Source of the DNA: Candidatus Woesebacteria bacterium
GTDB taxonomy: Bacteria; Patescibacteriota; Microgenomatia; UBA1400; MFAQ01
Assembly: GCA_035389185.1 (NCBI GenBank)
Contig: DAOORK010000001.1
Location: 631,415-695,414 of the forward strand
Reading direction: 5' to 3'
Length of the DNA stretch: 64,000 nucleotides
Numbering within the stretch: the first letter of the stretch is position 1; the number at the start of each line of letters is the position of its first letter. Of the stretch, positions 1 to 64,000 are shown in pieces. The notes under the pieces are model-generated. The model was given only the letters and a program-made list of their open reading frames with translations. It did no database searches and was not told the origin of the DNA. Made by a program: the position numbers and the translations under genes.

Positions 1-1807
1 GTTGGCTATTTAGCCTGGTAGCAATTGCCTCCTGTTCATCATATAAAGGCTTGTCCTGATCGATCATCCTCTGTTCTGCAGCGCTTAACCACTGATTAGC
101 TTCCATCTTGGAAACGATTGCTGAAATATTAGCAATTCTTACTCCAATTATCTCATTGATTCTATCAACATCAGCTTTGTTTTTTTCGTAGAAATTTGAG
201 TTATTTTTCAGACTTGACCAGCTTGGCTGAATTTCCCGTAGCCTTGATAGGCTTGTTTTCCAAGACTCAATATCCTCTTTCTTGTAGCTTGGGGGAATAT
301 AGCCAGCAGCATGGACAACAATAAGCTGTGTAGGGCATCCGTTTAGGTTGCCTTGGACTTCTGCAACCCCCACATCGTCGAACTTTTTATCAAACCATAC
401 ATTTTTAGCATCCGTTGAATCTCTTTCGAGATAGTCCTCAATTAATTCGTCAGCAGTATAGTAACCCTCTAACGACCATTCCCACACATAGCTATTCCAA
501 TACCCAGCTTTTGACATTGCACTCGAAACGACATCGTAAGAAGCCTGTTGTTGGGTAGCGTTATTCTTTAACAGAGATTCTGCTCGTATTTTCGCAGATT
601 CATCAAGTTTAGGCTCGTATTTTACTGGCGTTGCACCATTTTCTTTGCGTTTTTCGTTAAGTAGCTCGACAAACCTGTTCCTGTCTATTGTCGGTTTTAC
701 CGTGTCTGATAAGTCATTGGTTGCATCGTGCCAGTTCTTATCGAGCTTTCCTTTCTGTTTTTCCAGAGGAAGGACTAGGCGGATGTCTTTTATTGGAGCA
801 AAGCCAATTTCTCTTGAGTCGGAACTACCTTTTCGATTGTCGCCCATAGCAAAAATTGTGTCTTGGGGGACGGTCACTGCCTGACATTCCTTTAGAAACT
901 TTTCTCCGAATGTCGAGCGGGGTTTGGCAATATAAGGCTCTTTTTGTGGTTCGTTATTAAGGTAAACAATACCATCTCTTAGTTCTATTGTGTCTCCAGG
1001 AAGCCCGATGATTCTTTTTAATAGTCCCGCAGGGTTTGCGCCATCTCTACTTGTGAGTTCTCTTGTCGCATCATTTTCCCAGGTGATAATGTCACCTCTA
1101 CCCAGAGTATGTCCTAGATATCTTTTCCCACCAATAACGATGCCATTTGGATAGGGCAAGAAGCCAGCAGTAGTAATAATCTCCTTGGCAAGATCCTTAT
1201 TGCTCTTGCCCTTTGTTCCTTTGTCCCAAGTCGGATACATGGAACCAGTTCCTACGATATTGATATCCTCCGTTATGTAACCGAGCTGGTTCGCAGCCAA
1301 AGCACCAACAGATACATATCCAACAACCCAGATGGGTAAAATAATTGCACAAACCAATACAAGTGCTACTAATTTCGCTAAAACTAGCTTTGGACGCAGG
1401 GATTTCAATAAACCTCTTAATTTCTCTTGTTTTAGCCTCTTTACGATTTCAAGTGGCTTGATGATAACGACCAATAAATAAAGGGGAAGAATGGCAAGGG
1501 CGAAGAATAGTTTGATTAAGAATGCTAGGATATTCTGCTTCTTTTGAGACCTCTTGGATATAAGCTGTGCTGTAAAACCTATCGCGGCGACCAAGAATGC
1601 AAGACAACCAAGTAGAATTAGCCCAAGCAGCGAAAAAGCAAAGACATCAGGTGCTTTATCAAAAAGTTCTTTCCTGATACCCACAACATAGCCCATAATC
1701 GCAAAGACGCCCACAATGCATGCTAACCAGATGAAAATAGAGATCTTGGTAATCCTGTTTAGAAGTTTTCCTTTGTCTAGTTTTAACGATAATTTCTTCG
1801 GCATACC
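1..1807 (-). CDS. lepB: signal peptidase I (LepB family) with long C-terminal extension; partial, C-terminus beyond window start
   Basis: Hand translation of the minus strand from ATG 1805-1807 gives N-terminal TM helices and SPase I boxes IVGTGSMYP (~1235-1260), GLPGDTIELRDG (~975-1010) and GDNRKGSSDSREIGF (~800-850). The frame then stays open to position 1. It is missing from the ORF track because it has no stop in the window; the only other ORF there (645..884 +) is antisense to it. Confidence 0.6.
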
Positions 1808-1920
1808 TCAACAAAAGTATACTAAAATCATTAGGAAAAAACACTATTGTGTTTGTCACGACTAGTTTGTCATGGCTAAAATCACGGCATTTTTGATAAA
1901 CTGAATATAAGAAAATTACT

Positions 1921-2874
1921 ATGATTATTCATGCATTTATCTATTTGCTCTCGTTTATTGGTATTTGGGTAGGCTCTGGCTTGGCTATTAAGTCTGTAGA
2001 AAGGCTCTCTCAATCATTAAGGTTATCCTCGTTTGCCGTTTCATTCTTGGTTCTGGGTCTATTTACCTCCATTAGCGAGCTGTCCGTTGGAATTAACTCT
2101 GTCTTAGAGAACGACCCCGAAGTCTATGTAGGAAACCTCATAGGTGCATCAATTGTGCTATTTATGCTAATTGTGCCGCTTCTGGCGATTGTGGGCAATT
2201 CTATTCGTATTACGCCTGAACTTCAGGGTTTTAACTTGCCCGCTTCACTTGTAGTTATTGCTCTTCCAGTGATCTTGGCAATGGATGGAAGGGTAGGAAG
2301 AACAGACAGCATTATTGCCATGGCATTGTTTGGTTTTCTAATGATTAGTATCCAATCAAAACGAGGTTTATTAGAAAAAATAAAAAACATCAACCCACGA
2401 AATGGCGTAAAGGTTGGAAAAGAGCTGTTAAAAATTCTTTTTGGTGTAGCGGTTATTTTTGTTGCCAGTAAATTTGTAGTTGAACAAACTGTTTATTTTT
2501 CCAATTTTTTACATGTTTCTCCGTTCCTCATTAGTTTATTGTTGATAGCTATTGGCACGAATGTGCCTGAATTGTCCCTCGTCATTCGATCTGCATTCGT
2601 GCGTAATCATCAGATTGCTTTTGGTGATTATGTGGGATCTGCCGCTTTCAATACGCTTCTTTTAGGATTATTGACATTCTTTTATGGGAAGCCAGTGCTT
2701 TTGAATAATAGTTATGTAGTCAGCCTACTTTTTCTTATTGTGGGTTTAGTAGCTTTTTATTACTTTGCTAGGACTAAAAATACTATTTCGCGCGTAGAAG
2801 GTTTAGTGTTGTTGGCTTTATATGCCGCTTTTCTATTAACTGAGATTGGTATCCATGGAGGATTGAATTTCTAG
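1921..2874 (+). CDS. CaCA-family cation/Ca2+ antiporter (YrbG-like), two alpha-repeats
   Basis: 10-TM hydrophobic protein with alpha-repeat motifs SELSVGINSV...GNLIGASIV and GTNVPELSLVI...GSAAFNTLLLG. Confidence 0.65.
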   Translation: MIIHAFIYLLSFIGIWVGSGLAIKSVERLSQSLRLSSFAVSFLVLGLFTSISELSVGINSVLENDPEVYVGNLIGASIVLFMLIVPLLAIVGNSIRITPELQGFNLPASLVVIALPVILAMDGRVGRTDSIIAMALFGFLMISIQSKRGLLEKIKNINPRNGVKVGKELLKILFGVAVIFVASKFVVEQTVYFSNFLHVSPFLISLLLIAIGTNVPELSLVIRSAFVRNHQIAFGDYVGSAAFNTLLLGLLTFFYGKPVLLNNSYVVSLLFLIVGLVAFYYFARTKNTISRVEGLVLLALYAAFLLTEIGIHGGLNF

Positions 2875-4424
2875 TTAAGATTTGACAAAAATCGGGTCAC
2901 CTCTTTGTTGGTTAACTCTGGATATTCCAGATAATTTATCCAGTCAGTTGTCCGAAATTGTATCCATTTCTCGAGCCAAGCTTGACGATTGGCATAATTT
3001 AAGATTGTGTCGAATGGTTTTATCGCATCATATCGGACTATTTTGTCTTCCACTCTAAGGTTCGATAGTACGAGCTTGATTAACTGCCTTCTTTCCTCAA
3101 CTTCTGAACTTTTGAACAGCTCATAAGCCCGATTTGACAGTTCTAGCAGGTATTTAGCCGTGATGTAGTAGTTATCTTCGGCTTCTTGAAGCATTCCTAA
3201 GCGAGTAGTTATATCAGCCTTTTGCTCGTGGAATGACTGAAAGAATTTGTCATACTCATCGTCAGTAATACGCCCTTTGAGTTTATCGAGATAAAGGTTA
3301 TCCATCATTTTTGTTAGCGTTTTGTTCTCTTCATTGAGTTTGTCGAGTTGTTTATTGTGAAAGTCCATTTTGTCTTGATGAAGATTGCTGAGATTTCCGA
3401 CTACTTTATCTAAGACCCAATCGGGGATTTGTAATTGCTTAAATACATCGCCTATTTGCTCGGTAATTGTTTCTTCTCTTAGCCAATCAGCCCCGTGTTT
3501 ACCGTTGTATTGGGTGCAATGGTAATAGACGTGTCCTTTGTGTTTTTCTGGGGTTACAGCCAGCCCACAATGACCGCAACGTAGTAATCCTCGATAGATA
3601 TACGGTTTACCTGCATACTTAAAGGGTTTTTTGTTAAAGCTAGCTTTTACCTGTTGAACTTGGTCAAAAAGTTCTTTGGTTATGATAGGTATGTACTTGT
3701 GTTTGTATTGCTTGTTTTTCCAAGTCATTATGCCGTAGTAGAAGTGGTCTTTTAGAATTTTGTCGGTCATTCCCTTTGACCAATCAACCCCGTACTCGGA
3801 TTTTATCTTTTGTCTTAGTAACTCCATTGAGAAGCTACTGGTTGCATACCATTCATAGGCTTTTTGTACTACCTTTGAGGCAAAATCATCGACTACTATT
3901 TCTGTTTTATCTTTACTAATCGGTTCTCGTTTATAACCATAAGAAGGTCGAGAAGGATAAGTACCCATTCGAAGCATCTGTTCTTGGGCTCGTTTTACGT
4001 TATCGCTGATTGCGTCAGAGTAGTATTTGGCTAGCCCGAGGCTAATACTAAAATTAAACTTTTCTACTGCTGATAACTGGCTATTGATGACTTGTCCGTC
4101 CGAAACAAAATGAAGTTCTACCTCGTCTTTTAATGCTTTGTCATAAAGCATACCGACCCGTTTATCAAAAACATTTCGTGATAATCGGTCTACCTTGTCA
4201 AAACATACAGCGATTTTTTCTTTCTGTTCAAGAACATAGTCGAGGATATTATCAAAGTCATTACGCTTAGTCTTGTATGCACTTTCATCAAAGCTAAACT
4301 TTTCTAGTATTGGAAAGCCTTTGTTATTGCAGTATTTCTCAAGCCTAACGATTTGAGCGGGAAGAGAATTGCCAGCATCTTTTTGTTCTTCTGTGCTTAC
4401 TCTGGCAATTATTACTGCTTTCAT
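2871..4424 (-). CDS. large serine recombinase (resolvase/invertase N-domain, recombinase domain, zinc ribbon, coiled-coil)
   Basis: N-terminal IIARVSTEEQ and DRLSRN catalytic motifs; zinc ribbon CGHCG...YYHC; long C-terminal coiled-coil; 517 aa, typical LSR size. Confidence 0.85.
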   Translation of the reverse strand: MKAVIIARVSTEEQKDAGNSLPAQIVRLEKYCNNKGFPILEKFSFDESAYKTKRNDFDNILDYVLEQKEKIAVCFDKVDRLSRNVFDKRVGMLYDKALKDEVELHFVSDGQVINSQLSAVEKFNFSISLGLAKYYSDAISDNVKRAQEQMLRMGTYPSRPSYGYKREPISKDKTEIVVDDFASKVVQKAYEWYATSSFSMELLRQKIKSEYGVDWSKGMTDKILKDHFYYGIMTWKNKQYKHKYIPIITKELFDQVQQVKASFNKKPFKYAGKPYIYRGLLRCGHCGLAVTPEKHKGHVYYHCTQYNGKHGADWLREETITEQIGDVFKQLQIPDWVLDKVVGNLSNLHQDKMDFHNKQLDKLNEENKTLTKMMDNLYLDKLKGRITDDEYDKFFQSFHEQKADITTRLGMLQEAEDNYYITAKYLLELSNRAYELFKSSEVEERRQLIKLVLSNLRVEDKIVRYDAIKPFDTILNYANRQAWLEKWIQFRTTDWINYLEYPELTNKEVTRFLSNLN

Positions 4425-4427
4425 AGC

Positions 4428-5174
4428 TCATTTCTTGACTGGGGCAATTTGTCTTAGGTATGCGTCAAGAATAGCTTGTTTTAAGTTATCCGACTTTGCC
4501 TCGTAACTTGTAAATTCACCTATATTTTCTCTGTTGAAATGAAGTTGTCCTTCACCAACATTGCCCCTGTGTTGACCCGCTGAATAGTATTTATTTGTCG
4601 CTACTTCGGTTGAAGAAAAGACCCAATATCTAATAACATCTCTCCAAACACCCATCCATACAAATACATCGCAACACTTGGGTTTAACTTGTTGGAAGTT
4701 CATATCAAAAGGCATATCCTCATCTTTTGAGAGAGCCTTTATGTATAAGGGTTCGTGACTATTAAAATCAACAGCCCTTGATGCTTTTACTTCGATTGTA
4801 ACGAACTTGTTATCATCTACGTTTAACATAAAGTCGTATTGACCTGCATAGTTGGGGTCGATTTTTTTGGTCGGTTTAACTAAGTCAGGCACTAACTCTT
4901 TCAAATGTCCTTGAGCCCACAATTCCCCAAAACCTCTTGGGGCACTTATCTCGAAGATATGGAGGTACATATTTCTAGCGATATATTCATCTCTCATCAA
5001 GTAATAATCATCAAGGTTAAGTTTCTTTAACCCCAAGAGAGTAGAAATGATAAATTCATACTCGTTAAAAGGATAAACGGACATTAAGTTATCCAGTTTT
5101 TGCCTCAAAACGGCTTCTTCATCCTTGGATAGCTGAGATATTAAGCTGTCTAATTGGTGTTTTAATGATTGCAT
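4428..5174 (-). CDS. candidate PD-(D/E)xK restriction endonuclease, cognate to the adjacent N6A methyltransferase
   Basis: Motif YDFML...VTIEVKASR fits a D...(E/D)xK nuclease core. The gene starts 2 nt after the upstream MTase gene ends, same strand. Confidence 0.4.
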   Translation of the reverse strand: MQSLKHQLDSLISQLSKDEEAVLRQKLDNLMSVYPFNEYEFIISTLLGLKKLNLDDYYLMRDEYIARNMYLHIFEISAPRGFGELWAQGHLKELVPDLVKPTKKIDPNYAGQYDFMLNVDDNKFVTIEVKASRAVDFNSHEPLYIKALSKDEDMPFDMNFQQVKPKCCDVFVWMGVWRDVIRYWVFSSTEVATNKYYSAGQHRGNVGEGQLHFNRENIGEFTSYEAKSDNLKQAILDAYLRQIAPVKK

Positions 5175-5176
5175 AA

Positions 5177-7126
5177 TTACTTTCTTATTGAATTTTTAAT
5201 ATATTGTTTTTCATCTGTTGTTAGACCAAAGGCATCAAAAACGAACTCATTTAGCTTATCTTCGAGTTTATCCTTTTGAGTACCAGATAACAAATTATCT
5301 ACATCCTTTTCGATTTCGGCAAGAGTTTTATCGTCTATTTGTGGAAAGGGTAATAGTTCAAGGTCGCCTCTTAATACTTTGACCGTATTGAATTTCTTTT
5401 TCCATAAGTATTGAAAGATATTTGAGTTAAGAAAAACCAATACTACTTTTGTCGGGATTTCTGGAATTTTCGGGATGAGTATATTTGCACTATTGAGGGT
5501 TAGAGTTTGCTTATAGTCATAAGCAAAGGCAAGCTCACTTGAAATGAATTTGTAAATCAGCTTCTCCTTCGCTCGATATTTCCATACTGGAGCAACTTGT
5601 TGAAATTCGTCAGGTGTAAATTTGATAAATGAAGTAGCGGGATTAAATGTATATTTCTGTATATCCGAGCCTTTTAGTACCCCCTCATTATTATCTGTTT
5701 TGGTAGTCGAAATAAATTTGCCATTATTACCTGTAACGATACCCAATGCCCAATCTGCATTATCTTTCAATGTAGTGAAACTGTGTTTGTAAATTTTAGC
5801 TATTAACAGTTCGTCTTTTTCAGTAATACTTGTATCAAATGCGAAATCTGAATTATTTATAAATCTGTTCTGCTTGATTTTTGACACAAGTCCATCTTTT
5901 TGCGTAACCTCAATTTCGTTCTGAGCGTCACTTCTTTTTTGAATGGTCAACGTTATTACTGGTGACAACACTTTGCTAAAAACGTTACCTAAATGTTTGA
6001 TGCTTTTTATAGCACTACCCCTTAACAGAAAATCTCTAACATCTCGATGCTGTTTTACCTTTGTAACCGCTTCTGGTAGCACGTAGCAAAGAGAGCCATT
6101 ATCGTTCAATAGACTTAAACCCCTTACTAAAAAGTATGAAAAGGCCTCGTTCGAAATGATATTTGGATAAACCTTTCTCAACATTTCACTTTCTTCTTTT
6201 GAGAAGTGGTAACCCCAAGGTGGATTTGTTGCAATGATGTCAAACCTACCATCAGGGTTTTCTGTGAGGCTGTTTGCTACAAACATATTTGGATAAAAAT
6301 CAATTTCTGGATAGGTTGTTATAAGGTTTATTTTTGCAATCTGTACTGCTATTGGGTCAATATCGTATCCCCATAAAAGTAGCGGGTCAGGGATATACCT
6401 AGAAAAAGCAACAAGAAACTGTCCCGTTCCACAACAGGGGTCGAGAACCTTTGAGCCCTTCTTTATCTGACTAGATAAGTCTTCAACGATACCATCAATT
6501 AGTGTTTTAGGGGTGTAATAAGAACCGCCTTGGGACTTTTTACCCTCGTCGAGCAAGGATTGATATAAAACACCAAGGCTGTCAAAGCTGAACACATCAT
6601 CTACGTTTAGTAATTCTTGAAGGTCAGAAAGATTTATCTTTCCTAGTTTTTCTTCCCATTCAAGTATTACCTTCTTTATATTATTGTTCTTGAATTTAAC
6701 TTCACTTAGGGTTGAAACAAATTTATCGAAGGTCGCTAATTTGGTTTTTTTTAGAACAGAAAGACTGTGAATGAGTAGGGCGGTTTGGAGTGGTACTTGG
6801 TTTTTATTTATCTGTTCGATATAAGACTGTAATAGAGGTAGTTTGTCTTTATGACTTAATTGTTCAATAGGGATAAAGGTAGATTTTGAATTTCTTTTAT
6901 TCGCTCTATTGTTTAGTCGTTCGGTTTTTCCATTATGAATGTCGGTTTTAAGTTGTTCAATTTGTTTCTTTTCTAATAATTTTCCGCTACCCATTGGGGA
7001 ATAAGCCAGTTGACCTGTTTTAATCCAATTCCTTACGGTAGCAGTGGATACACCCAACAGCTCACTAGCCCGAAGAATGTCGAGTAGGTCTGCTTGGTCA
7101 TTTTCAAAAAGGCTAACTTGCTTCAT
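5177..7126 (-). CDS. gamma-class N6-adenine DNA methyltransferase with N-terminal excisionase/MerR-like HTH and C-terminal target-recognition region
   Basis: HTH LLGVSTATVRNWIKTGQL; motif I VLDPCCGTGQF; motif IV IIATNPPWGY; about 300 aa of TRD-like C-terminus. Confidence 0.8.
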   Translation of the reverse strand: MKQVSLFENDQADLLDILRASELLGVSTATVRNWIKTGQLAYSPMGSGKLLEKKQIEQLKTDIHNGKTERLNNRANKRNSKSTFIPIEQLSHKDKLPLLQSYIEQINKNQVPLQTALLIHSLSVLKKTKLATFDKFVSTLSEVKFKNNNIKKVILEWEEKLGKINLSDLQELLNVDDVFSFDSLGVLYQSLLDEGKKSQGGSYYTPKTLIDGIVEDLSSQIKKGSKVLDPCCGTGQFLVAFSRYIPDPLLLWGYDIDPIAVQIAKINLITTYPEIDFYPNMFVANSLTENPDGRFDIIATNPPWGYHFSKEESEMLRKVYPNIISNEAFSYFLVRGLSLLNDNGSLCYVLPEAVTKVKQHRDVRDFLLRGSAIKSIKHLGNVFSKVLSPVITLTIQKRSDAQNEIEVTQKDGLVSKIKQNRFINNSDFAFDTSITEKDELLIAKIYKHSFTTLKDNADWALGIVTGNNGKFISTTKTDNNEGVLKGSDIQKYTFNPATSFIKFTPDEFQQVAPVWKYRAKEKLIYKFISSELAFAYDYKQTLTLNSANILIPKIPEIPTKVVLVFLNSNIFQYLWKKKFNTVKVLRGDLELLPFPQIDDKTLAEIEKDVDNLLSGTQKDKLEDKLNEFVFDAFGLTTDEKQYIKNSIRK

Positions 7127-7289
7127 ATTTCTTTAAGAATTGGGATAAATTATCCTTGCTTATTCTGTATTGTTTGCCAGCTTTGTATGCAATTAAGCGG
7201 TTGGCACGTATCCAACGGTATACGGTCAGATATGCAACTTTGAGGGTCTTGGCCACTTCCTCGATGGAAAAGTATTGCTCGTCAGTCAT
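7113..7289 (-). CDS. excisionase-family HTH DNA-binding protein (Xis-like)
   Basis: EEVAKTLKVAYLTVYRWI...GKQYRI matches the excisionase/MerR HTH pattern; start set at the internal Met. Confidence 0.55.
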   Translation of the reverse strand: MTDEQYFSIEEVAKTLKVAYLTVYRWIRANRLIAYKAGKQYRISKDNLSQFLKKYEAS

Positions 7290-8430
7290 ATAAGTTATAT
7301 TTATCATTATTTAACATTAACCCTTCAAAATCAACTAGTTTTAATGGTTCAAAACGGGTCAAATGTTCACGGATTACCCCGAGTGGGCTTTTAGTCGTTG
7401 GAAGTTTTATTGTTTTAGCTTCTGCAATCAACCTATACCAACTTCTTTGACCATATTTACCAAACATATTTCTAAGTTCACGAGGGGTTGTGCTATCAAA
7501 TGCCTGCTTTAATCCAAAGAGTTGCATTGTCTTCCGTATACCGATATGAGGATTATTGATTGCAAGGTCTGCTAACAATGAGTTGGAGGTCGTCGGTTTG
7601 TAATCAAATAGGAGTAGCCGCTTGCTCTCTAGCTCATCGAGGTGGTGAAGTAAAATCCGTTGAGCGATTGTTGGGTTAAATAGGTTTTTTAAGGTCAATT
7701 CGGACTGGATACCCAAAGTACGGAATAGCTGTCCTATCTTTTGGCGTTTGTTAAGTCGTACTTCCATTCTCAATACCTCTAGTCGCTTTCTTTCTTTGAA
7801 AGCTTCAAAAAGATTGAGTTGTATGGCGTTATCGCCCTCGATTGCTCGCTTTTCGCTTTTGTTAGCCATTTCAAGGTCTTTTAGCTTGTCATAAAAGGCA
7901 ACCTCGTATGAGTTGCTATGCCATTTGAAGCTATGACCGTCGTTGCGGTAGTCCGTTTGGTTTACATCTAATGCCAATGAGAAATTTGCTTGTTTAATCT
8001 TACCTATAAGCAAGTGAGGAGTTGTACCGTTAGTCAGGGGTATATTTTTGGAGTAATGAATTGCTGAAACAGGGGCATTTTCCAATATGCTCGTAAAGAC
8101 CCCGACACCCATTTCTTTTAGCCTTGACTGTAAAAGTGCGACAACTGGCGTAAAGTCTGTCTCGCCTAATTCGTCAAAGTTGTTTCCGTATAGTAGTTTG
8201 GGTGCTGAAAACTCTATGGCTAAGGTAGCTTCGTGCCTTCCCGTTGTATTAAATCTTTTGGTCATAGTCAATCTTGGTTTATAAATACCGTTTTTCAACT
8301 CTGATTTGGTAGGGTTTTGCACGAGCGTAAAATAACCCCTCAAAGCGTTTTGTGTTTCTTTTTGAAAGTATGTTTTATCCATAACCCAAAACATATCTTT
8401 ACTAAGTGTTAGTCTTATTGTGTCCAACAT
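7282..8430 (-). CDS. putative replication initiation protein of the element (Rep_trans-like)
   Basis: 382-aa protein in an operon with Xis and the recombinase; weak resemblance to rolling-circle/phage replication initiators; no motifs confidently assigned. Confidence 0.35.
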   Translation of the reverse strand: MLDTIRLTLSKDMFWVMDKTYFQKETQNALRGYFTLVQNPTKSELKNGIYKPRLTMTKRFNTTGRHEATLAIEFSAPKLLYGNNFDELGETDFTPVVALLQSRLKEMGVGVFTSILENAPVSAIHYSKNIPLTNGTTPHLLIGKIKQANFSLALDVNQTDYRNDGHSFKWHSNSYEVAFYDKLKDLEMANKSEKRAIEGDNAIQLNLFEAFKERKRLEVLRMEVRLNKRQKIGQLFRTLGIQSELTLKNLFNPTIAQRILLHHLDELESKRLLLFDYKPTTSNSLLADLAINNPHIGIRKTMQLFGLKQAFDSTTPRELRNMFGKYGQRSWYRLIAEAKTIKLPTTKSPLGVIREHLTRFEPLKLVDFEGLMLNNDKYNLYD

Positions 8431-8695
8431 ACATTTTTGTTACATCTTCAAACTTAGAAATGATTACTTTTTCGATTTCTTCCGCAACTTTTCGGTTAAT
8501 CGGATGAAAGATATTGAAATTACCATTTGCACCTTTGCGAGTGGGGTAGGTCAACCGATACCCGCCTTGCGGTCTGGTATAGATACCGATTGACCCCATA
8601 TAAAAGCTGTCGTTATAGACTAAGCTCGCAAAACCCACTAGACCATCCGTTGGTTTAACTGGCACTACTTGAATTTCGCTTATACGGTTTTGCAT
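8402..8695 (-). CDS. SpoVG-like nucleic-acid-binding protein
   Basis: Aligns with SpoVG: VVPVKPTDGLVGFASLVYNDSFYMGSIGIY...NIFHPINRKVAEEIEKVI versus the SpoVG ...GRMRAIASITLD...FVVHDIRV...ITHPINSSTR pattern. Confidence 0.55.
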   Translation of the reverse strand: MQNRISEIQVVPVKPTDGLVGFASLVYNDSFYMGSIGIYTRPQGGYRLTYPTRKGANGNFNIFHPINRKVAEEIEKVIISKFEDVTKMYVGHNKTNT

Positions 8696-8937
8696 ACTTT
8701 CTCGTTACGTTTTGACCGTCGGTCAATTTGGATAAGTAAGGAAAAGAAGTCGGTTAGTCGTTTTAGCTCATCGGCAGGCAGAATGGGACCTTGTACGGGC
8801 CGTGTTTGCTCTTGTGGTGTTGGTTTGACGACTTCACTCGTTTCCATTGAGCAAAGTCTAGAAAACACTCGGAGGATTGTCGTTGTGGTAGGGAGAACTA
8901 GGTACTCTTAGGTATAAAAAGGGACAAAAGGGGACGT

Positions 8938-9981
8938 TTAGTGAGGGAGTACTAGCTTACCCCCACCTTTTACAAGCTTGATAAGAGGTTTCTTCATTTC
9001 TTCTAAATCCTTCTTTGTTATCGGATTTCTGAACTCAATAGCATTCTTTGACACGCTAAAGAAAACCTCTTTTGTATCTCCTTCAAAGCCCAGGTTTTCA
9101 ACTATCTTGTGTAGTGATTTAGTTAGTTTTCCTCCTACAGTTTTTTCAATTTCATCTATACCTATTCTTCTATTCGGGTTCTCATATAAGAACGAAAAAA
9201 CTAGGTCATTTTCGCTGTTAAAATCTGGTCTGCCTATTTGGGCGTTATTCATTAAGATTTGCCTCTGTTTGGTATAGGTAATCTCATAAACAACGACAGT
9301 TTCATCAGGGGATTTGTTGGAGGTTTTGTCTTCTTGCTCTTCTTTATTGATATTTATGTTTTTTTGCCCAAAATTGTTTACTTGCTCCAATACCTCAAAA
9401 AATCTTGCTATATTCAGAGTTAAGCCTGACGATAATGTCATATAAGCGGTGGTAAAGTTTTTGACTACGCCTATATTCTTGAGATAAGTTAAGCTTCTTA
9501 TATAGGTATTGATTATGTCGTCTACGTCCTCAGGCTCATAGCCTTCAATTTCTCTGGCTGAAGAAATAAAGTCTATTGCAAGTTTTTCGGATTGGACTAA
9601 CTCTAGTTGTTCCTCAATCAAATGCATTATGTGGCTAATATTCTTAAAGTTTGTTTCCGATAGGTTTTCTATTGTACTTTTTTGCTGGATAAGATACTGA
9701 GCATACCAATCGTCAAATTTCGGATTTATATCAACGAGTAGATAGTCAAGATTTTTAGGCTGTGAGCTAGGTGATAGCAGTCTGTTGTAAATCGGGTTTA
9801 TGGTTAAAATCTTGTTTTCGTATTCGAGCTTAGAAAGTATGTCCTGAACCTCTTCTTTCCCGATTTTTTCTAAGAAATTATCCTCTTTAATATACAGTTT
9901 AGTTGAGTGTTCATTTCGTGAGGCTTTTTTTGCTTCAACTAATGCTTTGAGAATTAAACCAAGTTTTACTTCGTATTTCAT
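8938..9981 (-). CDS. hypothetical protein (347 aa, island-encoded)
   Basis: Long ORF with island-like A-rich codon usage; no recognised motifs. Confidence 0.5.
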   Translation of the reverse strand: MKYEVKLGLILKALVEAKKASRNEHSTKLYIKEDNFLEKIGKEEVQDILSKLEYENKILTINPIYNRLLSPSSQPKNLDYLLVDINPKFDDWYAQYLIQQKSTIENLSETNFKNISHIMHLIEEQLELVQSEKLAIDFISSAREIEGYEPEDVDDIINTYIRSLTYLKNIGVVKNFTTAYMTLSSGLTLNIARFFEVLEQVNNFGQKNININKEEQEDKTSNKSPDETVVVYEITYTKQRQILMNNAQIGRPDFNSENDLVFSFLYENPNRRIGIDEIEKTVGGKLTKSLHKIVENLGFEGDTKEVFFSVSKNAIEFRNPITKKDLEEMKKPLIKLVKGGGKLVLPH

Positions 9982-10027
9982 AGGTCATTACATCTTCAAA
10001 TTTATCTTTGATTATAATTGCTTAATA

Positions 10028-10813
10028 ATGAAAAAGTATCGGCTTTATATTGACGAGTCTGGTAGTCATGAATATTCGGATAAGGATTCTATAAAGAGTC
10101 GTTATTTGGGTCTGCTAGGTGTAGTGGTGGAGTCTGGCGAGTATGAAACCAATATCCAGCCTAGGGTTATTGAACTCAAAAAAATGTTTTCGAATGACGC
10201 AGATGATTTGGTAGTATTACACCGTGATGAAATTGCTAACTTACAAGGACCGTTTTCAAAGCTATCCGATGAGGAATTTAAGAATAACTTTGACAGTAAA
10301 TTAAAAAGTTTGTTTAAAGAAGGGGAGTACCTCTTGCTTGGTGTTGTCTTAGACAAGAAAACTCATTATGCTCGCTACAAAACATCTGCTCTACACCCTT
10401 ATCATTACTGTCTCAATGTTATTTTGGAAAGATATGTCTTTTATTTAGAAGAAGTGGGAGGAGTCGGGGATGTAATGTCAGAAGCTAGAGGTAAAAATGA
10501 AGATAGTGCTTTAAGGGGTGCGTATTCTAACTTTTTTAACAATGGAACGTATTTTTGTAAGGCTCCACGAGTTCAGGCAAAATTAACTTCGAAAGCGATT
10601 AAGCTGAGAACAAAAGAAAACACGACTCAAGGACTAGAAATGGCTGACTTGCTGGTCTTAGCAACTAAAATTCTCATTCTCTTCTTATATAAGAAGATTG
10701 GACCATTAACTGGTAATTTCAACAAACAGGTAATGAGATGGGTTTGGTCCAAGTTCAGGCGTGAGCTAATATCCAAGAGAGTTAAGGGCTATGGAATAAA
10801 GTTGATTGAGTAA
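10028..10813 (+). CDS. DUF3800-family protein
   Basis: Starts MKKYRLYIDESGSHEY, the characteristic DUF3800 N-terminal YxDESG motif; start set at the internal ATG at 10028. Confidence 0.55.
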   Translation: MKKYRLYIDESGSHEYSDKDSIKSRYLGLLGVVVESGEYETNIQPRVIELKKMFSNDADDLVVLHRDEIANLQGPFSKLSDEEFKNNFDSKLKSLFKEGEYLLLGVVLDKKTHYARYKTSALHPYHYCLNVILERYVFYLEEVGGVGDVMSEARGKNEDSALRGAYSNFFNNGTYFCKAPRVQAKLTSKAIKLRTKENTTQGLEMADLLVLATKILILFLYKKIGPLTGNFNKQVMRWVWSKFRRELISKRVKGYGIKLIE

Positions 10814-10922
10814 ATAATGAAAAAGCCGATTACTCGGCTCGTTCACGATGCTCTTGCGAGGCATCCCCCTCCGATGAACGGATTAAGTAAATAATAGCAT
10901 TTGTTTTAGAGTTTGTGTGCTA

Positions 10923-12614
10923 CTAGGCACAAATTGGTTGAATTTTGAAGGTTTCAAACACTGTTTGGATGTTCTGTAAGCTAAATCCAAACTTTATTTC
11001 TCGGTTCTTAAATGCGTTTACCAAGGGGAGCCAAGCTGGATTTGAAGGTATCAAAAGAGGATTATTGAGCTGTATATCGCGATATTCCTGAGATTCGATC
11101 CAATCTTCTTTTAATTCCGACCATTTTTCTTGATTTGCGAAGACTTTATAGCGTTCTTTCAGATCTATCCGTACTTTTTTGTTGTGTAAATAGAGGTTCG
11201 ATCCAACTTTGTTGAGGATGTAGCGTTTATCTTCAACCTCGCCATTCATAAATCTATCTCTGGCACGGTTGGCATAGTCAATGGTTGTGCGTATTGCCTT
11301 ATACTCATTTTGACTGTTATCGCTTAAGAGTAGAGCCTTGAGTTGCTCAATCTTCTTATTTAGCTCCCGTTTTTTGCTTTCATAGGTAGTTTCGTCAATG
11401 CTGTTGTTTAGGTAAACATCTAAAAGACGATCTAGACTTGTTTGTGCCTTATCAAGCGCTGACTTTTGAGATTTCTTGATATCGGTAGCCTCATCAGCTT
11501 TACTCTGCTCAAGATAGTCAATCCAGCGGTTTGCCCAGTCGATAAAATCTTGGGGTGGTTTTATTTTTTCAAGTTCTTGAGCAGTTTCAGCTTTTAGATC
11601 TATTTCTGTTATTGGATCTTCGTGACATTCAATCTTATGGTTTTTTCTGGTGCAGTGGTGGTAGGTGTAGGTAACAGTTCTATTTGTTCCTCTGTAATAC
11701 TTGGTTTTGACAGTTCCGGTTATGGAGCATCCACAGGTTTCGCATAGGTACAGCCCGTTTAAATCGAGCCTGTGGCTTCTACGTACAGGTCTTCCTTTTC
11801 TGCCGAGCATTTTTTGTATTTGGTCAAACTGTTCTGGTGTGACCATGGCTTGGTGTCTACCGTGATACCACTTCCCACTCCCTTTTGGCCATTCATAATC
11901 GCCGGAATAGAAAGGATTTGTTAATAAGTTGTAAAAAGTTGACCTTGGTATCGGTAGACCAGCCTTGTTTGTTAATTTCCACACGTCTGTTGCTGTTTTC
12001 CAAATGTCGATTACTTGCTCACCGTCAAGGACTTTGAGTAACGATTTTCTAATGAGGTCAAACCTTTTTTTGTCTGGTCTAATTGTTTTGTAGCCCTTTT
12101 TCCCTAGGGGATTGTTTTTATATCCAGTTGGCGCTGGGGCGGGGTACCAACCCTTTTCTGCTTTAGTACGCATACCACGTTGGGAGCTTATTCCCTTATT
12201 GTCGTTTTCTAGCTTTGCTTGACTGCAATCAAGATTGAAAAGGAATTTATCATAGGGGTTGTCTTTATAAACCCTTGAAGCAGTGGTTATTTGCAGGAGG
12301 AACTTTTGATCCATGAGATATATCAACGCTCCAGTATCAACCGAGTTTCGCGATAACCGATCAGCACTCCAAGCAAGGATGGCGTTTGCTTCACCGTTCT
12401 TAATTTTCTCGAGCATTGTATTGAAGGCTAATCTCCCGGGTTTCTTGGCTGATTTTGATTCTGAAAGTGTCTCGGTTGTTTTTAGCTTGTTATTTGATTT
12501 GATGCGATCAAGTTCTTTTGTTTGGGATTCAAGCGAAAGGGCTTGTCTCTCCTCTGATTCTGAAGACTTACGGCAATAGACTATGTGTTTAATTGTTTTT
12601 GTTTCTTCGTTCAT
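10923..12614 (-). CDS. large serine recombinase, second copy
   Basis: IVYCRKSSESEERQ...DRLSRN resolvase domain; recombinase domain; zinc ribbon CETCGC...YHHC; C-terminal coiled-coil. Confidence 0.85.
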   Translation of the reverse strand: MNEETKTIKHIVYCRKSSESEERQALSLESQTKELDRIKSNNKLKTTETLSESKSAKKPGRLAFNTMLEKIKNGEANAILAWSADRLSRNSVDTGALIYLMDQKFLLQITTASRVYKDNPYDKFLFNLDCSQAKLENDNKGISSQRGMRTKAEKGWYPAPAPTGYKNNPLGKKGYKTIRPDKKRFDLIRKSLLKVLDGEQVIDIWKTATDVWKLTNKAGLPIPRSTFYNLLTNPFYSGDYEWPKGSGKWYHGRHQAMVTPEQFDQIQKMLGRKGRPVRRSHRLDLNGLYLCETCGCSITGTVKTKYYRGTNRTVTYTYHHCTRKNHKIECHEDPITEIDLKAETAQELEKIKPPQDFIDWANRWIDYLEQSKADEATDIKKSQKSALDKAQTSLDRLLDVYLNNSIDETTYESKKRELNKKIEQLKALLLSDNSQNEYKAIRTTIDYANRARDRFMNGEVEDKRYILNKVGSNLYLHNKKVRIDLKERYKVFANQEKWSELKEDWIESQEYRDIQLNNPLLIPSNPAWLPLVNAFKNREIKFGFSLQNIQTVFETFKIQPICA

Positions 12615-13066
12615 ATGATTGTTTTACTAACAATTAATGCTCTCTTTTGCTCGTCAAGTCTAGTGAACAGCTTATTCTTTTTAGTCTTATTTATTTCTGT
12701 ATTATTAGCGGGAGTTACATTTCCACTATATGGAGGAAGTGGATTTCCTGTATTAAAAGAAGTCCAGTTCCTTAAAAACTTGTCAGGACTGAGGATTAAA
12801 TAAGTATTGTGTTTGTCGTTCGGATACTTGGTTATTTGGATTAAGTCATACTTTACGAGAATTTTTAGGTACTCTCTAATCATTCTGTCTGTTCGGTTCA
12901 TCTTTTTTGCCAATAACTTTTCGGTGGGGAAGCAGGAATATCGTTCTGGAAAACCGTAGCAGAAGCTTCTAATTATGATGTAAAGCGCCTTTATTTGTGG
13001 TTCAAGCAGGGGGGAATAGAGAATGAAATTCTCAACTTGTGTATAGCCTTCCTTTTTGTTTTTCAT
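12611..13066 (-). CDS. winged-helix/HTH DNA-binding protein (putative replication or transcription regulator)
   Basis: ...LAKKMNRTDRMIREYLKILVKYDLI... HTH-like segment; the gene starts at the recombinase gene's stop codon. Confidence 0.35.
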   Translation of the reverse strand: MKNKKEGYTQVENFILYSPLLEPQIKALYIIIRSFCYGFPERYSCFPTEKLLAKKMNRTDRMIREYLKILVKYDLIQITKYPNDKHNTYLILSPDKFLRNWTSFNTGNPLPPYSGNVTPANNTEINKTKKNKLFTRLDEQKRALIVSKTII

Positions 13067-13203
13067 TCTTATCTTTGGCTAAAAACTGGAATAGCTCTAA
13101 AAAATCCCAGCTCTCGATCTTTGCTTCTGCTTCGGCTAGCTTTCTTCCGAAGTGTTTAATTAATAACTGTCGATATTCAGCTACTGCCTGTAGGGGTAAG
13201 GAT

Positions 13204-13449
13204 CTAGACTCTTTCATACAAGCGTGCCTTGAGCTCCTTAATTGCCTCAACAAGGTCTTTGCTGGCTACTAATAGTGAACGATCCCAGTGTGATTGGATG
13301 GTGTTTTCAACATCTTCGGGTGAATGGTCAAAAATAAACTCAACAAGCTTGTTGTTAAGCCGATTGAGCTGTCTTAGTTTCAATCCAGCTGCCATTAGTG
13401 CAGTACTTAGATAGAAGTCTTTTGTGGTGAAATACTTATCTTTTTCCAT
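13204..13449 (-). CDS. small hypothetical protein (81 aa)
   Basis: ORF in the minus-strand island gene string. Confidence 0.35.
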   Translation of the reverse strand: MEKDKYFTTKDFYLSTALMAAGLKLRQLNRLNNKLVEFIFDHSPEDVENTIQSHWDRSLLVASKDLVEAIKELKARLYERV

Positions 13450-13513
13450 ATCTTGTGGCTATGATGCCTTGATATGGAAATCATCTCAGGGGAGTTTGGC
13501 TGGAAATTCCGAC

Positions 13514-14380
13514 TTAATCAGCAATAAGTCGGAAAATACCACTCCAGTATTTTGGGGTGGGTAGTTGGTATCTCTCAACGACGTCGTAATAATTTCGTTT
13601 TAGCTTAGCTTGAAGCTTTTCTGTCTGTTTAAGGTAAATTTCTTCTAGTTCGTCTTCTGGTAGGTTTCCATATTTTTCTTCAATGAGATTTCCGGTTGCA
13701 CGCTCAATTGCGGCAGATATTAGAGTGTTGTATTCACCACGGTTTTTATCATTATTGAGCATGATTAATGATTCTTCTACCCTGAGGAATGATTTGATTT
13801 TTGATCTATCTTGCGAGCTTATGTCATGACGTTTTCTTTTTAACACCCTGCTTATGCTCTTGTCTGGAGTTAAGTCGGATAAGAACTCTTGGGCATCGGT
13901 TAGTGCATTGAACACATCTTCTTTTGAGGTATTTATGCTTATTGGAATATATGTTCCTTGGGTTATTGGTGAAATGGCGGACGCTATGACGAAGTTTCTC
14001 TCAGCGATCAATCCGTTAGGTTTACGGTCAAACACAACGAAATCTACCAGTAGCTCGGGTGGAAGATTTAATTTAGTAGCCAATCTAATCTCGTCCTTTA
14101 GTAGTCTAGAGAGGATGAACCAGTTCATCATGGTAAAAACATGTGGGTCTAGCGGAGTGTTTTCTTTGTAGGTGGACTTCCAAGTATTGGCAAATTCATT
14201 TGCTAGGTCGAGATGGTTTTTCCCACTCCATTCGTATAGCGCTTTCTCATCAACAAATGGCCTTGTTATCCCAAGTTTCTCTCGGGCATTTATGGCTAGC
14301 TTGAAGGCAATATAGCTATTGAAAAACAACTGAACGCGAAGGGAGTAGTAATCTAACCCCTCAATTATTTTCATACTCAT
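13514..14380 (-). CDS. hypothetical protein, possibly Abi-like
   Basis: 288 aa; the N-terminal YYSLRVQLFF...Y segment loosely resembles the Abi_2 YYRLSxY motif; weak. Confidence 0.4.
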   Translation of the reverse strand: MSMKIIEGLDYYSLRVQLFFNSYIAFKLAINAREKLGITRPFVDEKALYEWSGKNHLDLANEFANTWKSTYKENTPLDPHVFTMMNWFILSRLLKDEIRLATKLNLPPELLVDFVVFDRKPNGLIAERNFVIASAISPITQGTYIPISINTSKEDVFNALTDAQEFLSDLTPDKSISRVLKRKRHDISSQDRSKIKSFLRVEESLIMLNNDKNRGEYNTLISAAIERATGNLIEEKYGNLPEDELEEIYLKQTEKLQAKLKRNYYDVVERYQLPTPKYWSGIFRLIAD

Positions 14381-14711
14381 CTGGCTGAATCTTACTCCAA
14401 GAGTAGGTGTCTAGGTGGGTTTTAGGTTGAAAATTTGTTACTTAAACACATAATCTTGTCGTTTCACCTAAATTAGATTGACTTTTAATACAGTTCTTGA
14501 TTTTTCAGCCTCAATGAAAGTCCAAAAAATACTGTAAAAAACTCTCAAAATTGTGTAGAAACACTATGCATATTAAGTATTTTGAGGCTAAAATAACAAA
14601 TAATTTTCGGAGAGTTTTGACAGTTCCAGTTTCTTGTGATGAAAGTGATTATGACGTTGAGGCTAAATATCTAGTTGGGCAGGTGTTCAGGATTAATGTC
14701 TGTGAAGGTTT

Positions 14712-14999
14712 TTATGGCCTCCAAAGTTTTTTGGCGATTAACCTTTTAAGCGCATTAAATAACCATTTGAACAGTAACACCAAGAGGAAGCATATTGCTA
14801 CAAGAATCCAGTAAATCCATCCTTGAGGATTGGGAGCAATATCAGCAATTAATCCACTGTCAGCCTCTAGAGTGAGGGCATAAAAGATGAACAAACCGAC
14901 CGTGGCGACGGGGATACAGACAGCTACTAATCCAATTCGGATTATTGTAAAAATTAGTTTAATGATTTTCCTTAGGAGTTCCTTTCTCTTTTTTGTCAT
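14712..14999 (-). CDS. small membrane protein (overlaps upstream membrane gene; possible frameshifted single gene)
   Basis: hydrophobic; 41-65 bp overlap with 14959..15447 in a different frame. Confidence 0.35.
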   Translation of the reverse strand: MTKKRKELLRKIIKLIFTIIRIGLVAVCIPVATVGLFIFYALTLEADSGLIADIAPNPQGWIYWILVAICFLLVLLFKWLFNALKRLIAKKLWRP

Positions 15000-15447
15000 T
15001 AAGTTTCTTATAGACAACACCAATTATTAGTAGCGTTATGACCATGGATAGGGCATAGATGATTGGTGATGCGATTTCATAAGATTGTATGAATACGCCT
15101 AAGATGAAAGTTACAGGAAGCTGAACGAGGAAGAAGAATGGTGCCCCAATTAAGAAGGTGGAAATTACAGCTCTTGTGTTTCTGAAAAATATTGCATCGA
15201 GGAAGCACTTTATTCCAACCAATAGGATATTTGATTCTTTCTGGCTGCTAGTATTTTCGAGTTGGTGATTTTTCCATTGGCTTATTAGGAAAATGGCAGC
15301 AGTTATGGCTATTGATACGACTGCAAGCTCTATAAGTCCAAGCAATACGTTGTTTGTTTCTTGGTAAAACATGGGGAGAAAAACAAGGAGAGTAATGGCT
15401 AGTAGCCACTTGTGTTTTTTAATGAAGGCTTTGTATTGGTCGATCAT
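14959..15447 (-). CDS. membrane protein (4 TM)
   Basis: hydrophobic helices. Confidence 0.45.
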   Translation of the reverse strand: MIDQYKAFIKKHKWLLAITLLVFLPMFYQETNNVLLGLIELAVVSIAITAAIFLISQWKNHQLENTSSQKESNILLVGIKCFLDAIFFRNTRAVISTFLIGAPFFFLVQLPVTFILGVFIQSYEIASPIIYALSMVITLLIIGVVYKKLNDKKEKGTPKENH

Positions 15448-15514
15448 ACTTTTCTCATTATAACGCTATGTTTACTGCGTTGTCGTCAAGGACGGATACT
15501 ACCACACTTATCTT

Positions 15515-15733
15515 GTGATATCCAAAGAAAAACTGAGCAAACTGATTGGGAAGCGAATTAGAGAGGAGAGGGAGAAAAGGGGGTTGTCGCAAGAAGCCTT
15601 AGCCGGTGACGCGGGTCTGTACAGGACTTATGTCGGTCACCTTGAAAATGGGAGGTATATGCCGACCATATTTACGATTTATCGTGTGGCTGAAGTGTTA
15701 AAGATCGATCCCCTGAGTTTGCTTAAGATTTAA
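15515..15733 (+). CDS. XRE-family HTH regulator, likely controller (C) protein of the downstream R-M module
   Basis: GLSQEALAGDAGLYRTYVGHLENG HTH; 72 aa; GTG start; lies just upstream of the C5-MTase gene. Confidence 0.65.
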   Translation: MISKEKLSKLIGKRIREEREKRGLSQEALAGDAGLYRTYVGHLENGRYMPTIFTIYRVAEVLKIDPLSLLKI

Positions 15734-15790
15734 ATTGTTGAGTTTGACGACCTGCTCGATTAAATCGTCATTGTTGGTTACAATGGGTGT

Positions 15791-16855
15791 ATGGCAAAGA
15801 AAATTAGGGTTGTAGACCTATTCTGTGGTATTGGTGGTCTAACCCATGGACTGATCAAGGAAGGTCTAGAGGTGGTGGCGGGAATAGACAACGATAATTC
15901 ATGCAAGTTTGGTTACGAGCATAACAATAGGGCAAAATTTATCGGTAAAGATATTCTTGAGGTTACGGCTGGTGAGGTAAGTAAGTTGTTTGGTAAAGGG
16001 GCGATCAGAGTCCTTGCGGGATGTGCTCCTTGTCAACCTTTCTCCAGATTGAATCTTAAAGAAATAACAAAAAAGCAACTTCAGCCACTTGAAAAATTTG
16101 CACAGTTGATTGAGGAGGTTAAGCCAGATATTGTTTCCATGGAAAATGTTAGTGAGTTGGCAAAAATGGACAAATATCCCATTTTTAAGACTTTCCTTGA
16201 TACCTTGGAAAGGAATGGTTACAGATATAAATATGAAGTTGTTGATGTTTCCGAATACGGCGTCCCCCAAAGCAGGAGGAGGCTTGTTTTGTTGGCTTCA
16301 AGATTTGGCGAGATTGAATTGGTGAAGCGGACACATAAAGACAACCGTGTGACTGTAAAAGACGTTATAAGAGATCTTGAGCCGATTCGGGATGGCGAAG
16401 TAAGTAGGAAAGACCCTCTCCATCGATCAAGAAAACTAAACGAGATTAATCTTAGGAGAGTAAAAGCTACTCCCCATGATGGTGGGGATTCGAGTGCGTG
16501 GAGTGAAGATCTTATTCTGAAATGTCACAGAAAAGAGTCTGGAAGTACTTATAAAAAAACTGTTTATGGTCGTATGCGATGGAATGAGCCAGCGCCTACA
16601 ATGACGACACAGTGTGTTGGGTTGGGAAATGGCCGTTTTGGTCACCCAGAGCAGGACAGGGCAATTAGCTTAAGGGAAGCGGCACGGTTTCAAACCTTTC
16701 CTGATAACTATCAGTTTTTTGATCCAAATACTCCATTTGTGACTGCTCATATAGCTAGGTTTATTGGTAATGCCGTGCCTGTGAGGCTAGGGTCTATAAT
16801 TGGGGCAAGTATAAAAATGCATATAAGTAGAAATGCCAAATCAATTCACATTTGA
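15791..16855 (+). CDS. dcm: DNA (cytosine-5)-methyltransferase
   Basis: Motif I LFCGIGG; motif IV GCAPCQPFS; motif VI MENV; motif X RFIGNAVPV. Confidence 0.9.
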   Translation: MAKKIRVVDLFCGIGGLTHGLIKEGLEVVAGIDNDNSCKFGYEHNNRAKFIGKDILEVTAGEVSKLFGKGAIRVLAGCAPCQPFSRLNLKEITKKQLQPLEKFAQLIEEVKPDIVSMENVSELAKMDKYPIFKTFLDTLERNGYRYKYEVVDVSEYGVPQSRRRLVLLASRFGEIELVKRTHKDNRVTVKDVIRDLEPIRDGEVSRKDPLHRSRKLNEINLRRVKATPHDGGDSSAWSEDLILKCHRKESGSTYKKTVYGRMRWNEPAPTMTTQCVGLGNGRFGHPEQDRAISLREAARFQTFPDNYQFFDPNTPFVTAHIARFIGNAVPVRLGSIIGASIKMHISRNAKSIHI

Positions 16856-18545
16856 GTTATCACTAAGTGTCCTAAATCATTTAGGCAGAAACCTTTATAG
16901 AAGCTTCGTCACAATATTGGGGGAGGCGATCTCAAATTCATGGGATGCAGATTCAAATAAGGTCAACATATACATTGATCGTGAACACAACAGCCTGTGT
17001 GTTAGAGATGATGGTGTGGGAATGACTGCTGATGAATTTCAGAACAAGTTTCTGAGAATTGGCTATTCAAAACGTAATTCTGAAGGTAGTAGCTCACCTG
17101 CTGGTAGACCTTATATAGGTAGAAAGGGTATCGGGAAGCTCGCTTTACTTTCATGCGCTGACAAGATTCATGTCATTAGCAAAAAAAGTGGTGGTGAATA
17201 TGTAGGAGGTGTGGTGGTTAACTCTGAGCTTGATGATGCAATCAGAGATGATTTATTGACTTCTCAATATCCACTGTCTGATATGGATATGAGCAAATTT
17301 GAGGACGTGATTGGTGGTCATGACCACGGGACAATAATATATTTTGAGAACATAAAAGATGGGGTTAAGAATAGTTTGACGTTTTTAAAGAAAGCTATTG
17401 CGTTGTATTTTCGTTTTTCGTTGATTGATCAATCGTTTAAGATTTTTTTAGGAGACGATGATGAAATTACTTACGCCGATCTCGAGGATTTATCGAGCAA
17501 AACAGAGTTTTTGTGGAAGGTAGGTGAATATGAGGATCCGTATGTAGAGAACTTAGAGGCTCGTTTTACTACAAAAGATAATGAGAAGAGGGGGATTGAA
17601 ATTGATGGAGCTTATGGTTTTGTTGCCTCTGTAAAAAAGCCGCGTGATCTAAAAATCTTGACCACTGATGAGCGGGTGGGGGTTGACTTGTTTGTAAACG
17701 GGCGTTTGAGAGAAAGAGATATTTTGAAGCACATCCCCACAGCAAGGTTGGCGGAAAACTATTTATATGGACAGATTCATCTTGACGATATGAATGACGA
17801 GCAAGATCGTTTCACAAGTAGTCGTGAAAGCGTTGTAGCGGATGACGATAAATATGAGCAATTCTTGGAAGTAATGCGAAGTAAAATATTGGAGATTGTT
17901 AACGACTGGGATAAATGGAGAATTAAGCACAGGGAAGATGGGGATCAGGAAAACGATAATATGCCTAAGGCAGAGAGAAAGTCGAGAGAGCTGTTTAATC
18001 AGATCGCTGGAGAATATGAATTGCCATCGGGAAATGCTAATGCTGGAAAAGTAGATGCATGGGTTGATTCATTGGCTGATGACGCTCAATACAACTTTCG
18101 TTCGTATGCAGAGTGCTTTGTATCCGAGAATTTGCTTCGTAAGCATATTGAAGATGGCGGTGTGGCACCTACGTCTTGTATGAACCCCGATTTGCAGGGA
18201 AATACATGTGAAGATAGATTTGATGAAGAAGCTGGTAATACCAGCTTGTGTAGTTTTTGTAAGGCTGAGAGAAGTAAACAGGGATTGCAAATTCAAAAGA
18301 ACGAAGCGGGAACGTCGATACAGATCAGAGAAGCAGAAGAGAATCCATTAATGTATATGGATTACATAGATCTAGCAAAGATAGCCGACGATGACATACT
18401 CAAAGAAGAAGATAAACCATATAAGCCATTGAGAAACTCGGTAATGCACACTTCGAGATTGACACAAGCTGCTAAGACGAAGTTGACCTCTGTTTTTGAT
18501 AATGTTGTTGCGACTGTAAAGCAGTTGGTCGGGTCTAACAGTTGA
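16833..18545 (+). CDS. GHKL (Bergerat-fold, MORC/MutL-like) ATPase, candidate restriction/defence component
   Basis: N-box EAISNSWDA; G1 DDGVGM; G2 GRKGIGKLA; Cys-rich C-terminus; the gene overlaps the dcm 3' end by 23 bp. Confidence 0.7.
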   Translation: MPNQFTFELSLSVLNHLGRNLYRSFVTILGEAISNSWDADSNKVNIYIDREHNSLCVRDDGVGMTADEFQNKFLRIGYSKRNSEGSSSPAGRPYIGRKGIGKLALLSCADKIHVISKKSGGEYVGGVVVNSELDDAIRDDLLTSQYPLSDMDMSKFEDVIGGHDHGTIIYFENIKDGVKNSLTFLKKAIALYFRFSLIDQSFKIFLGDDDEITYADLEDLSSKTEFLWKVGEYEDPYVENLEARFTTKDNEKRGIEIDGAYGFVASVKKPRDLKILTTDERVGVDLFVNGRLRERDILKHIPTARLAENYLYGQIHLDDMNDEQDRFTSSRESVVADDDKYEQFLEVMRSKILEIVNDWDKWRIKHREDGDQENDNMPKAERKSRELFNQIAGEYELPSGNANAGKVDAWVDSLADDAQYNFRSYAECFVSENLLRKHIEDGGVAPTSCMNPDLQGNTCEDRFDEEAGNTSLCSFCKAERSKQGLQIQKNEAGTSIQIREAEENPLMYMDYIDLAKIADDDILKEEDKPYKPLRNSVMHTSRLTQAAKTKLTSVFDNVVATVKQLVGSNS

Positions 18546-18741
18546 TATGACTCTAAAACGGGCTAGAAGAATCTTAGGGAAAAATGGGAAAGGGCTCACT
18601 GATGGAGAGCTTACAAAAGAGATTGAGATGGCAAGTTTTCTTGCGCAATTGGTTTTAAGTGTTGCGCGAACTAAAAAGCTGCCTTAGCCTTAATAAGCTA
18701 TAATTTCGGTTGGGAATACATATTCTTGATTGAAGAAAAGA

Positions 18742-19959
18742 ATGGCAAATAAGAATCTATCAAAAGCAAAAAACGCAAAGAACGATGAGTTTTATACTCA
18801 ATTTCTCGATATTCAAAAAGAAATTGAGGCGTATCTGGAGTATGACCCTAACACTTTCCGTAGCAAAGTGGTTTATAGCAATTGTGACGATCCGTTTGAA
18901 AGCAATTTTTTCAGATACTTTGTACTTAATTTCAATAAACTTGGGTTAAAACAGCTTATTACCACAAGTTATAAACCATCGCCGGTAGCCAATACGCAAC
19001 TACTGCTGTTTGGTGATGATATAACGCTTGCAAAATCTAAAGGACGTCCGAAAATAACGGCTAACAAATTTATTATCAACGAAGTTCGTGACCTAGATGG
19101 TGATGGTGAGTTTAATCTTAAGGATGTTGCTACCCAACTTAAATCAAATAAACACAACGAGTGGTGTCCTTTAGAGGGAGACGGTGACTTTCGTAGTGAT
19201 GAGTGTATAGAACTCCTAAAGCAATCGGACATTGTGGTAACCAATCCTCCATTTAGTCTCTTCCGAGAGTATGTTAGACAACTTGTGGACTACGACAAGA
19301 AATTTGTTGTTATTGGCAATATGAACGCAATTACTTATAAGGAAATTTTCCCACTAATTAAAACAAACAAATTGTGGCTGGGAGCAACCGGAAATGGTAG
19401 TGATATGGTTTTTGCAGTGCCAAATGGTACTGAAATAGCGGAGTCTGATAGGCAGAAGGCGGCCAGACTGGGGTATGTTGGGAATTATACGAGACTTGGC
19501 AATTCTTGCTGGTTCACAAACCTTGATCATGGGAGACGTCATAAACCGCTGCCATTAATGAAGGAAGCTGATGTAATAAAATTCAGCACAAAGAAGCCGT
19601 TTGAAAAATATGACAACTACGATGCAATTGAAGTTTCAATGGTTAAAAATATCCCCAGTGATTATGGTGGTGTTATGGGTGTGCCTATTAGTTTTCTGGA
19701 TAAATATAATCCTGATCAATTTGTGATTTTAGGAGCGACACAGAGAGGCTGTCACGACGAGGTTCCTGATACGAAAAAATACGATGATTATTGGGAAGTT
19801 AGACAAAACGGCGAAAGAACAGGATCATCTGGAGGAAAAACGAATGAAAACGCAAATTTGGTGGGTAACGATGGTAAGAAGAACTATTTTATAAATAATG
19901 AGGGTCGTATAATTCAGTCAGCCTATCAAAGAATCTTTATAAGGCGCAAAAATAAATAA
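18742..19959 (+). CDS. EcoRI-methylase-like adenine (NPPF) DNA methyltransferase
   Basis: N-terminal AKNDEFYTQ; catalytic motif [10 protein letters not shown]; ATG at 18742 chosen over the TTG at 18730. Confidence 0.65.
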
Positions 19960-19960
19960 T

Positions 19961-21130
19961 ATGCATACAACATTAAGGACTACTATTTCTGTAAAAGATA
20001 TATGTGATGGTTTTGTATACAACGAATTGGAAGGTAAAGGACTGTTCGGTTTATCTGGCAATCTGACTATCCAACCCGAATATCAACGAAATTATATTTA
20101 CGCTTCAGATGGTGGAAAAAGAGAGATAGCGGTCATTGATTCTATACTTAGAGATTATCCTATTGGCTTAATTTATTTTAATAAACTTTCCGACGATAAG
20201 TTAGAGGTTTTAGATGGTCAACAGCGTATCACTAGTATTGGACGTTTTGTCACAGATAAATTTGCAATTAAAGACGAGAATGGAATGGAACAGTATTTCA
20301 GCGGCTTGGCAAGTGATAAGAAAACCAAGATATTAGAGACAAAACTGCTGATCTATGAATGTGAAGGAGCAGAAAGTGAGATAAAAGAATGGTTCAAAAC
20401 AATCAACATTGCCGGTGTTCCGCTTAATGATCAAGAATTATTGAACGCGGTTTATTCTGGGCGTTTTGTAACTATGGCTAAAGAGGAGTTTAGTAATAGT
20501 CAAAATGCTAACATCCATAAATGGAGTGCTTACATAAAGGGGAGTGTTAACAGACAAGAGTTTTTGGAGCGAGCTCTTGAATGGGTGAGTAGGGGAAAGA
20601 TTGGTGATTATATGAGTCTTCATCGTAATGATGGTGACATTGATGAGCTAAAAACCTACTTTAATACTGTAATTGACTGGGTATCGAGTGTCTTTGTAGA
20701 TGTCGAGAGTGAAATGAGTGGATTAGAGTGGGGAAGAATGTACGAGCAATATCGTGAAAATACCTATAACCCCATCAAAATATCAGAAGATGTACATAGA
20801 CTTTACGGAGACCCTTATGTAAAAAATCGTAAAGGAATTTTTGAATATATACTTGGTCGTTCTAAAAACGCGAGATTGCTGGATGTCAGGGTTTTTGATG
20901 AAGTAACTAAGAAGTCGGTTTATACAAGACAGACTGATTTGGCAAGATCTAAGGGTGAATCGAACTGTCCCCTTTGTGCAATTGGTCATGACGCTGCTAA
21001 GTCTAAAGTTTGGGAGTTTGGAGAGATGGACGCTGACCATGTAGCAGCGTGGAGCAAGGGCGGGGCAACTAACCCCAGTAACTGCCAGATGCTCTGCAAA
21101 ACGCACAATCGAGCAAAAGGAAATCGATAA
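19961..21130 (+). CDS. DUF262 (ParB/Srx-like, DGQQR) N-domain fused to an HNH nuclease; candidate restriction endonuclease (GmrSD-like)
   Basis: [13 protein letters not shown]; C-terminal CPLC...[12 protein letters not shown]...[13 protein letters not shown]/Zn-finger; starts 1 nt after the MTase stop. Confidence 0.7.
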
Positions 21131-21213
21131 TGTATCTTTTAGTTGTGTATCGGGGTATCAACAGAGTTCCTTATTTGGTCTAGTACGGGGAGCATTTTTG
21201 TATACTTAATATT

Positions 21214-21519
21214 ATGTCCAAAAATCCTTTGATAAATGCGCTAAGCGCTTCAGCCTATATTATCCTTGTTGTCACTGTAATGACTTTTGTGACGCAACCC
21301 TTAAAAAACAAACCAGATACTTTTTTTGCTCCGATCACAATGTTATTTGTATTGACCCTTTCTGTTGCTGTAATGGCATACTTGTTTTTTTATCAACCAC
21401 TTCTACTTTTTATTGAAGGAAAGAAAAAAGATGCAGTAAATCTATTTGTGAAGACAGTAGGAATCTTCGCCGTTTTTACAACTGTAGTTTTGATATTACT
21501 TTTTTCGGGTTTGATTTAG
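21214..21519 (+). CDS. small membrane protein
   Basis: 3 TM helices. Confidence 0.4.
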   Translation: MSKNPLINALSASAYIILVVTVMTFVTQPLKNKPDTFFAPITMLFVLTLSVAVMAYLFFYQPLLLFIEGKKKDAVNLFVKTVGIFAVFTTVVLILLFSGLI

Positions 21520-21580
21520 GTTTTAGTTATTTATAATAGTGACTTTGTAAAGTAAATTACTTTTGTGTTAGGATGGTTTT

Positions 21581-22231
21581 ATGTTTAACAAGATAATCGT
21601 TGGATTTTTCTTTACGATATTGTTGTCAGGATGTAGTCTGCAGGAAACTGGTTCCCCAAATGTTGCAAATCAAAACGGGGAAAATGTAGATAAACAGGGA
21701 CAAGGGAGCGTTGGAAAATGTAAACAAGAGGCGGTGGCAATTGAAGGTTATGGAGATAAGGGAAAGAGATTGAGTAATTGTTTTGTGGAATATCCTGGAG
21801 AGCCGTCAAGACAGGATAAAAGTTATTATGTTTTAGAAGATGTCTGCGGACAGTTTACCAAGGAGTTTATTCAAAATGCTTTAGGAAAACCGATATTAAG
21901 GATTCAACCTCCTGAACATGACAGCCTGTTTAACTGTAGGTATTATTTTGATGATAAAGATAATCATGTGCTATTGGTATTTGAGTATTTGAAAATAGAA
22001 AACCAAAAAAAGGGTCAGGAAGAAATGGGTAGAAGAACGGAAGTGAGCGACAAAATTCCCATGAGAAATATGCTGGTGTGGCAACCAAATGGTTTGCTAA
22101 ACAATATTTATTTGGTACTAGGAGATGAGAAGTTTATCAGCATTGACCGATCTTCCGGATCCGGATTGACACCAGATGAGCTAATTAATTTTGCGGCAAA
22201 TATTGCAAAAGAGATTAAAGATTATAAATAA
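21581..22231 (+). CDS. lipoprotein (signal peptide plus lipobox LLSGCSL)
   Basis: N-terminal signal with Cys lipobox. Confidence 0.5.
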   Translation: MFNKIIVGFFFTILLSGCSLQETGSPNVANQNGENVDKQGQGSVGKCKQEAVAIEGYGDKGKRLSNCFVEYPGEPSRQDKSYYVLEDVCGQFTKEFIQNALGKPILRIQPPEHDSLFNCRYYFDDKDNHVLLVFEYLKIENQKKGQEEMGRRTEVSDKIPMRNMLVWQPNGLLNNIYLVLGDEKFISIDRSSGSGLTPDELINFAANIAKEIKDYK

Positions 22232-22245
22232 ATAAAGGAAATAAT

Positions 22246-22572
22246 ATGCAACCGGAAAAAATAATAGTTTTTGGACCAATAATTGTCTTTTTTGCCATTT
22301 TTGGTTTGATTGTGTTGGGTTTTGTTTTATTTATTGTCAAGATAATTAGGAAAACCAAAAACACTTACTGGAAGGGGAAGATAATTGATAAAAACTATCA
22401 TGAAACTGAGGATATGGAAGACCGAAAGACAGATCATTTTGTTTTGGTAGTTGATGTTGAGGGAAGCCGGGTACGGAATGTGGAGGTAAATAGAGCGCTC
22501 TACGATAGCTGTAAAGTGGGGGATGTATTGGAGAAACCGTTGGGTAAATTGAACCCTGTTAAGGTTAAATGA
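22246..22572 (+). CDS. small membrane protein
   Basis: single N-terminal TM. Confidence 0.4.
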   Translation: MQPEKIIVFGPIIVFFAIFGLIVLGFVLFIVKIIRKTKNTYWKGKIIDKNYHETEDMEDRKTDHFVLVVDVEGSRVRNVEVNRALYDSCKVGDVLEKPLGKLNPVKVK

Positions 22573-22856
22573 GAGGCTTGATTGGTTATATTTTTGCCCC
22601 CAGACTTAATCGTTTGGTGGTGTGGGGTGGTCTGTTGCTCTTGGTTGGGTTGATTTTGCTACCTATTTTGATTGGATTTCCTTTGCTGGTGGTTGGGAGT
22701 TGTTTGTTTACTGTGGGAGCAATGATCTCTGTGGTTGAGCGTTTTCCGGGAGGTAAAAAGATGGTTGGGTATTACAAGGAGATGTTTGTGCGGATGGGGA
22801 AGTTTTTAAAGATATTGATTAAGAAAGCCGTGGAATATATTGAGAGCGTGATTTGA
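22569..22856 (+). CDS. small membrane protein
   Basis: 2 TM; the 4-bp start/stop overlap with the upstream gene suggests translational coupling. Confidence 0.4.
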   Translation: MRGLIGYIFAPRLNRLVVWGGLLLLVGLILLPILIGFPLLVVGSCLFTVGAMISVVERFPGGKKMVGYYKEMFVRMGKFLKILIKKAVEYIESVI

Positions 22857-22918
22857 TGAAGTATGTTGGCTGAAAGATCTGTGATATCATTCGGGTAAGT
22901 TCTTTGAAAGGAGACCGA

Positions 22919-23233
22919 ATGAAAATAATTGCAGAGTACGCAATTATCCCAATGGGTACAGAGGTGAGCGTATCCAGGTATGTGAAGGAGTGTGAAAGGA
23001 TCATCTCGAGCATGGGGATAAAACACATGGTACATGCAAACGGAACTAACCTTGAGGGTGATTTTTGGTTGGTGATGGCGATAGTTTTCATTTGTACACT
23101 TCGAGTTCATGCGATGGGCGTTCCGAGGATGAAAACGCTTCTGTCTTTTGGAACGAGGACGGATCGGGATCAAACAATGGAAGAAAAGGTGAAGAGTGTA
23201 ATGGGGGATGAAAAGGATAATACCGAGGGATGA
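22919..23233 (+). CDS. MTH1187/YkoF-family (thiamine-binding-like) protein
   Basis: IIAEYAIIPMGTEVSVSRYVKECERIISSMGIKHMVHANGTNLEG matches the MTH1187 family pattern. Confidence 0.6.
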   Translation: MKIIAEYAIIPMGTEVSVSRYVKECERIISSMGIKHMVHANGTNLEGDFWLVMAIVFICTLRVHAMGVPRMKTLLSFGTRTDRDQTMEEKVKSVMGDEKDNTEG

Positions 23234-23247
23234 CCTCGGTATTTTTT
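23222..23247 (+). terminator. rho-independent terminator
   Basis: accgagg-gatga-cctcggt hairpin followed by attttttgg; overlaps the upstream gene's stop codon. Confidence 0.65.
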
Positions 23248-23253
23248 GGGGTC

Positions 23254-23291
23254 TTGACAAGTAATTAGCACTCGTACTATATTAGTGCTAA
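23254..23291 (+). promoter_or_regulatory. sigma70-like promoter (TTGACA -35) overlapping a CIRCE operator (HrcA site) upstream of hsp20
   Basis: TTGACA at 23254-23259; CIRCE TTAGCACTC (23265-73), 9-nt spacer, TAGTGCTAA (23283-91). This is 17/18 identity to the consensus TTAGCACTC-N9-GAGTGCTAA. Confidence 0.75.
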
Positions 23292-23318
23292 AGTTAGTAA
23301 TTTGGAGAAAGAAAGGGG

Positions 23319-23747
23319 GTGAGCCAAATGGCTTTTGATCTAGTACCAAGCAGACTTTTTTCGTTTCCTTCGATGCATATGCCTTCGATCTGGGACGATG
23401 AAGATGAGTGGTTGAAACCAGTTTCCTCAAACGGTTTGTCGATCTCAGAAGATGAAAAAAATGTTTATGTTGAAGCATCTTTGCCGGGTATTGACCCTAA
23501 AGATGTGGAGATGACCTTTCAAGATGGATACCTTTGGATAAGAGGTGAAGCCAAAGAAGAAGAAACTGACAAAAAGAAAAAATATTATCGTCAGTCTTCC
23601 AAAGCCTTTTCTTATCGAGTGGCAGTACCAGGAGATGTTGATGAAAAGGTAGAACCAATTGCTTCAAGTAAACACGGAGTAATGACGATAACTTTTTCCA
23701 AGTCTCCAAAGACTCAACCAAAGAAGATTCAGATTAAGATGAAATAA
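23319..23747 (+). CDS. Hsp20/alpha-crystallin small heat-shock protein
   Basis: alpha-crystallin domain; GTG start 6 nt after the aagggggtg RBS. Confidence 0.8.
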   Translation: MSQMAFDLVPSRLFSFPSMHMPSIWDDEDEWLKPVSSNGLSISEDEKNVYVEASLPGIDPKDVEMTFQDGYLWIRGEAKEEETDKKKKYYRQSSKAFSYRVAVPGDVDEKVEPIASSKHGVMTITFSKSPKTQPKKIQIKMK

Positions 23748-23760
23748 TTTTTGGTGAATA

Positions 23761-23790
23761 AACTCCGCTCTTCAGGGGCGGAGTTTTGGG
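23761..23790 (+). terminator. rho-independent terminator after hsp20
   Basis: aactccgc-tcttcaggg-gcggagtt followed by ttgg. Confidence 0.5.
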
Positions 23791-23806
23791 TTAAAATGGG
23801 GGACTT

Positions 23807-24613
23807 ATGAAGAAGTGGATTGCGGAAGAGTTGGCGGAAAAAAAGGGAAGAGTAACTCTTGTTCGAGTACTGTTAAGATTTTGGTTGCCTTTTAAAAAAT
23901 ATCCTAATAATGGTGTTTGGAGTTATATATTGCAGGTTGAAGATGGGGTGGTTGTATTTGATGTGGGGGCAGAGAAGGGTGTGAGGATTAAGAAAACAAA
24001 GAATGTGACGAAAGTAATGGAAGTTGTTGAGGAGTATTTTCCGGGTCAAAAAATTAGAGAGATATTGTTGTCTCATTATCATTATGATCATGCCGGAGGT
24101 GCACCACTATTGCAAAAAATGGCAAAGGAAAAATGGGGGTATAAACCGTTGATTAGGATACATAAAAATGATTGCCAAATAAAAAAGATTTGGAAAGTAA
24201 AAAAGTCATCACTGGTAAAATTATTTGAAAAATCGGGAGTGAAGGACTGGGAGATGGGAAGATGGCTAAGAGATGGGGAAAGGATAAGGAATAGTGATTG
24301 GACGATAAAACACACTCCTGGTCATACAAGCGGAACAATAAGTTTGGTTAATGGAAAAGAAAAAATTGTGATTGGCGGTTGGTTGAATGAGGAAATTGAA
24401 AATAGACTGATCGGATGGTTACAGGGAAAGTTTATTGATGAAGATAAGAGTAATTATTGCAATACAAGAAAGGTGGTTAATAGGCTGAAGTGTTTGGGGT
24501 ATCAAAGATACTATCTACACCCGATGATAAAAAAAGGAAGAATAAATCCACCGAGCTCTAAACTTTTTGTAGAGAAATACCGAGACCTCTCTCGCCGGTA
24601 TGGACGGCGATAG
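23807..24613 (+). CDS. MBL-fold metallo-hydrolase
   Basis: HYHYDHAGG metal-binding motif. Confidence 0.65.
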   Translation: MKKWIAEELAEKKGRVTLVRVLLRFWLPFKKYPNNGVWSYILQVEDGVVVFDVGAEKGVRIKKTKNVTKVMEVVEEYFPGQKIREILLSHYHYDHAGGAPLLQKMAKEKWGYKPLIRIHKNDCQIKKIWKVKKSSLVKLFEKSGVKDWEMGRWLRDGERIRNSDWTIKHTPGHTSGTISLVNGKEKIVIGGWLNEEIENRLIGWLQGKFIDEDKSNYCNTRKVVNRLKCLGYQRYYLHPMIKKGRINPPSSKLFVEKYRDLSRRYGRR

Positions 24614-25433
24614 TCGGGCCAGCATCGATGATGAGGATTTCTTTTGAATAAATGCGGGAGAGATTTTCTTTGAGTAAAGCGGCACCTTCGGGAAAGTTGG
24701 TATGAAGAATCGCCAGACGAGTGATATCTTCTTTGGTGTTTTCAACTCTTTTGATAATTTCTCGCTGAACGTGGCCATCAGTACGGACAAGATTTTGAAA
24801 CTTGATCTCTCCATTGACAATACCGGCGAAAGGTCGAAGTTGCAGTTTGGAGCCGAGATATCTGGCGACTTCAGGGAGCCGGCCTCCCTTGACGATGTTT
24901 TCGAAGGTGGAAAGAGAAGTAAAAGTTTCGATTTTGGGAATAGTTTCGAGGGTAATTTTCTTAATATCTTCTAAGGGATAACCTTCTTCGGCAAGGGTGG
25001 CTGCTTGCTGTGCTAGAAACCAAATACCGGCGGAGACCTGTCGGGAGTCAATCACTTCAAGGAGGAGATGAGGATTGTCTACTCGAACAATATTTGAAGC
25101 TAAAACAGCGGATTCCCAAGCGGTGGAGTGCTTGGAGGTGATGTGAATTGAAATAACCGGTTGATTTTCTTTGGCATTTGCTTCGTATAGAGGAACTAGC
25201 CTGCCAGTGATGACTCCTGAAGTTTGAGGTAGTTTGGCATTATTGCGCATTTTTTCGTAGAAGGAAGCAGGAGGAAGATCAGCATTATCTTGATAAGAAA
25301 CCCAGTGATTTTTTTCAAAAAACTTTACGTCTAGAGGAACAATGGAGAGATCGTGTTCGTTGGCCAAAGATGATTCTGGCCTTACGGAACAGCCTGAGTC
25401 AGTAATAACAGTAACTTTATTTTCGATACTCAT
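24558..25433 (-). CDS. DegV-family fatty-acid-binding protein
   Basis: VTVITDSGCSV N-terminus and DegV fold pattern. Confidence 0.7.
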   Translation of the reverse strand: MSIENKVTVITDSGCSVRPESSLANEHDLSIVPLDVKFFEKNHWVSYQDNADLPPASFYEKMRNNAKLPQTSGVITGRLVPLYEANAKENQPVISIHITSKHSTAWESAVLASNIVRVDNPHLLLEVIDSRQVSAGIWFLAQQAATLAEEGYPLEDIKKITLETIPKIETFTSLSTFENIVKGGRLPEVARYLGSKLQLRPFAGIVNGEIKFQNLVRTDGHVQREIIKRVENTKEDITRLAILHTNFPEGAALLKENLSRIYSKEILIIDAGPTIAVHTGERGLGISLQKV

Positions 25434-25473
25434 GCACTATTAACTTGAGCATATCATATAGAATGGATATTGG

Positions 25474-26970
25474 ATGAATGGTTTACCGTTGATTTTGTCT
25501 GCCTTACCCTTTGGCCTATTTTTATTTGGGCTGTTTTTTAAAAAACTGACTTTGCCAAAAATTTCGATGATCGTGTTGACGGTGGAAACGTTAATCCAGA
25601 TCTTTTATTGGAAGATTGTACCGGTATATTTATTAAACTCTTTGGTGAAAGGTTTCTTCGTAGCCTTTGATATATTTTTGATTGTGTTTGGAGCGGTGTT
25701 CTTTTTGGAAGTATTGAAGAATTTGAGAGTGATTGAGAATATTGGGTTTTATCTGGAGTCTGTGGCGAAGGATTTTCGGGTGCAGACGATTCTTTTGGCA
25801 TGGTTTTTTATTAATTTTATTGAAGGAATGGCGGGGTTTGGAACTCCTGGTGCGGTGGTAGCTCCAATATTAATTAGTTTGGGTTTGTCACCAATGGTAG
25901 CTGTTGTCATTTCGGTCTTAGGAAATAGCAGTGCGGGTGCTTTTGGGGCCGTAGGTACCCCGATAAGAGTAGGTTTTGCGGGTTTGGATACGACTGGTGT
26001 TCCGTGGAATACGGTTTGGCTAAATGCAGTAGGGATTTTGATACCAGTTTTTATGATTTTGGTTTTGGCGAGAGAAGAAAAGGAAAATAGAAGACAGTTC
26101 TTTTTTGAAATTTTACCGTTTGCTTTGTGGTCCGGATTTTTATTTGTTTTAAGTTCTGTTTTAACTGTTGGTTTTGGACAAGAGTTTGTATCGGTGATAG
26201 GATCGTTGGCGGCCATTATTTTGGTGGTTTTGACGACAAAAAAAGGCATATTTGTGCCTAAAAATGTACGAGTGTTGAGGAATAATAGAGCGATAAAAAT
26301 GACTCTACCTTTAAAGAAAGTGTTACTTCCTTACCTATTGGTTTTTGTTTTGTTACTGGTTGGAAAATTAACACTGAAATCAGTAGTGATTCATTTCCCT
26401 TGGGACTACCAGTACTCTTTAAATCTTTTTAATCCGGGAGTAATATTTTTTGTGGCTGGCCTCCCCCTTGTTTTTTTGTGGCATGGTCAGAGTTTTTTCA
26501 AAGCGAGTATGAAAACGGCACTAGTCAGAACGGTCGATCCATTTATTGTGATTTTGGGAATGTCAACAATGACACAGATGATCGTAAATTCGGGAAATAA
26601 TTATTCAGGACTGCCTTCGGTATTGTTTTTGATGGCAGAGAACTTGAGAAAAGATATTTTGCCATTTGTGGCACCATTTATCGGAGCGTTTGGGACAATG
26701 ATTTCCGGAAGTGTGACAATTTCCAATATTTTGTTTGGAAATATTTTGTTTTCGGCAAGTCGTTTGTTTGGAATTGAGAGCGCAAAGATATTATCTTTGG
26801 AAATTTCCGGTGCAGCGATGGGTAATACAATGGCAATTGCGGACATTATGGCGGCCGAAGCAGTAACGGGGATGGAAAACAAGACAAGGAATATTATGGC
26901 TAGAGTTGTGGGGCCTTGTATGGTTTGCCTGTTAATTTTGGGAGTTGTGGGGCTGTTTATTGTCAGGTGA
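25474..26970 (+). CDS. lctP: L-lactate permease (LctP family)
   Basis: FIEGMAGFGTPGAVVAPILISLGLSP...GAFGAVGTPI is close to LldP; polytopic. Confidence 0.7.
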   Translation: MNGLPLILSALPFGLFLFGLFFKKLTLPKISMIVLTVETLIQIFYWKIVPVYLLNSLVKGFFVAFDIFLIVFGAVFFLEVLKNLRVIENIGFYLESVAKDFRVQTILLAWFFINFIEGMAGFGTPGAVVAPILISLGLSPMVAVVISVLGNSSAGAFGAVGTPIRVGFAGLDTTGVPWNTVWLNAVGILIPVFMILVLAREEKENRRQFFFEILPFALWSGFLFVLSSVLTVGFGQEFVSVIGSLAAIILVVLTTKKGIFVPKNVRVLRNNRAIKMTLPLKKVLLPYLLVFVLLLVGKLTLKSVVIHFPWDYQYSLNLFNPGVIFFVAGLPLVFLWHGQSFFKASMKTALVRTVDPFIVILGMSTMTQMIVNSGNNYSGLPSVLFLMAENLRKDILPFVAPFIGAFGTMISGSVTISNILFGNILFSASRLFGIESAKILSLEISGAAMGNTMAIADIMAAEAVTGMENKTRNIMARVVGPCMVCLLILGVVGLFIVR

Positions 26971-26982
26971 TACCATTAAAGT

Positions 26983-27387
26983 ATGGCAATATATTGGGAA
27001 GATAAATTAAGTGTGGGGGTAGAAGTAATTGATACACAGCACAAGAAATTCATCGAACTTTTGAATGAGTTGTCTGAGGCAATTACCTCAATGAAAACTT
27101 CAGAAACGATAGAAAAGATATTAGATGGTCTAGATCAATATGCGGTGTACCACTTTGAAACAGAGGAAAAATATTTTAAAGAGTTTCATTTTGAAGGAGC
27201 TGAAGAACATATCAGAGAGCACAGAAATTTTGTAGAGAAGCTAGGGGAAATAAAAAAAGGTTACAACACAGATCGATTAAAAATGTCGATAAAGCTTGTC
27301 GAGTTTATGACTGATTGGTTGATAAATCATTTAGAGATGATGGATAGAAAATATGTGGAGTGCTTCAGTCAGCACGGTCTTCGATAA
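26983..27387 (+). CDS. hemerythrin-like (bacteriohemerythrin) protein
   Basis: W-x-D...VGVEVIDTQHKKF...HFETEE...H...H metal ligands. Confidence 0.7.
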   Translation: MAIYWEDKLSVGVEVIDTQHKKFIELLNELSEAITSMKTSETIEKILDGLDQYAVYHFETEEKYFKEFHFEGAEEHIREHRNFVEKLGEIKKGYNTDRLKMSIKLVEFMTDWLINHLEMMDRKYVECFSQHGLR

Positions 27388-27441
27388 AAATCCTGAGAAC
27401 GATTGAGTCTTGGTATGTAAGATTTGTTATAGTTTATGTAG

Positions 27442-28128
27442 ATGGATGTTGAAATTACGATACAAAATGTATCGCTTGTGGGAGATTGGGAACCAATAGA
27501 TGAAGCAAAAGGTGTAGTGCTTTTTGTACATGAAAGCAAAAATAACCAGCTATATCTGAGGAATACTTATGTGGCAAAAGAGTTGCAAAAGAAAGGGATA
27601 GCAACTTTGTTGTTTGGTTTGTTGACCGAAGAAGAAGACAAAACGAAAGAACTACGGTTTGATATTGATTTATTAACGGAGAGACTAATCGGGGTAACTA
27701 AGTGGTGCATGGAAAGCGAGAAGATTAATGGTATAAAAATTGGATATTTTGGATCAGGTACATGGACGGCAGCGGCCCTTTCTGGGGCGGCATATTGGGG
27801 AACAAAAATCGCAGCGGTAGTCTCTTGGGGAGGAAAACCGAATTTGGTTTTGAACGAACTGGATCTAATAGAGGCGCCAACATTATTGATAACTGGAGGT
27901 GAGGAGAAAGAGATAATCGACTTAAATAGAAAAGCATATATTAAGCTTGGTTGTATAAAAAAGATGGAAATTGTACCGGGGGCGACGCATTTGTTTGAGG
28001 AACCTGGTGCTTTTGAGAAAATAGTTGAGTTAGCGGGAAATTGGTTTGAGAGATGTTTTTTAGCGAATGGCGTTGAGAAGCGAATAGCCACCAATGGCCA
28101 AGAGAAGAGATCCAAGCAGATTGCTTAG
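27442..28128 (+). CDS. dienelactone-hydrolase-like alpha/beta hydrolase
   Basis: alpha/beta hydrolase-fold pattern with GSGTW nucleophile-elbow-like motif. Confidence 0.5.
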   Translation: MDVEITIQNVSLVGDWEPIDEAKGVVLFVHESKNNQLYLRNTYVAKELQKKGIATLLFGLLTEEEDKTKELRFDIDLLTERLIGVTKWCMESEKINGIKIGYFGSGTWTAAALSGAAYWGTKIAAVVSWGGKPNLVLNELDLIEAPTLLITGGEEKEIIDLNRKAYIKLGCIKKMEIVPGATHLFEEPGAFEKIVELAGNWFERCFLANGVEKRIATNGQEKRSKQIA

Positions 28129-28632
28129 AAAGGCGGTCCAGAGATATCTTCTTAGGGGAACTCGATAAAAACCTCCCATAAGTGAGACTATTTTGCCGCC
28201 AAACTGGGGAATAAGGCGACCGCCGAGTAGAAACCAAATAGAGTCGGCAGGAAATTTTCCGAGACCGAAGGGAAGATTTTTTTTGGTCTTTTCAAAATTG
28301 GCAACTTCTCCAAGACCTTTGCCAATGAAGTACTCAATAATGGAGGCAAGATTGTTCCCAAGCCAAGAAACAAGTACGCCAATAAAAGATCCAAAGAGAG
28401 CACCGTTTAGAATGACGATGGGATCGGTGGGAATTGGAGTAGCCGAGAGAATTCCCATAATGAGAATGGAAAATAGTGGGGCGTAAATACCTAGAGCAGG
28501 AATAATTTTCTCGATGGATTTTATTTCGCGGTTAAAGACGACAATGAGAACAATTGGTAAGGCAAAAATTACGATAGAAATTAGAATGTTACGAATTTTC
28601 TTGCGAGTGTCTGTTTTCATCGACTTTTTCAT
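28060..28632 (-). CDS. DedA/TVP38-family membrane protein
   Basis: ILNGALFGSFIGVLVSWLGNNLAS...YFIGKGLG DedA motif; start set at an internal Met. Confidence 0.6.
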   Translation of the reverse strand: MKKSMKTDTRKKIRNILISIVIFALPIVLIVVFNREIKSIEKIIPALGIYAPLFSILIMGILSATPIPTDPIVILNGALFGSFIGVLVSWLGNNLASIIEYFIGKGLGEVANFEKTKKNLPFGLGKFPADSIWFLLGGRLIPQFGGKIVSLMGGFYRVPLRRYLWTAFLSNLLGSLLLAIGGYSLLNAIR

Positions 28633-28743
28633 TATAGCTTTTGGAGAGATAAAAGGGGAGATTGGTATATAAGTCTTGACTTTGAAGCTGGTCATGTTAG
28701 GATAATTACATTAATAGTTTAAAGGGCTGGAGACCTAATACTT

Positions 28744-28947
28744 ATGGATAGATATTCCGTAAAGTGTCCTGTGCCCGGATGTCCAAAGGTGTATGTTTTA
28801 GAAGCGATAGATTGGGAAGAGGCGTTTAAGAAGGCGTATGAGAAAGGGAATCAGCATATATTGATGAAGCACCCAGATTTTCCTGATTCACCGATAAGAG
28901 AAGAAATGGCGCGGGAGTATGCGAAAGAGTACTTAAAGAAAATTTGA
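28744..28947 (+). CDS. small Cys-containing hypothetical protein (67 aa)
   Basis: CPVPGCPK motif. Confidence 0.35.
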   Translation: MDRYSVKCPVPGCPKVYVLEAIDWEEAFKKAYEKGNQHILMKHPDFPDSPIREEMAREYAKEYLKKI

Positions 28948-28988
28948 TAGGTTTTGTTTGGTGAAATAATGGGGCGATTTGTGCAATA

Positions 28989-29246
28989 ATGGTTATGTTA
29001 ACAATTGGGAAAGAAATGAAAAGTCCTGCCAAAAAAAAGAAAAAAGTTACCAAAGGTGTGTTGGGTGCTGTGATTGCCGGTGTTGCCGGAGTAGTTGCTG
29101 GTGCAGCTGCCGTGTTTTTGTCTGAGAAAAAAAATAGAGAAACGGTGAAGAGAGTGGTGAATAAAACCGTGAAACGTGGAAAGACGAGTATTGCCAAGGC
29201 AGAAAAAACTGTTGTAGCAGCAAAAAAGAAGTTAGTGAAGAAATAA
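28989..29246 (+). CDS. small Lys-rich membrane protein
   Basis: Gly/Ala-rich TM; followed by a strong terminator. Confidence 0.4.
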   Translation: MVMLTIGKEMKSPAKKKKKVTKGVLGAVIAGVAGVVAGAAAVFLSEKKNRETVKRVVNKTVKRGKTSIAKAEKTVVAAKKKLVKK

Positions 29247-29259
29247 TTCCTTTGGATGA

Positions 29260-29292
29260 TTGGGGCTCTTATTTGATGAGCCCCAATTTTTT
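29260..29292 (+). terminator. rho-independent terminator (inside the 3' end of convergent kbl)
   Basis: ttggggctc-N9-gagccccaa followed by tttttt. Confidence 0.65.
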
Positions 29293-30483
29293 GCCAACAA
29301 GAGCAAATTGTTTGAGACCGAAATCAAGATCTTTTTGGGTATGTGAAGCCGAAGGCATGACCCGAATTCTGGCTTTTCCCTTGGCAACCATGGGAAAGAG
29401 GATGGGTGTAGCAAAGACTCCCTTGTTGAACAGCTCGGTGCTGAAACTTCGAGCAAGATTTTCATCACCAATCATAACCGGAGTAATGGGAGTTTCTGAA
29501 TTGCCTGTGTTAAAGCCCAGTTTTTTAAACCCTTTTTGCAAATAAGCGGCATTTTTCCAGAGTTTTTTTACCAGGGATGGGTGTTTGGTAACAGTGTCGA
29601 TTGAGGCGATAAGGGCAGCCGTATCGGGAATAGAGAGACCTGTTGAGAAAGAAAATGGACGAGCCTTTTGCTTGTAGTACTCAATTAACTTCTGATTGCC
29701 GGCAAGACAACCGCCAAGCACACCAAAAGCCTTTGAAAGAGTACCGATCTCGATATCGACTTGACCATGAAGATTAAAATGGTCGACAATTCCCCGACCA
29801 TTTTTGCCGATAACACCTTCGCCGTGAGCATCGTCTACCATAGTAACAGCACCATATTTTTTGGCTAGTTTGACAATTCCGGGTAGGGGAGCAATATCGC
29901 CGTCCATGCTAAAAACACCATCGGTAACAATAAGAATGATTTTGTCGTGACCATCTTCTCTCTTTGTCTTTTGAACTTCTTTGGCTTCTTTTAATTTTTC
30001 TTCAAGACCTTGGAGATCGTTGTGGGGATAGATATACTTTGTCTGGACTTGTGAAAGACGAATGGCGTCAATAATTGAGGCATGATTGAGCTCATCACTG
30101 ATAACAATATCTTCTTTGTCAATAAGCGTTTGAATAGCGACAAGATTGGCAACGAAACCGCTTGGAACGATCATAACTGAGTCAACTTTTTTGAAGTGAG
30201 CCAGTTTCTTTTCTAGAAGTTCATGAAGAAAGGAATTCCCGGAGAGGGTTCTGACGGCACCAGCTCCGACGCCGTATTTTTTGATGGCGGAAATAGCAGC
30301 AGTTTTTACTTGAGGATGAGAGGCCAACCCTAGGTAGTTATTTGAACAGAGATTTAGTACTTTCTTTCCGTCTGCCTTGATCCATGGACCTTGAGGAGAA
30401 GATACAAGACGATATTTTTTGAGAGTGTGTGAAGCGGTGAGTTCATCTATGGTTTGATTAATCCTTTGGAGTGGGTCTTTCAT
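29269..30483 (-). CDS. kbl: 2-amino-3-ketobutyrate CoA ligase / glycine C-acetyltransferase (alpha-oxoamine synthase family)
   Basis: Collinear with E. coli Kbl: NNYLGLA, [16 protein letters not shown], TDGVFSMDG, MVDDxHxxGxxGxNGRG, GTLxKAxG, ARIRxxxSAxHT, ending xGKxLGxI. Confidence 0.8.
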
Positions 30484-30515
30484 GGGTTTAGTTTATCATG
30501 TTATGATAGTGATAT

Positions 30516-30719
30516 ATGGTACAAAATGAGAGTGAAACCGATCGAATCGTGCGTGTAGTTTTGGGAACAGTATCAATATTGATTGCCTACAGCACCCTGG
30601 AAGGTTTGTGGTTTTATGTGCTGGGTGTTTTGGGTTTGATATTAGTAATAACAGGGCTGACCGGATTTTGTGCAATCTACAAATTGTTGGGTATATCTAC
30701 AAAAAAAATAATATACTGA
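30516..30719 (+). CDS. DUF2892 (YgaP-like) small membrane protein
   Basis: two TM helices with the conserved GxCxxY pattern (GFCAIYKLLG). Confidence 0.5.
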   Translation: MVQNESETDRIVRVVLGTVSILIAYSTLEGLWFYVLGVLGLILVITGLTGFCAIYKLLGISTKKIIY

Positions 30720-30915
30720 GGATATGGATAAAACTCTTGAGTTGGTACTAATTATTATTTCGGCAGTCTTTGTGTTGTATACGGCAGCGGTAGACCCGGC
30801 GGCTTCATTGGTAGTAGCCTTGATAGCTTTGGTCTGTTTGATTGGATACAGATTAATGTTTAAAGAAATGGGAAGGAAGCCGGCGACAAAGAAAAAGATA
30901 AAGATGAGAAAATAA

Positions 30916-31338
30916 TTATTTTCTTTTTGAGTGTGAGGATTGTTTTGAAGAAGAGCTTATGGCAAATTTCTGACGAGAATGTTTGTCTTTCTGAAGAGTG
31001 GAATAGTCTGGGTGGACAAATGGTTGGGAGACGTAGACAGGATACTCGGCTTGATCAATGGAGCTTTGATCATAGTAAGCGAGACAGTTATCGCGAACTC
31101 TGATGCCGATTATCCAGGGACAGATCTCAGTTTCTCCAGTGGAACGAATTGGAACAGAAAGTTTAATGGGGTCACAGTAACCGACGATAAAAACTTCATC
31201 TCCCCAGCGATCAGTGGTTAGTCTGATCCGTGGGTCATCATCTTCATAAAAATGATCTCTACGACTTAAACCCTCAACATCTCGAGCAAAACGCTCACTA
31301 GTCCAATGATTAGAAATACTGTCCCTTTTTTCTGTCAT
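30916..31338 (-). CDS. hypothetical protein
   Basis: 140-aa ORF. Confidence 0.35.
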   Translation of the reverse strand: MTEKRDSISNHWTSERFARDVEGLSRRDHFYEDDDPRIRLTTDRWGDEVFIVGYCDPIKLSVPIRSTGETEICPWIIGIRVRDNCLAYYDQSSIDQAEYPVYVSQPFVHPDYSTLQKDKHSRQKFAISSSSKQSSHSKRK

Positions 31339-31410
31339 TAATTTCCATTGTAGTCAATGATTTGATTAATGATAGGGGGTATTTTATTACAGTTTTGTGC
31401 TTCCAGGAGA

Positions 31411-32181
31411 TCAGGTTAAAAGAACTACCCAAACGACGATGGCGAGAATAAGGCGGTAGATGGCAAAGATGGAGAAACTGTGTTTACTGACGAAGGAAGT
31501 AAAAGCCTTAACGGCCAACATGGCTGAAAGAAAAGAAAAGAGAGAACCGATGAGTAAAATGAGATATTCGTGAGACGAGAAGAGGATGCCCGTTTTTAGA
31601 AGATCATAACCACTGGCTGCAGCCATTGTAGGAATAGCCAAAAGAAAAGAAAATTCGACTGCTTCAGTTCGAGACAAACCATTTGCAAGACCACCTACGA
31701 TGGAAGCTGCCGATCTGGAGACGCCGGGGATCATGGAGAGAGATTGAAAAAGACCGATGGAGAAAGAATTGCCGATTTTTAACTGACTGATTTTTTTGGA
31801 TCCGGATTTTAGTTTGGGTAAACGATCAACAATAAGTAGGGCGATGCCTCCCAAAAAGAGTGCGGCACAGGTAATACTAACGTTATCTAGGAGAAAACCC
31901 TTAACAATTTTATATAAAGTGGCACCGAGAATACCTGTTGGAATAAAGGCAAAAATAATCGGTTTCCATAAGGAACGAGAAAGAAAAATCTTTTTCCAGT
32001 AGAGGACTACAACAGCAAGAATGGCAGAAAGTTGGATGATAATGTTAAAACTTTTGGTGAATTCGGAAGGCGCAATGTTTAAGAATTTTTCCGCAAGGAT
32101 AAGGTGGCCGGTACTGGAGATGGGGAGGAATTCAGTAAGTCCTTCGATAATAGCAAGAATGATAGTTTGAAAATAAGTCAT
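31411..32181 (-). CDS. uppP: undecaprenyl-diphosphatase
   Basis: N-terminal IIEGLTEFLPISSTGHL BacA motif; polytopic. Confidence 0.85.
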   Translation of the reverse strand: MTYFQTIILAIIEGLTEFLPISSTGHLILAEKFLNIAPSEFTKSFNIIIQLSAILAVVVLYWKKIFLSRSLWKPIIFAFIPTGILGATLYKIVKGFLLDNVSITCAALFLGGIALLIVDRLPKLKSGSKKISQLKIGNSFSIGLFQSLSMIPGVSRSAASIVGGLANGLSRTEAVEFSFLLAIPTMAAASGYDLLKTGILFSSHEYLILLIGSLFSFLSAMLAVKAFTSFVSKHSFSIFAIYRLILAIVVWVVLLT

Positions 32182-32208
32182 AGGTAATTATATGTCTCTT
32201 GGTGTAAC

Positions 32209-33018
32209 ATGAGAATAATGTTCTTTGGTAAAAAAAAGAAAATTGTTGGTTTAGCTTTGGGGAGTGGTGGAGCAAGGGGTTTGGCACATATTGGGGTAAT
32301 TCGAGCGTTGGTGAGAAACAAGATTCCAATTGATATGATTGCCGGTTCAAGTTCGGGAGCTTTGATTGGTGCGTGGTATGCGTGTTGGAAAGACTTGGAG
32401 AGAATGGAAAAAACAGTTCAGAAGGTAACCTACAAAGAGTTAGTAAAAGTATTGATTGATCCCGACTGGGGTGCAGGTTTGATTAAAGGTAAAAAAACTT
32501 TAGATTTTTTTGAGGAGATATTTGGAGGAAAGAAAATTGAAGATTTACTTGTTCCTTATCGAGCTGTAGCGACAGATTTACAGACGGCAGAAAATGTAAT
32601 TTTTGATAAAGGGGATTTGGCAGAAGCGGTGAGAGCTAGTATCTCAGTTCCCTTAGTGTATTCGCCGATAGAGATTGGTGATCAATTGCTGGTTGATGGT
32701 GGAGTATCGAGTCCTGTTCCAGTAGAGATACTAAAAGAAATGGGAGCAGACGTGGTGATTGCGGTTAACTTAGATAGTGTGTATTTTTATGAAGGAAAAA
32801 AGAAAAATGGTTCGTTTTCTACGGTAGATATTTTGAAAGATAGTTACTTTGCATTAAGGTATAACTTGGCCAAAAAAGAAGTAAGAATGTCAGACGTGGT
32901 GATTGAACCAAGAATGAAGTATGTGGCCGATTTTGATTTTGTTCAAGGAAAAGAAGCTGTTGAGGCAGGAGATCAAGAGACCGAGAGACAGATGGAAAAA
33001 ATTAAAAGACTAATTTGA
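32209..33018 (+). CDS. patatin-like phospholipase
   Basis: GGARG oxyanion motif and GSSSG nucleophile. Confidence 0.8.
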   Translation: MRIMFFGKKKKIVGLALGSGGARGLAHIGVIRALVRNKIPIDMIAGSSSGALIGAWYACWKDLERMEKTVQKVTYKELVKVLIDPDWGAGLIKGKKTLDFFEEIFGGKKIEDLLVPYRAVATDLQTAENVIFDKGDLAEAVRASISVPLVYSPIEIGDQLLVDGGVSSPVPVEILKEMGADVVIAVNLDSVYFYEGKKKNGSFSTVDILKDSYFALRYNLAKKEVRMSDVVIEPRMKYVADFDFVQGKEAVEAGDQETERQMEKIKRLI

Positions 33019-33660
33019 TTGTTCAGAGATCTTTTTAAGTTTTTCCAGGTCGTTGACGACAAACTGAGAACGTTTGGTGGTTACAGCACCGCTTTTTTGT
33101 AGTTTACTCATTTGGACACTTGTGGTTTCACGAGTAAGACCGACCAAGTTGGCGATGACGCGGTGAGTGGCAGGAAAGTTGACAATGAGCTTATCGTTCT
33201 TCATGGTCCCGTAGTCATGGGTAAGCTGAAGAAGAACGGAGGCGATTTTACTTAGGGCGTTGCCGTTGATAATGTTTCCTTGATTGACAAAGTAGTTTAG
33301 GAGAGAGCCGAAGAAAAAATCCATAACGTCGAGAGTAATCTGTTTGTCATTACCAATGAATTTTTTAAATTCGGAGTAGGGTGCAGCATAAACCTCAACT
33401 GGAGTCAGGGCTTGGAAATAGAAATCATTACGGTGATTGGAGACAAAGTGAATAACGGACATGGTAAAGAGAGGTCTAAAGAGATTGATGGTGCTTTCTC
33501 CTTTTGGAGTGATGGTGTAGGCGCGTCCAAAACCAGATTTGTTGAAGTAGACGTATTCAAACTTATCACCTGGTTTGAGGATAATTTGCCCCTTGGAATA
33601 TTTGTGAACGGGGAACTGAGAAAAGAACTTTTTTAATTTGATGTATTTTGCTTTGGTCAT
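33010..33660 (-). CDS. Crp/Fnr-family transcriptional regulator
   Basis: cNMP-binding domain; C-terminal HTH GLTRETTSVQMSKLQKSGAV; start at the internal ATG. Confidence 0.7.
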   Translation of the reverse strand: MTKAKYIKLKKFFSQFPVHKYSKGQIILKPGDKFEYVYFNKSGFGRAYTITPKGESTINLFRPLFTMSVIHFVSNHRNDFYFQALTPVEVYAAPYSEFKKFIGNDKQITLDVMDFFFGSLLNYFVNQGNIINGNALSKIASVLLQLTHDYGTMKNDKLIVNFPATHRVIANLVGLTRETTSVQMSKLQKSGAVTTKRSQFVVNDLEKLKKISEQSN

Positions 33661-33774
33661 ACGTAATTCGTTATTATATACTACAAAAAAATTGTAATGC
33701 TGTAGCTTTAGAAAAGGAAAAATTAACTTTGAGGATAGGGAAGACAAGAGAAAATAAAATGTGTAGAATAAAGT

Positions 33775-34230
33775 ATGTCAAAAAAGCAAAATGTAGGAGT
33801 TAATACTAAAGGTTGGGAGAAGAGTATGGAGGACTTATTTACGAAGAAATTACCGGCGTTGCCAAGTAACATAAAAGAGATTATTGTCCGTTACTGCCCT
33901 TGGGCTTCGGTGCTTTTGATTGTGATGTGCTTGCCAACTTTGTTTATGGCTTTAGGTCTATGGTCAATTTTGGCTCCGTTTGCCTATTTGGGTTATACCT
34001 ATCATTACGGATATGACATAACCTGGTGGATATCTATTGTGAGTACCGGTTTGTCAATTTGGGCTTTACCGGGATTGTTTAAGAGACGAATGATGTCTTG
34101 GAAATTGCTGTTTTACTCATCTTTGGTGATGGGACTTTATTACCTATTGTCGTTTAATTTGGGTGGATTGGTGATCGGTACAGGATTATCGCTTTATATC
34201 CTGTTTCAGGTGAAGAGTTACTATAAATAA
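33775..34230 (+). CDS. membrane protein (4 TM)
   Basis: hydrophobic. Confidence 0.4.
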   Translation: MSKKQNVGVNTKGWEKSMEDLFTKKLPALPSNIKEIIVRYCPWASVLLIVMCLPTLFMALGLWSILAPFAYLGYTYHYGYDITWWISIVSTGLSIWALPGLFKRRMMSWKLLFYSSLVMGLYYLLSFNLGGLVIGTGLSLYILFQVKSYYK

Positions 34231-34236
34231 AAACCT

Positions 34237-34977
34237 TTATAGAGTTACGATTAGGAAGCGAGGTTTATTAAAGGAGTCGTTTTCAATCCGACAAGAGAGA
34301 TTTTTGGGAATAGAAAAACTTTTTGGGGTGTGAGTATCGTCGATTTCTAAAATCGCCTGGCCATTTTTATTTAGGTACTGGGGGAGTTGATCAAGAAGAG
34401 CGTTGATAAAGAGATTGCCTTTGGGACCACCATCTAATGCGAGATGGGGTTCGAAATCTTTGACTGACGGATCGAGACTATTGATATTTTTGGAAGGAAT
34501 ATAGGGGAGATTGGCGAGAATAAGATCGAATTTGACAGGAGGAAAATCTCTTAGGAGGTTTGATTTTTGGAAAAAGATATTTTCGGGTGAGTGAAGAAGT
34601 TTTTGAACATTGAGATTGGCCACCTTGAGAGCTTCGGCGGAGATATCGGAAAGAAAAATAGTGTAGGGAATTTGGCGTTTTTTTAACGTGTAAGCGAGAG
34701 AGATACCGAGACACCCAGATCCGGTGCCAATATCAGCAATGACGGGATGAGCAAGCTCGTGATCATCTATGAATTGAAGTGCTTCGGCAACTATTTGTTC
34801 GGACTCGATTCGGGGGATAAGGGTAGCAGGAGTAACTAAAAAATCGAGACCGAGAAATTCGGCGTGGCCGGTGGCATACTCGACTGGCTGATCGCCGATT
34901 GAACTAGGATCAATTTGAGGAGCAAAACGACGAAGATGGTTTTGCTCGTAAGGTGAGAGATTTCTTTTGGTCACTCT
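34237..34977 (-). CDS. prmC: release-factor glutamine methyltransferase (PrmC/HemK-like)
   Basis: SAM motif DIGTGSG; catalytic LILANLPY (NPPY variant); GTG start chosen because the annotated N-terminus is implausible. Confidence 0.55.
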   Translation of the reverse strand, partial: RVTKRNLSPYEQNHLRRFAPQIDPSSIGDQPVEYATGHAEFLGLDFLVTPATLIPRIESEQIVAEALQFIDDHELAHPVIADIGTGSGCLGISLAYTLKKRQIPYTIFLSDISAEALKVANLNVQKLLHSPENIFFQKSNLLRDFPPVKFDLILANLPYIPSKNINSLDPSVKDFEPHLALDGGPKGNLFINALLDQLPQYLNKNGQAILEIDDTHTPKSFSIPKNLSCRIENDSFNKPRFLIVTL

Positions 34978-35087
34978 TTTATTATATCCTGATTTAACGG
35001 ATAAAAATACCCTATAATTTGACTTTTGAGGCAAAATGTGGTAATATATAGGTTGTAGGTTGAACACTAAAACTCTGAGGAGAAGAG

Positions 35088-35408
35088 ATGAAGAAAACAA
35101 TTTTTGTGTTGTTGGTGGTTGCGACTCTGCTGATTGTTGGTTGTTCAGCAGTAAAGGCTGACACTGGCAGTGATCCATTCTTGCTCTCCGATGATTCGGA
35201 GTACGTGGGAAAGGTAATATTCAGAACAAAAGTCTATGGAGATACAGTTACCTCTGATTCTCTTTATTGGACGGCTTGGGATTTGTTCTGGCCAGGAGAT
35301 GATTGCTTCGTGGACGGAGTGAATACGGTGAGTATCTCCGGGCTGTATTACATGTCCGGATATCACTGGGAAGTATCAGACAATACATATTGCATCGTCA
35401 AGGATTAG
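35088..35408 (+). CDS. small lipoprotein
   Basis: signal peptide plus Cys (LIVGCSA). Confidence 0.45.
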   Translation: MKKTIFVLLVVATLLIVGCSAVKADTGSDPFLLSDDSEYVGKVIFRTKVYGDTVTSDSLYWTAWDLFWPGDDCFVDGVNTVSISGLYYMSGYHWEVSDNTYCIVKD

Positions 35409-35416
35409 GTATTTAA

Positions 35417-35446
35417 GCCGCTTGGAAACAGGCGGCTTTTTTGCTG
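35417..35446 (+). terminator. rho-independent terminator
   Basis: aagccgc-ttggaaacag-gcggctt followed by ttttgctgtttt. Confidence 0.65.
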
Positions 35447-35448
35447 TT

Positions 35449-36216
35449 TTAGGGAGTGGCGAAGGTATATTCCTCTGTAGAAGTGGTCTTGCCATTAACG
35501 ACAATGGTAATGACATATTTGTAGAGAGTACCCGGTTGGAGGTTTTCGATATTGAGAAGATGATTTGTTTGAGCATTTGGAGAGATGTCAAAAATCTTGT
35601 TAAGGATTTCGGGATCTCCTTCGGTGAATTTCAAAGAGGTTTGGGCGGCATTTTTGGTAGAAAAAGAGATAAGGACCTGAGTGCCTGAGATTGGGGTGAT
35701 AAGGGGAGAGGTAAGAATGTCGCTGGCTTTGATACGAGACTCTTGAGTTGTGCCCAACTCTTTAATAATCGTGGGGAGAGCTGCGACAGCAGTAAAGACA
35801 ATAACAAGAGGGATGATAACGGCGAAAGCTGACTTTAGGGGAATACCCCAAAGTTTGTGATAATAAATTTTTGCCTGTTGAGCTTTTTTGAATTGAATAA
35901 GCTGATCTTTGGGGAAGAAATCACCGTGATTGTTGGGACAAGAAAAAACGGTAACAGTTTGAGGTACAGAGTCGTCTTTGATACTAGACATTGTCTGACC
36001 GCATTTGGGACAGACAGGGTGAGAAACGGGTACTGTTTTTGACTTTGGTAGAACAGAGTCGATGTTTTTGGCGGTTTCGGCTGTGATGAAATTAGCCAAG
36101 TATGGATCTAAGAAATGACCACCACAGTTTAGACACTCGGCAATGTTTTTTGATTGCCCATCTTGAGTATCAATATTGATATAAGAGAGATCTGAGCCAC
36201 AGTGAGGACAGGTCAT
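35449..36216 (-). CDS. zinc-ribbon membrane protein
   Basis: N-terminal CPHC...CLNC; second CPKC pair; one TM segment. Confidence 0.45.
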   Translation of the reverse strand: MTCPHCGSDLSYINIDTQDGQSKNIAECLNCGGHFLDPYLANFITAETAKNIDSVLPKSKTVPVSHPVCPKCGQTMSSIKDDSVPQTVTVFSCPNNHGDFFPKDQLIQFKKAQQAKIYYHKLWGIPLKSAFAVIIPLVIVFTAVAALPTIIKELGTTQESRIKASDILTSPLITPISGTQVLISFSTKNAAQTSLKFTEGDPEILNKIFDISPNAQTNHLLNIENLQPGTLYKYVITIVVNGKTTSTEEYTFATP

Positions 36217-36285
36217 GAGTTCATTTTAGCAAAGATAGAGATAATATTTTTCTGAGACATATCACCAATATTCTTTGTTGGCCAC

Positions 36286-36372
36286 CGGTAATCCGGACTC
36301 TCCTGCGGAGTCCGGTCACCTCGATTCTCGGTGTAAATTTCTCAGAGTACTGAGAACCAAGCAATTTACACC
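36286..36372 (+). promoter_or_regulatory. structured RNA element or leader upstream of the beta-CASP RNase gene
   Basis: Perfect 8-bp hairpin ccggactc-tcctgcg-gagtccgg (36293-36315). Second 10-bp stem ggtgtaaatt/aatttacacc (36330-36372) encloses an inner tctcag-agta-ctgaga hairpin. Confidence 0.3.
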
Positions 36373-36467
36373 TGCGAAACGTGTCACAAAGAACATTTGG
36401 TTCATGTTTTTAACTGAAAAATATAATAAAGGAACAAGTTATATTAGGTGTCTGATAAACTGGAAGA

Positions 36468-37811
36468 GTGAAAATAAAGTTTCTGGGAGCGGCTGGGACA
36501 GTAACGGGATCATGTTATTTTTTGACCGGAGAAAAGACCGGTTTGATGGTTGATTTTGGAATGTTTCAGGGGAAAGCAGAGGATGTGGGGCTGAATGAAA
36601 TTAAACCGGCAATAGATTATGACAAGCTTAGTGCTGTTTTGTTAACACATGCGCACCTGGACCACTGCGGAAGACTGCCTTTATTATTGAAATACAGTTT
36701 TGGGGGACCGATTTTTATGACCGAAGCTACAAAAGCATTGATGGAGTTAGTTTTATATGACTCAGCAAAAATAGCAAAAGAAGAAGAGACTAAGACAGTT
36801 CTCTATACCGATGAAGATGTGGAGAGGATGGTAGAACAAGTTCAAACGGTGGTCTATAACAAGCCCTTTGTGCTGGGTGATTTTGAAATTACTTTTTTGG
36901 ATGCTGGGCACATTTTGGGTTCGGCAACAGTGTTGATTAAAGAAATAAGTTCAGGGAAACTAGTCTCTTTTAGCGGTGATTTGGGAAATACACCGGAACC
37001 GTTGTTGGACCCGACTCATTGGGTAACAAAAGCTGATGTGTCGGTTGTGGAGTCAACATATGGAAATGAGGTACACGAACCCCGGGATGAAGTCGAGGAA
37101 TTAACCAAAATTGTGGCTCAAGCTGAAGAAACGAACGGAGTGGTAATGATTCCTTCATTTTCACTGCAGAGATCACAAGAACTGTTATATATTTTTGACC
37201 AGTTAAAAAAGCAGGGAAAAATGAAAGAAAAGACACCTGTATTTTTAGATAGTCCGATGGCAATCAAGGCCACCGAGGTGTTTCGAGATTTTCCGGAACT
37301 TTATAGTAGGAAACTAGAGGAACAAGTTAAAAAAGATGATCCATTTGATTTTCCGGGATTGGTTTTGTGCGATACGATTGAAAAAAGCCGTCAGATAAAA
37401 AATATTATTGGTCCGAGAATAATCGTGGCAGGAAGCGGAATGATGAGCGGAGGAAGAATTATTCATCATTCGATTTCTTTTTTGGGCGAGGAAAGCACAC
37501 AGTTGGTGTTTGTGGGATATCAAGCTGAAGGAACAATGGGCAGAGAGATTAAGGATGGGGCAGAAAGAGTAAATATTTGGGGAAATACAATCGAGATCAA
37601 GGCACAAAAAAAAGAGATAAAAACAATGAGTTCTCATGCCGACCAGCTGCAGATTTTGAATTGGCTACATAAAATGGATGGTTTGTCGAAAGTGATATTG
37701 ACACATGGGGAAGAGTTACCGAGGTTGGTGCTGGCTGAGAAAGTGAGACAGGAGTTACCAGGAGTTGAGGTATTTATGCCGGTATTAAATGACGAAATTA
37801 CTATCGAATGA
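36468..37811 (+). CDS. beta-CASP MBL-fold ribonuclease (CPSF73/TTHA0252-like, RNase J-related)
   Basis: KIKFLGAAGTVTGSCYFL; HAHLDHCG motif; GTG start. Confidence 0.7.
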   Translation: MKIKFLGAAGTVTGSCYFLTGEKTGLMVDFGMFQGKAEDVGLNEIKPAIDYDKLSAVLLTHAHLDHCGRLPLLLKYSFGGPIFMTEATKALMELVLYDSAKIAKEEETKTVLYTDEDVERMVEQVQTVVYNKPFVLGDFEITFLDAGHILGSATVLIKEISSGKLVSFSGDLGNTPEPLLDPTHWVTKADVSVVESTYGNEVHEPRDEVEELTKIVAQAEETNGVVMIPSFSLQRSQELLYIFDQLKKQGKMKEKTPVFLDSPMAIKATEVFRDFPELYSRKLEEQVKKDDPFDFPGLVLCDTIEKSRQIKNIIGPRIIVAGSGMMSGGRIIHHSISFLGEESTQLVFVGYQAEGTMGREIKDGAERVNIWGNTIEIKAQKKEIKTMSSHADQLQILNWLHKMDGLSKVILTHGEELPRLVLAEKVRQELPGVEVFMPVLNDEITIE

Positions 37812-38311
37812 GAAAACTGTTTTTGACTTTGCTACCAGTATTATTTTTGCAGATATTTTGTTCTCAGATTTTTGCTTATGATTTAACTTTGACAGCTGTT
37901 GGAAGTCAGTCAACATTGGGGGTAGATTACAGTTTGGTGAACTATACAGGGGGAGTTCCAACTCTAACCGGAACTGCATCTCCAAGTGCACAGATTGGGG
38001 TAAATATAAATACCTTGTTGCGATATACAGTTGCAAGCACAAGCGGAATTTGGCAGTTCGTGCCAAGTGCCTTGAGTGAAGGGGACAATACTGTCGTTTT
38101 GAGTTCGGGTAGTCAGACAATATCATTTATTTTAAGATTCAATTCGACTGAGTCCGGTGAGATTGCAACTCCGGCGGCGCTAATGGAGTCGGAGTTATTG
38201 GATAGTGGAGTGTGGGAGTACTATATACCAGCGGTATTTTTGGGTTTGTTGATTTTGGGAATGGGGAGATTTGGTAGAAGATGGATGCAAAAATGGGAGA
38301 AGGGTGATTAA
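37808..38311 (+). CDS. secreted, C-terminally membrane-anchored protein
   Basis: signal peptide and C-terminal TM with RFGRRW. Confidence 0.4.
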   Translation: MRKLFLTLLPVLFLQIFCSQIFAYDLTLTAVGSQSTLGVDYSLVNYTGGVPTLTGTASPSAQIGVNINTLLRYTVASTSGIWQFVPSALSEGDNTVVLSSGSQTISFILRFNSTESGEIATPAALMESELLDSGVWEYYIPAVFLGLLILGMGRFGRRWMQKWEKGD

Positions 38312-38322
38312 ATGTAACTCTT

Positions 38323-38955
38323 ATGAACAGTGATGGAAAACGAGTAGAAGTTATTTTTGATATCGAAACAAAGAAATTCTTTGATGACATAAATGCTCAT
38401 GATCCGGCCGCTTTGGGAATCTCAATCGTATCAGCATATCGAAGAGAATTAGATAATGACTTAAGTGAGATAAAAGGAGAGATGAAAAGTTTTTGGGAAG
38501 CAGACTTTGATCAGATGTGGAGTTGGTTTGAAGAGGCGGATCGGATTATTGGTTATAACAGTTTGGGCTTTGATGTACCGGCTGTGAATGGGGTATATAA
38601 GGGAGATTTTACAAAACTAAAACATTTTGACGTGCTGAAGATTATTAAAGATGTTTTTGGACATCGAGTAAAGTTGGATTCTGTGGCTAAGGAGTGTTTG
38701 GGTCAGGGAAAGAATGCTTCGGGAGCCGATGCGGTGATGTGGTGGGCCAAGGGGGATCCCGAAAGCTTGGCTAACTTGAAAAAATACTGTGAGATGGACG
38801 TGGAAGTGACGAAGGGAGTATATGACTATGGTTTGAAAAACAAGAAACTTAAATTCAAAGATCACTGGAATGAGTTGAGGGAGATTGAGGTTGATTTTTC
38901 CTATCCTCCTTCGGAGAAACCAAAGGTTGCAGAACAACAAATAAGTCTGTTTTGA
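38323..38955 (+). CDS. DnaQ-like 3'-5' exonuclease (DEDD family)
   Basis: Exo I FDIET; Exo II GYNSLGFDVP; Exo III YCEMDV. Confidence 0.55.
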   Translation: MNSDGKRVEVIFDIETKKFFDDINAHDPAALGISIVSAYRRELDNDLSEIKGEMKSFWEADFDQMWSWFEEADRIIGYNSLGFDVPAVNGVYKGDFTKLKHFDVLKIIKDVFGHRVKLDSVAKECLGQGKNASGADAVMWWAKGDPESLANLKKYCEMDVEVTKGVYDYGLKNKKLKFKDHWNELREIEVDFSYPPSEKPKVAEQQISLF

Positions 38956-38993
38956 GAGGTTGACAGGGATATTGTAGGTGTTACACTAATGAT

Positions 38994-39827
38994 ATGTACA
39001 AAATAGGAATTGTCGGATACGGGTTCGTTGGCAAAGCAGTTGAGTACGGTTTTAAAGAAGGGAATGAAATATTTATTTACGACAAGTTTTTGCCGAGTTT
39101 TCCTTTGGAGGAAGTGGTGAAAAAATCAGAAGTGATTTTTGTGGGAGTACCAACACCAATGACTAAGGAATATAAAAAGATTGATTTGTCGATAATTGAA
39201 GAAGTGACGGCGGATATAGTGAAGCTGGCCAAAAAAAATAAAGTTGAACCGATTATTGTTTTGAAATCGACAATAGTTCCCGGAACAACAAGAAGGCTTT
39301 CTAAAGAGAATAAATATCCAAGAATGGCCTTTAACCCCGAGTTTCTGACCGAGGCAAATTATCTGGAAGATTTTGTAAATGCCGATAGAGTGGTAGTCGG
39401 GGCTGACAATAATGAAGTCAAACAGTGGGTGGTAGATCTTTATCGAGCGACCTTTCCAAAGACACCAATTTTTGAAACTGATCCCACAACTGCTGAAGTA
39501 GTGAAATACATGGCTAATACTTATCTGGCGGTGAAGGTTATTTTTGCCAATGAGATGTTTGATCTGTGCGAGAAATTGGGTGTTAACTATGGAGAGATGA
39601 AAAAAATGGTGGTTGCTGACAAACGTATTTATGATTCTCACTTGGATATTACAACTCAAAGAGGGTTTGGAGGAAAGTGTTTTCCGAAAGATACGGTAGC
39701 TCTTTTAGGTTTGGCAAAAGAGCTTGGAGTTGAGTTGTCGGTAATTGAAACTGCTTGGAAAAAGAATCTAAAGACTCGTAAGGTGAGGGATTGGGAAAAA
39801 ATTGAAGGAGCGGTTTCGAAGAAATAG
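38994..39827 (+). CDS. UDP-glucose/GDP-mannose dehydrogenase-family protein, truncated (no C-terminal UDP-binding domain)
   Basis: N-terminal GIVGYGFVG Rossmann fold; catalytic GFGGKCFPKD; only 277 aa. Confidence 0.55.
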   Translation: MYKIGIVGYGFVGKAVEYGFKEGNEIFIYDKFLPSFPLEEVVKKSEVIFVGVPTPMTKEYKKIDLSIIEEVTADIVKLAKKNKVEPIIVLKSTIVPGTTRRLSKENKYPRMAFNPEFLTEANYLEDFVNADRVVVGADNNEVKQWVVDLYRATFPKTPIFETDPTTAEVVKYMANTYLAVKVIFANEMFDLCEKLGVNYGEMKKMVVADKRIYDSHLDITTQRGFGGKCFPKDTVALLGLAKELGVELSVIETAWKKNLKTRKVRDWEKIEGAVSKK

Positions 39828-39846
39828 AACCCTGGTAAAATTGGGT

Positions 39847-40164
39847 ATGTCTGAAAACGTAAACAATAGCGAACGAGAAGAAAATAATTTACTTAAAGAA
39901 GAAATTCTTGAGGTAATGAAGAAAATTGAAGATGAAGAAGTCAGTGAAGATGATCTAGATTTGGTATTAGCAGAAAAAGTATTGGAGTATTTGACTGAAA
40001 AAGGTCTTGGTTTCGAAATTGAAAACATTGCAGTTTTGCCTTTTGTGGAAGAGGACTTTGAAAATCGAGACATAAAATTTGATGACAATTTTCTGGCAGT
40101 AACACTTGACGATGATGACGAAGAAACCGGTGAAAAGACGTACGGTGTTTGGGTGAGGAGATAG
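39847..40164 (+). CDS. acidic small protein
   Basis: Glu/Asp-rich; start at an internal Met. Confidence 0.3.
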   Translation: MSENVNNSEREENNLLKEEILEVMKKIEDEEVSEDDLDLVLAEKVLEYLTEKGLGFEIENIAVLPFVEEDFENRDIKFDDNFLAVTLDDDDEETGEKTYGVWVRR

Positions 40165-40206
40165 TTGAGGAGAAACAGTACTTGGAGTATAATAGTCCAA
40201 GTTATG

Positions 40207-40590
40207 TTTACGTTAACCAAGAAAGCTGATTATGGTTTGTCGCTTCTTACAATCCTTGCCGGGCGAGGAAGGGATGGTCGGATTAGTATGAAAGAACTAT
40301 CAGACATGGGAATGCCGAGAGCTTTTATGGCTAAGATTGCGACATCTCTAGTGGAAGCAGGCATTCTTAACAGCAAAGAAGGAAAATATGGAGGTTATGG
40401 ACTGAACTATGAACCAAAAGAGATTCAGGTAAGAGAGGCCTTGGAAGCGATTGAAGGTGAGGTGGCACCAGTATCTTGCGGAAGTTGTCCAATGCAAGGA
40501 GATTGCGGACAAGAAGGTTTTATGGACAAACTGACTGAAGAGATGAATAAATTGCTGGAAAAATATACGTTAGCAGATTTAGCAAAATAA
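40207..40590 (+). CDS. Rrf2-family (IscR/SufR-like) transcriptional regulator
   Basis: MFTLTKKADYGLSLL N-terminus; Cys cluster VSCGSCPMQGDC. Confidence 0.7.
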   Translation, partial: FTLTKKADYGLSLLTILAGRGRDGRISMKELSDMGMPRAFMAKIATSLVEAGILNSKEGKYGGYGLNYEPKEIQVREALEAIEGEVAPVSCGSCPMQGDCGQEGFMDKLTEEMNKLLEKYTLADLAK

Positions 40591-40591
40591 A

Positions 40592-41314
40592 ATGTTAGAA
40601 ATAAAAAATTTGAAGGTATCGATTGAGAAAAAAGAGATTTTAAAAGGGGTTGATTTGGAGATCAAACAAGGAGAAGTACTGGCTTTGATGGGTCCAAACG
40701 GATCCGGAAAATCCAGTTTGGCAAATGTAATTGTGGGGAATCCGAAGTATCAAACTGAAGGGGAAATGTATTGGAATGGCAAAAGTATACTGAAAATGAG
40801 AACAGACGAAAGAGCCAGGAAAGGAATTTTGATGGCTTTTCAACAGCCGGTAGCTATTCCCGGAGTGTCGGTTCGAGAAATGCTTTTGGCGGCGATGAGA
40901 TCGGCCAAGAAAAGTATTTCGGCACTGGAGCTTAAGCAGATAGTGATAGCGGAAGCGAAGAAACTAAAAATTGACGAGAGTTTGTTAACGAGAGGAATTA
41001 ATGATGGTTTTTCCGGAGGAGAAAAGAAGAAATTGGAGATTTTGCAGATGAGAGTATTAAAACCCAGTCTTTTGATTTTGGATGAGATTGACTCTGGTTT
41101 GGATGTTGATGCTTTGAAATTATTGGCCGAAGCGGTTTTGGAGATGGTGAAAAAAGAAAAAATGAGTGTCTTAGTAATAACTCACTATCAAAAATTGTTG
41201 AAGTATCTGATACCGGATAGGGTGGTGGTTTTGAAAAAAGGAGAAGTCGTTGACAGCGGAAGTAAAGAAATTGTCGAAAAAATTGAAAATAAAGGATTTG
41301 CAATCTATGAGTGA
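40592..41314 (+). CDS. sufC: Fe-S cluster assembly ATPase SufC
   Basis: Walker [10 protein letters not shown]; ABC signature FSGGEKKK; Walker [10 protein letters not shown]. Confidence 0.9.
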
Positions 41315-42677
41315 TTTGTTGAAAAAAGACGAATTTAAGTATGTGTACAAAGCCAAGATGGGGTTATCGGCTAAGTTGGTTAAAGAGATTTCGGCAAGGA
41401 AAAATGAACCAGCTTGGATGTTGGAACGCCGACTAGAGGCACTAAAAGTATATCAATCGATGCCAATTCCGGTTTGGGGTGGAGATTTATCAGGAATAAA
41501 GTTTGAAGATATTTATTATTATCTGAAACCGATAGAGAAAGAGGAGAAAAATTGGAAGGAAGTTCCGGATCAGATAAAAAAGACTTTTGAAAAAATTGGA
41601 GTTCCAGAAGCTGAACGAGAAATGCTGGCCGGAGTAAAAAGTCAGTATGACTCAGAGGTAGTCTATGGCTCTTTGAAGAAAACGTTGGCGGACAAGGGCG
41701 TGATTTTCTTATCAATGGATGAGGGACTAGAAAAGTATCCGGAACTGGTCAAAAAATATTTGGGGAAAGTGGTCCCGTTGGCGGACAACAAATTGGCGGC
41801 TTTGAATAGTGCCGTGTGGAGTGGTGGGTCTTTTATTTACGTACCTAAAAATGTACAGGTATCACTTCCTTTACAGGCATATTTTAGAATTAATACAGAA
41901 AGAGCCGGACAGTTTGAAAGAACGCTCATTATTGCTGATGAGGGATCATCGGTACACTATATTGAAGGATGTTCGGCACCGGCATATTCTTCAGCATCAC
42001 TTCATGCTGCAGTGGTGGAAATATTTGTAGAGAAGGGGGCGAAAGTACAGTACAGTACGGTACAGAATTGGTATAAAAATATTTATAACTTGGTAACTAA
42101 GAGAGCTTGGGTAGAAGAGGATGGACAGATGTTGTGGGTGGATGGTAATTTAGGTTCAAAATTAACAATGAAGTACCCTGCTTGTGTTTTGGCAGGGAAA
42201 AGAGCTCATGGAGAGATGCTATCAATCGCTTGGGCGGGTGAAGGACAACATCAAGACACTGGGGCAAAGATGATTCATTTGGCACCGGAAACAACGTCAC
42301 AGATTGTGAGTAAATCGATCAGTAAAAATGGGGGAAGAACAAGCTATCGAGGACTAGTACAAATAAATAAAGGAGCAGTAGGGGCAAGATCAAAAGTGGT
42401 GTGTGATGCCTTGATTTTGGATGAAATAAGCAGAAGCGATACTTATCCGGTTAATAAGGTAATGGAAGAAGAAACGATTTTGGAACATGAGGCAACAGTT
42501 AGCCGAGTATCTGAAGATCAACTTTTGTATTTAATGGGCCGGGGTATTAGTGAAGATGAAGCCAATGCGATGGTAGTTAATGGCTTTATGGAACCGGTTG
42601 TTAAGGAAATTCCTATGGAGTACGCCATTGAGATGAATCGGTTAGTAAACATGGAAATGGAAGGATCGGTAGGTTAA
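41307..42677 (+). CDS. sufB: Fe-S cluster assembly protein SufB
   Basis: Conserved SufB core; 8-nt overlap with sufC; start at the internal ATG. Confidence 0.85.
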
Positions 42678-42682
42678 AGACT

Positions 42683-43141
42683 ATGGAAAAACAAGTATTT
42701 GATAAACCAGGAAAATATGAAATTAATCTTCAATTAAATGAAGAGGGGCAGTTGTTGGAATGGTTGGGAGTTGTGGAGGCGAGAAAAATAGGAGACTATG
42801 ATCTGGTATTGACGGTGGATCACCGGAGACCAAAGACGGTTGGAAAGGTGATAGTGAGGGGGGTGGCTGAGAATGGAGCAAGAATAAGAATATCCGGTTT
42901 GGTGAGAATCGAAAAAAAAGCAGAAGAAAGTGAGAGTTCGTTAGTGATGAAAGTACTATTGGTTGATAAAGAATCAAAAGCTGAGGTGGATCCGAAGATG
43001 GAGATTTTGACTAACAAAGTGAAGGCGAGTCACTCGGCCAGTGTGGGGAAGATAGATGAAGAACAGCTGTTTTTTTTGGAGTCACGGGGAATAGAGAGAG
43101 AATATGCTAAGAAAATGATTATTAATGGATTTTTAAATTAG
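42683..43141 (+). CDS. sufD: short SufD-like protein (C-terminal beta-helix only)
   Basis: 152 aa; SufBD-family pattern; position between sufB and sufS. Confidence 0.55.
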   Translation: MEKQVFDKPGKYEINLQLNEEGQLLEWLGVVEARKIGDYDLVLTVDHRRPKTVGKVIVRGVAENGARIRISGLVRIEKKAEESESSLVMKVLLVDKESKAEVDPKMEILTNKVKASHSASVGKIDEEQLFFLESRGIEREYAKKMIINGFLN

Positions 43142-43166
43142 TATTGTTATAAATTACAATTAAATA

Positions 43167-44447
43167 ATGTTTGACGTACAGAAAATTAGAAAAGACTTTC
43201 CTGTTCTTAATAGACAGATTCATGGTCAGCAGTTGGTGTACTTGGATTCGGGAGCAACTAGCCAAAAACCGGAAGTGGTGATCGAAGCTATGAACAAGTA
43301 TTACCGGGAGACCAATGCCAATATCAATCGAGGTGTTTATGAGATGTCGGTAGAGTCGACAGAGATGGTAGAAGAAACACGAAAGAAAGTGGCGGAGTTT
43401 ATTGGAGGCAGACAAGAAGAAGTTATTTTTACTAGAAATACAACCGAAAGTATTAACTTGGTGGCTTATGCATGGGGGGATGAAAATGTAAATGAGGGAG
43501 ATGCAGTAGTAATAACTAAGTTGGAACATCATTCAAATATGATTCCTTGGCAAGAGCTGTGTCGTAGAAAAAGTGCTGAACTAAGAGTGGTGGATTTTGA
43601 CAAGGATGGAGAGTTACTGGAAAGCAGAGAAAAACAAATAGTTGAAGAAAATGGTTTGAAAGTTATTTTGGGCGGATGGAAAGAATTGCTGGATGAAAAA
43701 GTAAAAATGGTGGCGATTACTGGGCAGTCGAATGTACTGGGAACAGAGTTGTCTGTGGTGGAGATCTCCAAAAGAGTGAAACGAGTGTCTCCATCAGCCA
43801 AGGTATTGATTGATGGAGCACAGATGGTGCCACATATGAAGGTGAATGTTCAGGCCTTGGATCTGGATTTCTTAGCTTTTTCTGGACATAAAATGCTTGG
43901 TCCAACTGGGGTGGGAGTTCTTTGGGGAAGAAAAGAAATACTAGAAAAGATGAGGCCATTTTTGTATGGAGGAGACATGATAGGTGAGGTAAAACTTACC
44001 GGTGCTTCTTGGGCATCTTTACCAAATAAGTTTGAGGCCGGGACTCCGGACATGGCAGGAATTGTGGGTTTGGGGGCGGCAGTGGATTATTTAAGCCGAT
44101 TGGGAATGGATGAGATTCATGCCTGGGAAAAAGAGTTGAGAAATTGTGCTTGGGAAAAAATGCAAATTTTAGAAAAAGAAGGAGTAGTAGAGATGTATGG
44201 AGGAAATCCGGAAAACAAAGGAGGATCTTTAGTTTTTAATGTAAAAGGAGTGCACGCACACGATACAGCACAAGTTCTGGACAATTTTGGTATTGCTGTT
44301 CGATCCGGACAACATTGTGCAGCGCCATTGGTGACCAGTCTGGGAGTGTCGGCAATGGTGAGAGTAAGTTTTTACTTTTATAATACAAAGGAGGAAATAA
44401 ATTATTTGGTAGAAAAGATAAGGGAAGTACCAAAGGTATTTGTGTAA
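43167..44447 (+). CDS. sufS: cysteine desulfurase SufS
   Basis: Class V aminotransferase; PLP lysine region FSGHKMLGPTGVGVL; catalytic RSGQHCA. Confidence 0.85.
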   Translation: MFDVQKIRKDFPVLNRQIHGQQLVYLDSGATSQKPEVVIEAMNKYYRETNANINRGVYEMSVESTEMVEETRKKVAEFIGGRQEEVIFTRNTTESINLVAYAWGDENVNEGDAVVITKLEHHSNMIPWQELCRRKSAELRVVDFDKDGELLESREKQIVEENGLKVILGGWKELLDEKVKMVAITGQSNVLGTELSVVEISKRVKRVSPSAKVLIDGAQMVPHMKVNVQALDLDFLAFSGHKMLGPTGVGVLWGRKEILEKMRPFLYGGDMIGEVKLTGASWASLPNKFEAGTPDMAGIVGLGAAVDYLSRLGMDEIHAWEKELRNCAWEKMQILEKEGVVEMYGGNPENKGGSLVFNVKGVHAHDTAQVLDNFGIAVRSGQHCAAPLVTSLGVSAMVRVSFYFYNTKEEINYLVEKIREVPKVFV

Positions 44448-44810
44448 ATGAACGAGTATAAAGAAATAATCATCGATCATTATAAGAACCCAAGGAATCA
44501 GGGAGAGTTGGCTGACGCCGATATGGTGATAGACGAAGCGAACGCCTCTTGTGGGGATATCATCAAGATTTTTGTGAAGATTAAAGATGGAATAATTATG
44601 GATATGAAGTGGCAGGGAGTCGGTTGTGCTATTTCGACAGCTGGAGCTTCGATGCTATCGGAAAAGATTATCGGAATGACAAAAGAAAAGGTGATTAATT
44701 TTGGAGAAAAAGGTGTAGTGGAAATGCTGGGAGGGGAGATCAATGCTGGGAGAATGAAGTGTGCTACACTCGCCTATCGTGGATTATTAAAAATGTTTGA
44801 AGACAAGTGA
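44448..44810 (+). CDS. sufU: SufU/IscU-like Fe-S scaffold / sulfur acceptor
   Basis: Three conserved Cys: CGD, GCAIS, KCATL. Confidence 0.75.
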   Translation: MNEYKEIIIDHYKNPRNQGELADADMVIDEANASCGDIIKIFVKIKDGIIMDMKWQGVGCAISTAGASMLSEKIIGMTKEKVINFGEKGVVEMLGGEINAGRMKCATLAYRGLLKMFEDK

Positions 44811-45430
44811 ACGATTGGAAAACAATCATAAAAATAGTGTTGGGATGTGCTGTTTTAATAATGGTGATGGTCTTTGGTTTGGCAAGAATGTCCGGTACAA
44901 ATACAGCGTTGACGGTTGAAGAGAAAAAGTTATTGACTGGAGCCAAACTAATAAAAGAGAATGGCGAAATAAAAGTAACAGTAGTTAATTTTTCGGATAT
45001 GGAGTGTCCAGCATGTCAGAGAGCTCATGAGTTGACAAATAGTTTGAGTGACATGCCCGGAGTAAGGGTGGTTTTTAGACATTTTCCCTTGAGTATTCAC
45101 AAGTATTCATCGATAACGGCAAGTGCCGTAGAAGCAGCTAGATTGATGGGAAAGGGATGGGAAATGATTGACCTTTTGTACAGTAAACAAGATGAATGGT
45201 CCGGAACAGCGAATATAAACGGTAAATTGATGGAGTATGCGGCGAGTTTAGGATTGGACACAAAGATATTTGATGGTTATTTAAATTCGGCGAGTGTATC
45301 AGCGACAGTTCGTGAAGACATTGCACTGGGAGATAACTTGGAACTGCCAGGAACACCGACAATTTTTGTCAATGGAGAACAAGTCGGGGCCGATTTTGTG
45401 GTCAGCAAAGTTAACGAATTAATTAAATAG
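44807..45430 (+). CDS. DsbA-like thioredoxin-fold oxidoreductase, membrane-anchored
   Basis: N-terminal TM; CPAC active site. Confidence 0.6.
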   Translation: MNDWKTIIKIVLGCAVLIMVMVFGLARMSGTNTALTVEEKKLLTGAKLIKENGEIKVTVVNFSDMECPACQRAHELTNSLSDMPGVRVVFRHFPLSIHKYSSITASAVEAARLMGKGWEMIDLLYSKQDEWSGTANINGKLMEYAASLGLDTKIFDGYLNSASVSATVREDIALGDNLELPGTPTIFVNGEQVGADFVVSKVNELIK

Positions 45431-45431
45431 A

Positions 45432-46121
45432 ATGATGCTAAGTATTCCTGCCCTTACAATTGCGGCATTAACAAATGGTTTGAACCCGTGTGGTATTGGA
45501 ATGATGATTACTTTTTTGGGGTATTTGTTAATGTTTGGGGCAAAAGAAAAAGATAAAAAATGGATCTTAAAGATAGGAATAGTCTATGTGATGAGTGTTT
45601 TTGTGACGTATTTGATTATGGGACTGCTGTTTTACGGAATGGCTTATTATTTACAACGATGGTGGTTAGCCGGAGTGTTTAAGTATATTGTTGGGGCAAT
45701 GCTGTGTTTGGCGGGATTGGTTCAAATTAAAGATGCCTTTTTCCCCAGTTTGCCGATTCATTTAAGAATGCCAATGAAAGGCTTTGAAAAATTGATAAAA
45801 ATGATGGCAAAGGCTAGTGTCGAGGTGACAATACTAATTGGTATCCTGACAACAGTATTTTCCTCACCTTGTATGTTGCCTTTGTATGTGGGAACGACGG
45901 CGGTGATTGCGAGGTCGGGACTGGCCATGGGAGGAGTCTTGGGTTATTTCCTCTATTACAATTTGATTTTTATTTTGCCCTTGATAGCGATTCTTGTAAT
46001 AATGGTTGGGGGAAAGAGAGTAGTAGAGATGAAGGAGTGGGAACATAAATACACAAAATGGATGAGGTTTTTACTAGGATTGATCTTATTGGCTGTCGGA
46101 ATTTGGATTGGCATAGGTTAA
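45432..46121 (+). CDS. CcdA/DsbD-like thiol-disulfide transporter
   Basis: Polytopic; conserved Cys in LNPCGIG and SSPCMLP (SPCxLP-like). Confidence 0.5.
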   Translation: MMLSIPALTIAALTNGLNPCGIGMMITFLGYLLMFGAKEKDKKWILKIGIVYVMSVFVTYLIMGLLFYGMAYYLQRWWLAGVFKYIVGAMLCLAGLVQIKDAFFPSLPIHLRMPMKGFEKLIKMMAKASVEVTILIGILTTVFSSPCMLPLYVGTTAVIARSGLAMGGVLGYFLYYNLIFILPLIAILVIMVGGKRVVEMKEWEHKYTKWMRFLLGLILLAVGIWIGIG

Positions 46122-46137
46122 TGGATTAAAATTAACT

Positions 46138-46845
46138 ATGGAAGTAAAGCGTTTGTTGGGCAGAGTGGCATATAAAGAGAATTTGGCTGGTGATAACTGG
46201 TTGATTAGAATTGACTTGGGAGAAATAGTTGATTTTATTCCGGGTCAGTATGTGAGTTTAAAGGTTAATGAAGAAGGTTTGAGGAGATCGTATTCTTTGG
46301 CGAGCATGCCAGGGGAAAATAGTATTGATCTGATGGTGGATACGACACCGATGGGAGTCGGCTCGAAGTATATTTTGGGATTAAAAGTGGGAGATTCTGT
46401 CGAGGTGCTGGGGTTTTTGGGAAAGTTTATCGTGAATGAAGATGATTTGACGGAAGAAAGACAGTTGGTTTTTGTGGGTACTGGAGCGGGAGTAGTTCCC
46501 TTGAGATCAATGGCTGAGGATTTGCTGGCGAATAAGGGCTTTAGAGGACAGACTTATTTTATCTGGGGAATGAGATATGAGGAAGACCTGTATTGGATGA
46601 AAGAGATTAACGTATTGCAACGTGATTTTGACAACTTTCATTTTGAAGTGGTCCTGTCAAAACCTAAAAATGACTGGCCAGGTTTGTCGGGACATGTGGG
46701 TGATATTGTGGACAAATTGGAGCTTGATTGGCAAAATACAAGTGTTTATCTGTGTGGAAATCCGGATATGATTTCGGAAATTGAGAAAACGGTGATAAAG
46801 AAGGGAGTGAAAAGCGATAGAGTCAGTTATGAGCGATATGCGTGA
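46138..46845 (+). CDS. FNR-like FAD/NAD(P)-binding oxidoreductase
   Basis: RSYSLAS FAD motif; GTGAGVVP NAD(P) motif; no Fe-S Cys cluster. Confidence 0.6.
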   Translation: MEVKRLLGRVAYKENLAGDNWLIRIDLGEIVDFIPGQYVSLKVNEEGLRRSYSLASMPGENSIDLMVDTTPMGVGSKYILGLKVGDSVEVLGFLGKFIVNEDDLTEERQLVFVGTGAGVVPLRSMAEDLLANKGFRGQTYFIWGMRYEEDLYWMKEINVLQRDFDNFHFEVVLSKPKNDWPGLSGHVGDIVDKLELDWQNTSVYLCGNPDMISEIEKTVIKKGVKSDRVSYERYA

Positions 46846-46919
46846 TAAACTGATGATAATAGGATCATTATTATTACGAGACAGAGAGGTCTCAAAATAA
46901 CAGAAAGGCAGGTGAGAAA

Positions 46920-47114
46920 ATGAGGAATAAAGATAAGTTAGCGATTGGGAAGACCTTGATCTATTTTTCAGCGGTTTGCGTTATTTTGGCCTTTGTTGGA
47001 GCTTTGGGGACTGATCTTTGGCTGGCAAGTACACAATGGATGTTGGTGGGTTTAACTGCTGCTATATGGGGAGTGTTTGTCTTGATTGAAGCAGAGTTTA
47101 AAATGAAAAAATGA
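46920..47114 (+). CDS. small membrane protein
   Basis: 2 TM. Confidence 0.35.
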   Translation: MRNKDKLAIGKTLIYFSAVCVILAFVGALGTDLWLASTQWMLVGLTAAIWGVFVLIEAEFKMKK

Positions 47115-47413
47115 CGACGATTGAAGAGAAGATATGGTCGGCACTTAAGAGTGTGATTGATCCTGAGTTGGGGGTATCGATTGTGGATTTGGGTTTGATT
47201 TATGATGTTCGCTATGAGGGTGGCGAAGCCGAGGTGGAGATGACTTTGACATCTCCCGGCTGTCCTTTGGCAAGTGTAATTGATACAAAGATAAGGGAAG
47301 TTTTGAGTGGTATTGAAGAAATAAAACATTTGACAGTAGAAATTGTTTGGGATCCACCTTGGACGAAAGATCTGATGTCTGAAGAACTTAGGGCCGAATT
47401 TGGTTTTGATTAA
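47111..47413 (+). CDS. sufT: SufT/MIP18-family (DUF59) Fe-S assembly protein
   Basis: DPELGVSIVDLGLIYDV...TSPGCPLA. Confidence 0.7.
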   Translation: MTTIEEKIWSALKSVIDPELGVSIVDLGLIYDVRYEGGEAEVEMTLTSPGCPLASVIDTKIREVLSGIEEIKHLTVEIVWDPPWTKDLMSEELRAEFGFD

Positions 47414-47448
47414 GAGGAAATTCAGAAGATATCTGCTACGATGTATTT

Positions 47449-47886
47449 ATGAGAGTAATTTTAGGTGCCGATCATGGCGGATTTGGTCTTAAGGAAGAGA
47501 CAAAAAAATGGTTAACAGACGAAGGCTTCGAAGTGTTTGATGTAGGAGCATGCTTTTTGGTTGAAGAAGATGACTTTGTGGAGTATGCCAAAAAAGCCGT
47601 GCAGGAGGCAAAAGATCGAGAAGATAGAATAATTCTATTTTGCAAAAATGGATTTGGAATGTGTATTGCGGCCAATAGATTCACAGGAGTACGTTGTGGT
47701 CTGGCTTTTGATCTGGAGGCTGTACGAAGAGGAAGAACAGACGATGATATTAACTGTTTATCTGTGCCGGCGGAGTATAAGCAGTTTGGTGAGGTGGTAA
47801 AAATGGTGGATATTTTTCTTCACGAAGATTTTTCTGAAGAAGAAAAATACAAAAGAAGAATTAATAAACTGGATAATTTACTTTAA
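47449..47886 (+). CDS. rpiB: ribose-5-phosphate isomerase B
   Basis: MRVILGADHGGFGLKE and the RpiB/LacAB fold pattern. Confidence 0.75.
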   Translation: MRVILGADHGGFGLKEETKKWLTDEGFEVFDVGACFLVEEDDFVEYAKKAVQEAKDREDRIILFCKNGFGMCIAANRFTGVRCGLAFDLEAVRRGRTDDDINCLSVPAEYKQFGEVVKMVDIFLHEDFSEEEKYKRRINKLDNLL

Positions 47887-48515
47887 TGAAGACTGTCGTA
47901 CCGGCAATATTGGCTAAAGATGTAAGCACTTTCGAAGAAGAAGTAAAAAAAGTGGAGAAGTTTGTGACGAAGGTGCAGGTGGATGTGATTGATGGGAAGT
48001 TTTTTCCGGTAGAAACGGTGACTCCAGAAGTTTTTCAGGAAATTGAGACACCAGTTGAGATAGAAACTCATCTGATGGTTGAAGAGCCAATAGAGTGGGT
48101 AGAAAGATGTGTTGCTGCGGGAGTGACTGCGATATATGGTCAGGTAGAAAAAATGACCGATAAACAAGCGTTTATTACAGCAGTTGTAGAGTCTGGATTG
48201 AGAGTGGGTTTGGCTTTTGACCTGGATACTTCATTAACCGGTCTGGATGAATGGATTAATCTGGTTGACGGGATATTGCTGATGAGTGTCCCAGCAGGAG
48301 CACAAGGTCAGGCGTTTGGTGAGGGGGTAATGGAAAAGATTAAAAAAGTTAGAGCGCTATCTCCTTCGGTGTTGATAGTTATAGATGGCGGATTGAATAT
48401 TGAGACTATTAAGAGATGTGTGGAAATAGGAGGAGAGAAGATGGAGTTTGCAGTAGGAAGTGAAATTTTGAAGGCAGAGGACGCAGAGCTTGCCTATCGA
48501 AAGTTGGAGCAATAA
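47886..48515 (+). CDS. rpe: ribulose-phosphate 3-epimerase-like
   Basis: VDVIDGKFFP...H...DG TIM-barrel motifs of Rpe. Confidence 0.6.
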   Translation: MKTVVPAILAKDVSTFEEEVKKVEKFVTKVQVDVIDGKFFPVETVTPEVFQEIETPVEIETHLMVEEPIEWVERCVAAGVTAIYGQVEKMTDKQAFITAVVESGLRVGLAFDLDTSLTGLDEWINLVDGILLMSVPAGAQGQAFGEGVMEKIKKVRALSPSVLIVIDGGLNIETIKRCVEIGGEKMEFAVGSEILKAEDAELAYRKLEQ

Positions 48516-48528
48516 GTTAGTATTAATT

Positions 48529-49158
48529 ATGGAATTTAGAAAAATTAAAGCAGTAACAATATTTGGTTTTGCGGATTGCCCACCGGAAAGCGCTTTGTAT
48601 CGAGAAGCGGTTGAAGTTTCAAGGTTATTGGCTGAGAATAAAGTGGAAATTGTGAATGGTGGCGGTCCAGGAGTGATGAAAGCGGCAACAGAAGGCGCTC
48701 ATGAGGGAGGCGGAACAGCAACAGTTGCGACTTTTTATCCAAAGTTTATTGAAAACTTTGAGGGAAAAGACCAACAAAACAAAGCTGACCGAGAAGTGAT
48801 TATGAATAATTATGTTGAGAGAACGATGAAACTGTTGGAGTTGGGAAATGCATATGTGATTTTTAATGGTGGAACAGGAACTTTGTCTGAGTTTGGTATG
48901 GCTTGGGGTTTGGCTTATCTTTATTTCGGACATCATAAACCCTTGATCCTTTATGGAGATTTTTGGTTTCCAATTATGGAGACCTTGGTAAAAAACATGA
49001 TGATCGGTACAAGACCCGGAGCGTTAAAGGTTTATAGAATTGCAACTACGCCGGAGATGGTTTTGCAGTATTTAAAAGAGTTTGACGAGTCTCAGGCCGA
49101 TCACGATAAAAGTTCTCTGCCAGATGACGGAAGCGGAGAGAAGGCATTTATTGATTGA
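48529..49158 (+). CDS. LOG-family (TIGR00730) nucleotide N-ribohydrolase
   Basis: VTIFGFADC...VNGGGPGVMKAATEGA...GGTGTLSE. Confidence 0.7.
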   Translation: MEFRKIKAVTIFGFADCPPESALYREAVEVSRLLAENKVEIVNGGGPGVMKAATEGAHEGGGTATVATFYPKFIENFEGKDQQNKADREVIMNNYVERTMKLLELGNAYVIFNGGTGTLSEFGMAWGLAYLYFGHHKPLILYGDFWFPIMETLVKNMMIGTRPGALKVYRIATTPEMVLQYLKEFDESQADHDKSSLPDDGSGEKAFID

Positions 49159-49254
49159 GTTGTATTTGAGAGAAATATTTCGCTGAAGGAGCAAAATGGA
49201 CAGTTAGTTTTTTTTCATTTATACTGAAGTGGCGGTTAACAATTATCGTTAAAA

Positions 49255-49935
49255 ATGAAAAAGATATCTGTTTTGATAACCTTGGTTGGAATGATGGTGT
49301 TATTTGTTCCTGGAGTGTGGGCGAAAAATGAAACGGCAGGAAGCGGTAGCGTGGCTGGGCAAACTAACGCTGTGTCACCGGCAAAGACTGCTGTGGTGAT
49401 GAATCAGAATCAGGTAAAAACACAAAATGCGGGTGATGAGTCTCAGTTGATGATCCAGACTTCTGAGCAGGAAGAGGCACTTGAGGGAACAAAAAGTGCT
49501 GCACCAAGAAGCGTGATGGCTTTGGAACACATGAGTTTGGTGGCTAAAGGAGTGGAGGAAATATTGACGACTAAAACACTGAAGGGGGGAATCGGAGACC
49601 AGGTACGAGTTTTGGCACAAGAGCAAAAACAGAGTCAAGATCAGATGCGACTACAAGTGGACAAGGTGGCCAGTAGAAGCGGTTTATTGAAATCTTTGAT
49701 CGGACCAGACTATCGAGGAATGAAGAGTATTGAGAGTTTGATGGCCCAGAATGAATTAAGAATTCAAAGATTGACGGAGTTAATGAATCAATTAACTAAT
49801 TCCGGAGATAAAACGATGGTAAAAGAAATGATTGAGACCCTGGTTCAACAGAATACAAGCTTGCAGACAATGATCAATGAAGAGAGTGTTGATGGAAGTT
49901 TGTTTGGCTGGCTGGTGAAATTATTTATTAAATAA
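49255..49935 (+). CDS. secreted coiled-coil protein
   Basis: signal peptide; Gln/Glu-rich heptads. Confidence 0.4.
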   Translation: MKKISVLITLVGMMVLFVPGVWAKNETAGSGSVAGQTNAVSPAKTAVVMNQNQVKTQNAGDESQLMIQTSEQEEALEGTKSAAPRSVMALEHMSLVAKGVEEILTTKTLKGGIGDQVRVLAQEQKQSQDQMRLQVDKVASRSGLLKSLIGPDYRGMKSIESLMAQNELRIQRLTELMNQLTNSGDKTMVKEMIETLVQQNTSLQTMINEESVDGSLFGWLVKLFIK

Positions 49936-49940
49936 ATAAT

Positions 49941-50543
49941 ATGAAAAAGGGAAAAAATATTGCGAACAAACTTGGTTTTTGGCCACTGTTGGTGGGTATA
50001 CTGGCGGTATTACTTTTTGGTATGGCCACGGTTTATGGAAGACAGGTAAGACAAGGATGGATGAATAGCAAGACAACAGTGACTCGGGGAAATTGTTTGG
50101 CCGATGAGTGTTTGTTGGTGGAAAACTTGGAGTATCCTGTGGGTGAGTTGTCTACTGCGGCAAAAACAGCGTTAAATGAGGCTATAAATGATGAATACAA
50201 GGCATTGGCTGTTTATCAAAAGATAACAGCTAAATTGGGAACGGTGAGGCCGTTTTCGATCATAAAAGGAGCAGAGGAACAACACATTGCTTCGTTGACA
50301 TCTTTATTCTCCAAATATGGACTTGCAGTGCCCCAAAACACTTGGACAAATAAAGTTACCTCTCCAAACACTCTGAAAGAAGCTTGCCAAGCTGGAGTTG
50401 ATGCAGAGGTTGCCAATGCAAGTTTGTATAAAGAAAAACTACTACCTGCTGTGAGTGATTATGAAGACATTACTTTGGTATTCACGAATTTGATGAATGC
50501 GTCAAAGGAAAAACATCTGCCGGCGTTTGAGAAGTGCAATTGA
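49941..50543 (+). CDS. ferritin-like (DUF2202-type) membrane-anchored protein
   Basis: N-terminal TM; NDEYKALAVYQKI...EEQHIASL ferritin-like pairs. Confidence 0.45.
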   Translation: MKKGKNIANKLGFWPLLVGILAVLLFGMATVYGRQVRQGWMNSKTTVTRGNCLADECLLVENLEYPVGELSTAAKTALNEAINDEYKALAVYQKITAKLGTVRPFSIIKGAEEQHIASLTSLFSKYGLAVPQNTWTNKVTSPNTLKEACQAGVDAEVANASLYKEKLLPAVSDYEDITLVFTNLMNASKEKHLPAFEKCN

Positions 50544-50569
50544 AGTTTGGGCTACTGTAGAATGAAAGT

Positions 50570-51403
50570 ATGGTAGATTTGGCAGAAAAAGCCAGAGAAA
50601 TTCGGGTGGAAATAATTAGGATGTTGAGGAAAGCTGAGTCAGGGCACTCGGCTGGAGCTTTGGGAGCGGCTGATCTTTTTGCCTGTTTGTATTTTGGAGA
50701 GTTACTTAATTTTAGATGCAAAGAACCGTACTGGGAAGAAAGAGACAGATTGGTTCTTTCATGCGGACATTATGCCCCAGTATGGTACGCTAGTTTGGCT
50801 TTAGCAGGATTTTTTCCCATGGAAGAATTAATGACACTGAGAAAACTTGGGTCGAGGTTGCAGGGACATCCGGTGAGAGTTGCCAGTACCTCTTATACGG
50901 CACACAAACAGTTACCTGGAGTGGAGAATACTGGTGGTCCTTTGGGGCAAGGTGTAAGCATTGCGGTGGGGATGGCTTTGGCGGCAAAAAGAGATAAAAA
51001 GAAGTGGAAAACGGTATGTATATGTTCGGATGCAGAACAACAAGAAGGGCAGACTTGGGAGGCATATCAGACTGCGAGTAAATATGACTTAGGCAACTTG
51101 TGGTTTGTGATTGATCGAAACGAGATACAAATTAGTGGAAATGTACACGAGGTAATGCCGATTGAGCCCTTGGTAGAAAAATTAAAGGCATTTGGGCTTA
51201 GAGTCATAGAAGTGGATGGAAATGATATTGATCAGATAATAATGGCCTTTGAAAAAGGAAAGTTGTTTCCTGATGAGCCGAAAGTAATTGTGATGAGAAC
51301 TGTGGCTGGGAAGGGTGTGAGTTTTATGGAGAGAGATTTTCGTTGGCATGGAAAAGCACCGACAGATGAAGAAAGTGAAAAAGCATTATGGGAATTGAAA
51401 TAG
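50570..51403 (+). CDS. tkt: transketolase, N-terminal (TPP-binding) subunit
   Basis: GHSAGALGAADL...; split-gene form. Confidence 0.75.
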   Translation: MVDLAEKAREIRVEIIRMLRKAESGHSAGALGAADLFACLYFGELLNFRCKEPYWEERDRLVLSCGHYAPVWYASLALAGFFPMEELMTLRKLGSRLQGHPVRVASTSYTAHKQLPGVENTGGPLGQGVSIAVGMALAAKRDKKKWKTVCICSDAEQQEGQTWEAYQTASKYDLGNLWFVIDRNEIQISGNVHEVMPIEPLVEKLKAFGLRVIEVDGNDIDQIIMAFEKGKLFPDEPKVIVMRTVAGKGVSFMERDFRWHGKAPTDEESEKALWELK

Positions 51404-51404
51404 T

Positions 51405-52364
51405 ATGAATATAGTAAATGACTTGATAAATATTGAACGAAAAGCAACCAGAGAAGGTTTTGGTGAGGCGATGTTGGAACTGGGAAAAAGAAACAAAAAG
51501 GTGATGGTGGTGACGGCCGATTTGGGGGAAAGTATGAAAGTGGATGAGTTTGAAAGAAATTATCCGGAACAGTTTGTGCAGGTAGGAGTAGCTGAACAGA
51601 ATATGATGGGGGTAGCGGCGGGCCTTTCTTTGTCGGGGAAGGTTCCTTTTGCGGTTTCCTATGCAGTTTTTAACCCGGGAAGAAATTGGGATCAACTGCG
51701 GGTATCGGTATGTTATACGGGAGCAAATGTAAAAATAGTCGGTGGACATGCAGGAATTACGGTAGGTCCGGATGGGGCGACACACCAGGCCTTAGAAGAT
51801 ATTGCCATAACTAGGGTTTTGCCGAACCTAATGGTCGTAGTGCCGGCTGATTTTGAACAAACAAAAAAAGCAACTTTGGCGATAGCAGCACATAATGGTC
51901 CGGTTTATTTGAGATTAACAAGACCAAAGACAGCCTGTTTTACGACAGCGACCACACCATTCCAGTTAGGGAAAGCACAGGTATTGAGAGAGGGGAAAGA
52001 TATTTCAATTTTTGCCTGTGGCAGTCTTGTTTATGAGGCTTTGCTGGCGGCAGAGGAATTAAAAGACGAGATAAATATTGAGGTGGTGAATGTACATACT
52101 ATTAAGCCGATTGATGAAGACACCTTGGTGAAAAGTGCAAAAAAAACAGGAAGAGTAATTACCCTGGAGGATCATCAGGTTAGCGGTGGATTGGGAGGAG
52201 CTGTGGCTGAAGTGTTGGGGGAAAAGTGCCCCACAAAAATGATTAGAATGGGAATGAGAGATGCTTTTGGTGAAAGTGGAGAGCCAGGCGAACTGTTGAC
52301 AAAGTATGGACTAGATAAAGAAGGTGTTATTAAAACAATCATAGAAATAATAAAAAATGGTTGA
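51405..52364 (+). CDS. tkt: transketolase, C-terminal (pyrimidine-binding) subunit
   Basis: Starts 2 nt after the N-subunit gene; Tkt Pyr/C domains. Confidence 0.75.
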   Translation: MNIVNDLINIERKATREGFGEAMLELGKRNKKVMVVTADLGESMKVDEFERNYPEQFVQVGVAEQNMMGVAAGLSLSGKVPFAVSYAVFNPGRNWDQLRVSVCYTGANVKIVGGHAGITVGPDGATHQALEDIAITRVLPNLMVVVPADFEQTKKATLAIAAHNGPVYLRLTRPKTACFTTATTPFQLGKAQVLREGKDISIFACGSLVYEALLAAEELKDEINIEVVNVHTIKPIDEDTLVKSAKKTGRVITLEDHQVSGGLGGAVAEVLGEKCPTKMIRMGMRDAFGESGEPGELLTKYGLDKEGVIKTIIEIIKNG

Positions 52365-53106
52365 TACTTCTCGAATAGAAATAAATGGCAAGGTGATGCT
52401 TTTGGCATACGATCAAGGGTTTGAACATGGACCGGTAGACTTCGATGAGAAATCCGTTGACCCAAACTATATTATGAAGATTGCTCAGAATGGCAATTTT
52501 ACCGGGGTTGTTTTTCAAGAAGGAATTGCGGCGAGGTATTACAAAAAAGAATCGGGAATTCCGTTAATTGTGAAATTAAATGGTAAGACATCTTTCCAAG
52601 GAGAAGAGCCATTGTCTTTACAGCTTTGTTCGGTGAAAAAGGCCGCTGAGATGGGGGCTATCGGGGTGGGTTACACCATTTATGTGGGGAGTGAGTTTGA
52701 AGAACAGATGCTAGTGGAGTTTTCGAAGATCGAAGACGAAGCCCATGAACTAGGAATGATTGTGATTGCTTGGATGTATCCGCGCGGAAAAAAAGTTTCC
52801 GGAAGAGAGACCGATAGGGATGTGGTAGCCTATGGAGCTAGATTGGGATTAGAGCTTAATGCGGATTATGTGAAGGTCCCGTATACCGGTGACCCGGAGA
52901 GTTTTAACTGGGTTGTAAGGGCGGCAGGAAGAACCGGAGTATTGGCTCAAGGAGGGAAGAAGATAGACTGGGAAAACTTGGAAGAAGAAATCAGTGGAGT
53001 AATGAAAGCCGGATCCGCCGGAATTGCAATTGGAAGAAATATCTGGCAGAACGAAAACCCAGATGAAGTGTCAAAAAAAATTGCGGAGATTGTCTACGGT
53101 TCTTAG
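52357..53106 (+). CDS. class I fructose-bisphosphate aldolase (archaeal DhnA/FbaB type)
   Basis: LLAYDQGFEHGP matches the archaeal class I aldolase LxxDHGxxxGP motif; TIM-barrel Schiff-base family. Confidence 0.65.
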   Translation: MVDTSRIEINGKVMLLAYDQGFEHGPVDFDEKSVDPNYIMKIAQNGNFTGVVFQEGIAARYYKKESGIPLIVKLNGKTSFQGEEPLSLQLCSVKKAAEMGAIGVGYTIYVGSEFEEQMLVEFSKIEDEAHELGMIVIAWMYPRGKKVSGRETDRDVVAYGARLGLELNADYVKVPYTGDPESFNWVVRAAGRTGVLAQGGKKIDWENLEEEISGVMKAGSAGIAIGRNIWQNENPDEVSKKIAEIVYGS

Positions 53107-53942
53107 CGGGATTTCCTTAAATACCTGAAGGAAAAAAATGTTTTAATATTTTTTTTGAAGTTTATGCGGAAGCCACCATTTTTAAGCCTTTTGAAAACAA
53201 GAATCAAACTTAGACCTGCAAGCAATGCAAAAGAGAGGAACATGGGTAGAAGAAGTTGGTATTCGGAAAAACCGATGTCGAATTTCTGGATTGTATAAAG
53301 AAGCAGAGAAAAAGCAACCCAGATGATACCAAAGACCAGCTTGAGATCACCCCAACGCCCACGATAGTTTTCAGAAGAGGCGCGAGTGTAGTAATAGATA
53401 AAGATTGCAAAACTGATACCGAGGAGAATGCCACGAAAGACACCCAGACTGATACTTGTTGGCAGATTATCCGGAATATGATTGATTTCCAGAAGAGTAA
53501 TTGCCAGAGCAGAGATAATAACTCCTGAGTAAATGAGATTGTGGGAGAATTTAAGATGGAAAAATCGATTTATTTCGGCAATTTCGCTATCTTTCTCTTT
53601 GAGAAAATCGGAGAACATTTTTGTAACAGCATGAATAGCTATACCGCCGTAAGAGTACATCATACAAAGAAGAATAATACTGACGAGAAGACCATCAGAG
53701 AAAAAAGTTGAGCTGCTTTTGGGTAAGCGAAGGGTAGACTGAAGATAAGAAAAGATCATCGGAAAGACTAGTCCGGGGATGAGGACTAAGTAGATAAGCT
53801 GTTGGATAGAGAGGTGCCAGATTTTTTTGGTGTGGAATGTTTGGATTCTGTAGATTAAAAGAAGAATTATAAAGATGACACCAAGGACGGTAGTAAGAGC
53901 TGAACTGTGCATGACAAGACGAATTATAACAAAGGCCGACAA
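53103..53942 (-). CDS. polytopic membrane protein
   Basis: about 7 TM. Confidence 0.45.
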   Translation of the reverse strand: MSAFVIIRLVMHSSALTTVLGVIFIILLLIYRIQTFHTKKIWHLSIQQLIYLVLIPGLVFPMIFSYLQSTLRLPKSSSTFFSDGLLVSIILLCMMYSYGGIAIHAVTKMFSDFLKEKDSEIAEINRFFHLKFSHNLIYSGVIISALAITLLEINHIPDNLPTSISLGVFRGILLGISFAIFIYYYTRASSENYRGRWGDLKLVFGIIWVAFSLLLYTIQKFDIGFSEYQLLLPMFLSFALLAGLSLILVFKRLKNGGFRINFKKNIKTFFSFRYLRKSR

Positions 53943-53963
53943 TCTTTAGTTTAGAATGGATGT

Positions 53964-54959
53964 ATGAAGAAGGTAATTGTTGTCGGGGCAGCTGTTATTG
54001 ATGTGCTCTTGAAGTCAAAAGATTTGCATGTATTAAAAAGTCATCAAATAGAGGGAGGAATGGCGATGTGTGAAGTGTTGGGAGGAAAGATCGAAGCAGA
54101 GGAAGGAGTTCTAGCCACAGGAGGGGGAGGTACAAATGTGGCCGTAGGTTTACACCGTTTGGGTGAAGCGGTTAAAGTTATCAGCAGAGTAGGAGACGAT
54201 GAGTTAAGTGGGGTGTTGATTGGTCAGTTGGAAGGTGAAGGAGTTGATTTGACAATGCTACAAAGAGCCAAGGGAAAGACAGGTTTTTCGGCGGTATTGG
54301 TGGCTCAAGATGGGGGACGTTCAATTATTACTTACAGAGGTGAGAGCGGAGAGATTGAAAAAAATGAGATTGATTGGCAGACTTTATCGACTGCCGATTG
54401 GCTGCAAATTTCTAGCTTGGGCGGAAAGATAGATTTGCTGGAGGATTTAGTGGCTTTTGCTCTAAATAAAGGGATAAGAATAGGAGTGAATCCGGGAAGG
54501 AAAGAATTACAAGAAAGAGAGCGAATAATAAAATTGTTGCCTAAAGTGGATTTGTTTAATGTGAATAGAATGGAAGCGGCGGAGTTGTGGGGAGCTGAAT
54601 TTGATAATGAAAAAGAAATAATGAAAAAATTTGTCGAAGCTGGTTGCCGACTGGCTGTAGTAACAGACGGGAAAAGAGGCGTGAGCGCTTATGAAAGAGG
54701 TAGGTGGATCAAAATGGAAGCTTTTCCAAACAAGTCAGTTGACGATACCGGTGCAGGGGATGCGTTTGCCTCGGGGGTGGTAACGGGGTTGTTACAAGGA
54801 AGGAAAATTGAGGAAGTACTTAAGATGGGCTTGGCAAATGGAGGATCGGTGGTGACAAAGTTGGGAGCGAAGGCAGGATTACTGCGGACAAAGGAGATGG
54901 AAAAATGGATGAAGAGGAGACTAAAAACGGTTGAAGAGAGCTTGCGTGTGGTTAAATGA
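53964..54959 (+). CDS. PfkB-family carbohydrate kinase
   Basis: DTGAGDAF motif; GG dipeptide. Confidence 0.65.
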   Translation: MKKVIVVGAAVIDVLLKSKDLHVLKSHQIEGGMAMCEVLGGKIEAEEGVLATGGGGTNVAVGLHRLGEAVKVISRVGDDELSGVLIGQLEGEGVDLTMLQRAKGKTGFSAVLVAQDGGRSIITYRGESGEIEKNEIDWQTLSTADWLQISSLGGKIDLLEDLVAFALNKGIRIGVNPGRKELQERERIIKLLPKVDLFNVNRMEAAELWGAEFDNEKEIMKKFVEAGCRLAVVTDGKRGVSAYERGRWIKMEAFPNKSVDDTGAGDAFASGVVTGLLQGRKIEEVLKMGLANGGSVVTKLGAKAGLLRTKEMEKWMKRRLKTVEESLRVVK

Positions 54960-54963
54960 AGGT

Positions 54964-55938
54964 ATGGGGAAGAAGATTTTTGTAACACATATCTTTTTGG
55001 ATAGGTATTTGAAAGAGTTAAAAGAAAAGTATGATGTGGTGGTATGGCCAAAAAAAGACATCAGCCGTGAAGATCTGTTAAGACAGGTAAAGGGAGTCTC
55101 GGGAATAGTGTCTTTATTAACGGAGAAAATCGATGGAGAAGTAATGGATGCGTCAGGAACGGAACTTGAGGTTGTAAGCAATTATGGCGTAGGTTTTGAC
55201 AATATTGATTTACAGGAGGCGACAAAAAGAGGAATCTGTGTGACAAATACGCCTGGAGTCTTGACCGAGTCAGTAGCCGAAGAAGCAATTGCTTTGATGC
55301 TGGCCGTTTTGAGAAGAATTGTTGAGGGTGATAGATTTGTGAGAACAGGTAAATATAAAGGTTGGGAACCAGATTTATTGTTGGGAACTGGGCTCAAAGA
55401 CAAAGAACTGGGAATTGTGGGTTTGGGCAGAATAGGCAGATGGACAGCGAGAATGGCCAGCGCCTTGGGTATGAAGATAATTTATTACAATCGTCATCGT
55501 GATGAAGAGTTTGAAGAGGAGTATGGTGTGACCTACCACACACTTGATCAATTACTGGAACAAGCAGATGTGGTTAGTTTGTCAGTACCTTTGACAGAGG
55601 AGACAAGACATATGATTGGAGAGAGGGAATTAAAAATGATGAAACCGACAGCAGTGCTGATAAATACGGCAAGGGGAGCAGTGGTGCATCAGGAGGCTTT
55701 GATAGAAGCTTTAAAAGAAAAGTGGATTGCCGGTGCGGGGCTGGATGTTTTTGAAGATGAATCGAGTATTCCAGAGTCATTAAGATCATTACCTAATACC
55801 GTACTGACACCACATATTGCTTCATCAACTGTTGAAGCAAGACTAGCGATGGCAAGGATTGTAGTAGAAAATATGAATGCAGGTTTGGAAGGCAGACAAC
55901 CAACTTGCTTGGTAAATACTGATGTCTGGAAAAAATAA
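54964..55938 (+). CDS. D-isomer-specific 2-hydroxyacid dehydrogenase (glyoxylate/hydroxypyruvate reductase-like)
   Basis: GIVGLGRIGRWTA NAD fold; catalytic R/E/H region; start at the internal ATG. Confidence 0.75.
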   Translation: MGKKIFVTHIFLDRYLKELKEKYDVVVWPKKDISREDLLRQVKGVSGIVSLLTEKIDGEVMDASGTELEVVSNYGVGFDNIDLQEATKRGICVTNTPGVLTESVAEEAIALMLAVLRRIVEGDRFVRTGKYKGWEPDLLLGTGLKDKELGIVGLGRIGRWTARMASALGMKIIYYNRHRDEEFEEEYGVTYHTLDQLLEQADVVSLSVPLTEETRHMIGERELKMMKPTAVLINTARGAVVHQEALIEALKEKWIAGAGLDVFEDESSIPESLRSLPNTVLTPHIASSTVEARLAMARIVVENMNAGLEGRQPTCLVNTDVWKK

Positions 55939-56254
55939 TATGAAAAATATTGAAGACGAAGAGAAAGACATTGAGATTCCCAGTGATGAGGATGAAAATG
56001 TTGGCGAGGATGGGTTAATAAAGAAAAAACATAAGAGGAAAAAGACAAAAGAGGAAAAGATAGCTGAGAGAAAGACTATTTTTTGGACTTTGTTGATTAT
56101 TTTGGTGGCAACCTTAATTTTTTGGTTGTTACCGATAATAAAGGGAACTAACAAGAAAAGTAGTGTTCCGGAATCACAGGCAAAAACTGAAGAGAAAAAA
56201 AATAGCCCAAGCGAAAAGAGCGAGCGTAAAAATTACGTGGAGATTACTCTTTAA
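55922..56254 (+). CDS. small Lys/Glu-rich membrane protein
   Basis: One TM flanked by charged low-complexity sequence. Confidence 0.35.
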   Translation: MSGKNNMKNIEDEEKDIEIPSDEDENVGEDGLIKKKHKRKKTKEEKIAERKTIFWTLLIILVATLIFWLLPIIKGTNKKSSVPESQAKTEEKKNSPSEKSERKNYVEITL

Positions 56255-58608
56255 AGGACTTGGGGTGTTGGGGATACGGTGATGGGGGTTGGGTTTAATA
56301 TCTCCTTAATTTTTTCCGGGTCGCAGTGCGTTTTTGGTTCAGTACCCTTGACAAAGTATTCATATTTTGTTGGACAGCCTTCACAGGGCAGTGTTCCAGT
56401 GAGAGTGCAAATGCCTATTTTGATAAGTTCTTGCGGAGTAGCTGATGAGGATGATGTGGGGTTTTCGATGAGAATAGTGTTGACTATTTTTGCCCAGATT
56501 GAAGAAGCCCCGGTAATACCTGACGCAATATGAGACATGGGTGAGTTATCGTTGTTGCCAACCCAGGTGGCAACCAAGAAATCGGTGGTGTAGCCAAAGG
56601 TCCAGTTGTCTCGAAGATCATTGCTAGTACCAGTTTTGACGGCGACTTTGGCCTTTTTGATATTAAGAATGGAGTTATAACCAAATGCCGGAGCTCGAGC
56701 AGTGTTGTCGCTTAAGATATCGGTAATAAGATAGGCAGTGGTTGGAGAGATGATTTGCTGTGGTGAACAGGTGTCTTCCTCTCTGGCAATAGCAGGTGTA
56801 TTAACTGAGGCGGTATCTAACTGCTGATCGCAACCAGAAACATATAATGATTTACCGTTGGATTTTTTTACATCAAGTATGGCTGTGAGAGGAGTAGATG
56901 TTCCTGAGTTTGCGAAAGTTGAGTAAACTGCGGCCATATCAGTCATGCGAACTTCCAAACTACCAAGCGCCATGGAAAGTCCAAAACGACTGGTGTCTGT
57001 CCAAGTGGTAATACCCATTTTGGTGGCTAGATTGGCCATGTTTTGAACACCGTTTTTTGAAAGCAGAATAACCGAGGGAATATTGTAGGAACTTCCAAGA
57101 GCTTGTCTTAAGGTGACAAAGCCATGGAATTTGCCGTCGTAATTTTTAGGTGTCCAAGGTTCTTGCCCCGGAAGATTAAAGGAAAGAGGTTTATCCTCAA
57201 CAACGCTGCCCGGTCCGTAACCATTTTCAAAGGCGAGAGAATAGTTTACAGGTTTTATTGAACTACCAGGTTGACGAAGGGCAAGGGTAAGATTTACCTG
57301 TCCACCCTCATTGAGATTGAAATAATCTTTTGAACCAACCATGGCGAGAATTTCCCCTGTTTGGGGTGAGGTAACGAGGGCGGCACCGTTGGTGACGTGA
57401 TATGACTGAAGAGAGTTAATTTCGTCAGTGACTATTCCTTGAACTTCTTCTTGAAGGTCAAGATCGAGAGTGGTGGTGACAATTAGACCTCCGTGATTAA
57501 CAACACCTTCACCAAGTTGTTTGGTAAGTATGTTTTTAACGTACATTACAAAGTGAGGAGCTTTTATTTCGGTTTTGGCAGAATTAAAAACTAGCTTTTG
57601 ATTGATGGCTTGTTGATACTCTTCCTCAGAAATAAAACGAGCCTTAATCATTTGATCCAGTACAAATTTTTGACGTGAAGAAGCCAGTTCTGGTTGGTTT
57701 CCAAAGGGAGAGTATTTGCTTGGTGCTTGGGGGAGACCAGCTAAAAAAGCGGCTTGAGAAAGGTCGAGGTCTTTGGCGTCAATATTAAAGTACTGTCTGG
57801 AAGCCTCTTGGATACCGTATGCTGTACCCCCAAAGCCAACTTGATTGAGATACATTTCAAATATTTGATCCTTGGTGTAAGTGAATTCAACTTCAACGGC
57901 AAGAATAAGCTCTTTTATTTTTCTGATGATTGTTTTTTCGTTGGTAAGAAGGGTGTTTTTTACGAGTTGCTGAGTGATGGTAGATCCACCCTCGTTTTTA
58001 TCATTGAAAATATTTTTATAGATGGCTCGAAGAACTCCGGTAATAGAAAATCCTTTGTGCCGATAGAAATCTCGATCTTCTGCGGCTAAGAAAGCATTTT
58101 TTACCTGTTGAGGAAGAGAATCCAAAGCAATAAGGGTGCGGTTTTCGTCTTCATAAACTTTGTAAAGAAGTTTTCCATTTCGATCTAAAATTTGAGTGGT
58201 CAATTTTGAGGGATATTGGTGGAGAGTTTTGGGACTGGGAAGATCATAGAAGAACTCAAGATAGAGAAAAGAAACAATCGCGATAACCCCAAGGGAGAGA
58301 AAGATGAACTGTCGAAGATACGAATGAGACAAGAAATCTTTTCTTTGACGTTGGGGATAGAGCCTTCGAAGATGAGATAAATGAAATGACGATTTTTGGA
58401 TGCGAATTTGAGGAAGACGTATCTTTGGGAGTTTAATTCGGGGCAAGTTGATTTTGGGGATACGAGGTAGAGGACGAGAAAATATTTTGCTGAAGAAAAA
58501 TGCAATATAACTGAAACCGAGAATTAGCCAGAGAAAAAATTTATAGACAGGAAGTCCAAGATAATATAAAAAATTCTTTGATTGATTAAAGTCTTTCTTC
58601 TTTGCCAT
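56251..58608 (-). CDS. class A penicillin-binding protein (PBP1A: transglycosylase plus transpeptidase), copy 1
   Basis: GT51 motifs EDRDFYRHKG, GGSTITQQLVKN, RKIKE; transpeptidase SSIKP, SYN, KTGTS; N-terminal basic LPRIxK repeats. Confidence 0.9.
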   Translation of the reverse strand: MAKKKDFNQSKNFLYYLGLPVYKFFLWLILGFSYIAFFFSKIFSRPLPRIPKINLPRIKLPKIRLPQIRIQKSSFHLSHLRRLYPQRQRKDFLSHSYLRQFIFLSLGVIAIVSFLYLEFFYDLPSPKTLHQYPSKLTTQILDRNGKLLYKVYEDENRTLIALDSLPQQVKNAFLAAEDRDFYRHKGFSITGVLRAIYKNIFNDKNEGGSTITQQLVKNTLLTNEKTIIRKIKELILAVEVEFTYTKDQIFEMYLNQVGFGGTAYGIQEASRQYFNIDAKDLDLSQAAFLAGLPQAPSKYSPFGNQPELASSRQKFVLDQMIKARFISEEEYQQAINQKLVFNSAKTEIKAPHFVMYVKNILTKQLGEGVVNHGGLIVTTTLDLDLQEEVQGIVTDEINSLQSYHVTNGAALVTSPQTGEILAMVGSKDYFNLNEGGQVNLTLALRQPGSSIKPVNYSLAFENGYGPGSVVEDKPLSFNLPGQEPWTPKNYDGKFHGFVTLRQALGSSYNIPSVILLSKNGVQNMANLATKMGITTWTDTSRFGLSMALGSLEVRMTDMAAVYSTFANSGTSTPLTAILDVKKSNGKSLYVSGCDQQLDTASVNTPAIAREEDTCSPQQIISPTTAYLITDILSDNTARAPAFGYNSILNIKKAKVAVKTGTSNDLRDNWTFGYTTDFLVATWVGNNDNSPMSHIASGITGASSIWAKIVNTILIENPTSSSSATPQELIKIGICTLTGTLPCEGCPTKYEYFVKGTEPKTHCDPEKIKEILNPTPITVSPTPQVL

Positions 58609-58679
58609 GATTGGGCGATAGGGTTCAAAGGGCAGGTCTGTACAACTGAGACTATTTTAAATGGACAGCGGGGAAAAGA

Positions 58680-59900
58680 CTAGGGGTTGATTAGAGTTTT
58701 AATTGGTGTCCAAAGATCCTGAGATTCACCTTCATACCCCAGGGCCCAGATAGCGATGCCCCCAAGATTTGCTGACTTGACCAGTTTAATTTTTTGTTCG
58801 AGTGATTGAGAATTTTCAAAGTGGACTTGATAAGTGTCACCATCTTTTTCATAAACAAGATAAGGACTAAGGGTAGTGTCGGACCATTTTGCTGAAATGG
58901 AAGAAATATCTGCGTTTTGGAAGAGAGTAAGAATGCGTTGATATGAAGCTAGCCGACCTGTTCCAGAATAAGTGTTTGCAAGAAAATCAGATGAGGCGGT
59001 TTGCCATTCATAGCCATAGAAAGGAATACCAAGAATTATTTTTTCTGAAGGAATGATTTTACTTAGAGCAGAGATATGGGAGATGATGTCTTCTTCAAGA
59101 CAATTTTGGGTGATGATGGTTGAACATTTTCCAGAGATAGGAGCAATCGGACCAGCTTGAGTTGACGTTGTGCGGTAGTAGTCGTATGACATGACGATAA
59201 ATTTATCGACAAAAGGTTCAAGGGATTTGAGATCCCAGAGTCGAGGCTTTTCGGCGACGCTACCAAAGACATCAATATCAATTTGGCAGTAAGACTTAAC
59301 TGTTGTACAAGCAGAACGGAGATCTTTAATAAATTGAACATAGTTGGCTCTGATTTCAAAGTTTCCGGCACTAACGTATTCAAAGTCAATGTTGATATCG
59401 TCAAATTTATAGGAATTATAGACAGACATTATGGAGTTTATAGCTGTTGATCTTGTGTCTGAGTTTTGAAGAATACCTTCAATAGTATCCGGATCCATAG
59501 CGGTGATGGTGATGATGGTTTTTTGACCTAATAGACGAGATTGATAGAGAAGTTTGCTGGTATCTTTGGATTTAAGTTTGTTCCAACCCGGTTCTGTTTC
59601 GACTGAGTTAATTTTTTTGTTGATTGAGCCATCAGCATTTAAATCAATGGCAAAATAAGCAAAATGAGTGAGATTTTGGATATTAAGAGTGTCAGAATAT
59701 TTAAGATTCCAGTAGGGGAAAAAACCGTAGATAATTTTTTCAGAACGAACGGCAGGTGAGTTGCCGATAAGGGTTTCGATGAGTGAAACAGGACTGACAA
59801 GGGGAAGGTTGTTTTGCCAAATGATAAAGGCAGTAACAGAAGAAGCTAAAATAGCTAATCCGAGAAAAAATAAACCAAGTTTACGGGACATTTGGCGCAC
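58680..59900 (-). CDS. GH18-family glycoside hydrolase (chitinase-like), secreted/membrane-anchored
   Basis: N-terminal TM; catalytic DDINIDFEY (DxxDxDxE); IIYGFFPYW start of the barrel. Confidence 0.7.
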   Translation of the reverse strand: MRQMSRKLGLFFLGLAILASSVTAFIIWQNNLPLVSPVSLIETLIGNSPAVRSEKIIYGFFPYWNLKYSDTLNIQNLTHFAYFAIDLNADGSINKKINSVETEPGWNKLKSKDTSKLLYQSRLLGQKTIITITAMDPDTIEGILQNSDTRSTAINSIMSVYNSYKFDDINIDFEYVSAGNFEIRANYVQFIKDLRSACTTVKSYCQIDIDVFGSVAEKPRLWDLKSLEPFVDKFIVMSYDYYRTTSTQAGPIAPISGKCSTIITQNCLEEDIISHISALSKIIPSEKIILGIPFYGYEWQTASSDFLANTYSGTGRLASYQRILTLFQNADISSISAKWSDTTLSPYLVYEKDGDTYQVHFENSQSLEQKIKLVKSANLGGIAIWALGYEGESQDLWTPIKTLINP

Positions 59901-62253
59901 TGATTGTATTTAGATAGTTCTGGGGAGTAATGTATTTTGATTGGAATTGGCCATAATCTATGACTGTTTGCGGCCAAGAAATATTTCCCTTTTCGTCAAC
60001 TGGGTAGACACAGTCAAGACAAAAGTTTTGAGTAAAAGGATCAGATATAACTGTGTGTTCTTCGAAATCGCGATCAACTGTTTCATCGCCGGTAAGAATG
60101 GGGTATTTATCGGAACGACGTACCCAGATCTGCTGTCTTTGCGAAACAGCATTTTGGCTCAGGGGCAGTATCCCTTCAATGAAATATTCTGAGTGAGATT
60201 CACACTGGTTTTCTTGTTGGGCAAGAAGACCAGTTAGATTGCAGACTTGATAATTAGTTACCTTTTCCGGTTTGACTAATGGCTGGTTCTTGGTCCCCTT
60301 AAGAAGACGTTTCATAATCGTGTTCCAGATAGGTGAGGCGCCGGTAACACCGGAAGCGACATAACTCATGGAGGAGTTGTCGTTGTTGCCAACCCAGGTA
60401 ACTGCAAGGTATTCTTGGGTGTAGCCAATTGTCCAGTTATCTTTTAAGTCGTTTGTGGTACCGGTTTTAACAGAGACAGTGTGATTTGGGATTACCAGCT
60501 GACTATTGGTACCAAAAGCGGCACTACGAGCTCCGTTGTCGGAAAGAATATCGGAGATGATAAAAGTGACTTCTTCGGGTAGGGTGACACGCGGGTCAGT
60601 GTTTTTGATTTCAGTTTGAGGTGTGGATTGATTTGTCCAAAAATCGGTCCAGTTTTCAGGCATAACCGAGACCACATCAGCAATTTGCTGAGTATCTATT
60701 TCTTCGAGAACTTTGCCGGTATAGTCTTCAACTTTGAGGACGGAAATCAAGGGAACAGTTACTCCTGAGTTGGCAAAAGTGCCAAACGTCTTAGCCATGT
60801 CGAGCATAGTTACTTCACCGCCCCCCAAAGTGAGAGAGAGACCATAGTTGGCTGGATCTGTCCAGGTGGAGATACCCATTGCTGAGGCTGTAGCGATGAA
60901 AGAATCAAGACCATTAAGGGCGAGCTGTTTGACAGCAGGAATATTAAGTGAGTTGGCCAAAGCGAGGCGCATAGAAACCGGACCGCGGAAGCTATTGTCA
61001 TAATTTTTGGGACAGTATTGTTTTTGGCCTGCAACATTAAAACAGGTTGGGACATCGAGAAAGACTAAACTGGTTGGCCAGCCTTTAAGAAGGCCAACGG
61101 CATAGTTCACAGGCTTTATGGAACTTCCAGGTTGGCGGAAGGCTGTGGTAACGTTTACTTGACCATCAATAGTGTCGTCGAAATAGTCTTTGGAGCCAAT
61201 AAGAGCGATGATCTCTCCGGTATTTGGTTTGGTGACAACGGCAGCGCCATTGCTAATTTTGAGTCGAGAGATCTTTTTCATTTCGGCGGCGAGAGAGGCT
61301 TCAAAGTATTGCTGAAGTTCAAGATCTAGAGAAGTGGTGACACGGAGCCCACCGATATTTACTTTGTCTTCACCATATTTTTGAACAAGTTCGTCTCGAA
61401 CCATGAGGGCGAAGTGTGGGGCGTTAATAATGATGTTTTTAGTAGTAAAGTTTAGTTTTTCAGCCTTGGCAGTGTCTGCTTGTTCTTGAGTGATATATCC
61501 GTCTTCGACCATACGGCGCAAAACTTCATGTTGACGATTGATGGCTAGTTCGGGGTGAGCACCGAATGGGGAGTAGGTTGTTGGTGATTGTGGTAATCCA
61601 ACTAGTAGGGCGGACTCGGCGAGATTTAGATCTTTGGCACTTTTACCAAAGTATGTTTGAGACGCGGCTTCGATACCGTAGGCAGTTCCACCATAGGGGG
61701 TGTAGTTGAGATATAACTCCAAGATCTGATCTTTGGAGTAGGTTAGCTCGGTAACAAGGGCGAGAACTGCCTCTTTGATTTTGCGGGTAATAGTGCGATT
61801 GGTGTCCGAAAGGAGCGAATTTTTTACAAGCTGTTGAGTAATTGTCGAACCGCCAGCGAGTCTTTTGCCTTTCGTAAGAGTATTAAAGGCGGCTCGGATA
61901 ATGCCGGTGATGTCGACACCATGATGGTGATAAAAGTTTTTGTCTTCTATGGCGATGGTTCCTTGTTTGACAAAGTTAGGAATATCGGCAAAGACAATGG
62001 GAGTACGTTTGTAATCAGAGTAAACTTCGTAGAGGAGCTTTCCGTTGCGATCTAGAATCTGGGTACTGATAGGAGCTGGTGTTCTGGTGAGTTTGGAAGG
62101 ATTGGGGACTCCTTTGAAAAGGAAAATAGAGGTAACAAAGATAACAATAAAAGAGGCAACAATGATGGAGATGGTGCGAGAACGTTTGGTTCGAGTACAT
62201 TTACGATAACTTTTTTCGATGGATCGTAGAAGTTGTTTCCTCGTTAAAGTCAT
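59881..62253 (-). CDS. class A penicillin-binding protein (PBP1A), copy 2 (paralog)
   Basis: Same GT51 and transpeptidase motifs as copy 1; shares the 20-nt stretch tcgttgttgccaacccaggt with copy 1. Confidence 0.9.
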   Translation of the reverse strand: MTLTRKQLLRSIEKSYRKCTRTKRSRTISIIVASFIVIFVTSIFLFKGVPNPSKLTRTPAPISTQILDRNGKLLYEVYSDYKRTPIVFADIPNFVKQGTIAIEDKNFYHHHGVDITGIIRAAFNTLTKGKRLAGGSTITQQLVKNSLLSDTNRTITRKIKEAVLALVTELTYSKDQILELYLNYTPYGGTAYGIEAASQTYFGKSAKDLNLAESALLVGLPQSPTTYSPFGAHPELAINRQHEVLRRMVEDGYITQEQADTAKAEKLNFTTKNIIINAPHFALMVRDELVQKYGEDKVNIGGLRVTTSLDLELQQYFEASLAAEMKKISRLKISNGAAVVTKPNTGEIIALIGSKDYFDDTIDGQVNVTTAFRQPGSSIKPVNYAVGLLKGWPTSLVFLDVPTCFNVAGQKQYCPKNYDNSFRGPVSMRLALANSLNIPAVKQLALNGLDSFIATASAMGISTWTDPANYGLSLTLGGGEVTMLDMAKTFGTFANSGVTVPLISVLKVEDYTGKVLEEIDTQQIADVVSVMPENWTDFWTNQSTPQTEIKNTDPRVTLPEEVTFIISDILSDNGARSAAFGTNSQLVIPNHTVSVKTGTTNDLKDNWTIGYTQEYLAVTWVGNNDNSSMSYVASGVTGASPIWNTIMKRLLKGTKNQPLVKPEKVTNYQVCNLTGLLAQQENQCESHSEYFIEGILPLSQNAVSQRQQIWVRRSDKYPILTGDETVDRDFEEHTVISDPFTQNFCLDCVYPVDEKGNISWPQTVIDYGQFQSKYITPQNYLNTISAPNVP

Positions 62254-62269
62254 AGTGACTACATTATAT

Positions 62270-62869
62270 ATGCTATGGTACGATGAAGGGGTGAAAAGAT
62301 TGTGGTTGTACTACTTGTATTTGATAGTGATTTGGGGAGCGTTTCGTTATTTTGTAGATCTGCCAGAGGTGATTGAAGAATTATGGTTTAAGCCGGTTTT
62401 GTGGTTAGTCCCTCTGTTTTGGTGGAATTTGGCTCTAAAAGAAAATGTAGAGATGTTTGGCAAAAAGTGGGGAAGGTCATTATTTTTGGGTTCGATAGTG
62501 TCGATTGCTTATTTTGTAGTTTTAAATCAAGGGAGTTGGAGTAGTTTTAGTGTGGATTGGAATGTAATAGGGGTAGTGTTGGTGACAGCGATGGTGGAAG
62601 AGATGACGTTTAGTGGTTTTGTGGCAGGTTATTTGGAGAGGGTACAAAAAGGGAGATGGATAAATTATCTTATTGTTGGTTTGATGGTAGCGGTAATTCG
62701 TTTGCCGATTTTAGTTTTTGTTCACGGAGCAACGAATAAGGAGATAATCGGGGTGATGTTGATCGCTTTTGCCAGCGGAGTGATTAATGCATGGATAAGA
62801 ATTAGGTCGGGGAATGTGGCAGGATCGATTTTGGCGAGACTGGGAATGAATCTGGCGGCATTGGGATAA
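62270..62869 (+). CDS. CPBP-family (CAAX-like) intramembrane metalloprotease
   Basis: EEMTFSGF motif 1; downstream His motifs; polytopic; start at the internal ATG to avoid the divergent PBP gene start. Confidence 0.55.
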   Translation: MLWYDEGVKRLWLYYLYLIVIWGAFRYFVDLPEVIEELWFKPVLWLVPLFWWNLALKENVEMFGKKWGRSLFLGSIVSIAYFVVLNQGSWSSFSVDWNVIGVVLVTAMVEEMTFSGFVAGYLERVQKGRWINYLIVGLMVAVIRLPILVFVHGATNKEIIGVMLIAFASGVINAWIRIRSGNVAGSILARLGMNLAALG

Positions 62870-62873
62870 GAAA

Positions 62874-62894
62874 AACCCCGCTTGAGGCGGGGTT
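62874..62894. terminator. bidirectional hairpin terminator between convergent genes
   Basis: aaccccgc-ttgag-gcggggtt; A5 upstream gives a T-run for the minus-strand transcript. Confidence 0.6.
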
Positions 62895-62903
62895 GATTGA
62901 GAA

Positions 62904-63500
62904 TCATTTGGTTGGGGTGATTGAACTGAGGTATTTGGAGGTAGTTTCCTTGAGCCATTTATCAAGTTCGTCAGAGAGGGGATTTACAACTGTGAAAGTG
63001 TCTTGACCGTCGTGCATGGTGATCTTCGTGAAAGAAATCTTAATAACAGGGGTAAATGTGAAGTTACTATCTCGGCAAAACAGGATAGCTATTATGACGG
63101 GGCAGACCTCCTTTTGATCTGAAAGCTTGATACTGGAATAAAAGTGATTTCCAGCACAATGGATATCGTCAGGGGTGTTACCGTCACCAGTCACCTTTCC
63201 TTCTTCTGTCCACGAATTGATAGTCCTTAAGTCAGGAACAACACTCGCCAATTCTTGCCAACCAATTTCGTAATCGATACCACTTTTGTCTTTGGTTGTT
63301 AGTACTTTTGTTGCGGTAGTATGATCCCCAAGGTCGTGAAAGAAACGAGCAATAGTTTCGTAGACGCCACTATCATGCATGTAAACTATGGCCGATCCTA
63401 TGAGGGCCTTTGTCGTATCATTTTTTATCTTGGAGTCTTTTAGCTCATTATCAAGCTGACACTGCATTCCAGAAAGTGCATTTTTTAGCCAATCGGCCAT
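62904..63500 (-). CDS. hypothetical protein (198 aa)
   Basis: ORF with a terminator downstream; no motif recognised. Confidence 0.4.
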   Translation of the reverse strand: MADWLKNALSGMQCQLDNELKDSKIKNDTTKALIGSAIVYMHDSGVYETIARFFHDLGDHTTATKVLTTKDKSGIDYEIGWQELASVVPDLRTINSWTEEGKVTGDGNTPDDIHCAGNHFYSSIKLSDQKEVCPVIIAILFCRDSNFTFTPVIKISFTKITMHDGQDTFTVVNPLSDELDKWLKETTSKYLSSITPTK

Positions 63501-63704
63501 GGATTCTCCTTTTAAAGTACGAGATTGAGTAAGTTTTGTTGGGGAGAGTTTAACATTTGATTCCTATAATGTCAAAATAATGGGATTTGAAGAAGATTTT
63601 GCGGAGATTGAACGTGATGAGCGAGTCTGATCTATTAAGTGATAGTTGCATTGCTAGGGGTAGTGTTACAAGATGATATCCAACACTAAATATTGTGTTT
63701 ATTT

Positions 63705-64000
63705 ATGAACTGTCCATACTGCAGTTATGAAGATACATCGGTTTTGGAAAGCCGCGGTTTGCCTGGTGAGGACGGGATCAGAAGAAGAAGAGAATGCAAA
63801 AAATGTGGCAAGAGATTTACAACACATGAGCGAGTAGTAAATATCGACCTGAAAGTAATAAAAAAGAATGGAAAAGTAGAACAATATGATAGAGAAAAGT
63901 TATTGAAAGGAATAAATAAAGCTTGTTACAAAAGAAAAGTTGATGAAACCGAGATTGAGAATCTGGTGGATGAGATAGAAACAAAGCTTTTAAACCGAAA
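63705..64000 (+). CDS. nrdR: transcriptional repressor NrdR (partial, runs off window end)
   Basis: MNCPYCSYEDTSVLESRGL...RRRRECKKCGKRFTTHERV zinc ribbon followed by an ATP-cone start. Confidence 0.85.
   Translation, partial: MNCPYCSYEDTSVLESRGLPGEDGIRRRRECKKCGKRFTTHERVVNIDLKVIKKNGKVEQYDREKLLKGINKACYKRKVDETEIENLVDEIETKLLNR

What the first reader, a model, noticed from the sequence alone, without database searches (positions are those of the whole stretch)
2871..14400. Compact integrative element with serine recombinases, a replication module and its own R-M system
Genes on the minus strand from 8695 down to 2871 are packed with 2-29 bp overlaps, in the order SpoVG-like, Rep, Xis-HTH, HTH-fused N6A methyltransferase, PD-(D/E)xK candidate, large serine recombinase. 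A second large serine recombinase (10923..12614) sits 6.5 kb away in the same orientation, with DUF3800 and unknown proteins between them. Codon usage is A-rich, unlike the G/T-rich coding strands of the suf or tkt genes, which indicates horizontal acquisition. Two LSR genes could mean two tandem elements or one element with a dual recombinase.
Basis: partly seen in the sequence, partly recalled or inferred. Interest (0 to 1): 0.6.

Follow-up and report, generated by a model that had tools for sequence, protein, structure and literature searches.

The report
Two tandem serine-recombinase elements carrying restriction systems
The region holds two small mobile DNA elements inserted side by side in a tiny (Patescibacteria) bacterial genome; each carries restriction-modification genes, and each has a recombinase gene that runs across the element's own end, so integration replaces the last part of the enzyme.

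Summary
The genes are real, but the element is drawn wrongly. Window 2973-21193 (18.2 kb) is a head-to-tail array of two integrative elements in a Candidatus Woesebacteria genome. It fills the gap between a Na/Ca-exchanger gene and a conserved 101-aa gene.

E1 (2973-11031) carries DUF3800, p347, a conserved 55-aa ORF, a SpoVG-like gene, a Rep_trans-fold protein, HTH_17, a type II methyltransferase and restriction enzyme, and LSR1. E2 (11028-21193) carries two more type II R-M pairs, an XRE regulator, p162, p288, DUF5659, a DnaD-like protein and LSR2.

Near-identical E1-type copies elsewhere sit in unrelated flanks. They place the crossover in a GCTC core inside the recombinase ORF, about 34 codons before its stop. 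The opposite element end encodes the conserved native tail, so the full ORF exists only across the circular junction. In relatives the usual target is the 3' end of tRNA-Asn. The window copy sits at a non-tRNA site.

The family is widespread in Patescibacteria (1,776 Rep homologues). I found no description of it in the searched library. Activity of this copy, and any function of the tail swap, are untested.

The parts
2973..2976 (-). Right junction of E1 (P arm of E1 joined to host flank B'). The core is GCTC on the minus strand, and TGGCTC encodes W483-L484 of LSR1.
   Evidence: DNA homology of more than 20 related loci to LSR1 stops at window 2973, apart from one alignment that runs 1 nt further. 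Members of the 90%-identity LSR1 cluster are alike up to ..AWL and then unrelated. The same core was defined at nucleotide level in L027-L034.
2871..2972 (-). Host-encoded replacement tail of LSR1 (33 codons plus stop, EKWIQFRTT...SNLN*). It lies in the 98-nt spacer after the Na/Ca-exchanger stop. No tRNA is present here.
   Evidence: Sequence. ARAGORN finds no tRNA in the window. Rfam finds no tRNA-like match at E <= 10. There is no homology to relatives.
2871..4424 (-). LSR1, the large serine recombinase of E1 (517 aa as integrated; 484 aa are element-encoded).
   Evidence: Pfam Resolvase, Recombinase and Zn_ribbon_recom. The 90% cluster has 33 members; the 15 listed are 164-532 aa, and the 11 I read are 486-532 aa with divergent tails.
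4428..5174 (-). Type II restriction endonuclease (E1 cargo).
   Evidence: PADLOC REase_II E = 9e-72. A D...EVK motif is visible in the translation.
5177..7126 (-). N6-adenine DNA methyltransferase with an N-terminal HTH_17 and a TaqI_C specificity domain (E1 cargo).
   Evidence: Pfam. PADLOC MTase_II E = 4e-114.
7113..7307 (-). HTH_17 (excisionase-like) DNA-binding protein, conserved directly after the Rep gene in the family.
   Evidence: Pfam HTH_17 E = 8e-13. PHROG excisionase families. Conserved position in about 50 loci.
7282..8430 (-). Rep_trans-fold protein (p382), a candidate rolling-circle initiator or relaxase, with invariant FYDK and RxExRLN motifs.
8402..8695 (-). SpoVG-like protein.
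   Evidence: Pfam SpoVG 38.3 bits against a cut-off of 29.6. Conserved in most E1-type loci.
8680..8847 (-). Conserved small ORF (about 55 aa; motif ELKRLTDFFSLLIQIDRR).
   Evidence: tblastn hits at the same position in about 45 loci.
8938..9981 (-). p347, a conserved core protein of E1-type elements. Function unknown.
   Evidence: Always upstream of the SpoVG gene in related elements. No family hit.
10028..10813 (+). DUF3800 protein, occupying the left-end cargo slot of E1. Other copies hold def, DUF5655, SocA_Panacea or an SDH protease in this slot.
   Evidence: Pfam. Cargo survey.
10923..11027 (-). P' arm of E1. It encodes the native 34-aa LSR tail (PLVNAFKNREIKFGFSLQNIQTVFETFKIQPICA*), which LSR2 currently reads in frame.
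   Evidence: Sequence. It is the only significant tail-profile hit in the window (nhmmer E = 1.3e-16). 34 unique homologous tails lie at element left ends.
11028..11031 (-). E2/E1 junction core (P arm of E2 joined to P' of E1).
   Evidence: TGGCTC at 11028-11033 in the LSR2 frame. Homology to the solitary E2-type element L035 ends at 11025.
10923..12614 (-). LSR2, the large serine recombinase of E2 (563 aa as integrated; the last 34 aa are encoded by E1).
   Evidence: Pfam. 23% identical to LSR1. AF2 pLDDT 87.8.
12611..13066 (-). HTH_36 / DnaD_N-like protein, a candidate replication initiator of E2.
   Evidence: Pfam, weak hits. PHROG DnaD-like helicase loader E = 1.9e-9.
13204..14380 (-). DUF5659 protein (13204-13449) and p288 (13514-14380), core genes of E2.
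   Evidence: 94% and 70% aa identity to L035. Pfam DUF5659.
14959..15733 (.). p162 (14959-15447, minus) and a divergent XRE-family HTH gene (15515-15733, plus). This is the likely regulatory switch of E2.
   Evidence: p162 is 80% identical to L035. NCBIfam HTH hits. The same layout occurs in L028, L035 and L117.
15791..18545 (+). C5 cytosine methyltransferase plus a BbrUII/HgiDII-like GHKL restriction enzyme (E2 cargo).
   Evidence: Pfam. NCBIfam 1.4e-87. PADLOC.
18730..21130 (+). EcoRI-like adenine methyltransferase plus a GmrSD_N/HNH restriction enzyme (E2 cargo).
   Evidence: Pfam. PADLOC REase_II 1e-81. The same pair, 73-79% identical, sits in the cargo slot of an E1-type element in L044.
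21139..21193 (-). Left end of E2: core GCTC (21190-21193) plus a P' arm encoding a short tail (PVLDQIRNSVDTPIHN*). It lies 20 nt upstream of the p101 start codon.
   Evidence: 16 of 18 nt identical to L035:554. The motif matches the tails of E2-type recombinases such as P0165 (..WL|PALEQIRTS..). Sequence. This boundary rests on fewer data than the other two.

Best explanation
Window 2973-21193 is a head-to-tail array of two independent integrative elements, E2 followed by E1, in a Candidatus Woesebacteria (Patescibacteria) chromosome. Each is mobilised by its own large serine recombinase (LSR).

Shown:
- Both belong to families whose members sit alone or in tandem in many other Patescibacteria genomes.
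- Recombination occurs in a 4-nt core, GCTC, which lies inside the recombinase ORF as the codons TGG-CTC (W-L), about 34 codons before the native stop.
- The integrated gene therefore ends in foreign DNA. In the window this is the host spacer for LSR1 and the left end of E1 for LSR2. In most relatives it is a tRNA T-arm, giving tails such as ..PRVDSNHEP.
- The native, conserved tail is encoded at the opposite end of the integrated element.
- The usual target in relatives is the 3' end of tRNA-Asn(GTT). A more distant subgroup uses tRNA-Asp, and single cases use tRNA-Gln and probably tRNA-Pro.
- The cargo slots are filled mostly with R-M systems.

Inferred:
- After excision the element is a circle in which the full-length recombinase ORF is rebuilt across attP.
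- E1 then replicates by rolling circle, and/or is transferred as single-stranded DNA, using its Rep_trans-fold protein. The SpoVG-like protein, the 55-aa protein, p347 and HTH_17 would be accessory or regulatory factors.
- Arrays grow because each insertion regenerates the target half-site next to the recombinase end.
- The three type II R-M systems serve both as host defence and as addiction modules that stabilise the elements.

The window copy sits at a non-tRNA secondary site just downstream of the Na/Ca-exchanger gene.
For: - Host and island limits. Relatives of the flanking gene are Microgenomates MAGs, and L017 keeps NaCaEx-HSP20-MBL-LctP synteny with only 4 kb between NaCaEx and HSP20. 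The proteins are annotated as Candidatus Woesebacteria.
- Discrete mobile unit. A 5.93-kb E1-type element is 99.6-100% identical in L027-L031, L033 and L034, with unrelated flanks on both sides. L032 carries a 93%-identical partial copy. The ends are mapped to ...CTCTGGCTC| and |GCTCCGCC....
- Target site. ARAGORN places tRNA-Asn(GTT) on the opposite strand exactly at the junction. In the survey of related loci the recombinase ends abut tRNA-Asn 18 times, tRNA-Asp 5 times, tRNA-Gln once, a P' arm 5 times and something else 8 times.
- ORF crosses the end. The LSR1 cluster members I read are alike up to ..WL and then diverge. Of 119 LSR2 homologues, 56 end in a tRNA read-through (D/G/E)S(N/D) tail.
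- Native tail. 34 unique tail-coding segments at element left ends are open in that frame. The other two frames hold 86 and 101 stops. Third codon positions vary most (entropy 1.31, against 1.05 and 0.76), and pN/pS is about 0.5.
- Window junctions.
- The two types occur separately. L035 is an E2-type element alone at tRNA-Asn. E2-E1 tandems recur in L028 and L036.
- Rep fold.
- R-M cargo.
- Circle or tandem junction. The L090 contig ends with its own recombinase joined to its own P' arm.
Against: - I have no direct evidence that the window copies still move. All 6-8 public contigs that carry the flanking genes also carry the array. No empty site or circular junction of this exact element was found. 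The exact-match junction search returned nothing, not even the source contig, so it is uninformative.
- The window insertion site is not a tRNA, unlike almost all relatives, and I cannot explain this.
- The left end of E2 rests on one short match plus a motif.
- AF2 gives only low to moderate confidence for the tail (pLDDT 58-72), so no structural role can be claimed.
- The tail set was selected for open frames of at least 28 codons, which inflates the frame contrast somewhat.
Confidence: 0.78

Rival explanations
1. The region is one composite element with two cooperating recombinases, like the ccrA/ccrB pair of SCCmec. It would move as a single 18-kb unit.
For: The E2-type then E1-type order recurs in three independent loci: the window, L028 and L036. 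LSR2 reads in frame into the left end of E1, so the two are physically coupled.
Against: E1-type elements occur alone with their own left junction in L027, L029-L031 and L033. An E2-type element occurs alone at tRNA-Asn in L035. The two recombinases are only 23% identical, and each sits at the end of its own module. E1-E1 tandems also exist in L029, L087 and L111.
Confidence: 0.08
2. The region is a fixed defence island built from decayed mobile elements. The recombinases would be relics or domesticated, and nothing moves any more.
For: The array is present in every contig from several samples that carries the flanking genes. The site is not the family's usual tRNA target. Decayed recombinase fragments do exist in relatives L019, L020, L061 and L076.
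Against: All ORFs are intact and tightly packed. The LSR1 cluster is more than 90% identical across proteins annotated as Woesebacteria, Roizmanbacteria and CPR2, which argues for recent transfer. Both junction cores and both P' arms are intact. The element genes have not taken on the host's strand skew.
Confidence: 0.12
3. E2, or both elements, is a cryptic prophage or phage satellite rather than a plasmid-like element.
For: E2 has a divergent XRE repressor-like gene and a DnaD-like initiator that matches phage replication families. p162 has a weak holin-like hit.
Against: No capsid, portal, terminase or tail family was detected. Megablast against phage genomes and two scans of viral contigs found nothing. 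The elements are only 8-10 kb, and most of that is R-M cargo.
Confidence: 0.1

Closest known systems
Integrative and mobilizable elements (IMEs) and ICEs of Firmicutes with Rep_trans/MobT relaxases and a site-specific recombinase (reviews PMC5704250, PMC7563843, PMC6499999)
   Same: Both are small integrated elements. Both combine an integration/excision module, which can be a serine recombinase, with a Rep_trans-fold protein and variable cargo. Both form tandem accretions at the target.
   Different: Here the host is Patescibacteria, where no conjugative helper is known. The Rep protein is too divergent to match PF02486. The recombinase ORF runs across the att site. The accessory genes (SpoVG-like, p347, 55-aa ORF) are different.
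SSV-type ('suicidal') tyrosine integrases of archaeal viruses and plasmids (PMC7253208, PMC8371274)
   Same: In both, the recombination site lies inside the integrase ORF, the targets are tRNA genes, and integration changes the integrase gene product.
   Different: Those are tyrosine recombinases in archaea, and the gene is split into two inactive parts. Here it is a serine recombinase in bacteria. Only the last 34 codons are exchanged, so the catalytic and DNA-binding domains stay intact.
Phage large serine integrases such as Bxb1 and phiC31 with separate directionality factors (PMC1470463, PMC12286644)
   Same: The domain architecture is the same: Resolvase, Recombinase and a zinc ribbon with a coiled coil. 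The att sites are short and share only a small core.
   Different: In the characterised systems attP lies outside the integrase ORF, as far as I know (from memory). tRNA 3' ends are not a described target: the term tRNA does not occur in the large LSR survey PMC10083194. No directionality factor has been identified here.
pT181-family rolling-circle plasmids (RepD/RepDE; PDB 4cwc, 4cij)
   Same: These are the best structural matches of p382. The size range of the excised element (6-10 kb) is plasmid-like.
Tandem genomic islands at tRNA/tmRNA genes formed by tyrosine integrases (general knowledge, not tested here)
   Same: [quoted passage not shown]
   Different: The recombinase class differs. 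The core is only 4 nt, whereas tyrosine systems duplicate tens of nucleotides of tRNA sequence.

Membership tests
Large serine recombinase (LSR) integrative elements | N-terminal resolvase catalytic domain, followed by a recombinase domain and a zinc ribbon with a coiled coil | tested here: met
   Pfam finds all three domains in LSR1 and two in LSR2. The AF2 model of LSR2 shows beta-hairpins at 297-321 and long helices at 355-457. Four Cys and the catalytic-domain residues are invariant.
Large serine recombinase (LSR) integrative elements | A discrete element bounded by att sites that share a short core | tested here: met
   The GCTC core was mapped from seven 99.6-100% identical copies in different flanks. 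The same core is found at window 2973, 11028 and 21190.
Large serine recombinase (LSR) integrative elements | Excision to a circle and re-integration | not testable with these tools
   The only hint is indirect. The L090 contig joins its own recombinase end to its own P' arm. No junction was found for the window copy.
Rep_trans (PF02486) rolling-circle initiators / MobT relaxases | Sequence match to the family profile | tested here: not met
   No Pfam, NCBIfam or PHROG hit at E <= 0.01. A profile search of PDB sequences gave no meaningful hit.
Rep_trans (PF02486) rolling-circle initiators / MobT relaxases | Rep_trans fold | tested here: met
Rep_trans (PF02486) rolling-circle initiators / MobT relaxases | Catalytic tyrosine and a cognate nick site (dso/oriT) | tested here: inconclusive
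   Y180 in the FYDK motif is invariant in 32 homologues. Its equivalence to the RepD active-site Tyr was not checked residue by residue. No origin was identified.
Integrative and mobilizable elements (IME) | Dependence on a co-resident conjugative apparatus | not tested
   No conjugation genes lie in the element or in the window ORFs I examined. The whole genome was not available.
SSV-type integrase systems | Tyrosine recombinase whose ORF is split into two parts on integration | tested here: not met
   The enzyme is a serine recombinase. Only a 34-aa tail is exchanged, and 484 of 518 residues stay contiguous.
Type II restriction-modification systems | Adjacent methyltransferase and endonuclease genes | tested here: met
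   There are three pairs: 4428-7126, 15791-18545 and 18730-21130. PADLOC calls an MTase_II and a REase_II in each. NCBIfam identifies a BbrUII/HgiDII-family enzyme.
Prophage / phage satellite | Virion structural or packaging genes, or similarity to known phages | tested here: not met
   The ten proteins without a clear Pfam assignment that I scanned against PHROGs hit only replication and excisionase families, plus one weak holin-like hit. There was no phage megablast hit and no viral-contig relative.

The most novel reading that the evidence does not exclude
The C-terminal tail swap could be a built-in sensor of integration state that controls recombination direction. Only the excised circle encodes the recombinase with its conserved native tail, which would be the integration-competent form. 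The integrated copy makes a tail-less or foreign-tailed enzyme, which would be excision-competent or inert. If so, directionality would be set by the topology of the element rather than by a separate directionality factor.

More broadly, this large clade of tRNA-end-targeting serine recombinases and their 6-10 kb Rep_trans elements may be the main natural vectors of R-M systems in Patescibacteria. They could be starting material for genetic tools in these uncultivated bacteria.
Probability: 0.25. Interest if true: 0.85.

Novelty: new variant of a known kind. Interest (0 to 1): 0.66.

Why it matters
Patescibacteria (CPR) make up a large share of bacterial diversity, yet full-text searches here found no description of precisely delimited mobile elements in them. 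This locus, together with about 90 related loci, defines two families of small integrative elements at nucleotide resolution. The definition covers their ends, target (mainly tRNA-Asn), core genes and cargo slots.

The cargo slots hold mostly R-M systems. Near-identical recombinases occur in proteins annotated as Woesebacteria, Roizmanbacteria and CPR2. This points to active exchange of defence genes between reduced, symbiotic bacteria.

The recombinase ORF crosses attP, and a conserved tail is encoded at the far end of the integrated element. I did not find this arrangement described for serine integrases. It suggests a testable way in which an element could sense whether it is integrated.

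Serine integrases with known short att sites are sought-after genome-engineering tools, so a large clade with predictable tRNA-end targets is of practical interest.

Tried and rejected
- Direct and inverted repeat search over 1500-16000 gave only short chance-level matches. This fits a 4-nt core, but it did not help to find the ends.
- Megablast against phage genomes found nothing. Single-protein scans of viral contigs with p382 and LSR1 also found nothing.
- An exact search of metagenome contigs for the P/P' junction AGCTTGGCTCCCCTTGGTAAACGC gave no hit, not even the source contig. It says nothing either way.
- A profile search of PDB sequences with the p382 alignment gave no meaningful hit. 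Only the fold comparison worked.
- A tail profile and a P' DNA profile found only one type-1 P' arm in the window. I first thought E2 had lost its left end. A second tail type (LDxIR) then located it at 21193.
- A homologue search with the last 92 aa of LSR2 returned only 11 short ORFs. It was no use for building a tail-rich alignment.
- The AF2 model of LSR2 gave pLDDT 58-72 for the tail. No docking inference can be drawn.
- I looked for a decayed tRNA at 2875-2972 with ARAGORN and with Rfam at E <= 10 and found none. A 1-nt-shifted resemblance to the T-arm (TGGATAC against TGGATTC) is too weak to use.
- I looked for an empty site, or for array-free copies of the same host genes, by exact-protein look-up. 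Every contig carries the array.
- I rejected the idea that the break in the Logan contig at window ~9022 marks an element end. It falls inside p347.

Full report
**What is in the sequence**

- LSR1 (2871-4424, minus strand) has Resolvase, Recombinase and Zn_ribbon_recom domains.
- The 5177-7126 protein has HTH_17, N6_Mtase and TaqI_C domains.
- The 7113-7307 protein is an HTH_17 protein.
- The 8402-8695 protein matches SpoVG above the Pfam cut-off.
- The 10028-10813 protein matches DUF3800.
- LSR2 (10923-12614) has Resolvase and Recombinase domains.
- The 248-aa PD-(D/E)xK candidate is a type II restriction enzyme by PADLOC (E = 9e-72). Its neighbour is a type II methyltransferase (E = 4e-114).

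The packing is tight but not all overlaps. The junctions are gaps of 3 and 2 nt and overlaps of 14, 26 and 29 nt. The two recombinases are only 23% identical.

**Host and limits of the variable region**

Relatives of the flanking Na/Ca-exchanger gene (1921-2874) all come from Patescibacteria/Microgenomates MAGs. The window proteins are deposited as Candidatus Woesebacteria, on a 905-kb contig.

In Collierbacteria L017 the order NaCaEx-HSP20-MBL-LctP-hemerythrin is kept, with only 4 kb between NaCaEx and HSP20. The window has about 20 kb there. The island is therefore much larger than 2871-14400.

**The elements are defined by copies elsewhere**

The 382-aa 'Rep' has 1,776 homologues. The 120 best listed are 62-91% identical. 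The few that carry a source name are almost all labelled Patescibacteria lineages, and none has a Pfam domain.

Their genomic contexts show a constant module: p347, SpoVG, Rep, HTH_17, variable cargo, LSR. So p347 (8938-9981) belongs to the first element, not to a spacer.

Seven loci (L027-L031, L033, L034) carry a 5.93-kb element that is 99.6-100% identical, while the DNA on both sides is unrelated. L032 carries a 93%-identical partial copy. Aligning the junctions gives a right end ...CAACTCTGGCTC| and a left end |GCTCCGCCTAG.... The two ends share only GCTC.

**The recombinase ORF crosses the element end**

The right end lies inside the recombinase ORF, where TGG-CTC encodes W-L, about 30 codons before the stop.

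In L027, L028, L032 and L033 the flanking DNA is a tRNA-Asn(GTT) gene on the other strand. Its 3' end ...GAGCCA overlaps the core. The recombinase then reads through the T-arm and ends in peptides such as WL|ALLDSNQKPFR.

The left end, read in the same frame, continues the ORF as WL|RLVDAFCNHKIEFSVNLQLLQNFFADWQLTPSFA*. The complete ORF therefore exists only when the two ends are joined, that is, across attP of a circle or in a tandem array.

The members of the 90%-identity LSR1 cluster that I read show the same pattern directly. The cluster has 33 members. The 11 I read are 486-532 aa long, alike up to ..AWL, and end in unrelated tails.

**The window junctions**

- LSR1 has TGGCTC at 2973-2978 (minus strand). 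DNA homology of more than 20 loci stops at 2973, apart from one alignment that runs 1 nt further. Its last 33 codons (EKWIQFRTT...) are host spacer.
- LSR2 has TGGCTC at 11028-11033. It continues as PLVNAFKNREIKFGFSLQNIQTVFETFKIQPICA*, which is homologous to the native tail above. This is the only such segment in the window (nhmmer E = 1.3e-16).
- So E1 is 2973-11031 (8.06 kb), including DUF3800, and the right end of E2 abuts the left end of E1.
- The same E2-then-E1 arrangement, in the same frame, occurs in L028 and L036.
- An E2-type element also sits alone at tRNA-Asn in L035. There the LSR is 70%, p162 80%, p288 70% and DUF5659 94% identical to the window proteins.

The two elements are therefore independent and share a target and a core.

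**The left end of E2**

E2-type elements have an XRE-HTH gene divergent from their core genes, with defence cargo beyond it (L028, L035, L036, L117).

In the window a minus-strand GCTC at 21190-21193 is followed by PVLDQIRNSVDTPIHN*. The DNA is 16 of 18 nt identical to a site at the edge of L035. The peptide matches the LDxIR-type tails attached to E2-type recombinases, for example P0165 ...WL|PALEQIRTS.

This puts E2 at 11028-21193 (10.2 kb). It then includes the C5 methyltransferase with a BbrUII/HgiDII-like enzyme, and the EcoRI-like methyltransferase with a GmrSD_N/HNH enzyme.

The array then fills the space between NaCaEx and p101 (21214-21519), leaving 98 nt and 20 nt of spacer. p101 lies close to NaCaEx in relatives L016 and L018. 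This boundary is the least secure of the three.

**How general the arrangement is**

I fetched 80 further loci using the Rep alignment. In these and the earlier loci, complete recombinases end at an in-frame TGGC core that abuts:
- tRNA-Asn in 18 cases;
- tRNA-Asp in 5 cases (core TGGCGG);
- tRNA-Gln in 1 case;
- a P' arm in 5 cases (tandem array or circle);
- something else in 8 cases, six of which look like tRNA T-arm fragments.

In one further locus (L064) the recombinase homology ends at a tRNA-Pro gene.

Among 119 LSR2 homologues, 56 end in a (D/G/E)S(N/D) tRNA read-through tail and 28 stop within 3 residues of WL.

I collected 34 unique tail-coding segments at element left ends. They are open in the tail frame, while the other two frames hold 86 and 101 stops. 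Third codon positions are the most variable, and pN/pS is about 0.5. The segment therefore evolves as coding sequence, although at a solitary left junction nothing upstream could translate it. One caveat applies: I selected segments with at least 28 open codons, so the frame contrast is somewhat inflated.

Contig L090 ends with its own recombinase joined to its own P' arm, with the last 55 nt equal to nt 47-101. This is what a circle junction or a tandem duplicate would give.

**Functions**

- A 55-aa ORF (8680-8847; motif ELKRLTDFFSLLIQIDRR) is conserved in about 45 loci.
- p151 of E2 matches DnaD-like phage replication families.
- The cargo between HTH_17 and the recombinase, in 57 ORFs from related elements, is dominated by R-M genes.
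- The left-end slot holds def, DUF3800, DUF5655, SocA_Panacea or an SDH protease.
- The EcoRI-methyltransferase/GmrSD pair of E2 is 73-79% identical to a pair in the cargo slot of an E1-type element in L044. Cargo therefore moves between element types.
- No virion genes or phage similarity were found.

**Composition**

The host plus strand is G-rich whatever the gene direction. Core plus-strand genes have coding-strand GC skew of +0.3 to +0.46, and core minus-strand genes -0.09 to -0.34.

The minus-strand element genes still differ, with skew -0.07 to +0.08 and more A. GC content is only slightly lower than the host's. This is compatible with recent acquisition.

**What is not shown**

- Every public contig with the flanking genes carries the array, and no circular junction of this copy was found (uninformative). 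Current mobility of this copy is unproven.
- The insertion site lacks a tRNA, and I cannot explain this.
- The tail is modelled with low confidence. Its role is open.
- The idea that it sets recombination direction is a hypothesis.

**Literature**

Full-text searches found nothing on serine-recombinase elements of Patescibacteria or on serine integrases that target tRNA ends. The library is incomplete, so this is not proof of novelty.

The closest concept is the SSV-type tyrosine integrases, whose ORF contains attP (PMC7253208). The closest element type is the IMEs with Rep_trans relaxases (PMC5704250, PMC7563843).

**Verdict**

This is a real and well-delimited feature: two tandem integrative elements from a widespread family that I did not find described. 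The family shows an unusual att-in-ORF arrangement. Interest 0.66; novelty: new variant of a known kind.

Noticed in passing
L001/L003 (upstream of window position 1, beyond the signal peptidase gene): The other side of the signal-peptidase/NaCaEx pair also carries defence-type genes: HTH_17/MerR, a 220-aa protein, a ResIII helicase, an N6_N4 methyltransferase (type III-like R-M), a KTSC protein and an AAA_15 ATPase. The two core genes may sit in the middle of a larger defence region.
   Followed up: no
window 8680-8847 (minus): A conserved small ORF of about 55 aa (ELKRLTDFFSLLIQIDRR) lies between p347 and the SpoVG-like gene. It is found at the same position in about 45 related loci and overlaps the SpoVG start by 16 nt. 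Function unknown.
   Followed up: partly
window 1-64000: There is no tRNA or tmRNA gene anywhere in the 64 kb, although the element family normally targets tRNA-Asn. The plus strand has a strong, monotonic positive GC skew over at least the first 30 kb, as expected for a replication leading strand.
   Followed up: no
L019:1132-1522, L020:533-820, L061:7022-7402, L076:7895-8191: Isolated fragments match only the last ~100-137 residues of LSR1. They lie next to a tRNA-Asn gene (L019) or next to the P' arm of a complete element (L076). L020 and L061 have no such neighbour that I could see. They look like remnants of deleted elements.
   Followed up: partly
L064, L067, L070, L071, L075, L078, L081, L092: A more distant subgroup has Rep about 50% identical and mostly lacks detectable SpoVG, p347 and HTH_17 genes. 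It uses the core TGGCGG and ends at tRNA-Asp(GTC). L064 ends at tRNA-Pro. L081, which does keep p347 and SpoVG, ends at tRNA-Gln. Target switching thus follows recombinase divergence.
   Followed up: partly
L027-L034 (element position equivalent to L030:329-889): One E1-type element carries a peptide deformylase gene (def) as left-end cargo and an Erm-like rRNA adenine dimethylase (RrnaAD) as right-hand cargo. These are translation-related genes rather than defence genes.
   Followed up: no
junctions in L027, L028, L032, L033, L035: In integrated copies the last two bases (CA) of the tRNA's encoded 3' ...GAGCCA come from the element. The left-junction flanks do not begin with the complement of CA, so the unoccupied tRNA-Asn gene may lack an encoded CCA end. 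No empty site was available to check this.
   Followed up: no
L035:554 and L035:1220; L038:4749: L035 has two candidate short-tail P' sites, 666 nt apart (PVLDQIKTC.. and PVLDIVATT..). The flank before the first resembles the end of a recombinase gene (ATCCAACAT..). L038 has a similar site 1.2 kb upstream of a type-1 P' arm. These may be traces of further decayed array members.
   Followed up: no
L002/L005 (Logan contig SRR4244858_82712): The assembly of the same genome from another run breaks at window ~9022, inside p347. The rest of the array is on another contig. The break does not coincide with any element end, and its cause is unknown.
   Followed up: partly

Follow-up and report, generated by a model that had tools for sequence, protein, structure and literature searches.

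The window analysed here, a stretch of 64,000 nt, is part of a Candidatus Woesebacteria (Patescibacteria) chromosome. Two adjacent genes on its minus strand were studied. The first, M (5177..7126), encodes a 649-aa gamma-class N6-adenine DNA methyltransferase (GenBank HOX96443.1, "N-6 DNA methylase", Candidatus Woesebacteria), and the second, R (4428..5174), encodes a 248-aa predicted PD-(D/E)xK Type II restriction endonuclease (GenBank HOX96442.1, "hypothetical protein"). The stop codon of M (TAA, 5179-5177) is followed after 2 nt (tt) by the ATG of R at 5174; the stop codon of R (TGA, 4430-4428) is followed after 3 nt (gct) by the ATG at 4424 of a gene for a large serine recombinase of 517 aa (2871..4424, minus strand; Pfam Resolvase, Recombinase, and Zn_ribbon_recom). 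Translations and codons placed both open reading frames, both spacings, a helix-turn-helix (HTH) domain in M, and the motifs DPCCGTGQF, NPPW, and D...EVK where a preliminary description of this DNA had put them.

Gene order and the recurring element block

M and R are the fourth and fifth genes of a six-gene array on a single strand, the open reading frames of which overlap or abut. The array opens with a SpoVG-like 97-aa gene (8402..8695, minus strand; Pfam SpoVG E 1.5e-9) and continues with a gene for a 382-aa protein (7282..8430, minus strand), an excisionase-type HTH gene, M, R, and the serine recombinase gene. No match to the 382-aa protein was found in Pfam, NCBIfam, PADLOC, or PDB, and the sole lead is a weak match to a PHROG "replication protein" (E 0.017). 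The HTH gene encodes 64 aa of the excisionase family (7113..7307, minus strand; TIGR01764 E 1e-15, HTH_17 E 8e-13) and had been overlooked in the preliminary description. Its end overlaps the start of M by 14 nt; the start of M thus falls within the preceding gene, and there is no intergenic region upstream of M in the window. Here, the M-R pair is not an independent operon. Since the open reading frames of the array overlap or abut, transcription is likely to begin upstream of 8695, and the restriction-modification (R-M) genes and the recombinase are probably co-expressed.

The six-gene block recurs in other Patescibacteria (loci L001, L002, L028, L044, and L060) with unrelated flanks. The order M-R-recombinase, with gaps of 2-3 nt, is kept in L001, L028, L044, and L060, where recombinase identity is only 30-56%, and the R-3 nt-recombinase junction is found again in L001 and L028. 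Homologs of the 382-aa protein lie at the same place in L001 (47% identity) and L028 (34%), and an 80%-identical homolog of the SpoVG-like gene occupies the matching position in L001. Among the related loci, the 64-aa HTH gene was detected solely in the five recombinase carriers; it is part of the element and not of the R-M pair. The recombinase, which also gave partial NCBIfam matches to XisF and CcrB, is probably the integrase of this element.

The G+C content is 35% at the locus and about 40% for the window. Two further Type II pairs were found 8-14 kb off; the window thus contains three such pairs inside a span of 21 kb. No convincing att-like repeats were detected in positions 1-16000; such repeats are not expected for a serine recombinase. 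Scans of the window for tRNA genes and Rfam families gave no matches. A promoter and terminator scan of positions 2500-10000 performed no better than on shuffled sequence, with sigma-70-type promoter matches being fewer than in the shuffled set. Our literature search on R-M systems carried by serine-recombinase elements in Patescibacteria returned nothing specific.

Methyltransferase and fused HTH domain

Motif I of M, involved in SAM binding (DPCCGTGQF, residues 229-237, 6416..6442, minus strand), is followed by the catalytic motif IV (NPPW, residues 301-304, 6215..6226, minus strand) and by a C-terminal TaqI-like target-recognition domain (residues 483-593, 5348..5680, minus strand; Pfam TaqI_C E 6.6e-20). 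This order is the one that defines the gamma class. Across 41 sequences, D229, C231, C232, G233, and G235 of motif I and all four residues of motif IV (N301, P302, P303, and W304) are invariant, and TaqI_C was present in 41/41 M homologs. Pfam assigns the catalytic part, which bears NPPW, to N6_Mtase, and M matches the PADLOC MTase_II models PDLC03348 (E 4e-114) and PDLC03356 (E 9e-81). In fold comparison M groups with solved gamma-class enzymes. M is therefore a single-polypeptide gamma-class N6-adenine methyltransferase of the TaqI/BseCI/CamA type; like M.TaqI, M.BseCI, and CamA, it carries a TaqI-like recognition domain at the C-terminus of a single chain, but its identity to them is only 20-22%, and it possesses an additional N-terminal region of ~180 residues. 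The NPPW motif and the family predict N6-methyladenine in DNA as its product. Searches returned 3,183 M homologs at E <= 1e-10, of which 120 were listed; the length of M was the same in all 120 homologs among the matches listed (of 3,183). Clustered at 90% identity, the family still numbers over 3,000 clusters.

The additional N-terminal region includes an HTH_17 domain of the excisionase/MerR-like type (residues about 14-64, 6935..7087, minus strand), which contains the segment LLGVSTATVRNWIKTGQL (residues 23-40). In the window copy, HTH_17 matched residues 20-50 with E 4.4e-5 and a score of 24.1 bits, under the Pfam gathering score of 27; MerR (1e-3) and TIGR01764 (1.2e-3) also matched. Thirty-seven of 41 sampled M homologs matched HTH_17 (best E 7e-8), and residues L24, T30, N33, and W34 do not vary among the 41 sequences compared; for these reasons the HTH call is solid, at the level of the family only. 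The model of M shows strand-helix-turn-helix-wing-helix at residues 14-64 and a low-confidence linker at 65-80, with pLDDT below 50 at 70-76; in silico, the HTH is a separate domain that a flexible linker joins to the catalytic core. An invariant motif, R-A-N-K...F-x-P-x-E (residues 74-88, 6863..6907, minus strand), lies in this predicted linker; R74, A75, N76, K77, F84, P86, and E88 are shared by all 41 sequences.

The fusion of an HTH to a methyltransferase of this class had been described at first as unusual. For this family it is instead the usual architecture, as the size of the family and the HTH_17 counts given above indicate, and the PADLOC methyltransferase profiles already contain an N-terminal HTH, since the free 64-aa HTH protein aligns to positions 8-54 of PDLC03348 and 4-50 of PDLC03356. 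When the free 64-aa HTH was compared with the N-terminus of M by BLASTP, no alignment resulted, and a recent origin of the fused HTH by copying of the neighboring gene is thus without support.

Nuclease family and its pairing with methyltransferases

R matches the PADLOC REase_II model PDLC03414 end to end, its residues 18-238 aligning to positions 26-241 of the 244-position profile (239.6 bits, E 9.2e-72). The PADLOC label records how the family is annotated, not an assay result, and carries no enzyme name or recognition site. The putative catalytic residues D114...E128-V-K130 (YDFML...TIEVK, 4785..4835, minus strand) are encoded by gac at 4835-4833 (D114), gaa at 4793-4791 (E128), and aaa at 4787-4785 (K130). 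All three are invariant in 41 close R homologs. In the wider family, 62 of 73 sequences keep them, and losses are mostly joint. In the structural model, D114 precedes a strand at 115-120, and E128 and K130 lie inside a strand at 123-133. Fold comparison puts R in the PD-(D/E)xK superfamily; it is a predicted nuclease of that type, with D114, E128, and K130 as catalytic candidates.

Sequence searches of Pfam, NCBIfam, and PDB with R gave no match. A permissive Pfam scan of 41 R homologs returned scattered weak matches only (DUF7048 and NOV_C among them), and ten distant R representatives had no match in Pfam. Foldseek of R against PDB was not significant, no solved structure for the R family was found in PDB, and tblastn of R against plasmid and phage collections returned nothing. 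The statement that the 248-aa protein has no other assigned function thus stands for Pfam, NCBIfam, and GenBank; it does not stand for PADLOC, which holds a Type II restriction enzyme model for it. Confident homology to a non-nuclease family, the outcome that the preliminary description had set against a restriction endonuclease, did not emerge.

The family is very large: at E <= 0.001 it has 4,593 clusters when sequences are grouped at 90% identity and 587 when they are grouped at 50%. Eighty related loci were collected; in two of them the contig ends too early for assessment. In each of the 78 assessable loci (78/78), R is directly preceded, on the same strand, by a methyltransferase gene. 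The upstream enzyme is an HTH-fused gamma-class methyltransferase in 42 of these and an unrelated beta-class N6_N4 enzyme in 36. The beta-class partners are about 330 aa long, and in the seven that were scanned Pfam N6_N4_Mtase was the only domain, with no HTH. Pairs that stand alone, without a recombinase, make up about 36/42 gamma loci and all beta loci. Given this context (78/78) and the fold, the R family can be confidently annotated as Type II restriction endonuclease. This bears on annotation, the family being very large, without a Pfam or NCBIfam model, and labeled "hypothetical protein" in GenBank.

Function, regulation, and recognition site

The locus is very probably an orthodox two-gene Type II R-M system on a small serine-recombinase element. 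The PADLOC models, the folds, the conserved D/E/K residues, the 78/78 pairing, and the recurring recombinase block all bear out the element-borne Type II pair that had been proposed from the DNA sequence. As in known Type II systems, M would methylate an adenine within a short and probably palindromic target of the host DNA, and R would cut that target in its unmethylated state. The pair would then defend the cell against incoming DNA and would also bring about the death of cells from which the element is lost (post-segregational killing). The HTH may let M bind a regulatory site and set the ratio of M to R expression in the manner of M.SsoII and M.Ecl18kI. Both window proteins fit PDLC03414 and PDLC03348/PDLC03356 with no structural difference, as a new sequence in the family; the pair is an ordinary addition to a known family and leaves current understanding unchallenged.

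The balance between the two roles could also be the reverse, with the pair serving mainly as an addiction module that stabilizes the serine-recombinase element and with phage defense being secondary. It has been shown that R-M systems act as selfish stabilizers (PMC3874152, PMC2993543), and such behavior would suit both the M-R-recombinase order retained in four loci despite the low recombinase identity and the packing of six genes on a single strand. However, most family members stand alone, without a recombinase, and the two additional Type II pairs 8-14 kb away resemble a defense island. Addiction is moreover compatible with defense, and the two roles are not mutually exclusive. We consider a mainly addictive role possible but somewhat unlikely.

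Under the preferred reading of a conventional Type II system, autoregulation by the HTH of M is plausible by analogy. It has been shown that M.SsoII and M.Ecl18kI carry an N-terminal HTH with a flexible linker through which they repress their own R-M operon (PMC3978073, PMC2760811), and regulation is generally needed by Type II systems (PMC3874152). M of the window shares with these enzymes the small N-terminal HTH, the flexible linker, and, in most loci, the lack of a separate controller. M.SsoII and M.Ecl18kI are, however, C5-cytosine methyltransferases with divergent genes and a mapped operator, whereas M belongs to the gamma class of N6-adenine enzymes, has an HTH of the excisionase/MerR type, and lies ahead of R in the same orientation. 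M lacks the C-5 DNA_methylase domain, so it may work like SsoII/Ecl18kI but is not a member of that group. The absence of a separate controller gene from most stand-alone pairs is consistent with self-regulation by the HTH; an Xre-type regulator gene was found upstream in one of about 33 stand-alone loci (L011). A C-protein-controlled Type II system was considered and rejected, the upstream 64-aa gene being excisionase-type (TIGR01764) and confined to recombinase loci, and the Xre-like gene being present only at L011.

Alternatively, the HTH of M may not be an autoregulator and may instead confer non-specific or site-flanking DNA affinity, or tether M to DNA or to a partner protein, with the RANK...FxPxE motif possibly involved. 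No 5+5 inverted repeat upstream of M was shared by at least 4 of 30 stand-alone loci, and this failure to find a common operator favors a non-regulatory role, but the test was crude, requiring perfect 5-nt arms in highly diverged systems. Further points in the same direction are the missing intergenic region upstream of M in the window, the invariant motif in a linker predicted to be disordered, which a plain tether would not need, and the evolutionary pairing of R, equally well, with beta-class methyltransferases that had no HTH in the seven scanned. On the other hand, no other regulator is present in most stand-alone pairs, yet Type II systems generally need one (PMC3874152), and M.SsoII and M.Ecl18kI provide a direct precedent for repression (PMC3978073, PMC2760811). 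A non-regulatory HTH is unlikely in our judgment. Still less probable, and in our estimate quite doubtful, is a more elaborate scheme in which the HTH gene-M-R-serine recombinase block would be a minimal self-mobilizing R-M unit of Patescibacteria: the integrase would be translationally coupled to R-M, and the excisionase-type HTH (free, fused, or both) would make the directionality of recombination depend on methylation status, a means by which the element would secure its retention.

Several properties of R would also suit another kind of PD-(D/E)xK protein, for example a BisI-like modification-dependent nuclease, a nuclease of the junction-resolvase or homing type, or a DNA-binding partner without activity. 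R is more conserved than the gamma-class M (median identity 66% vs 42%; higher in 99% of locus pairs) and about 65% identical across bacterial phyla and archaea. A nuclease more conserved than its methyltransferase is atypical of restriction enzymes. Together with the tolerated swap of methyltransferase class, this conservation could reflect an extra constraint beyond site recognition. In addition, D/E/K is missing in about 15% of wider-family representatives. The best structural neighbors of R are NhoI and Eco15I, the homing endonuclease I-Ssp6803I, and the resolvases RecU and Hjc; NhoI/Eco15I and I-Ssp6803I, the closest solved structures, show 8-15% identity over about 110-120 aligned residues. 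NhoI and Eco15I belong to the modification-dependent BisI family (PMC11347163). BisI enzymes, however, have PD-QxK and need 5-methylcytosine, whereas the window copy of R has an intact D...ExK. R also differs from these solved structures by about 100 additional, helical residues at its N-terminus and by a conserved motif, QHRGNxGEGQLH. The 78/78 adjacency to either of two unrelated methyltransferase classes is a pattern that typifies a cognate restriction enzyme, an enzyme that cut the methylated site of the neighboring methyltransferase would kill the host, and the match to the PADLOC restriction-enzyme model is full-length. A non-classical function of R is therefore very improbable.

Weakest, and to be given hardly any credence, is the reading of these genes as a fragment of a larger defense system, either MADS (MAD1 HTH plus MAD2 methyltransferase) or BREX-like: the 64-aa HTH does match MAD1 (NCBIfam 40.2 bits; PADLOC mad1 E 3.7e-8) and M does match MAD2 (PADLOC E 3.6e-26) and PglX fragments, but the scores lie far under the curated cut-offs (MAD1 40.2 vs 80 bits, MAD2 52.9 vs 720, PglX 66 vs 500) and are far weaker than the MTase_II match, no further MADS or BREX genes were found in the neighborhood, and the M-R pair occurs by itself in dozens of unrelated genomes. 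MADS and BREX identities were rejected on the sub-threshold scores and the missing partner genes.

With regard to the recognition site of the orthodox Type II pair, CTCGAG was the most depleted hexamer palindrome in the 80 loci pooled (observed/expected 0.36, z -9.3). It ranked eighth in gamma loci and second in beta loci, where CAGCTG was lowest, and no depletion of CTCGAG was observed in the window itself. We take this as a weak hint and do not call CTCGAG as the recognition sequence. The systems of XhoI and PaeR7I, which recognize CTCGAG, resemble the window pair in methyltransferase class and gene sizes, the endonuclease being about 246 aa long and the gamma-class methyltransferase about 532 aa. 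Membership in the XhoI/PaeR7I group is not supported: Pfam XhoI matched neither R, nor 41 close homologs (E up to 10), nor the ten distant ones, and the CTCGAG depletion is weak in gamma loci and absent from the window. No characterized member of the R family was found; the family is plentiful in uncultivated lineages, and its specificity may merit determination. The clustering of three Type II pairs in 21 kb, one of them within a recurring serine-recombinase element, adds a small data point on the acquisition and retention of defense genes in Patescibacteria with their tiny genomes.

The predicted nuclease and its partner methyltransferase

The pair lies in a same-strand array of six genes whose ORFs overlap or abut, all on the minus strand: a SpoVG-like gene (8402..8695), a gene for a 382-aa protein (7282..8430), an excisionase-type HTH gene encoding 64 aa (7113..7307), the 649-aa methyltransferase gene (5177..7126), the 248-aa nuclease gene (4428..5174) and, last, a gene for a large serine recombinase of 517 aa (2871..4424). 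The end of the 64-aa ORF, which is absent from the preliminary description, shares 14 nt with the start of the methyltransferase gene. The junctions were read directly as TAA-tt-ATG (methyltransferase/nuclease) and TGA-gct-ATG (nuclease/recombinase), so the spacings of 2 and 3 nt reported previously are exact; the peptide motifs quoted with them were all found in the translations of the two proteins.

Pfam, NCBIfam, and PDB sequence searches with the 248-aa protein returned no match, and the identical GenBank entry (HOX96442.1, Candidatus Woesebacteria) is named a hypothetical protein. That the protein has no other assigned function, as was first stated, is thus true of Pfam, NCBIfam, and GenBank but not of PADLOC, where it matched REase_II PDLC03414 end to end (E 9.2e-72). 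Homologs at E ≤ 0.001 form 4,593 clusters. The top 120 share 64–94% identity and represent many bacterial phyla as well as archaea; D114, E128, and K130 are invariant in 41 of them. When 1.84 billion representatives were searched with a profile, the wider family comprised 587 clusters at 50% identity (E ≤ 0.001), and the D/E/K triad is intact in 62 of 73 full-length sequences. Most triad-deficient members have lost two or three of these residues together, which is the pattern expected of residues that form a single site. In distant representatives such as P0355, P0374, P0402, P0340, and P0398, combinations such as N/G/G or T/C/G occupy the three positions. Triad-lost members otherwise remain complete, with R133 and F160 in place, and may be inactivated nucleases or proteins with another use.

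The methyltransferase matched N6_Mtase over residues 182–425 (E 2.8e-23), Eco57I, and a TaqI-like C-terminal specificity domain at 483–593 (E 6.6e-20) in Pfam, and the PADLOC MTase_II profile PDLC03348 (E 4e-114). Motif I (DPCCGTG, 229–235) precedes motif IV (NPPW, 301–304) and the recognition domain is C-terminal, which is the gamma-class order; the residues of both motifs do not vary across 41 aligned family members.

We compared 80 related loci drawn from species-representative genomes. A homolog of the HTH-fused gamma methyltransferase was located directly upstream of the nuclease gene on the same strand in 42, a beta-class N6_N4_Mtase (about 330 aa) took that position in 36, and the remaining two are truncated by contig ends. 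Every one of the 78 assessable loci therefore has a methyltransferase gene directly upstream of the nuclease gene. Such adjacency to two unrelated methyltransferase classes is expected of a cognate restriction enzyme and hard to reconcile with other roles, making genomic context the strongest argument for this assignment. Together with the family model, the conserved residues, and the wider family, it identifies the 248-aa protein as a predicted restriction endonuclease.

The preliminary reading of a Type II R-M system with a small PD-(D/E)xK restriction partner was essentially right: PADLOC family models, the motifs with an intact D-ExK, and the methyltransferase adjacency all agree, and the pair is predicted to be an ordinary system of this type. 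There is a rather low probability that the pair acts chiefly as an addiction module stabilizing the element that carries it, with phage defence secondary. A modification-dependent or non-restriction nuclease is an unlikely reading of the 248-aa protein, given its strict association with a methyltransferase gene and its intact active-site residues. A fragment of a MADS or BREX system was rejected, since scores were far under the curated cut-offs and the partner genes are absent. The Type II family is already modelled in a defence-system database (PADLOC), and its curiosities are minor: its size and poor public annotation, a nuclease more conserved than its methyltransferase, and a block with a serine recombinase that recurs in Patescibacteria.

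Restriction enzymes usually evolve faster than methyltransferases. The reverse was observed here, with a median identity of 66% for the nuclease against 41.7% for the gamma-class methyltransferase and the nuclease the more conserved in 99% of 1,406 locus pairs. Nuclease identity was 66% and 68.6% inside the two methyltransferase groups and 64% between them, showing no split that matches methyltransferase class. Three Gallionellaceae loci (L061, L065, and L077) carry a stand-alone pair, with the recombinase absent, directly behind the same housekeeping gene, the upstream ORFs terminating in ...VRMAVMSTLAG. This position suggests vertical inheritance or a common insertion point in that lineage.

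Palindrome depletion was computed for the 80 pooled loci as observed counts against a maximal-order Markov expectation. CTCGAG was the most depleted hexamer palindrome (observed/expected 0.36, z -9.3). It is no more than a hint at the recognition site: it ranks 8th among gamma loci and 2nd among beta loci (CAGCTG being the most depleted in the latter), the window holds 6 copies against 10 expected, and no Pfam match to an XhoI-family profile was obtained for the window protein, 40 close homologs, or 10 distant representatives.

The N-terminal HTH of the methyltransferase

In the single sequence the HTH is weakly matched (HTH_17, E 4.4e-5, 24.1 bits, under the gathering score of 27), with further weak N-terminal matches to MerR (1e-3) and the excisionase domain TIGR01764 (1.2e-3). 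HTH_17 was matched in 37 of 41 sampled homologs, with a best E of 7e-8, and L24, T30, N33, and W34 are invariant in the 41-member alignment. The predicted model contains a compact helix-turn-helix-wing-helix unit at residues 14–64, followed by a low-confidence linker at 65–80. The predicted HTH is secure at the family level. The motif R74-A75-N76-K77...F84-x-P86-x-E88 (window 6863–6907) is invariant across the 41-member alignment, in which overall identity is about 44%; it falls in the predicted flexible or disordered linker between HTH and catalytic domain.

The fusion had been described as unusual. It is real, but the N-terminal extension is the norm: database searches gave 3,183 clusters of homologs at 90% identity (E ≤ 1e-10), and all 120 of those listed are 640–669 aa long with 96–100% query coverage. 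The HTH is also already inside the PADLOC methyltransferase profiles, since their first 50 positions align with the free 64-aa HTH.

It has been shown that the N-terminal HTH of M.SsoII and M.Ecl18kI, carried on a flexible linker, represses their own operons (PMC3978073, PMC2760811; review PMC3874152). The architecture described here is analogous, although those two are C5 enzymes. Of about 33 stand-alone loci, L011 alone has an Xre-type gene upstream of the pair, which makes the fused HTH the obvious candidate regulator, and by analogy we infer autoregulation as its most likely role. No perfect 5+5 inverted repeat common to at least 4 of 30 stand-alone upstream regions was found. In the window the methyltransferase start is situated within the preceding gene, and a consensus promoter scan of 2500–10000 performed no better than on shuffled sequence.

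The recombinase-bearing block

The array recurs, in whole or in part, in five of the related loci. L001 contains the full block from SpoVG-like gene through recombinase; L028 has the 382-aa protein, small HTH, methyltransferase, nuclease, and recombinase; L044 and L060 carry the small HTH, the pair, and the recombinase; and L002 has the small HTH and the pair followed by a recombinase represented by its N-terminal part alone (residues 1–92 aligned). L001 and L028 show exactly the same 3-nt nuclease/recombinase junction as the window. Since the copies sit between unrelated genes every time and the G+C content of the pair (~35%) is below that of the window (~40%), the earlier description of the pair as element-borne is supported by these comparisons. 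Among related loci the free 64-aa HTH was detected only in these recombinase-bearing ones, making it part of the element and not of the R-M pair. No convincing repeats marking the element ends emerged from a search over 1–16000, in keeping with the serine type of the recombinase; the ends are expected near 2871 and within 8696–8937.

L001 (contig CAYPVH010000001.1, 285 kb) holds the nearest copy of the full block, with 96% identity in the nuclease and 88% in the methyltransferase. Its MAG is labelled 'uncultured Gammaproteobacteria', and all other copies are in Patescibacteria; this points either to an error in binning or labelling or to cross-phylum transfer. The stops of a Na/Ca-exchanger gene (1921..2874, plus strand) and of the recombinase gene overlap by 4 nt (2871–2874); the 3′ end of the exchanger gene may be the insertion site of the element, which may supply that gene's last codons.

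Neighboring genes and additional R-M pairs

Mobile-type genes lie beside the block at 8938–15447 and may represent a second element inserted in tandem. They include a DUF3800 protein (9947..10813, plus strand), a second large serine recombinase (10923..12614), an HTH_36/DnaD_N protein (12611..13066), and several ORFs without a family match (8938..9981, 13514..14380). None of the genes of this region was present in the related loci.

Two further Type II pairs follow on the plus strand, giving three R-M pairs within 21 kb. The second consists of a C5 cytosine methyltransferase (15791..16855; Pfam DNA_methylase E 8e-61, PADLOC MTase_II E 2e-85), the end of which overlaps by 23 nt the gene for a 570-aa HATPase_c_3 protein (16833..18545; PADLOC REase_II profiles, E 2.5e-38). 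The third combines an EcoRI-methylase-family gene (18730..19959; Pfam E 1.6e-127) with a 389-aa ORF starting 1 nt past its stop (19961..21130; PADLOC REase_II PDLC03418, E 1e-81, with weaker NsnA and PD-T4-2 matches).

Outside the element the window is ordinary chromosome, encoding, for example, SufB, penicillin-binding proteins, a lactate permease, and the Na/Ca exchanger. GC skew (2-kb windows) was very strong over the plus-strand gene run at 15000–56000, sustained at +0.2 to +0.47, but around zero or below it over the element region (1–9000). The probable cause is a coding-strand or replication bias in the host chromosome, the element being oppositely oriented.

Follow-up and report, generated by a model that had tools for sequence, protein, structure and literature searches.

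Restriction enzymes that join a GHKL ATPase to varied C-termini have been described (PMC2441816), as have paraMORC proteins that occur together with cytosine methylases (PMC2292703). Fusions of paraMORC and HEPN(Ymh) domains in restriction-modification (R-M) neighborhoods (PMC3710099) and the putative restriction endonuclease (REase) R.NmeAIP (PMC2441816) belong to the same broad type, and both are sequence predictions only. For VcSduA, a paraMORC3-type Shedu protein composed of GHKL and DUF4263 domains, anti-phage defense has been demonstrated experimentally (PMC12137116). Another set of enzymes, GmrSD, BrxU, and SspE, shares the N-terminal domain DUF262 (PMC12707154, PMC4619093). Relatives of both groups are encoded side by side in the DNA considered here, a stretch of 64,000 nucleotides from a Candidatus Woesebacteria genome that is referred to below as the window.

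Five adjacent genes in the window specify a small helix-turn-helix (HTH) protein, a C5 cytosine methyltransferase (MTase), a GHKL ATPase, an N6-adenine (m6A) MTase, and a DUF262-HNH nuclease (Table 1). An initial annotation read them as one five-gene restriction system. Comparison with related loci and with profile and structure libraries indicates instead that the block very probably consists of two autonomous, widespread two-gene R-M-type cassettes in tandem, headed by a C-protein-like HTH gene and carried on a mobile island. Cassette B is in this interpretation a Type II-like pair, and cassette A a relative of the HgiDII system with a swapped effector.

Table 1. Features of the cassette array and of its surroundings, in window coordinates
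Feature	Position	Strand	Evidence
Large serine recombinase of the surrounding mobile island	10923..12614	-	Resolvase and Recombinase domains
C-protein-like XRE/HTH regulator (72 aa), first gene of the array	15515..15733	+	Pfam HTH_3 7e-15; PADLOC Control_protein 1.8e-12
Cassette A methylase, C5 cytosine DNA methyltransferase, 354 aa	15791..16855	+	PF00145 (DNA_methylase) 8e-61; PADLOC MTase_II 2e-85
Cassette A effector (GHKL), whole gene, 570 aa	16833..18545	+	ORF list
Cassette A effector, residues 1-375, GHKL ATPase and middle (transducer/S5-like) module	16833..17957	+	HATPase_c_3, NF050001, Foldseek
Cassette A effector, residues 378-570, all-helical HEPN-like C-terminal domain	17964..18545	+	
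Cys4 insert (C449, C459, C473, C476) inside the HEPN-like domain	18177..18260	+	Alignment
RNSVMH (R534-H539), Rx4H motif, HEPN signature	18432..18449	+	Alignment
Cassette B methylase, EcoRI-family N6-adenine DNA methyltransferase, 409 aa	18730..19959	+	PF13651 (EcoRI_methylase) 1.6e-127; PADLOC MTase_II 5e-108
Cassette B nuclease, DUF262 (ParB/GmrS-like) and HNH zinc-finger endonuclease, 389 aa	19961..21130	+	GmrSD_N 4e-21; HNH 9e-7

Gene content and setting of the array

The order of the five genes and the domains assigned to them in the initial annotation were borne out by family scans (Pfam, PADLOC, and NCBIfam), in which all five give strong profile matches, far above chance, and the block was rightly recognized there as defense-related. 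Each of the motifs quoted for it (EAISNSWDA, DDGVGM, GRKGIGKLA, NPPF, and DGQQR) is found in the translations, and the five plus-strand open reading frames (ORFs) have, in the ORF list and the window, the spacing described: the GHKL gene begins 23 bp before the end of the C5 MTase gene, 184 nt separate the GHKL gene from the m6A MTase gene, and a single nucleotide lies between the latter and the DUF262-HNH gene. A 46-aa ORF within the gap between the GHKL and MTase genes has no homologue in related loci, and promoter and terminator scans gave site counts not above those of shuffled sequence.

The array is probably cargo of a serine-recombinase mobile island. Homologues of the window's recombinase lie beside one of the two cassettes in about 11/80 and 3/80 related loci, as well as in locus L081; a search for tRNA genes that might mark an integration site found none. 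Under-representation of palindromes, used to guess recognition sites from the window sequence alone, is mild and spread over many words, including CATG, GGCC, GATC, and TATA, with GAATTC and GTCGAC not distinctive, and it pointed to no particular recognition site.

C proteins control Type II R-M operons such as those of PvuII and Esp1396I. The window has a small XRE-type HTH gene at the head of its R-M genes, and the arrays of loci L081, L267-269, and L270 likewise begin with a small HTH gene. Short TCGTCA/TGACGA repeats on both sides of the HTH gene are the only candidates seen for a C-box operator. On its position and profile matches, the HTH protein is predicted to act as a C protein for the array.

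Separate inheritance of the two cassettes

Two sets of loci were compared for this array: 118 chosen by DUF262-HNH homologues (80 from species-representative genomes and 38 viral/proviral) and 139 chosen by GHKL homologues (80 metagenomic and 59 viral). Metagenome contigs gave no match when the query was the single GHKL sequence; the metagenomic GHKL loci come from a scan with an alignment as the query.

Each half of the array is tightly knit. An EcoRI-like MTase lies directly upstream of the DUF262-HNH gene in 104 of the 118 loci (72/80 genomic, 32/38 viral/proviral), and most of the others have no upstream DNA on the sequence. A C5 MTase adjoins the GHKL gene in 136 of 139 (78/80 metagenomic, 58/59 viral). 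The two halves are seldom found together: GHKL genes are found in 0/118 of the DUF262-HNH loci (0/80 and 0/38), all 118 of which also lack a C5 MTase, and DUF262-HNH genes in 2/139 of the GHKL loci (2/80 metagenomic, 0/59 viral), with the m6A MTase absent from 137/139. When all flanking ORFs were clustered, neither set proved to contain a third gene that is conserved. The two cassettes are separately inherited.

Cassettes A and B stand side by side only in the closest clade of the GHKL protein, where the gene order is B-A, the reverse of that in the window. The neighbor of cassette A varies even within this clade, being a B-type cassette, a cassette of HindVP REase, C5 MTase, and Vsr, or nothing, and the B-type cassettes encode restriction proteins with 75%, 39%, or 36% identity to that of the window. 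All five genes are found together again in L081 and in the P0126 contigs L267-269, with the order swapped relative to the window, so that the combination is not without precedent as had been supposed; independent cassettes would be expected to recur in this way, in swapped order and with cassettes exchanged. The swapped order and the divergent B-type or HindVP-type neighbors are the pattern of cassettes that have been shuffled on a serine-recombinase island, behind a C-like regulator. About nine distinct loci represent the clade, of which four, the window included, have a B-type cassette beside A. This is more than a random neighbor would give, and a functional or regulatory interplay of A and B, for example through a shared C protein, is conceivable.

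Pairwise identity is higher among the restriction proteins than among the methylases in both cassettes (81% versus 60% for B, 63% versus 54% for A); this was dropped as evidence because the loci had been chosen by similarity of the restriction protein.

Cassette B, a probable Type II-like pair

The genes of cassette B are adjacent, co-oriented, and co-inherited. In the m6A MTase, the NPPF motif lies at 19243-19254, and the ATG at 18742 is a likelier start than position 18730. The partner nuclease matches the PADLOC model REase_II PDLC03418 from end to end (1.1e-81, profile positions 7-371 of 372). DGQQR (20213-20227) in its DUF262 domain and residues C336/C339/D359/H360/N374/C375/C379/H382/N383 (20966-21109) are invariant down to a homologue of 41% identity, the latter forming an HNH zinc finger of the pattern CxxC...DH...N...CxxHN. 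At the C-terminus the only Pfam matches are HNH (PF01844) and HNH_5, and DUF1524 is absent. The family is large, with more than 8000 close homologues, and the same pair is carried by plasmids, where it is annotated as "EcoRI family methyltransferase" and "DUF262 protein." A phmmer search with the nuclease against PDB sequences gave no match, and a REBASE name for the enzyme family behind the PADLOC model was not found in the literature searched. The tight coupling of a DUF262-HNH nuclease to a methylase, singled out at first as unusual, is by these counts the rule for the family.

Cassette A, a GHKL protein with a predicted effector domain of its own

The translation of the C5 MTase contains the motifs FCGIGG, PCQPFS, ENV, QSRRR, and GNAVP. 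In the adjoining GHKL protein, HATPase_c_3 matches residues 25-122 (7e-22), and E31/N35, D59-G63 (D59xGxG), and G96-K102 are invariant among homologues in the alignment. Intact Bergerat-fold motifs are followed by a middle/transducer domain, the organization of paraMORC-type proteins, and by Foldseek about 400 columns align with the N and M domains of Hsp90/TRAP1/GRP94, with SMCHD1, and with MORC2 (E ~1e-10). The NCBIfam family NF050001 (BbrUII/HgiDII) matches the protein at profile positions 1-372 of 659 (1.4e-87, 294.8 bits). This score is below the curated cut-off of 550 bits for full-length membership; a true member used for comparison scores 800.8 bits over positions 1-659. As in that family, the partner gene is a C5 methylase; the C5 MTase that accompanies true NF050001 members shows about 50% identity. 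PADLOC has no dedicated model for the GHKL family, which numbers more than 4600 database proteins.

What follows the first 370 or so residues is a different domain. Its Rx4H sequence, R534-N-S-V-M-H539, conforms to the Rx4-6H motif of HEPN domains, and neither R534 nor H539 varies across 29 homologues with 57-67% identity to the window protein. The Cys4 insert, found in the window's subfamily and missing from most homologues, is probably a zinc-binding loop. Sequence relatives of the domain occur only within the same GHKL family. Residues 370-570 of the window protein and of three homologues matched no Pfam family at E up to 10, Ymh (PF09509) included, a profile of the domain had no match among PDB sequences, and Foldseek against the PDB returned nothing significant. 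The literature searched holds no experimental study of GHKL-HEPN proteins, nor of HEPN-type or any other activity for the GHKL family. RNase activity of the domain is a prediction. The HgiDII/BbrUII-like N-terminal part and the conserved HEPN-like C-terminus with its invariant Rx4H mark the GHKL protein as an effector in its own right with its own conserved methylase partner, and the DUF262-HNH protein is thus not the only nuclease candidate of the block, as had been thought.

Alternative explanations

The original proposal, in which all five genes are one system, the two methylases guard the strands of an asymmetric, Type IIS-like site, and DUF262-HNH is the single nuclease, aided by the GHKL protein, draws on the shared orientation and tight spacing of the genes and on the reappearance of the same five in L081 and L267-269. 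A Type IIS system would have both methylases and the nuclease inherited as a unit, and here the methylases belong to independently inherited cassettes; the halves occur apart in nearly all loci (0/118, 2/139), the window and L081/L267 have them in opposite order, cassette A is found beside a HindVP-type R-M or alone as well, and the GHKL protein has an effector domain and methylase of its own. This explanation is largely refuted by the distribution and is now highly improbable. No more credit can be given to the idea that DUF262-HNH is a stand-alone modification-dependent enzyme (Type IV, GmrSD-like) with a methylase beside it by chance, to which its DUF262 domain and weak PADLOC matches to HEC-05/06 might point. 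It is contradicted by the conserved pairing, which extends over many phyla and plasmids, and the classical HNH (PF01844) in place of DUF1524 and the best PADLOC match, to a full-length Type II REase model, likewise argue against it.

The cassettes could also be separable and still cooperate, either with the GHKL-HEPN protein as a PrrC/RloC-like second line that is restrained by, or monitors, a neighboring DNA-cutting R-M system, or through shared control by the C protein. The second-line role was proposed for paraMORC-HEPN fusions by Anantharaman et al. 2013 (PMC3710099). In the closest clade, moreover, one HTH gene is often followed by a complete R-M cassette and then by cassette A. Most GHKL loci, however, have no second R-M within 8 kb, the C5 methylase is the only conserved partner, and the type of the neighboring cassette varies; cooperation is improbable. 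Somewhat less doubtful, if still unlikely, is a C-terminal domain of the GHKL protein that serves as a helical bundle for dimerization or regulation. In that case the C5 MTase and GHKL protein would either depend on a nuclease encoded elsewhere or work without any cleavage, perhaps clamping or silencing unmethylated DNA as MORC proteins do.

Proposed mechanism and significance

Two autonomous cassettes, the preferred explanation, can each be given a provisional mechanism, in which the substrates of both nucleases and their sensitivity to methylation are inferred. Cassette B (18730-21130) is most likely an ordinary Type II-like pair: the m6A methylase would shield host sites and the HNH zinc-finger domain would cut unmethylated DNA, with DNA or nucleotide binding probably provided by the ParB-like DUF262 domain. 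In cassette A (15791-18545), the C5 methylase would mark self DNA, and an ATP-driven GHKL dimer or clamp would engage unmethylated target DNA. Engagement would switch on the C-terminal domain, a metal-independent RNase if it is a true HEPN domain, and the system would in that case cleave RNA and bring about growth arrest or abortive infection instead of cutting DNA. It is suggested tentatively, as a possibility worth pursuing more than as an expectation, that the C5 methylase and GHKL-HEPN protein form a "restriction" system that reads self and non-self on DNA and strikes RNA, the GHKL clamp on unmethylated sites activating the HEPN RNase, and that it is an effector-swapped sibling of HgiDII-type enzymes.

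The block is mostly ordinary and no new multi-gene defense architecture. It illustrates how, on serine-recombinase islands of Patescibacteria, R-M cassettes are stacked and shuffled behind a C-like regulator, and its DUF262-HNH/EcoRI-like pair corrects a common assumption, as DUF262 nucleases are not solely modification-dependent enzymes. Only cassette A goes beyond routine interest, as a modest lead: a very widespread methylase-linked GHKL protein that retains the sensing module of genuine restriction enzymes, with a HEPN-like domain replacing the DNase. Should this domain prove to be an RNase, recognition of self by methylation would be tied to abortive defense at the RNA level, a link predicted from sequence in 2013 (PMC3710099) for which the literature searched holds no experimental test.

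Comparison with known systems

Cassette A is closest to the bona fide Type II enzymes R.HgiDII and R.BbrUII (NF050001; PMC2441816), with which it shares the ATPase and middle module (about 370 residues, 295 bits) and the two-gene organization with a C5 methylase partner, M.HgiDII-type in those systems. The C-terminal 290 residues of those enzymes, with the PD-(D/E)XK-like WLLDPSW...D...(D/E)xK, are absent, and a HEPN-like domain of 190 residues stands in their place. A GHKL/S5 ATPase fused to a C-terminal HEPN-type domain, beside DNA methylases, is also the arrangement of the paraMORC-HEPN(Ymh) proteins and R.NmeAIP; unlike the paraMORC-HEPN(Ymh) fusions, the window protein has a C-terminal domain with neither Ymh nor any other Pfam match at E=10, and cassette A encodes no separate DNase that its HEPN-like domain could back up. 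VcSduA resembles the window protein in placing a C-terminal effector domain under the control of a GHKL ATPase within one polypeptide, and differs in having a PD-(D/E)XK DNase as effector and no methylase partner. The anticodon nucleases PrrC and RloC likewise fuse an ATPase to a C-terminal HEPN domain and are genetically tied to DNA modification, but their ATPases are of the ABC type and they depend on a neighboring complete R-M system, whereas the window ATPase is of the GHKL type and a methylase is its only conserved partner.

The array as a whole recalls operons of the PvuII/Esp1396I type, having a small XRE-type HTH gene that matches PADLOC Control_protein directly upstream of R-M genes. 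Unlike theirs, this gene stands before a tandem array and not before one R gene, has no established canonical C-box, and is missing from most cassettes homologous to those of the window. Cassette B shares with GmrSD, BrxU, and SspE an N-terminal DUF262 domain (ParB/Srx-like, DGQQR) followed by a His-Me finger nuclease. Those enzymes combine DUF262 with DUF1524 and are Type IV or PT-dependent, whereas the window nuclease ends in a zinc-finger HNH domain (PF01844), its gene nearly always follows a cognate-looking methylase, and its best model is a Type II REase, not GmrSD.

Gene Content of the Block

The five plus-strand open reading frames of the initial annotation were recovered in an ORF listing, the domain assignments of all five proteins were borne out by profile searches, and every motif quoted for them is found in the sequences. 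A small C-protein-like XRE/HTH gene (C) heads the array. The genes for the C5 methylase (M5C) and the GHKL protein, designated here cassette A, overlap by 23 bp; after a further 184 nt comes cassette B, in which the gene for an EcoRI-family adenine methylase (M6A; likelier start, the ATG at 18742) is separated by 1 nt from that for the DUF262-HNH protein (R). A Candidatus Woesebacteria MAG is recorded as encoding a DUF262-HNH protein identical to this one. The gap between the cassettes is filled by a 46-aa ORF, MTLKRARRILGKNGKGLTDGELTKEIEMASFLAQLVLSVARTKKLP, which starts 1 nt past the GHKL stop codon and may be spurious or lineage-specific; tblastn found no homologue of it in 160 related loci or in the rest of the window.

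The C-like HTH protein would probably time expression of the array after transfer. Short TCGTCA/TGACGA repeats, one (TGTCGTCAAGGACGG) upstream of the C-like gene and one between this gene and that of the C5 methylase, could be C-box-like operators and are the sole hint of operators.

Features of the block and of the adjoining patches
Feature	Position	Strand	Remarks
Second large serine recombinase	2871-4424	minus	
ORF without assignment	4428-5174	minus	
N6_Mtase + TaqI_C + Eco57I-like methylase	5177-7126	minus	649 aa; N-terminal HTH_17
ORF without assignment	7282-8430	minus	
ORF without assignment	8938-9981	minus	
DUF3800 protein	9947-10813	plus	
Large serine recombinase of the patch holding the block	10923-12614		
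TCGTCA/TGACGA-type repeat	15478-15492		
C-protein-like HTH gene	15515-15733	plus	72 aa; HTH_3 and PADLOC Control_protein matches
TGACGA-N14-TCGTCA	15746-15771		
C5 methylase gene	15791-16855	plus	354 aa; DNA_methylase PF00145, 8e-61
GHKL gene	16833-18545	plus	570 aa; HATPase_c_3, 7e-22
Cys4 insert	18177-18260		GHKL residues 449-476
46-aa ORF	18547-18687		
Adenine methylase gene	18730-19959	plus	409 aa; EcoRI_methylase PF13651, 2e-127
DUF262-HNH gene	19961-21130	plus	389 aa; GmrSD_N/DUF262 and HNH matches

Two Cassettes Rather than One System

The block had been taken for a single unusual five-gene defense system in which two methylases would serve one asymmetric site. For each putative nuclease, loci encoding its homologues were retrieved together with their surroundings and then checked for the five window proteins. 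Among 80 species-representative loci picked by the DUF262-HNH protein, from many bacterial phyla and DPANN archaea, 72 have an EcoRI-like methylase immediately upstream, and in most of the other 8 the DNA upstream spans less than 1.1 kb; none of the 80 encodes the GHKL protein or the C5 methylase. Viral and proviral contigs picked in the same way (n = 38) include the methylase in 32 cases and the GHKL protein in none. When metagenome loci were instead picked by the GHKL protein, the C5 methylase was present in 78 of 80, nearly always directly upstream or overlapping, and the DUF262-HNH protein in 2; the corresponding viral loci (n = 59) gave 58 and 0. Clustering of all flanking ORFs revealed no third conserved gene in either locus set, the commonest real gene after the cassette partners being a large serine recombinase. 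Given this separate occurrence in both sets and the lack of a third conserved gene, the block is two autonomous two-gene cassettes, a tandem of two widespread restriction-modification (R-M)-type units. The five-gene system is thus not sustained, as each half occurs without the other in nearly all loci and the cassettes are shuffled in relatives.

Both cassettes occur together only in the nearest clade of the GHKL protein (62-66% identity), for which arrangements were drawn from seven look-ups and a re-scan that took in loci L081-L083. The five-gene combination recurs there with the cassette order swapped relative to the window, and the slot beside cassette A holds very divergent B cassettes, another R-M type, or nothing.

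Gene arrangements in the nearest clade of the GHKL protein (L-numbers, homologous loci)
Locus	Arrangement	Identity to window R
Window	C-[M5C-GHKL]-[M6A-R]	
L081, L266	[C]-[M6A-R]-[M5C-GHKL]	75%
L267-269 (at least 5 contigs)	C-[M6A-R]-[M5C-GHKL]	only 36%
L082, L261, L262	order as in L267-269	39%
L270	C-[HindVP-type REase, C5 methylase, Vsr]-[M5C-GHKL]	
L083, L263, L265, L271	cassette A, B-type neighbor absent	

For loci carrying both cassettes, C-protein control common to the two, or some interplay between them, might be entertained as a distinctly improbable reading. The swapped order, the divergence of the B cassettes and the exchange for another R-M type or an empty slot are the mark of shuffled cassettes in an HTH-headed array rather than of an obligate five-gene machine.

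The block sits in a mobile patch that also holds a DnaD/HTH_36-like protein and a large serine recombinase, the latter recurring beside either cassette in other loci. A second mobile or defense patch (2871-10813) adjoins it, and together the second patch and the block place three DNA methylases within 18 kb. GC skew is near zero or slightly negative over the first ~10 kb and positive over almost the whole 64 kb, often 0.3-0.5, with the cumulative skew climbing steadily from about 6 kb on; downstream of 15.5 kb nearly all genes are on the plus strand.

Cassette B, an Ordinary Pair

Coupling of a DUF262-HNH protein to a methylase, initially judged an unusual architecture, is what this family normally shows, with the methylase upstream in 72/80 genome and 32/38 viral loci. 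The window protein matches the PADLOC profile PDLC03418, "Type II restriction enzyme," at 1.1e-81 over 365 of 372 profile positions. Its more than 8000 database homologues, the best 120 of which are all 78-82% identical, occur in Patescibacteria, Proteobacteria, Bacteroidota, Chloroflexota, Firmicutes, and DPANN archaea, and the DGQQR motif and the CxxC...DH...N...CxxHN zinc finger of the HNH domain show no change in homologues with identity as low as 41%. By such comparisons the family is unusually uniform, whereas the methylases paired with it span 42% to 86% identity and have long and short C-terminal forms, a contrast that is partly sampling bias, since the nuclease served to select the loci. 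The range of methylases nonetheless suggests partner exchange. Moraxella, Pseudarthrobacter, and Microbacterium plasmids carry the nuclease together with an "EcoRI family methyltransferase"; plasmid records of Enterococcus and other genera, checked for the nuclease gene only, contain it as well.

The nuclease domain is a classical HNH (PF01844), in contrast to the DUF1524 of GmrSD, BrxU, and SspE (PMC12707154, PMC4619093). The simplest reading of cassette B, which is ordinary, is a predicted conventional Type II-like pair in which the methylase likely shields host sites and the HNH domain would cut unmodified DNA, with DUF262 perhaps aiding binding or NTP-dependent control. Palindrome statistics of the window were uninformative on its recognition site.

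Cassette A and Its Relation to Known GHKL Effectors

Residues 5-374 of the GHKL protein match the NCBIfam family NF050001 (BbrUII/HgiDII Type II restriction enzymes, which join a GHKL ATPase to a PD-(D/E)XK-like C-terminus) at 1.4e-87. The match is limited to profile positions 1-372 of 659, and the score of 295 bits is under the 550-bit cut-off; a true member encoded on a Halobaculum plasmid reaches 801 bits. That member ends in WLLDPSW...D...IIDLKR, a PD-(D/E)XK-like signature, and a viral-contig relative shares its C-terminus. HgiDII-type relatives are likewise paired with a C5 methylase, ~50% identical to that of the window, but in the window's family their PD-(D/E)XK-like C-terminus is swapped for ~190 other residues.

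This C-terminal domain (residues 378-570) is all-helical in a confident AlphaFold2 model (pLDDT 89.9), and E432, N433, R436, R534, and H539 are invariant, the last two over 29 homologues; R534-H539 forms the Rx4H motif that is a HEPN signature. Pfam and PDB sequence searches with the domain gave no match, Foldseek returned no significant match, with generic bundles interleaved, and an HMM of the domain searched exhaustively against 1.84 billion representatives gave 229 matches, solely C-termini of the same GHKL family. The full-length model aligns over ~400 columns to the N+M domains of Hsp90/TRAP1/GRP94, SMCHD1, and MORC2. Taken with the C-terminal data, this alignment argues for a GHKL + transducer + HEPN-like architecture, with moderate confidence in the HEPN part. 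Within the domain, a Cys4 insert (C449, C459, C473, C476), present in the window's subfamily and absent from most homologues, is probably a zinc-binding loop.

In cassette A, the C5 methylase would label self DNA, and a GHKL dimer would bind unmethylated DNA in an ATP-dependent manner, as HgiDII-type relatives must, and once engaged would switch on the C-terminal domain. Should this domain prove a genuine HEPN, RNA would be its target and growth arrest or abortive infection the outcome. Alternatively, the domain may cut DNA, or it may be a dimerization module only.

The papers searched contained no experiments on GHKL-HEPN proteins; phage defense by a GHKL + DUF4263 protein has been demonstrated (PMC12137116). 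Orlowski and Bujnicki described R.HgiDII and four other subfamilies of GHKL-containing restriction enzymes with unrelated C-termini, one of which, R.NmeAIP, carries "Hypoth_Ymh" (PMC2441816). Anantharaman et al. identified Ymh as HEPN, noted paraMORC-Ymh fusions in R-M neighborhoods, and proposed a PrrC-like RNase role (PMC3710099); Iyer et al. tied paraMORCs to cytosine methylases (PMC2292703). Cassette A, the sole part of the block worth further interest, belongs to a kind known from computational description.
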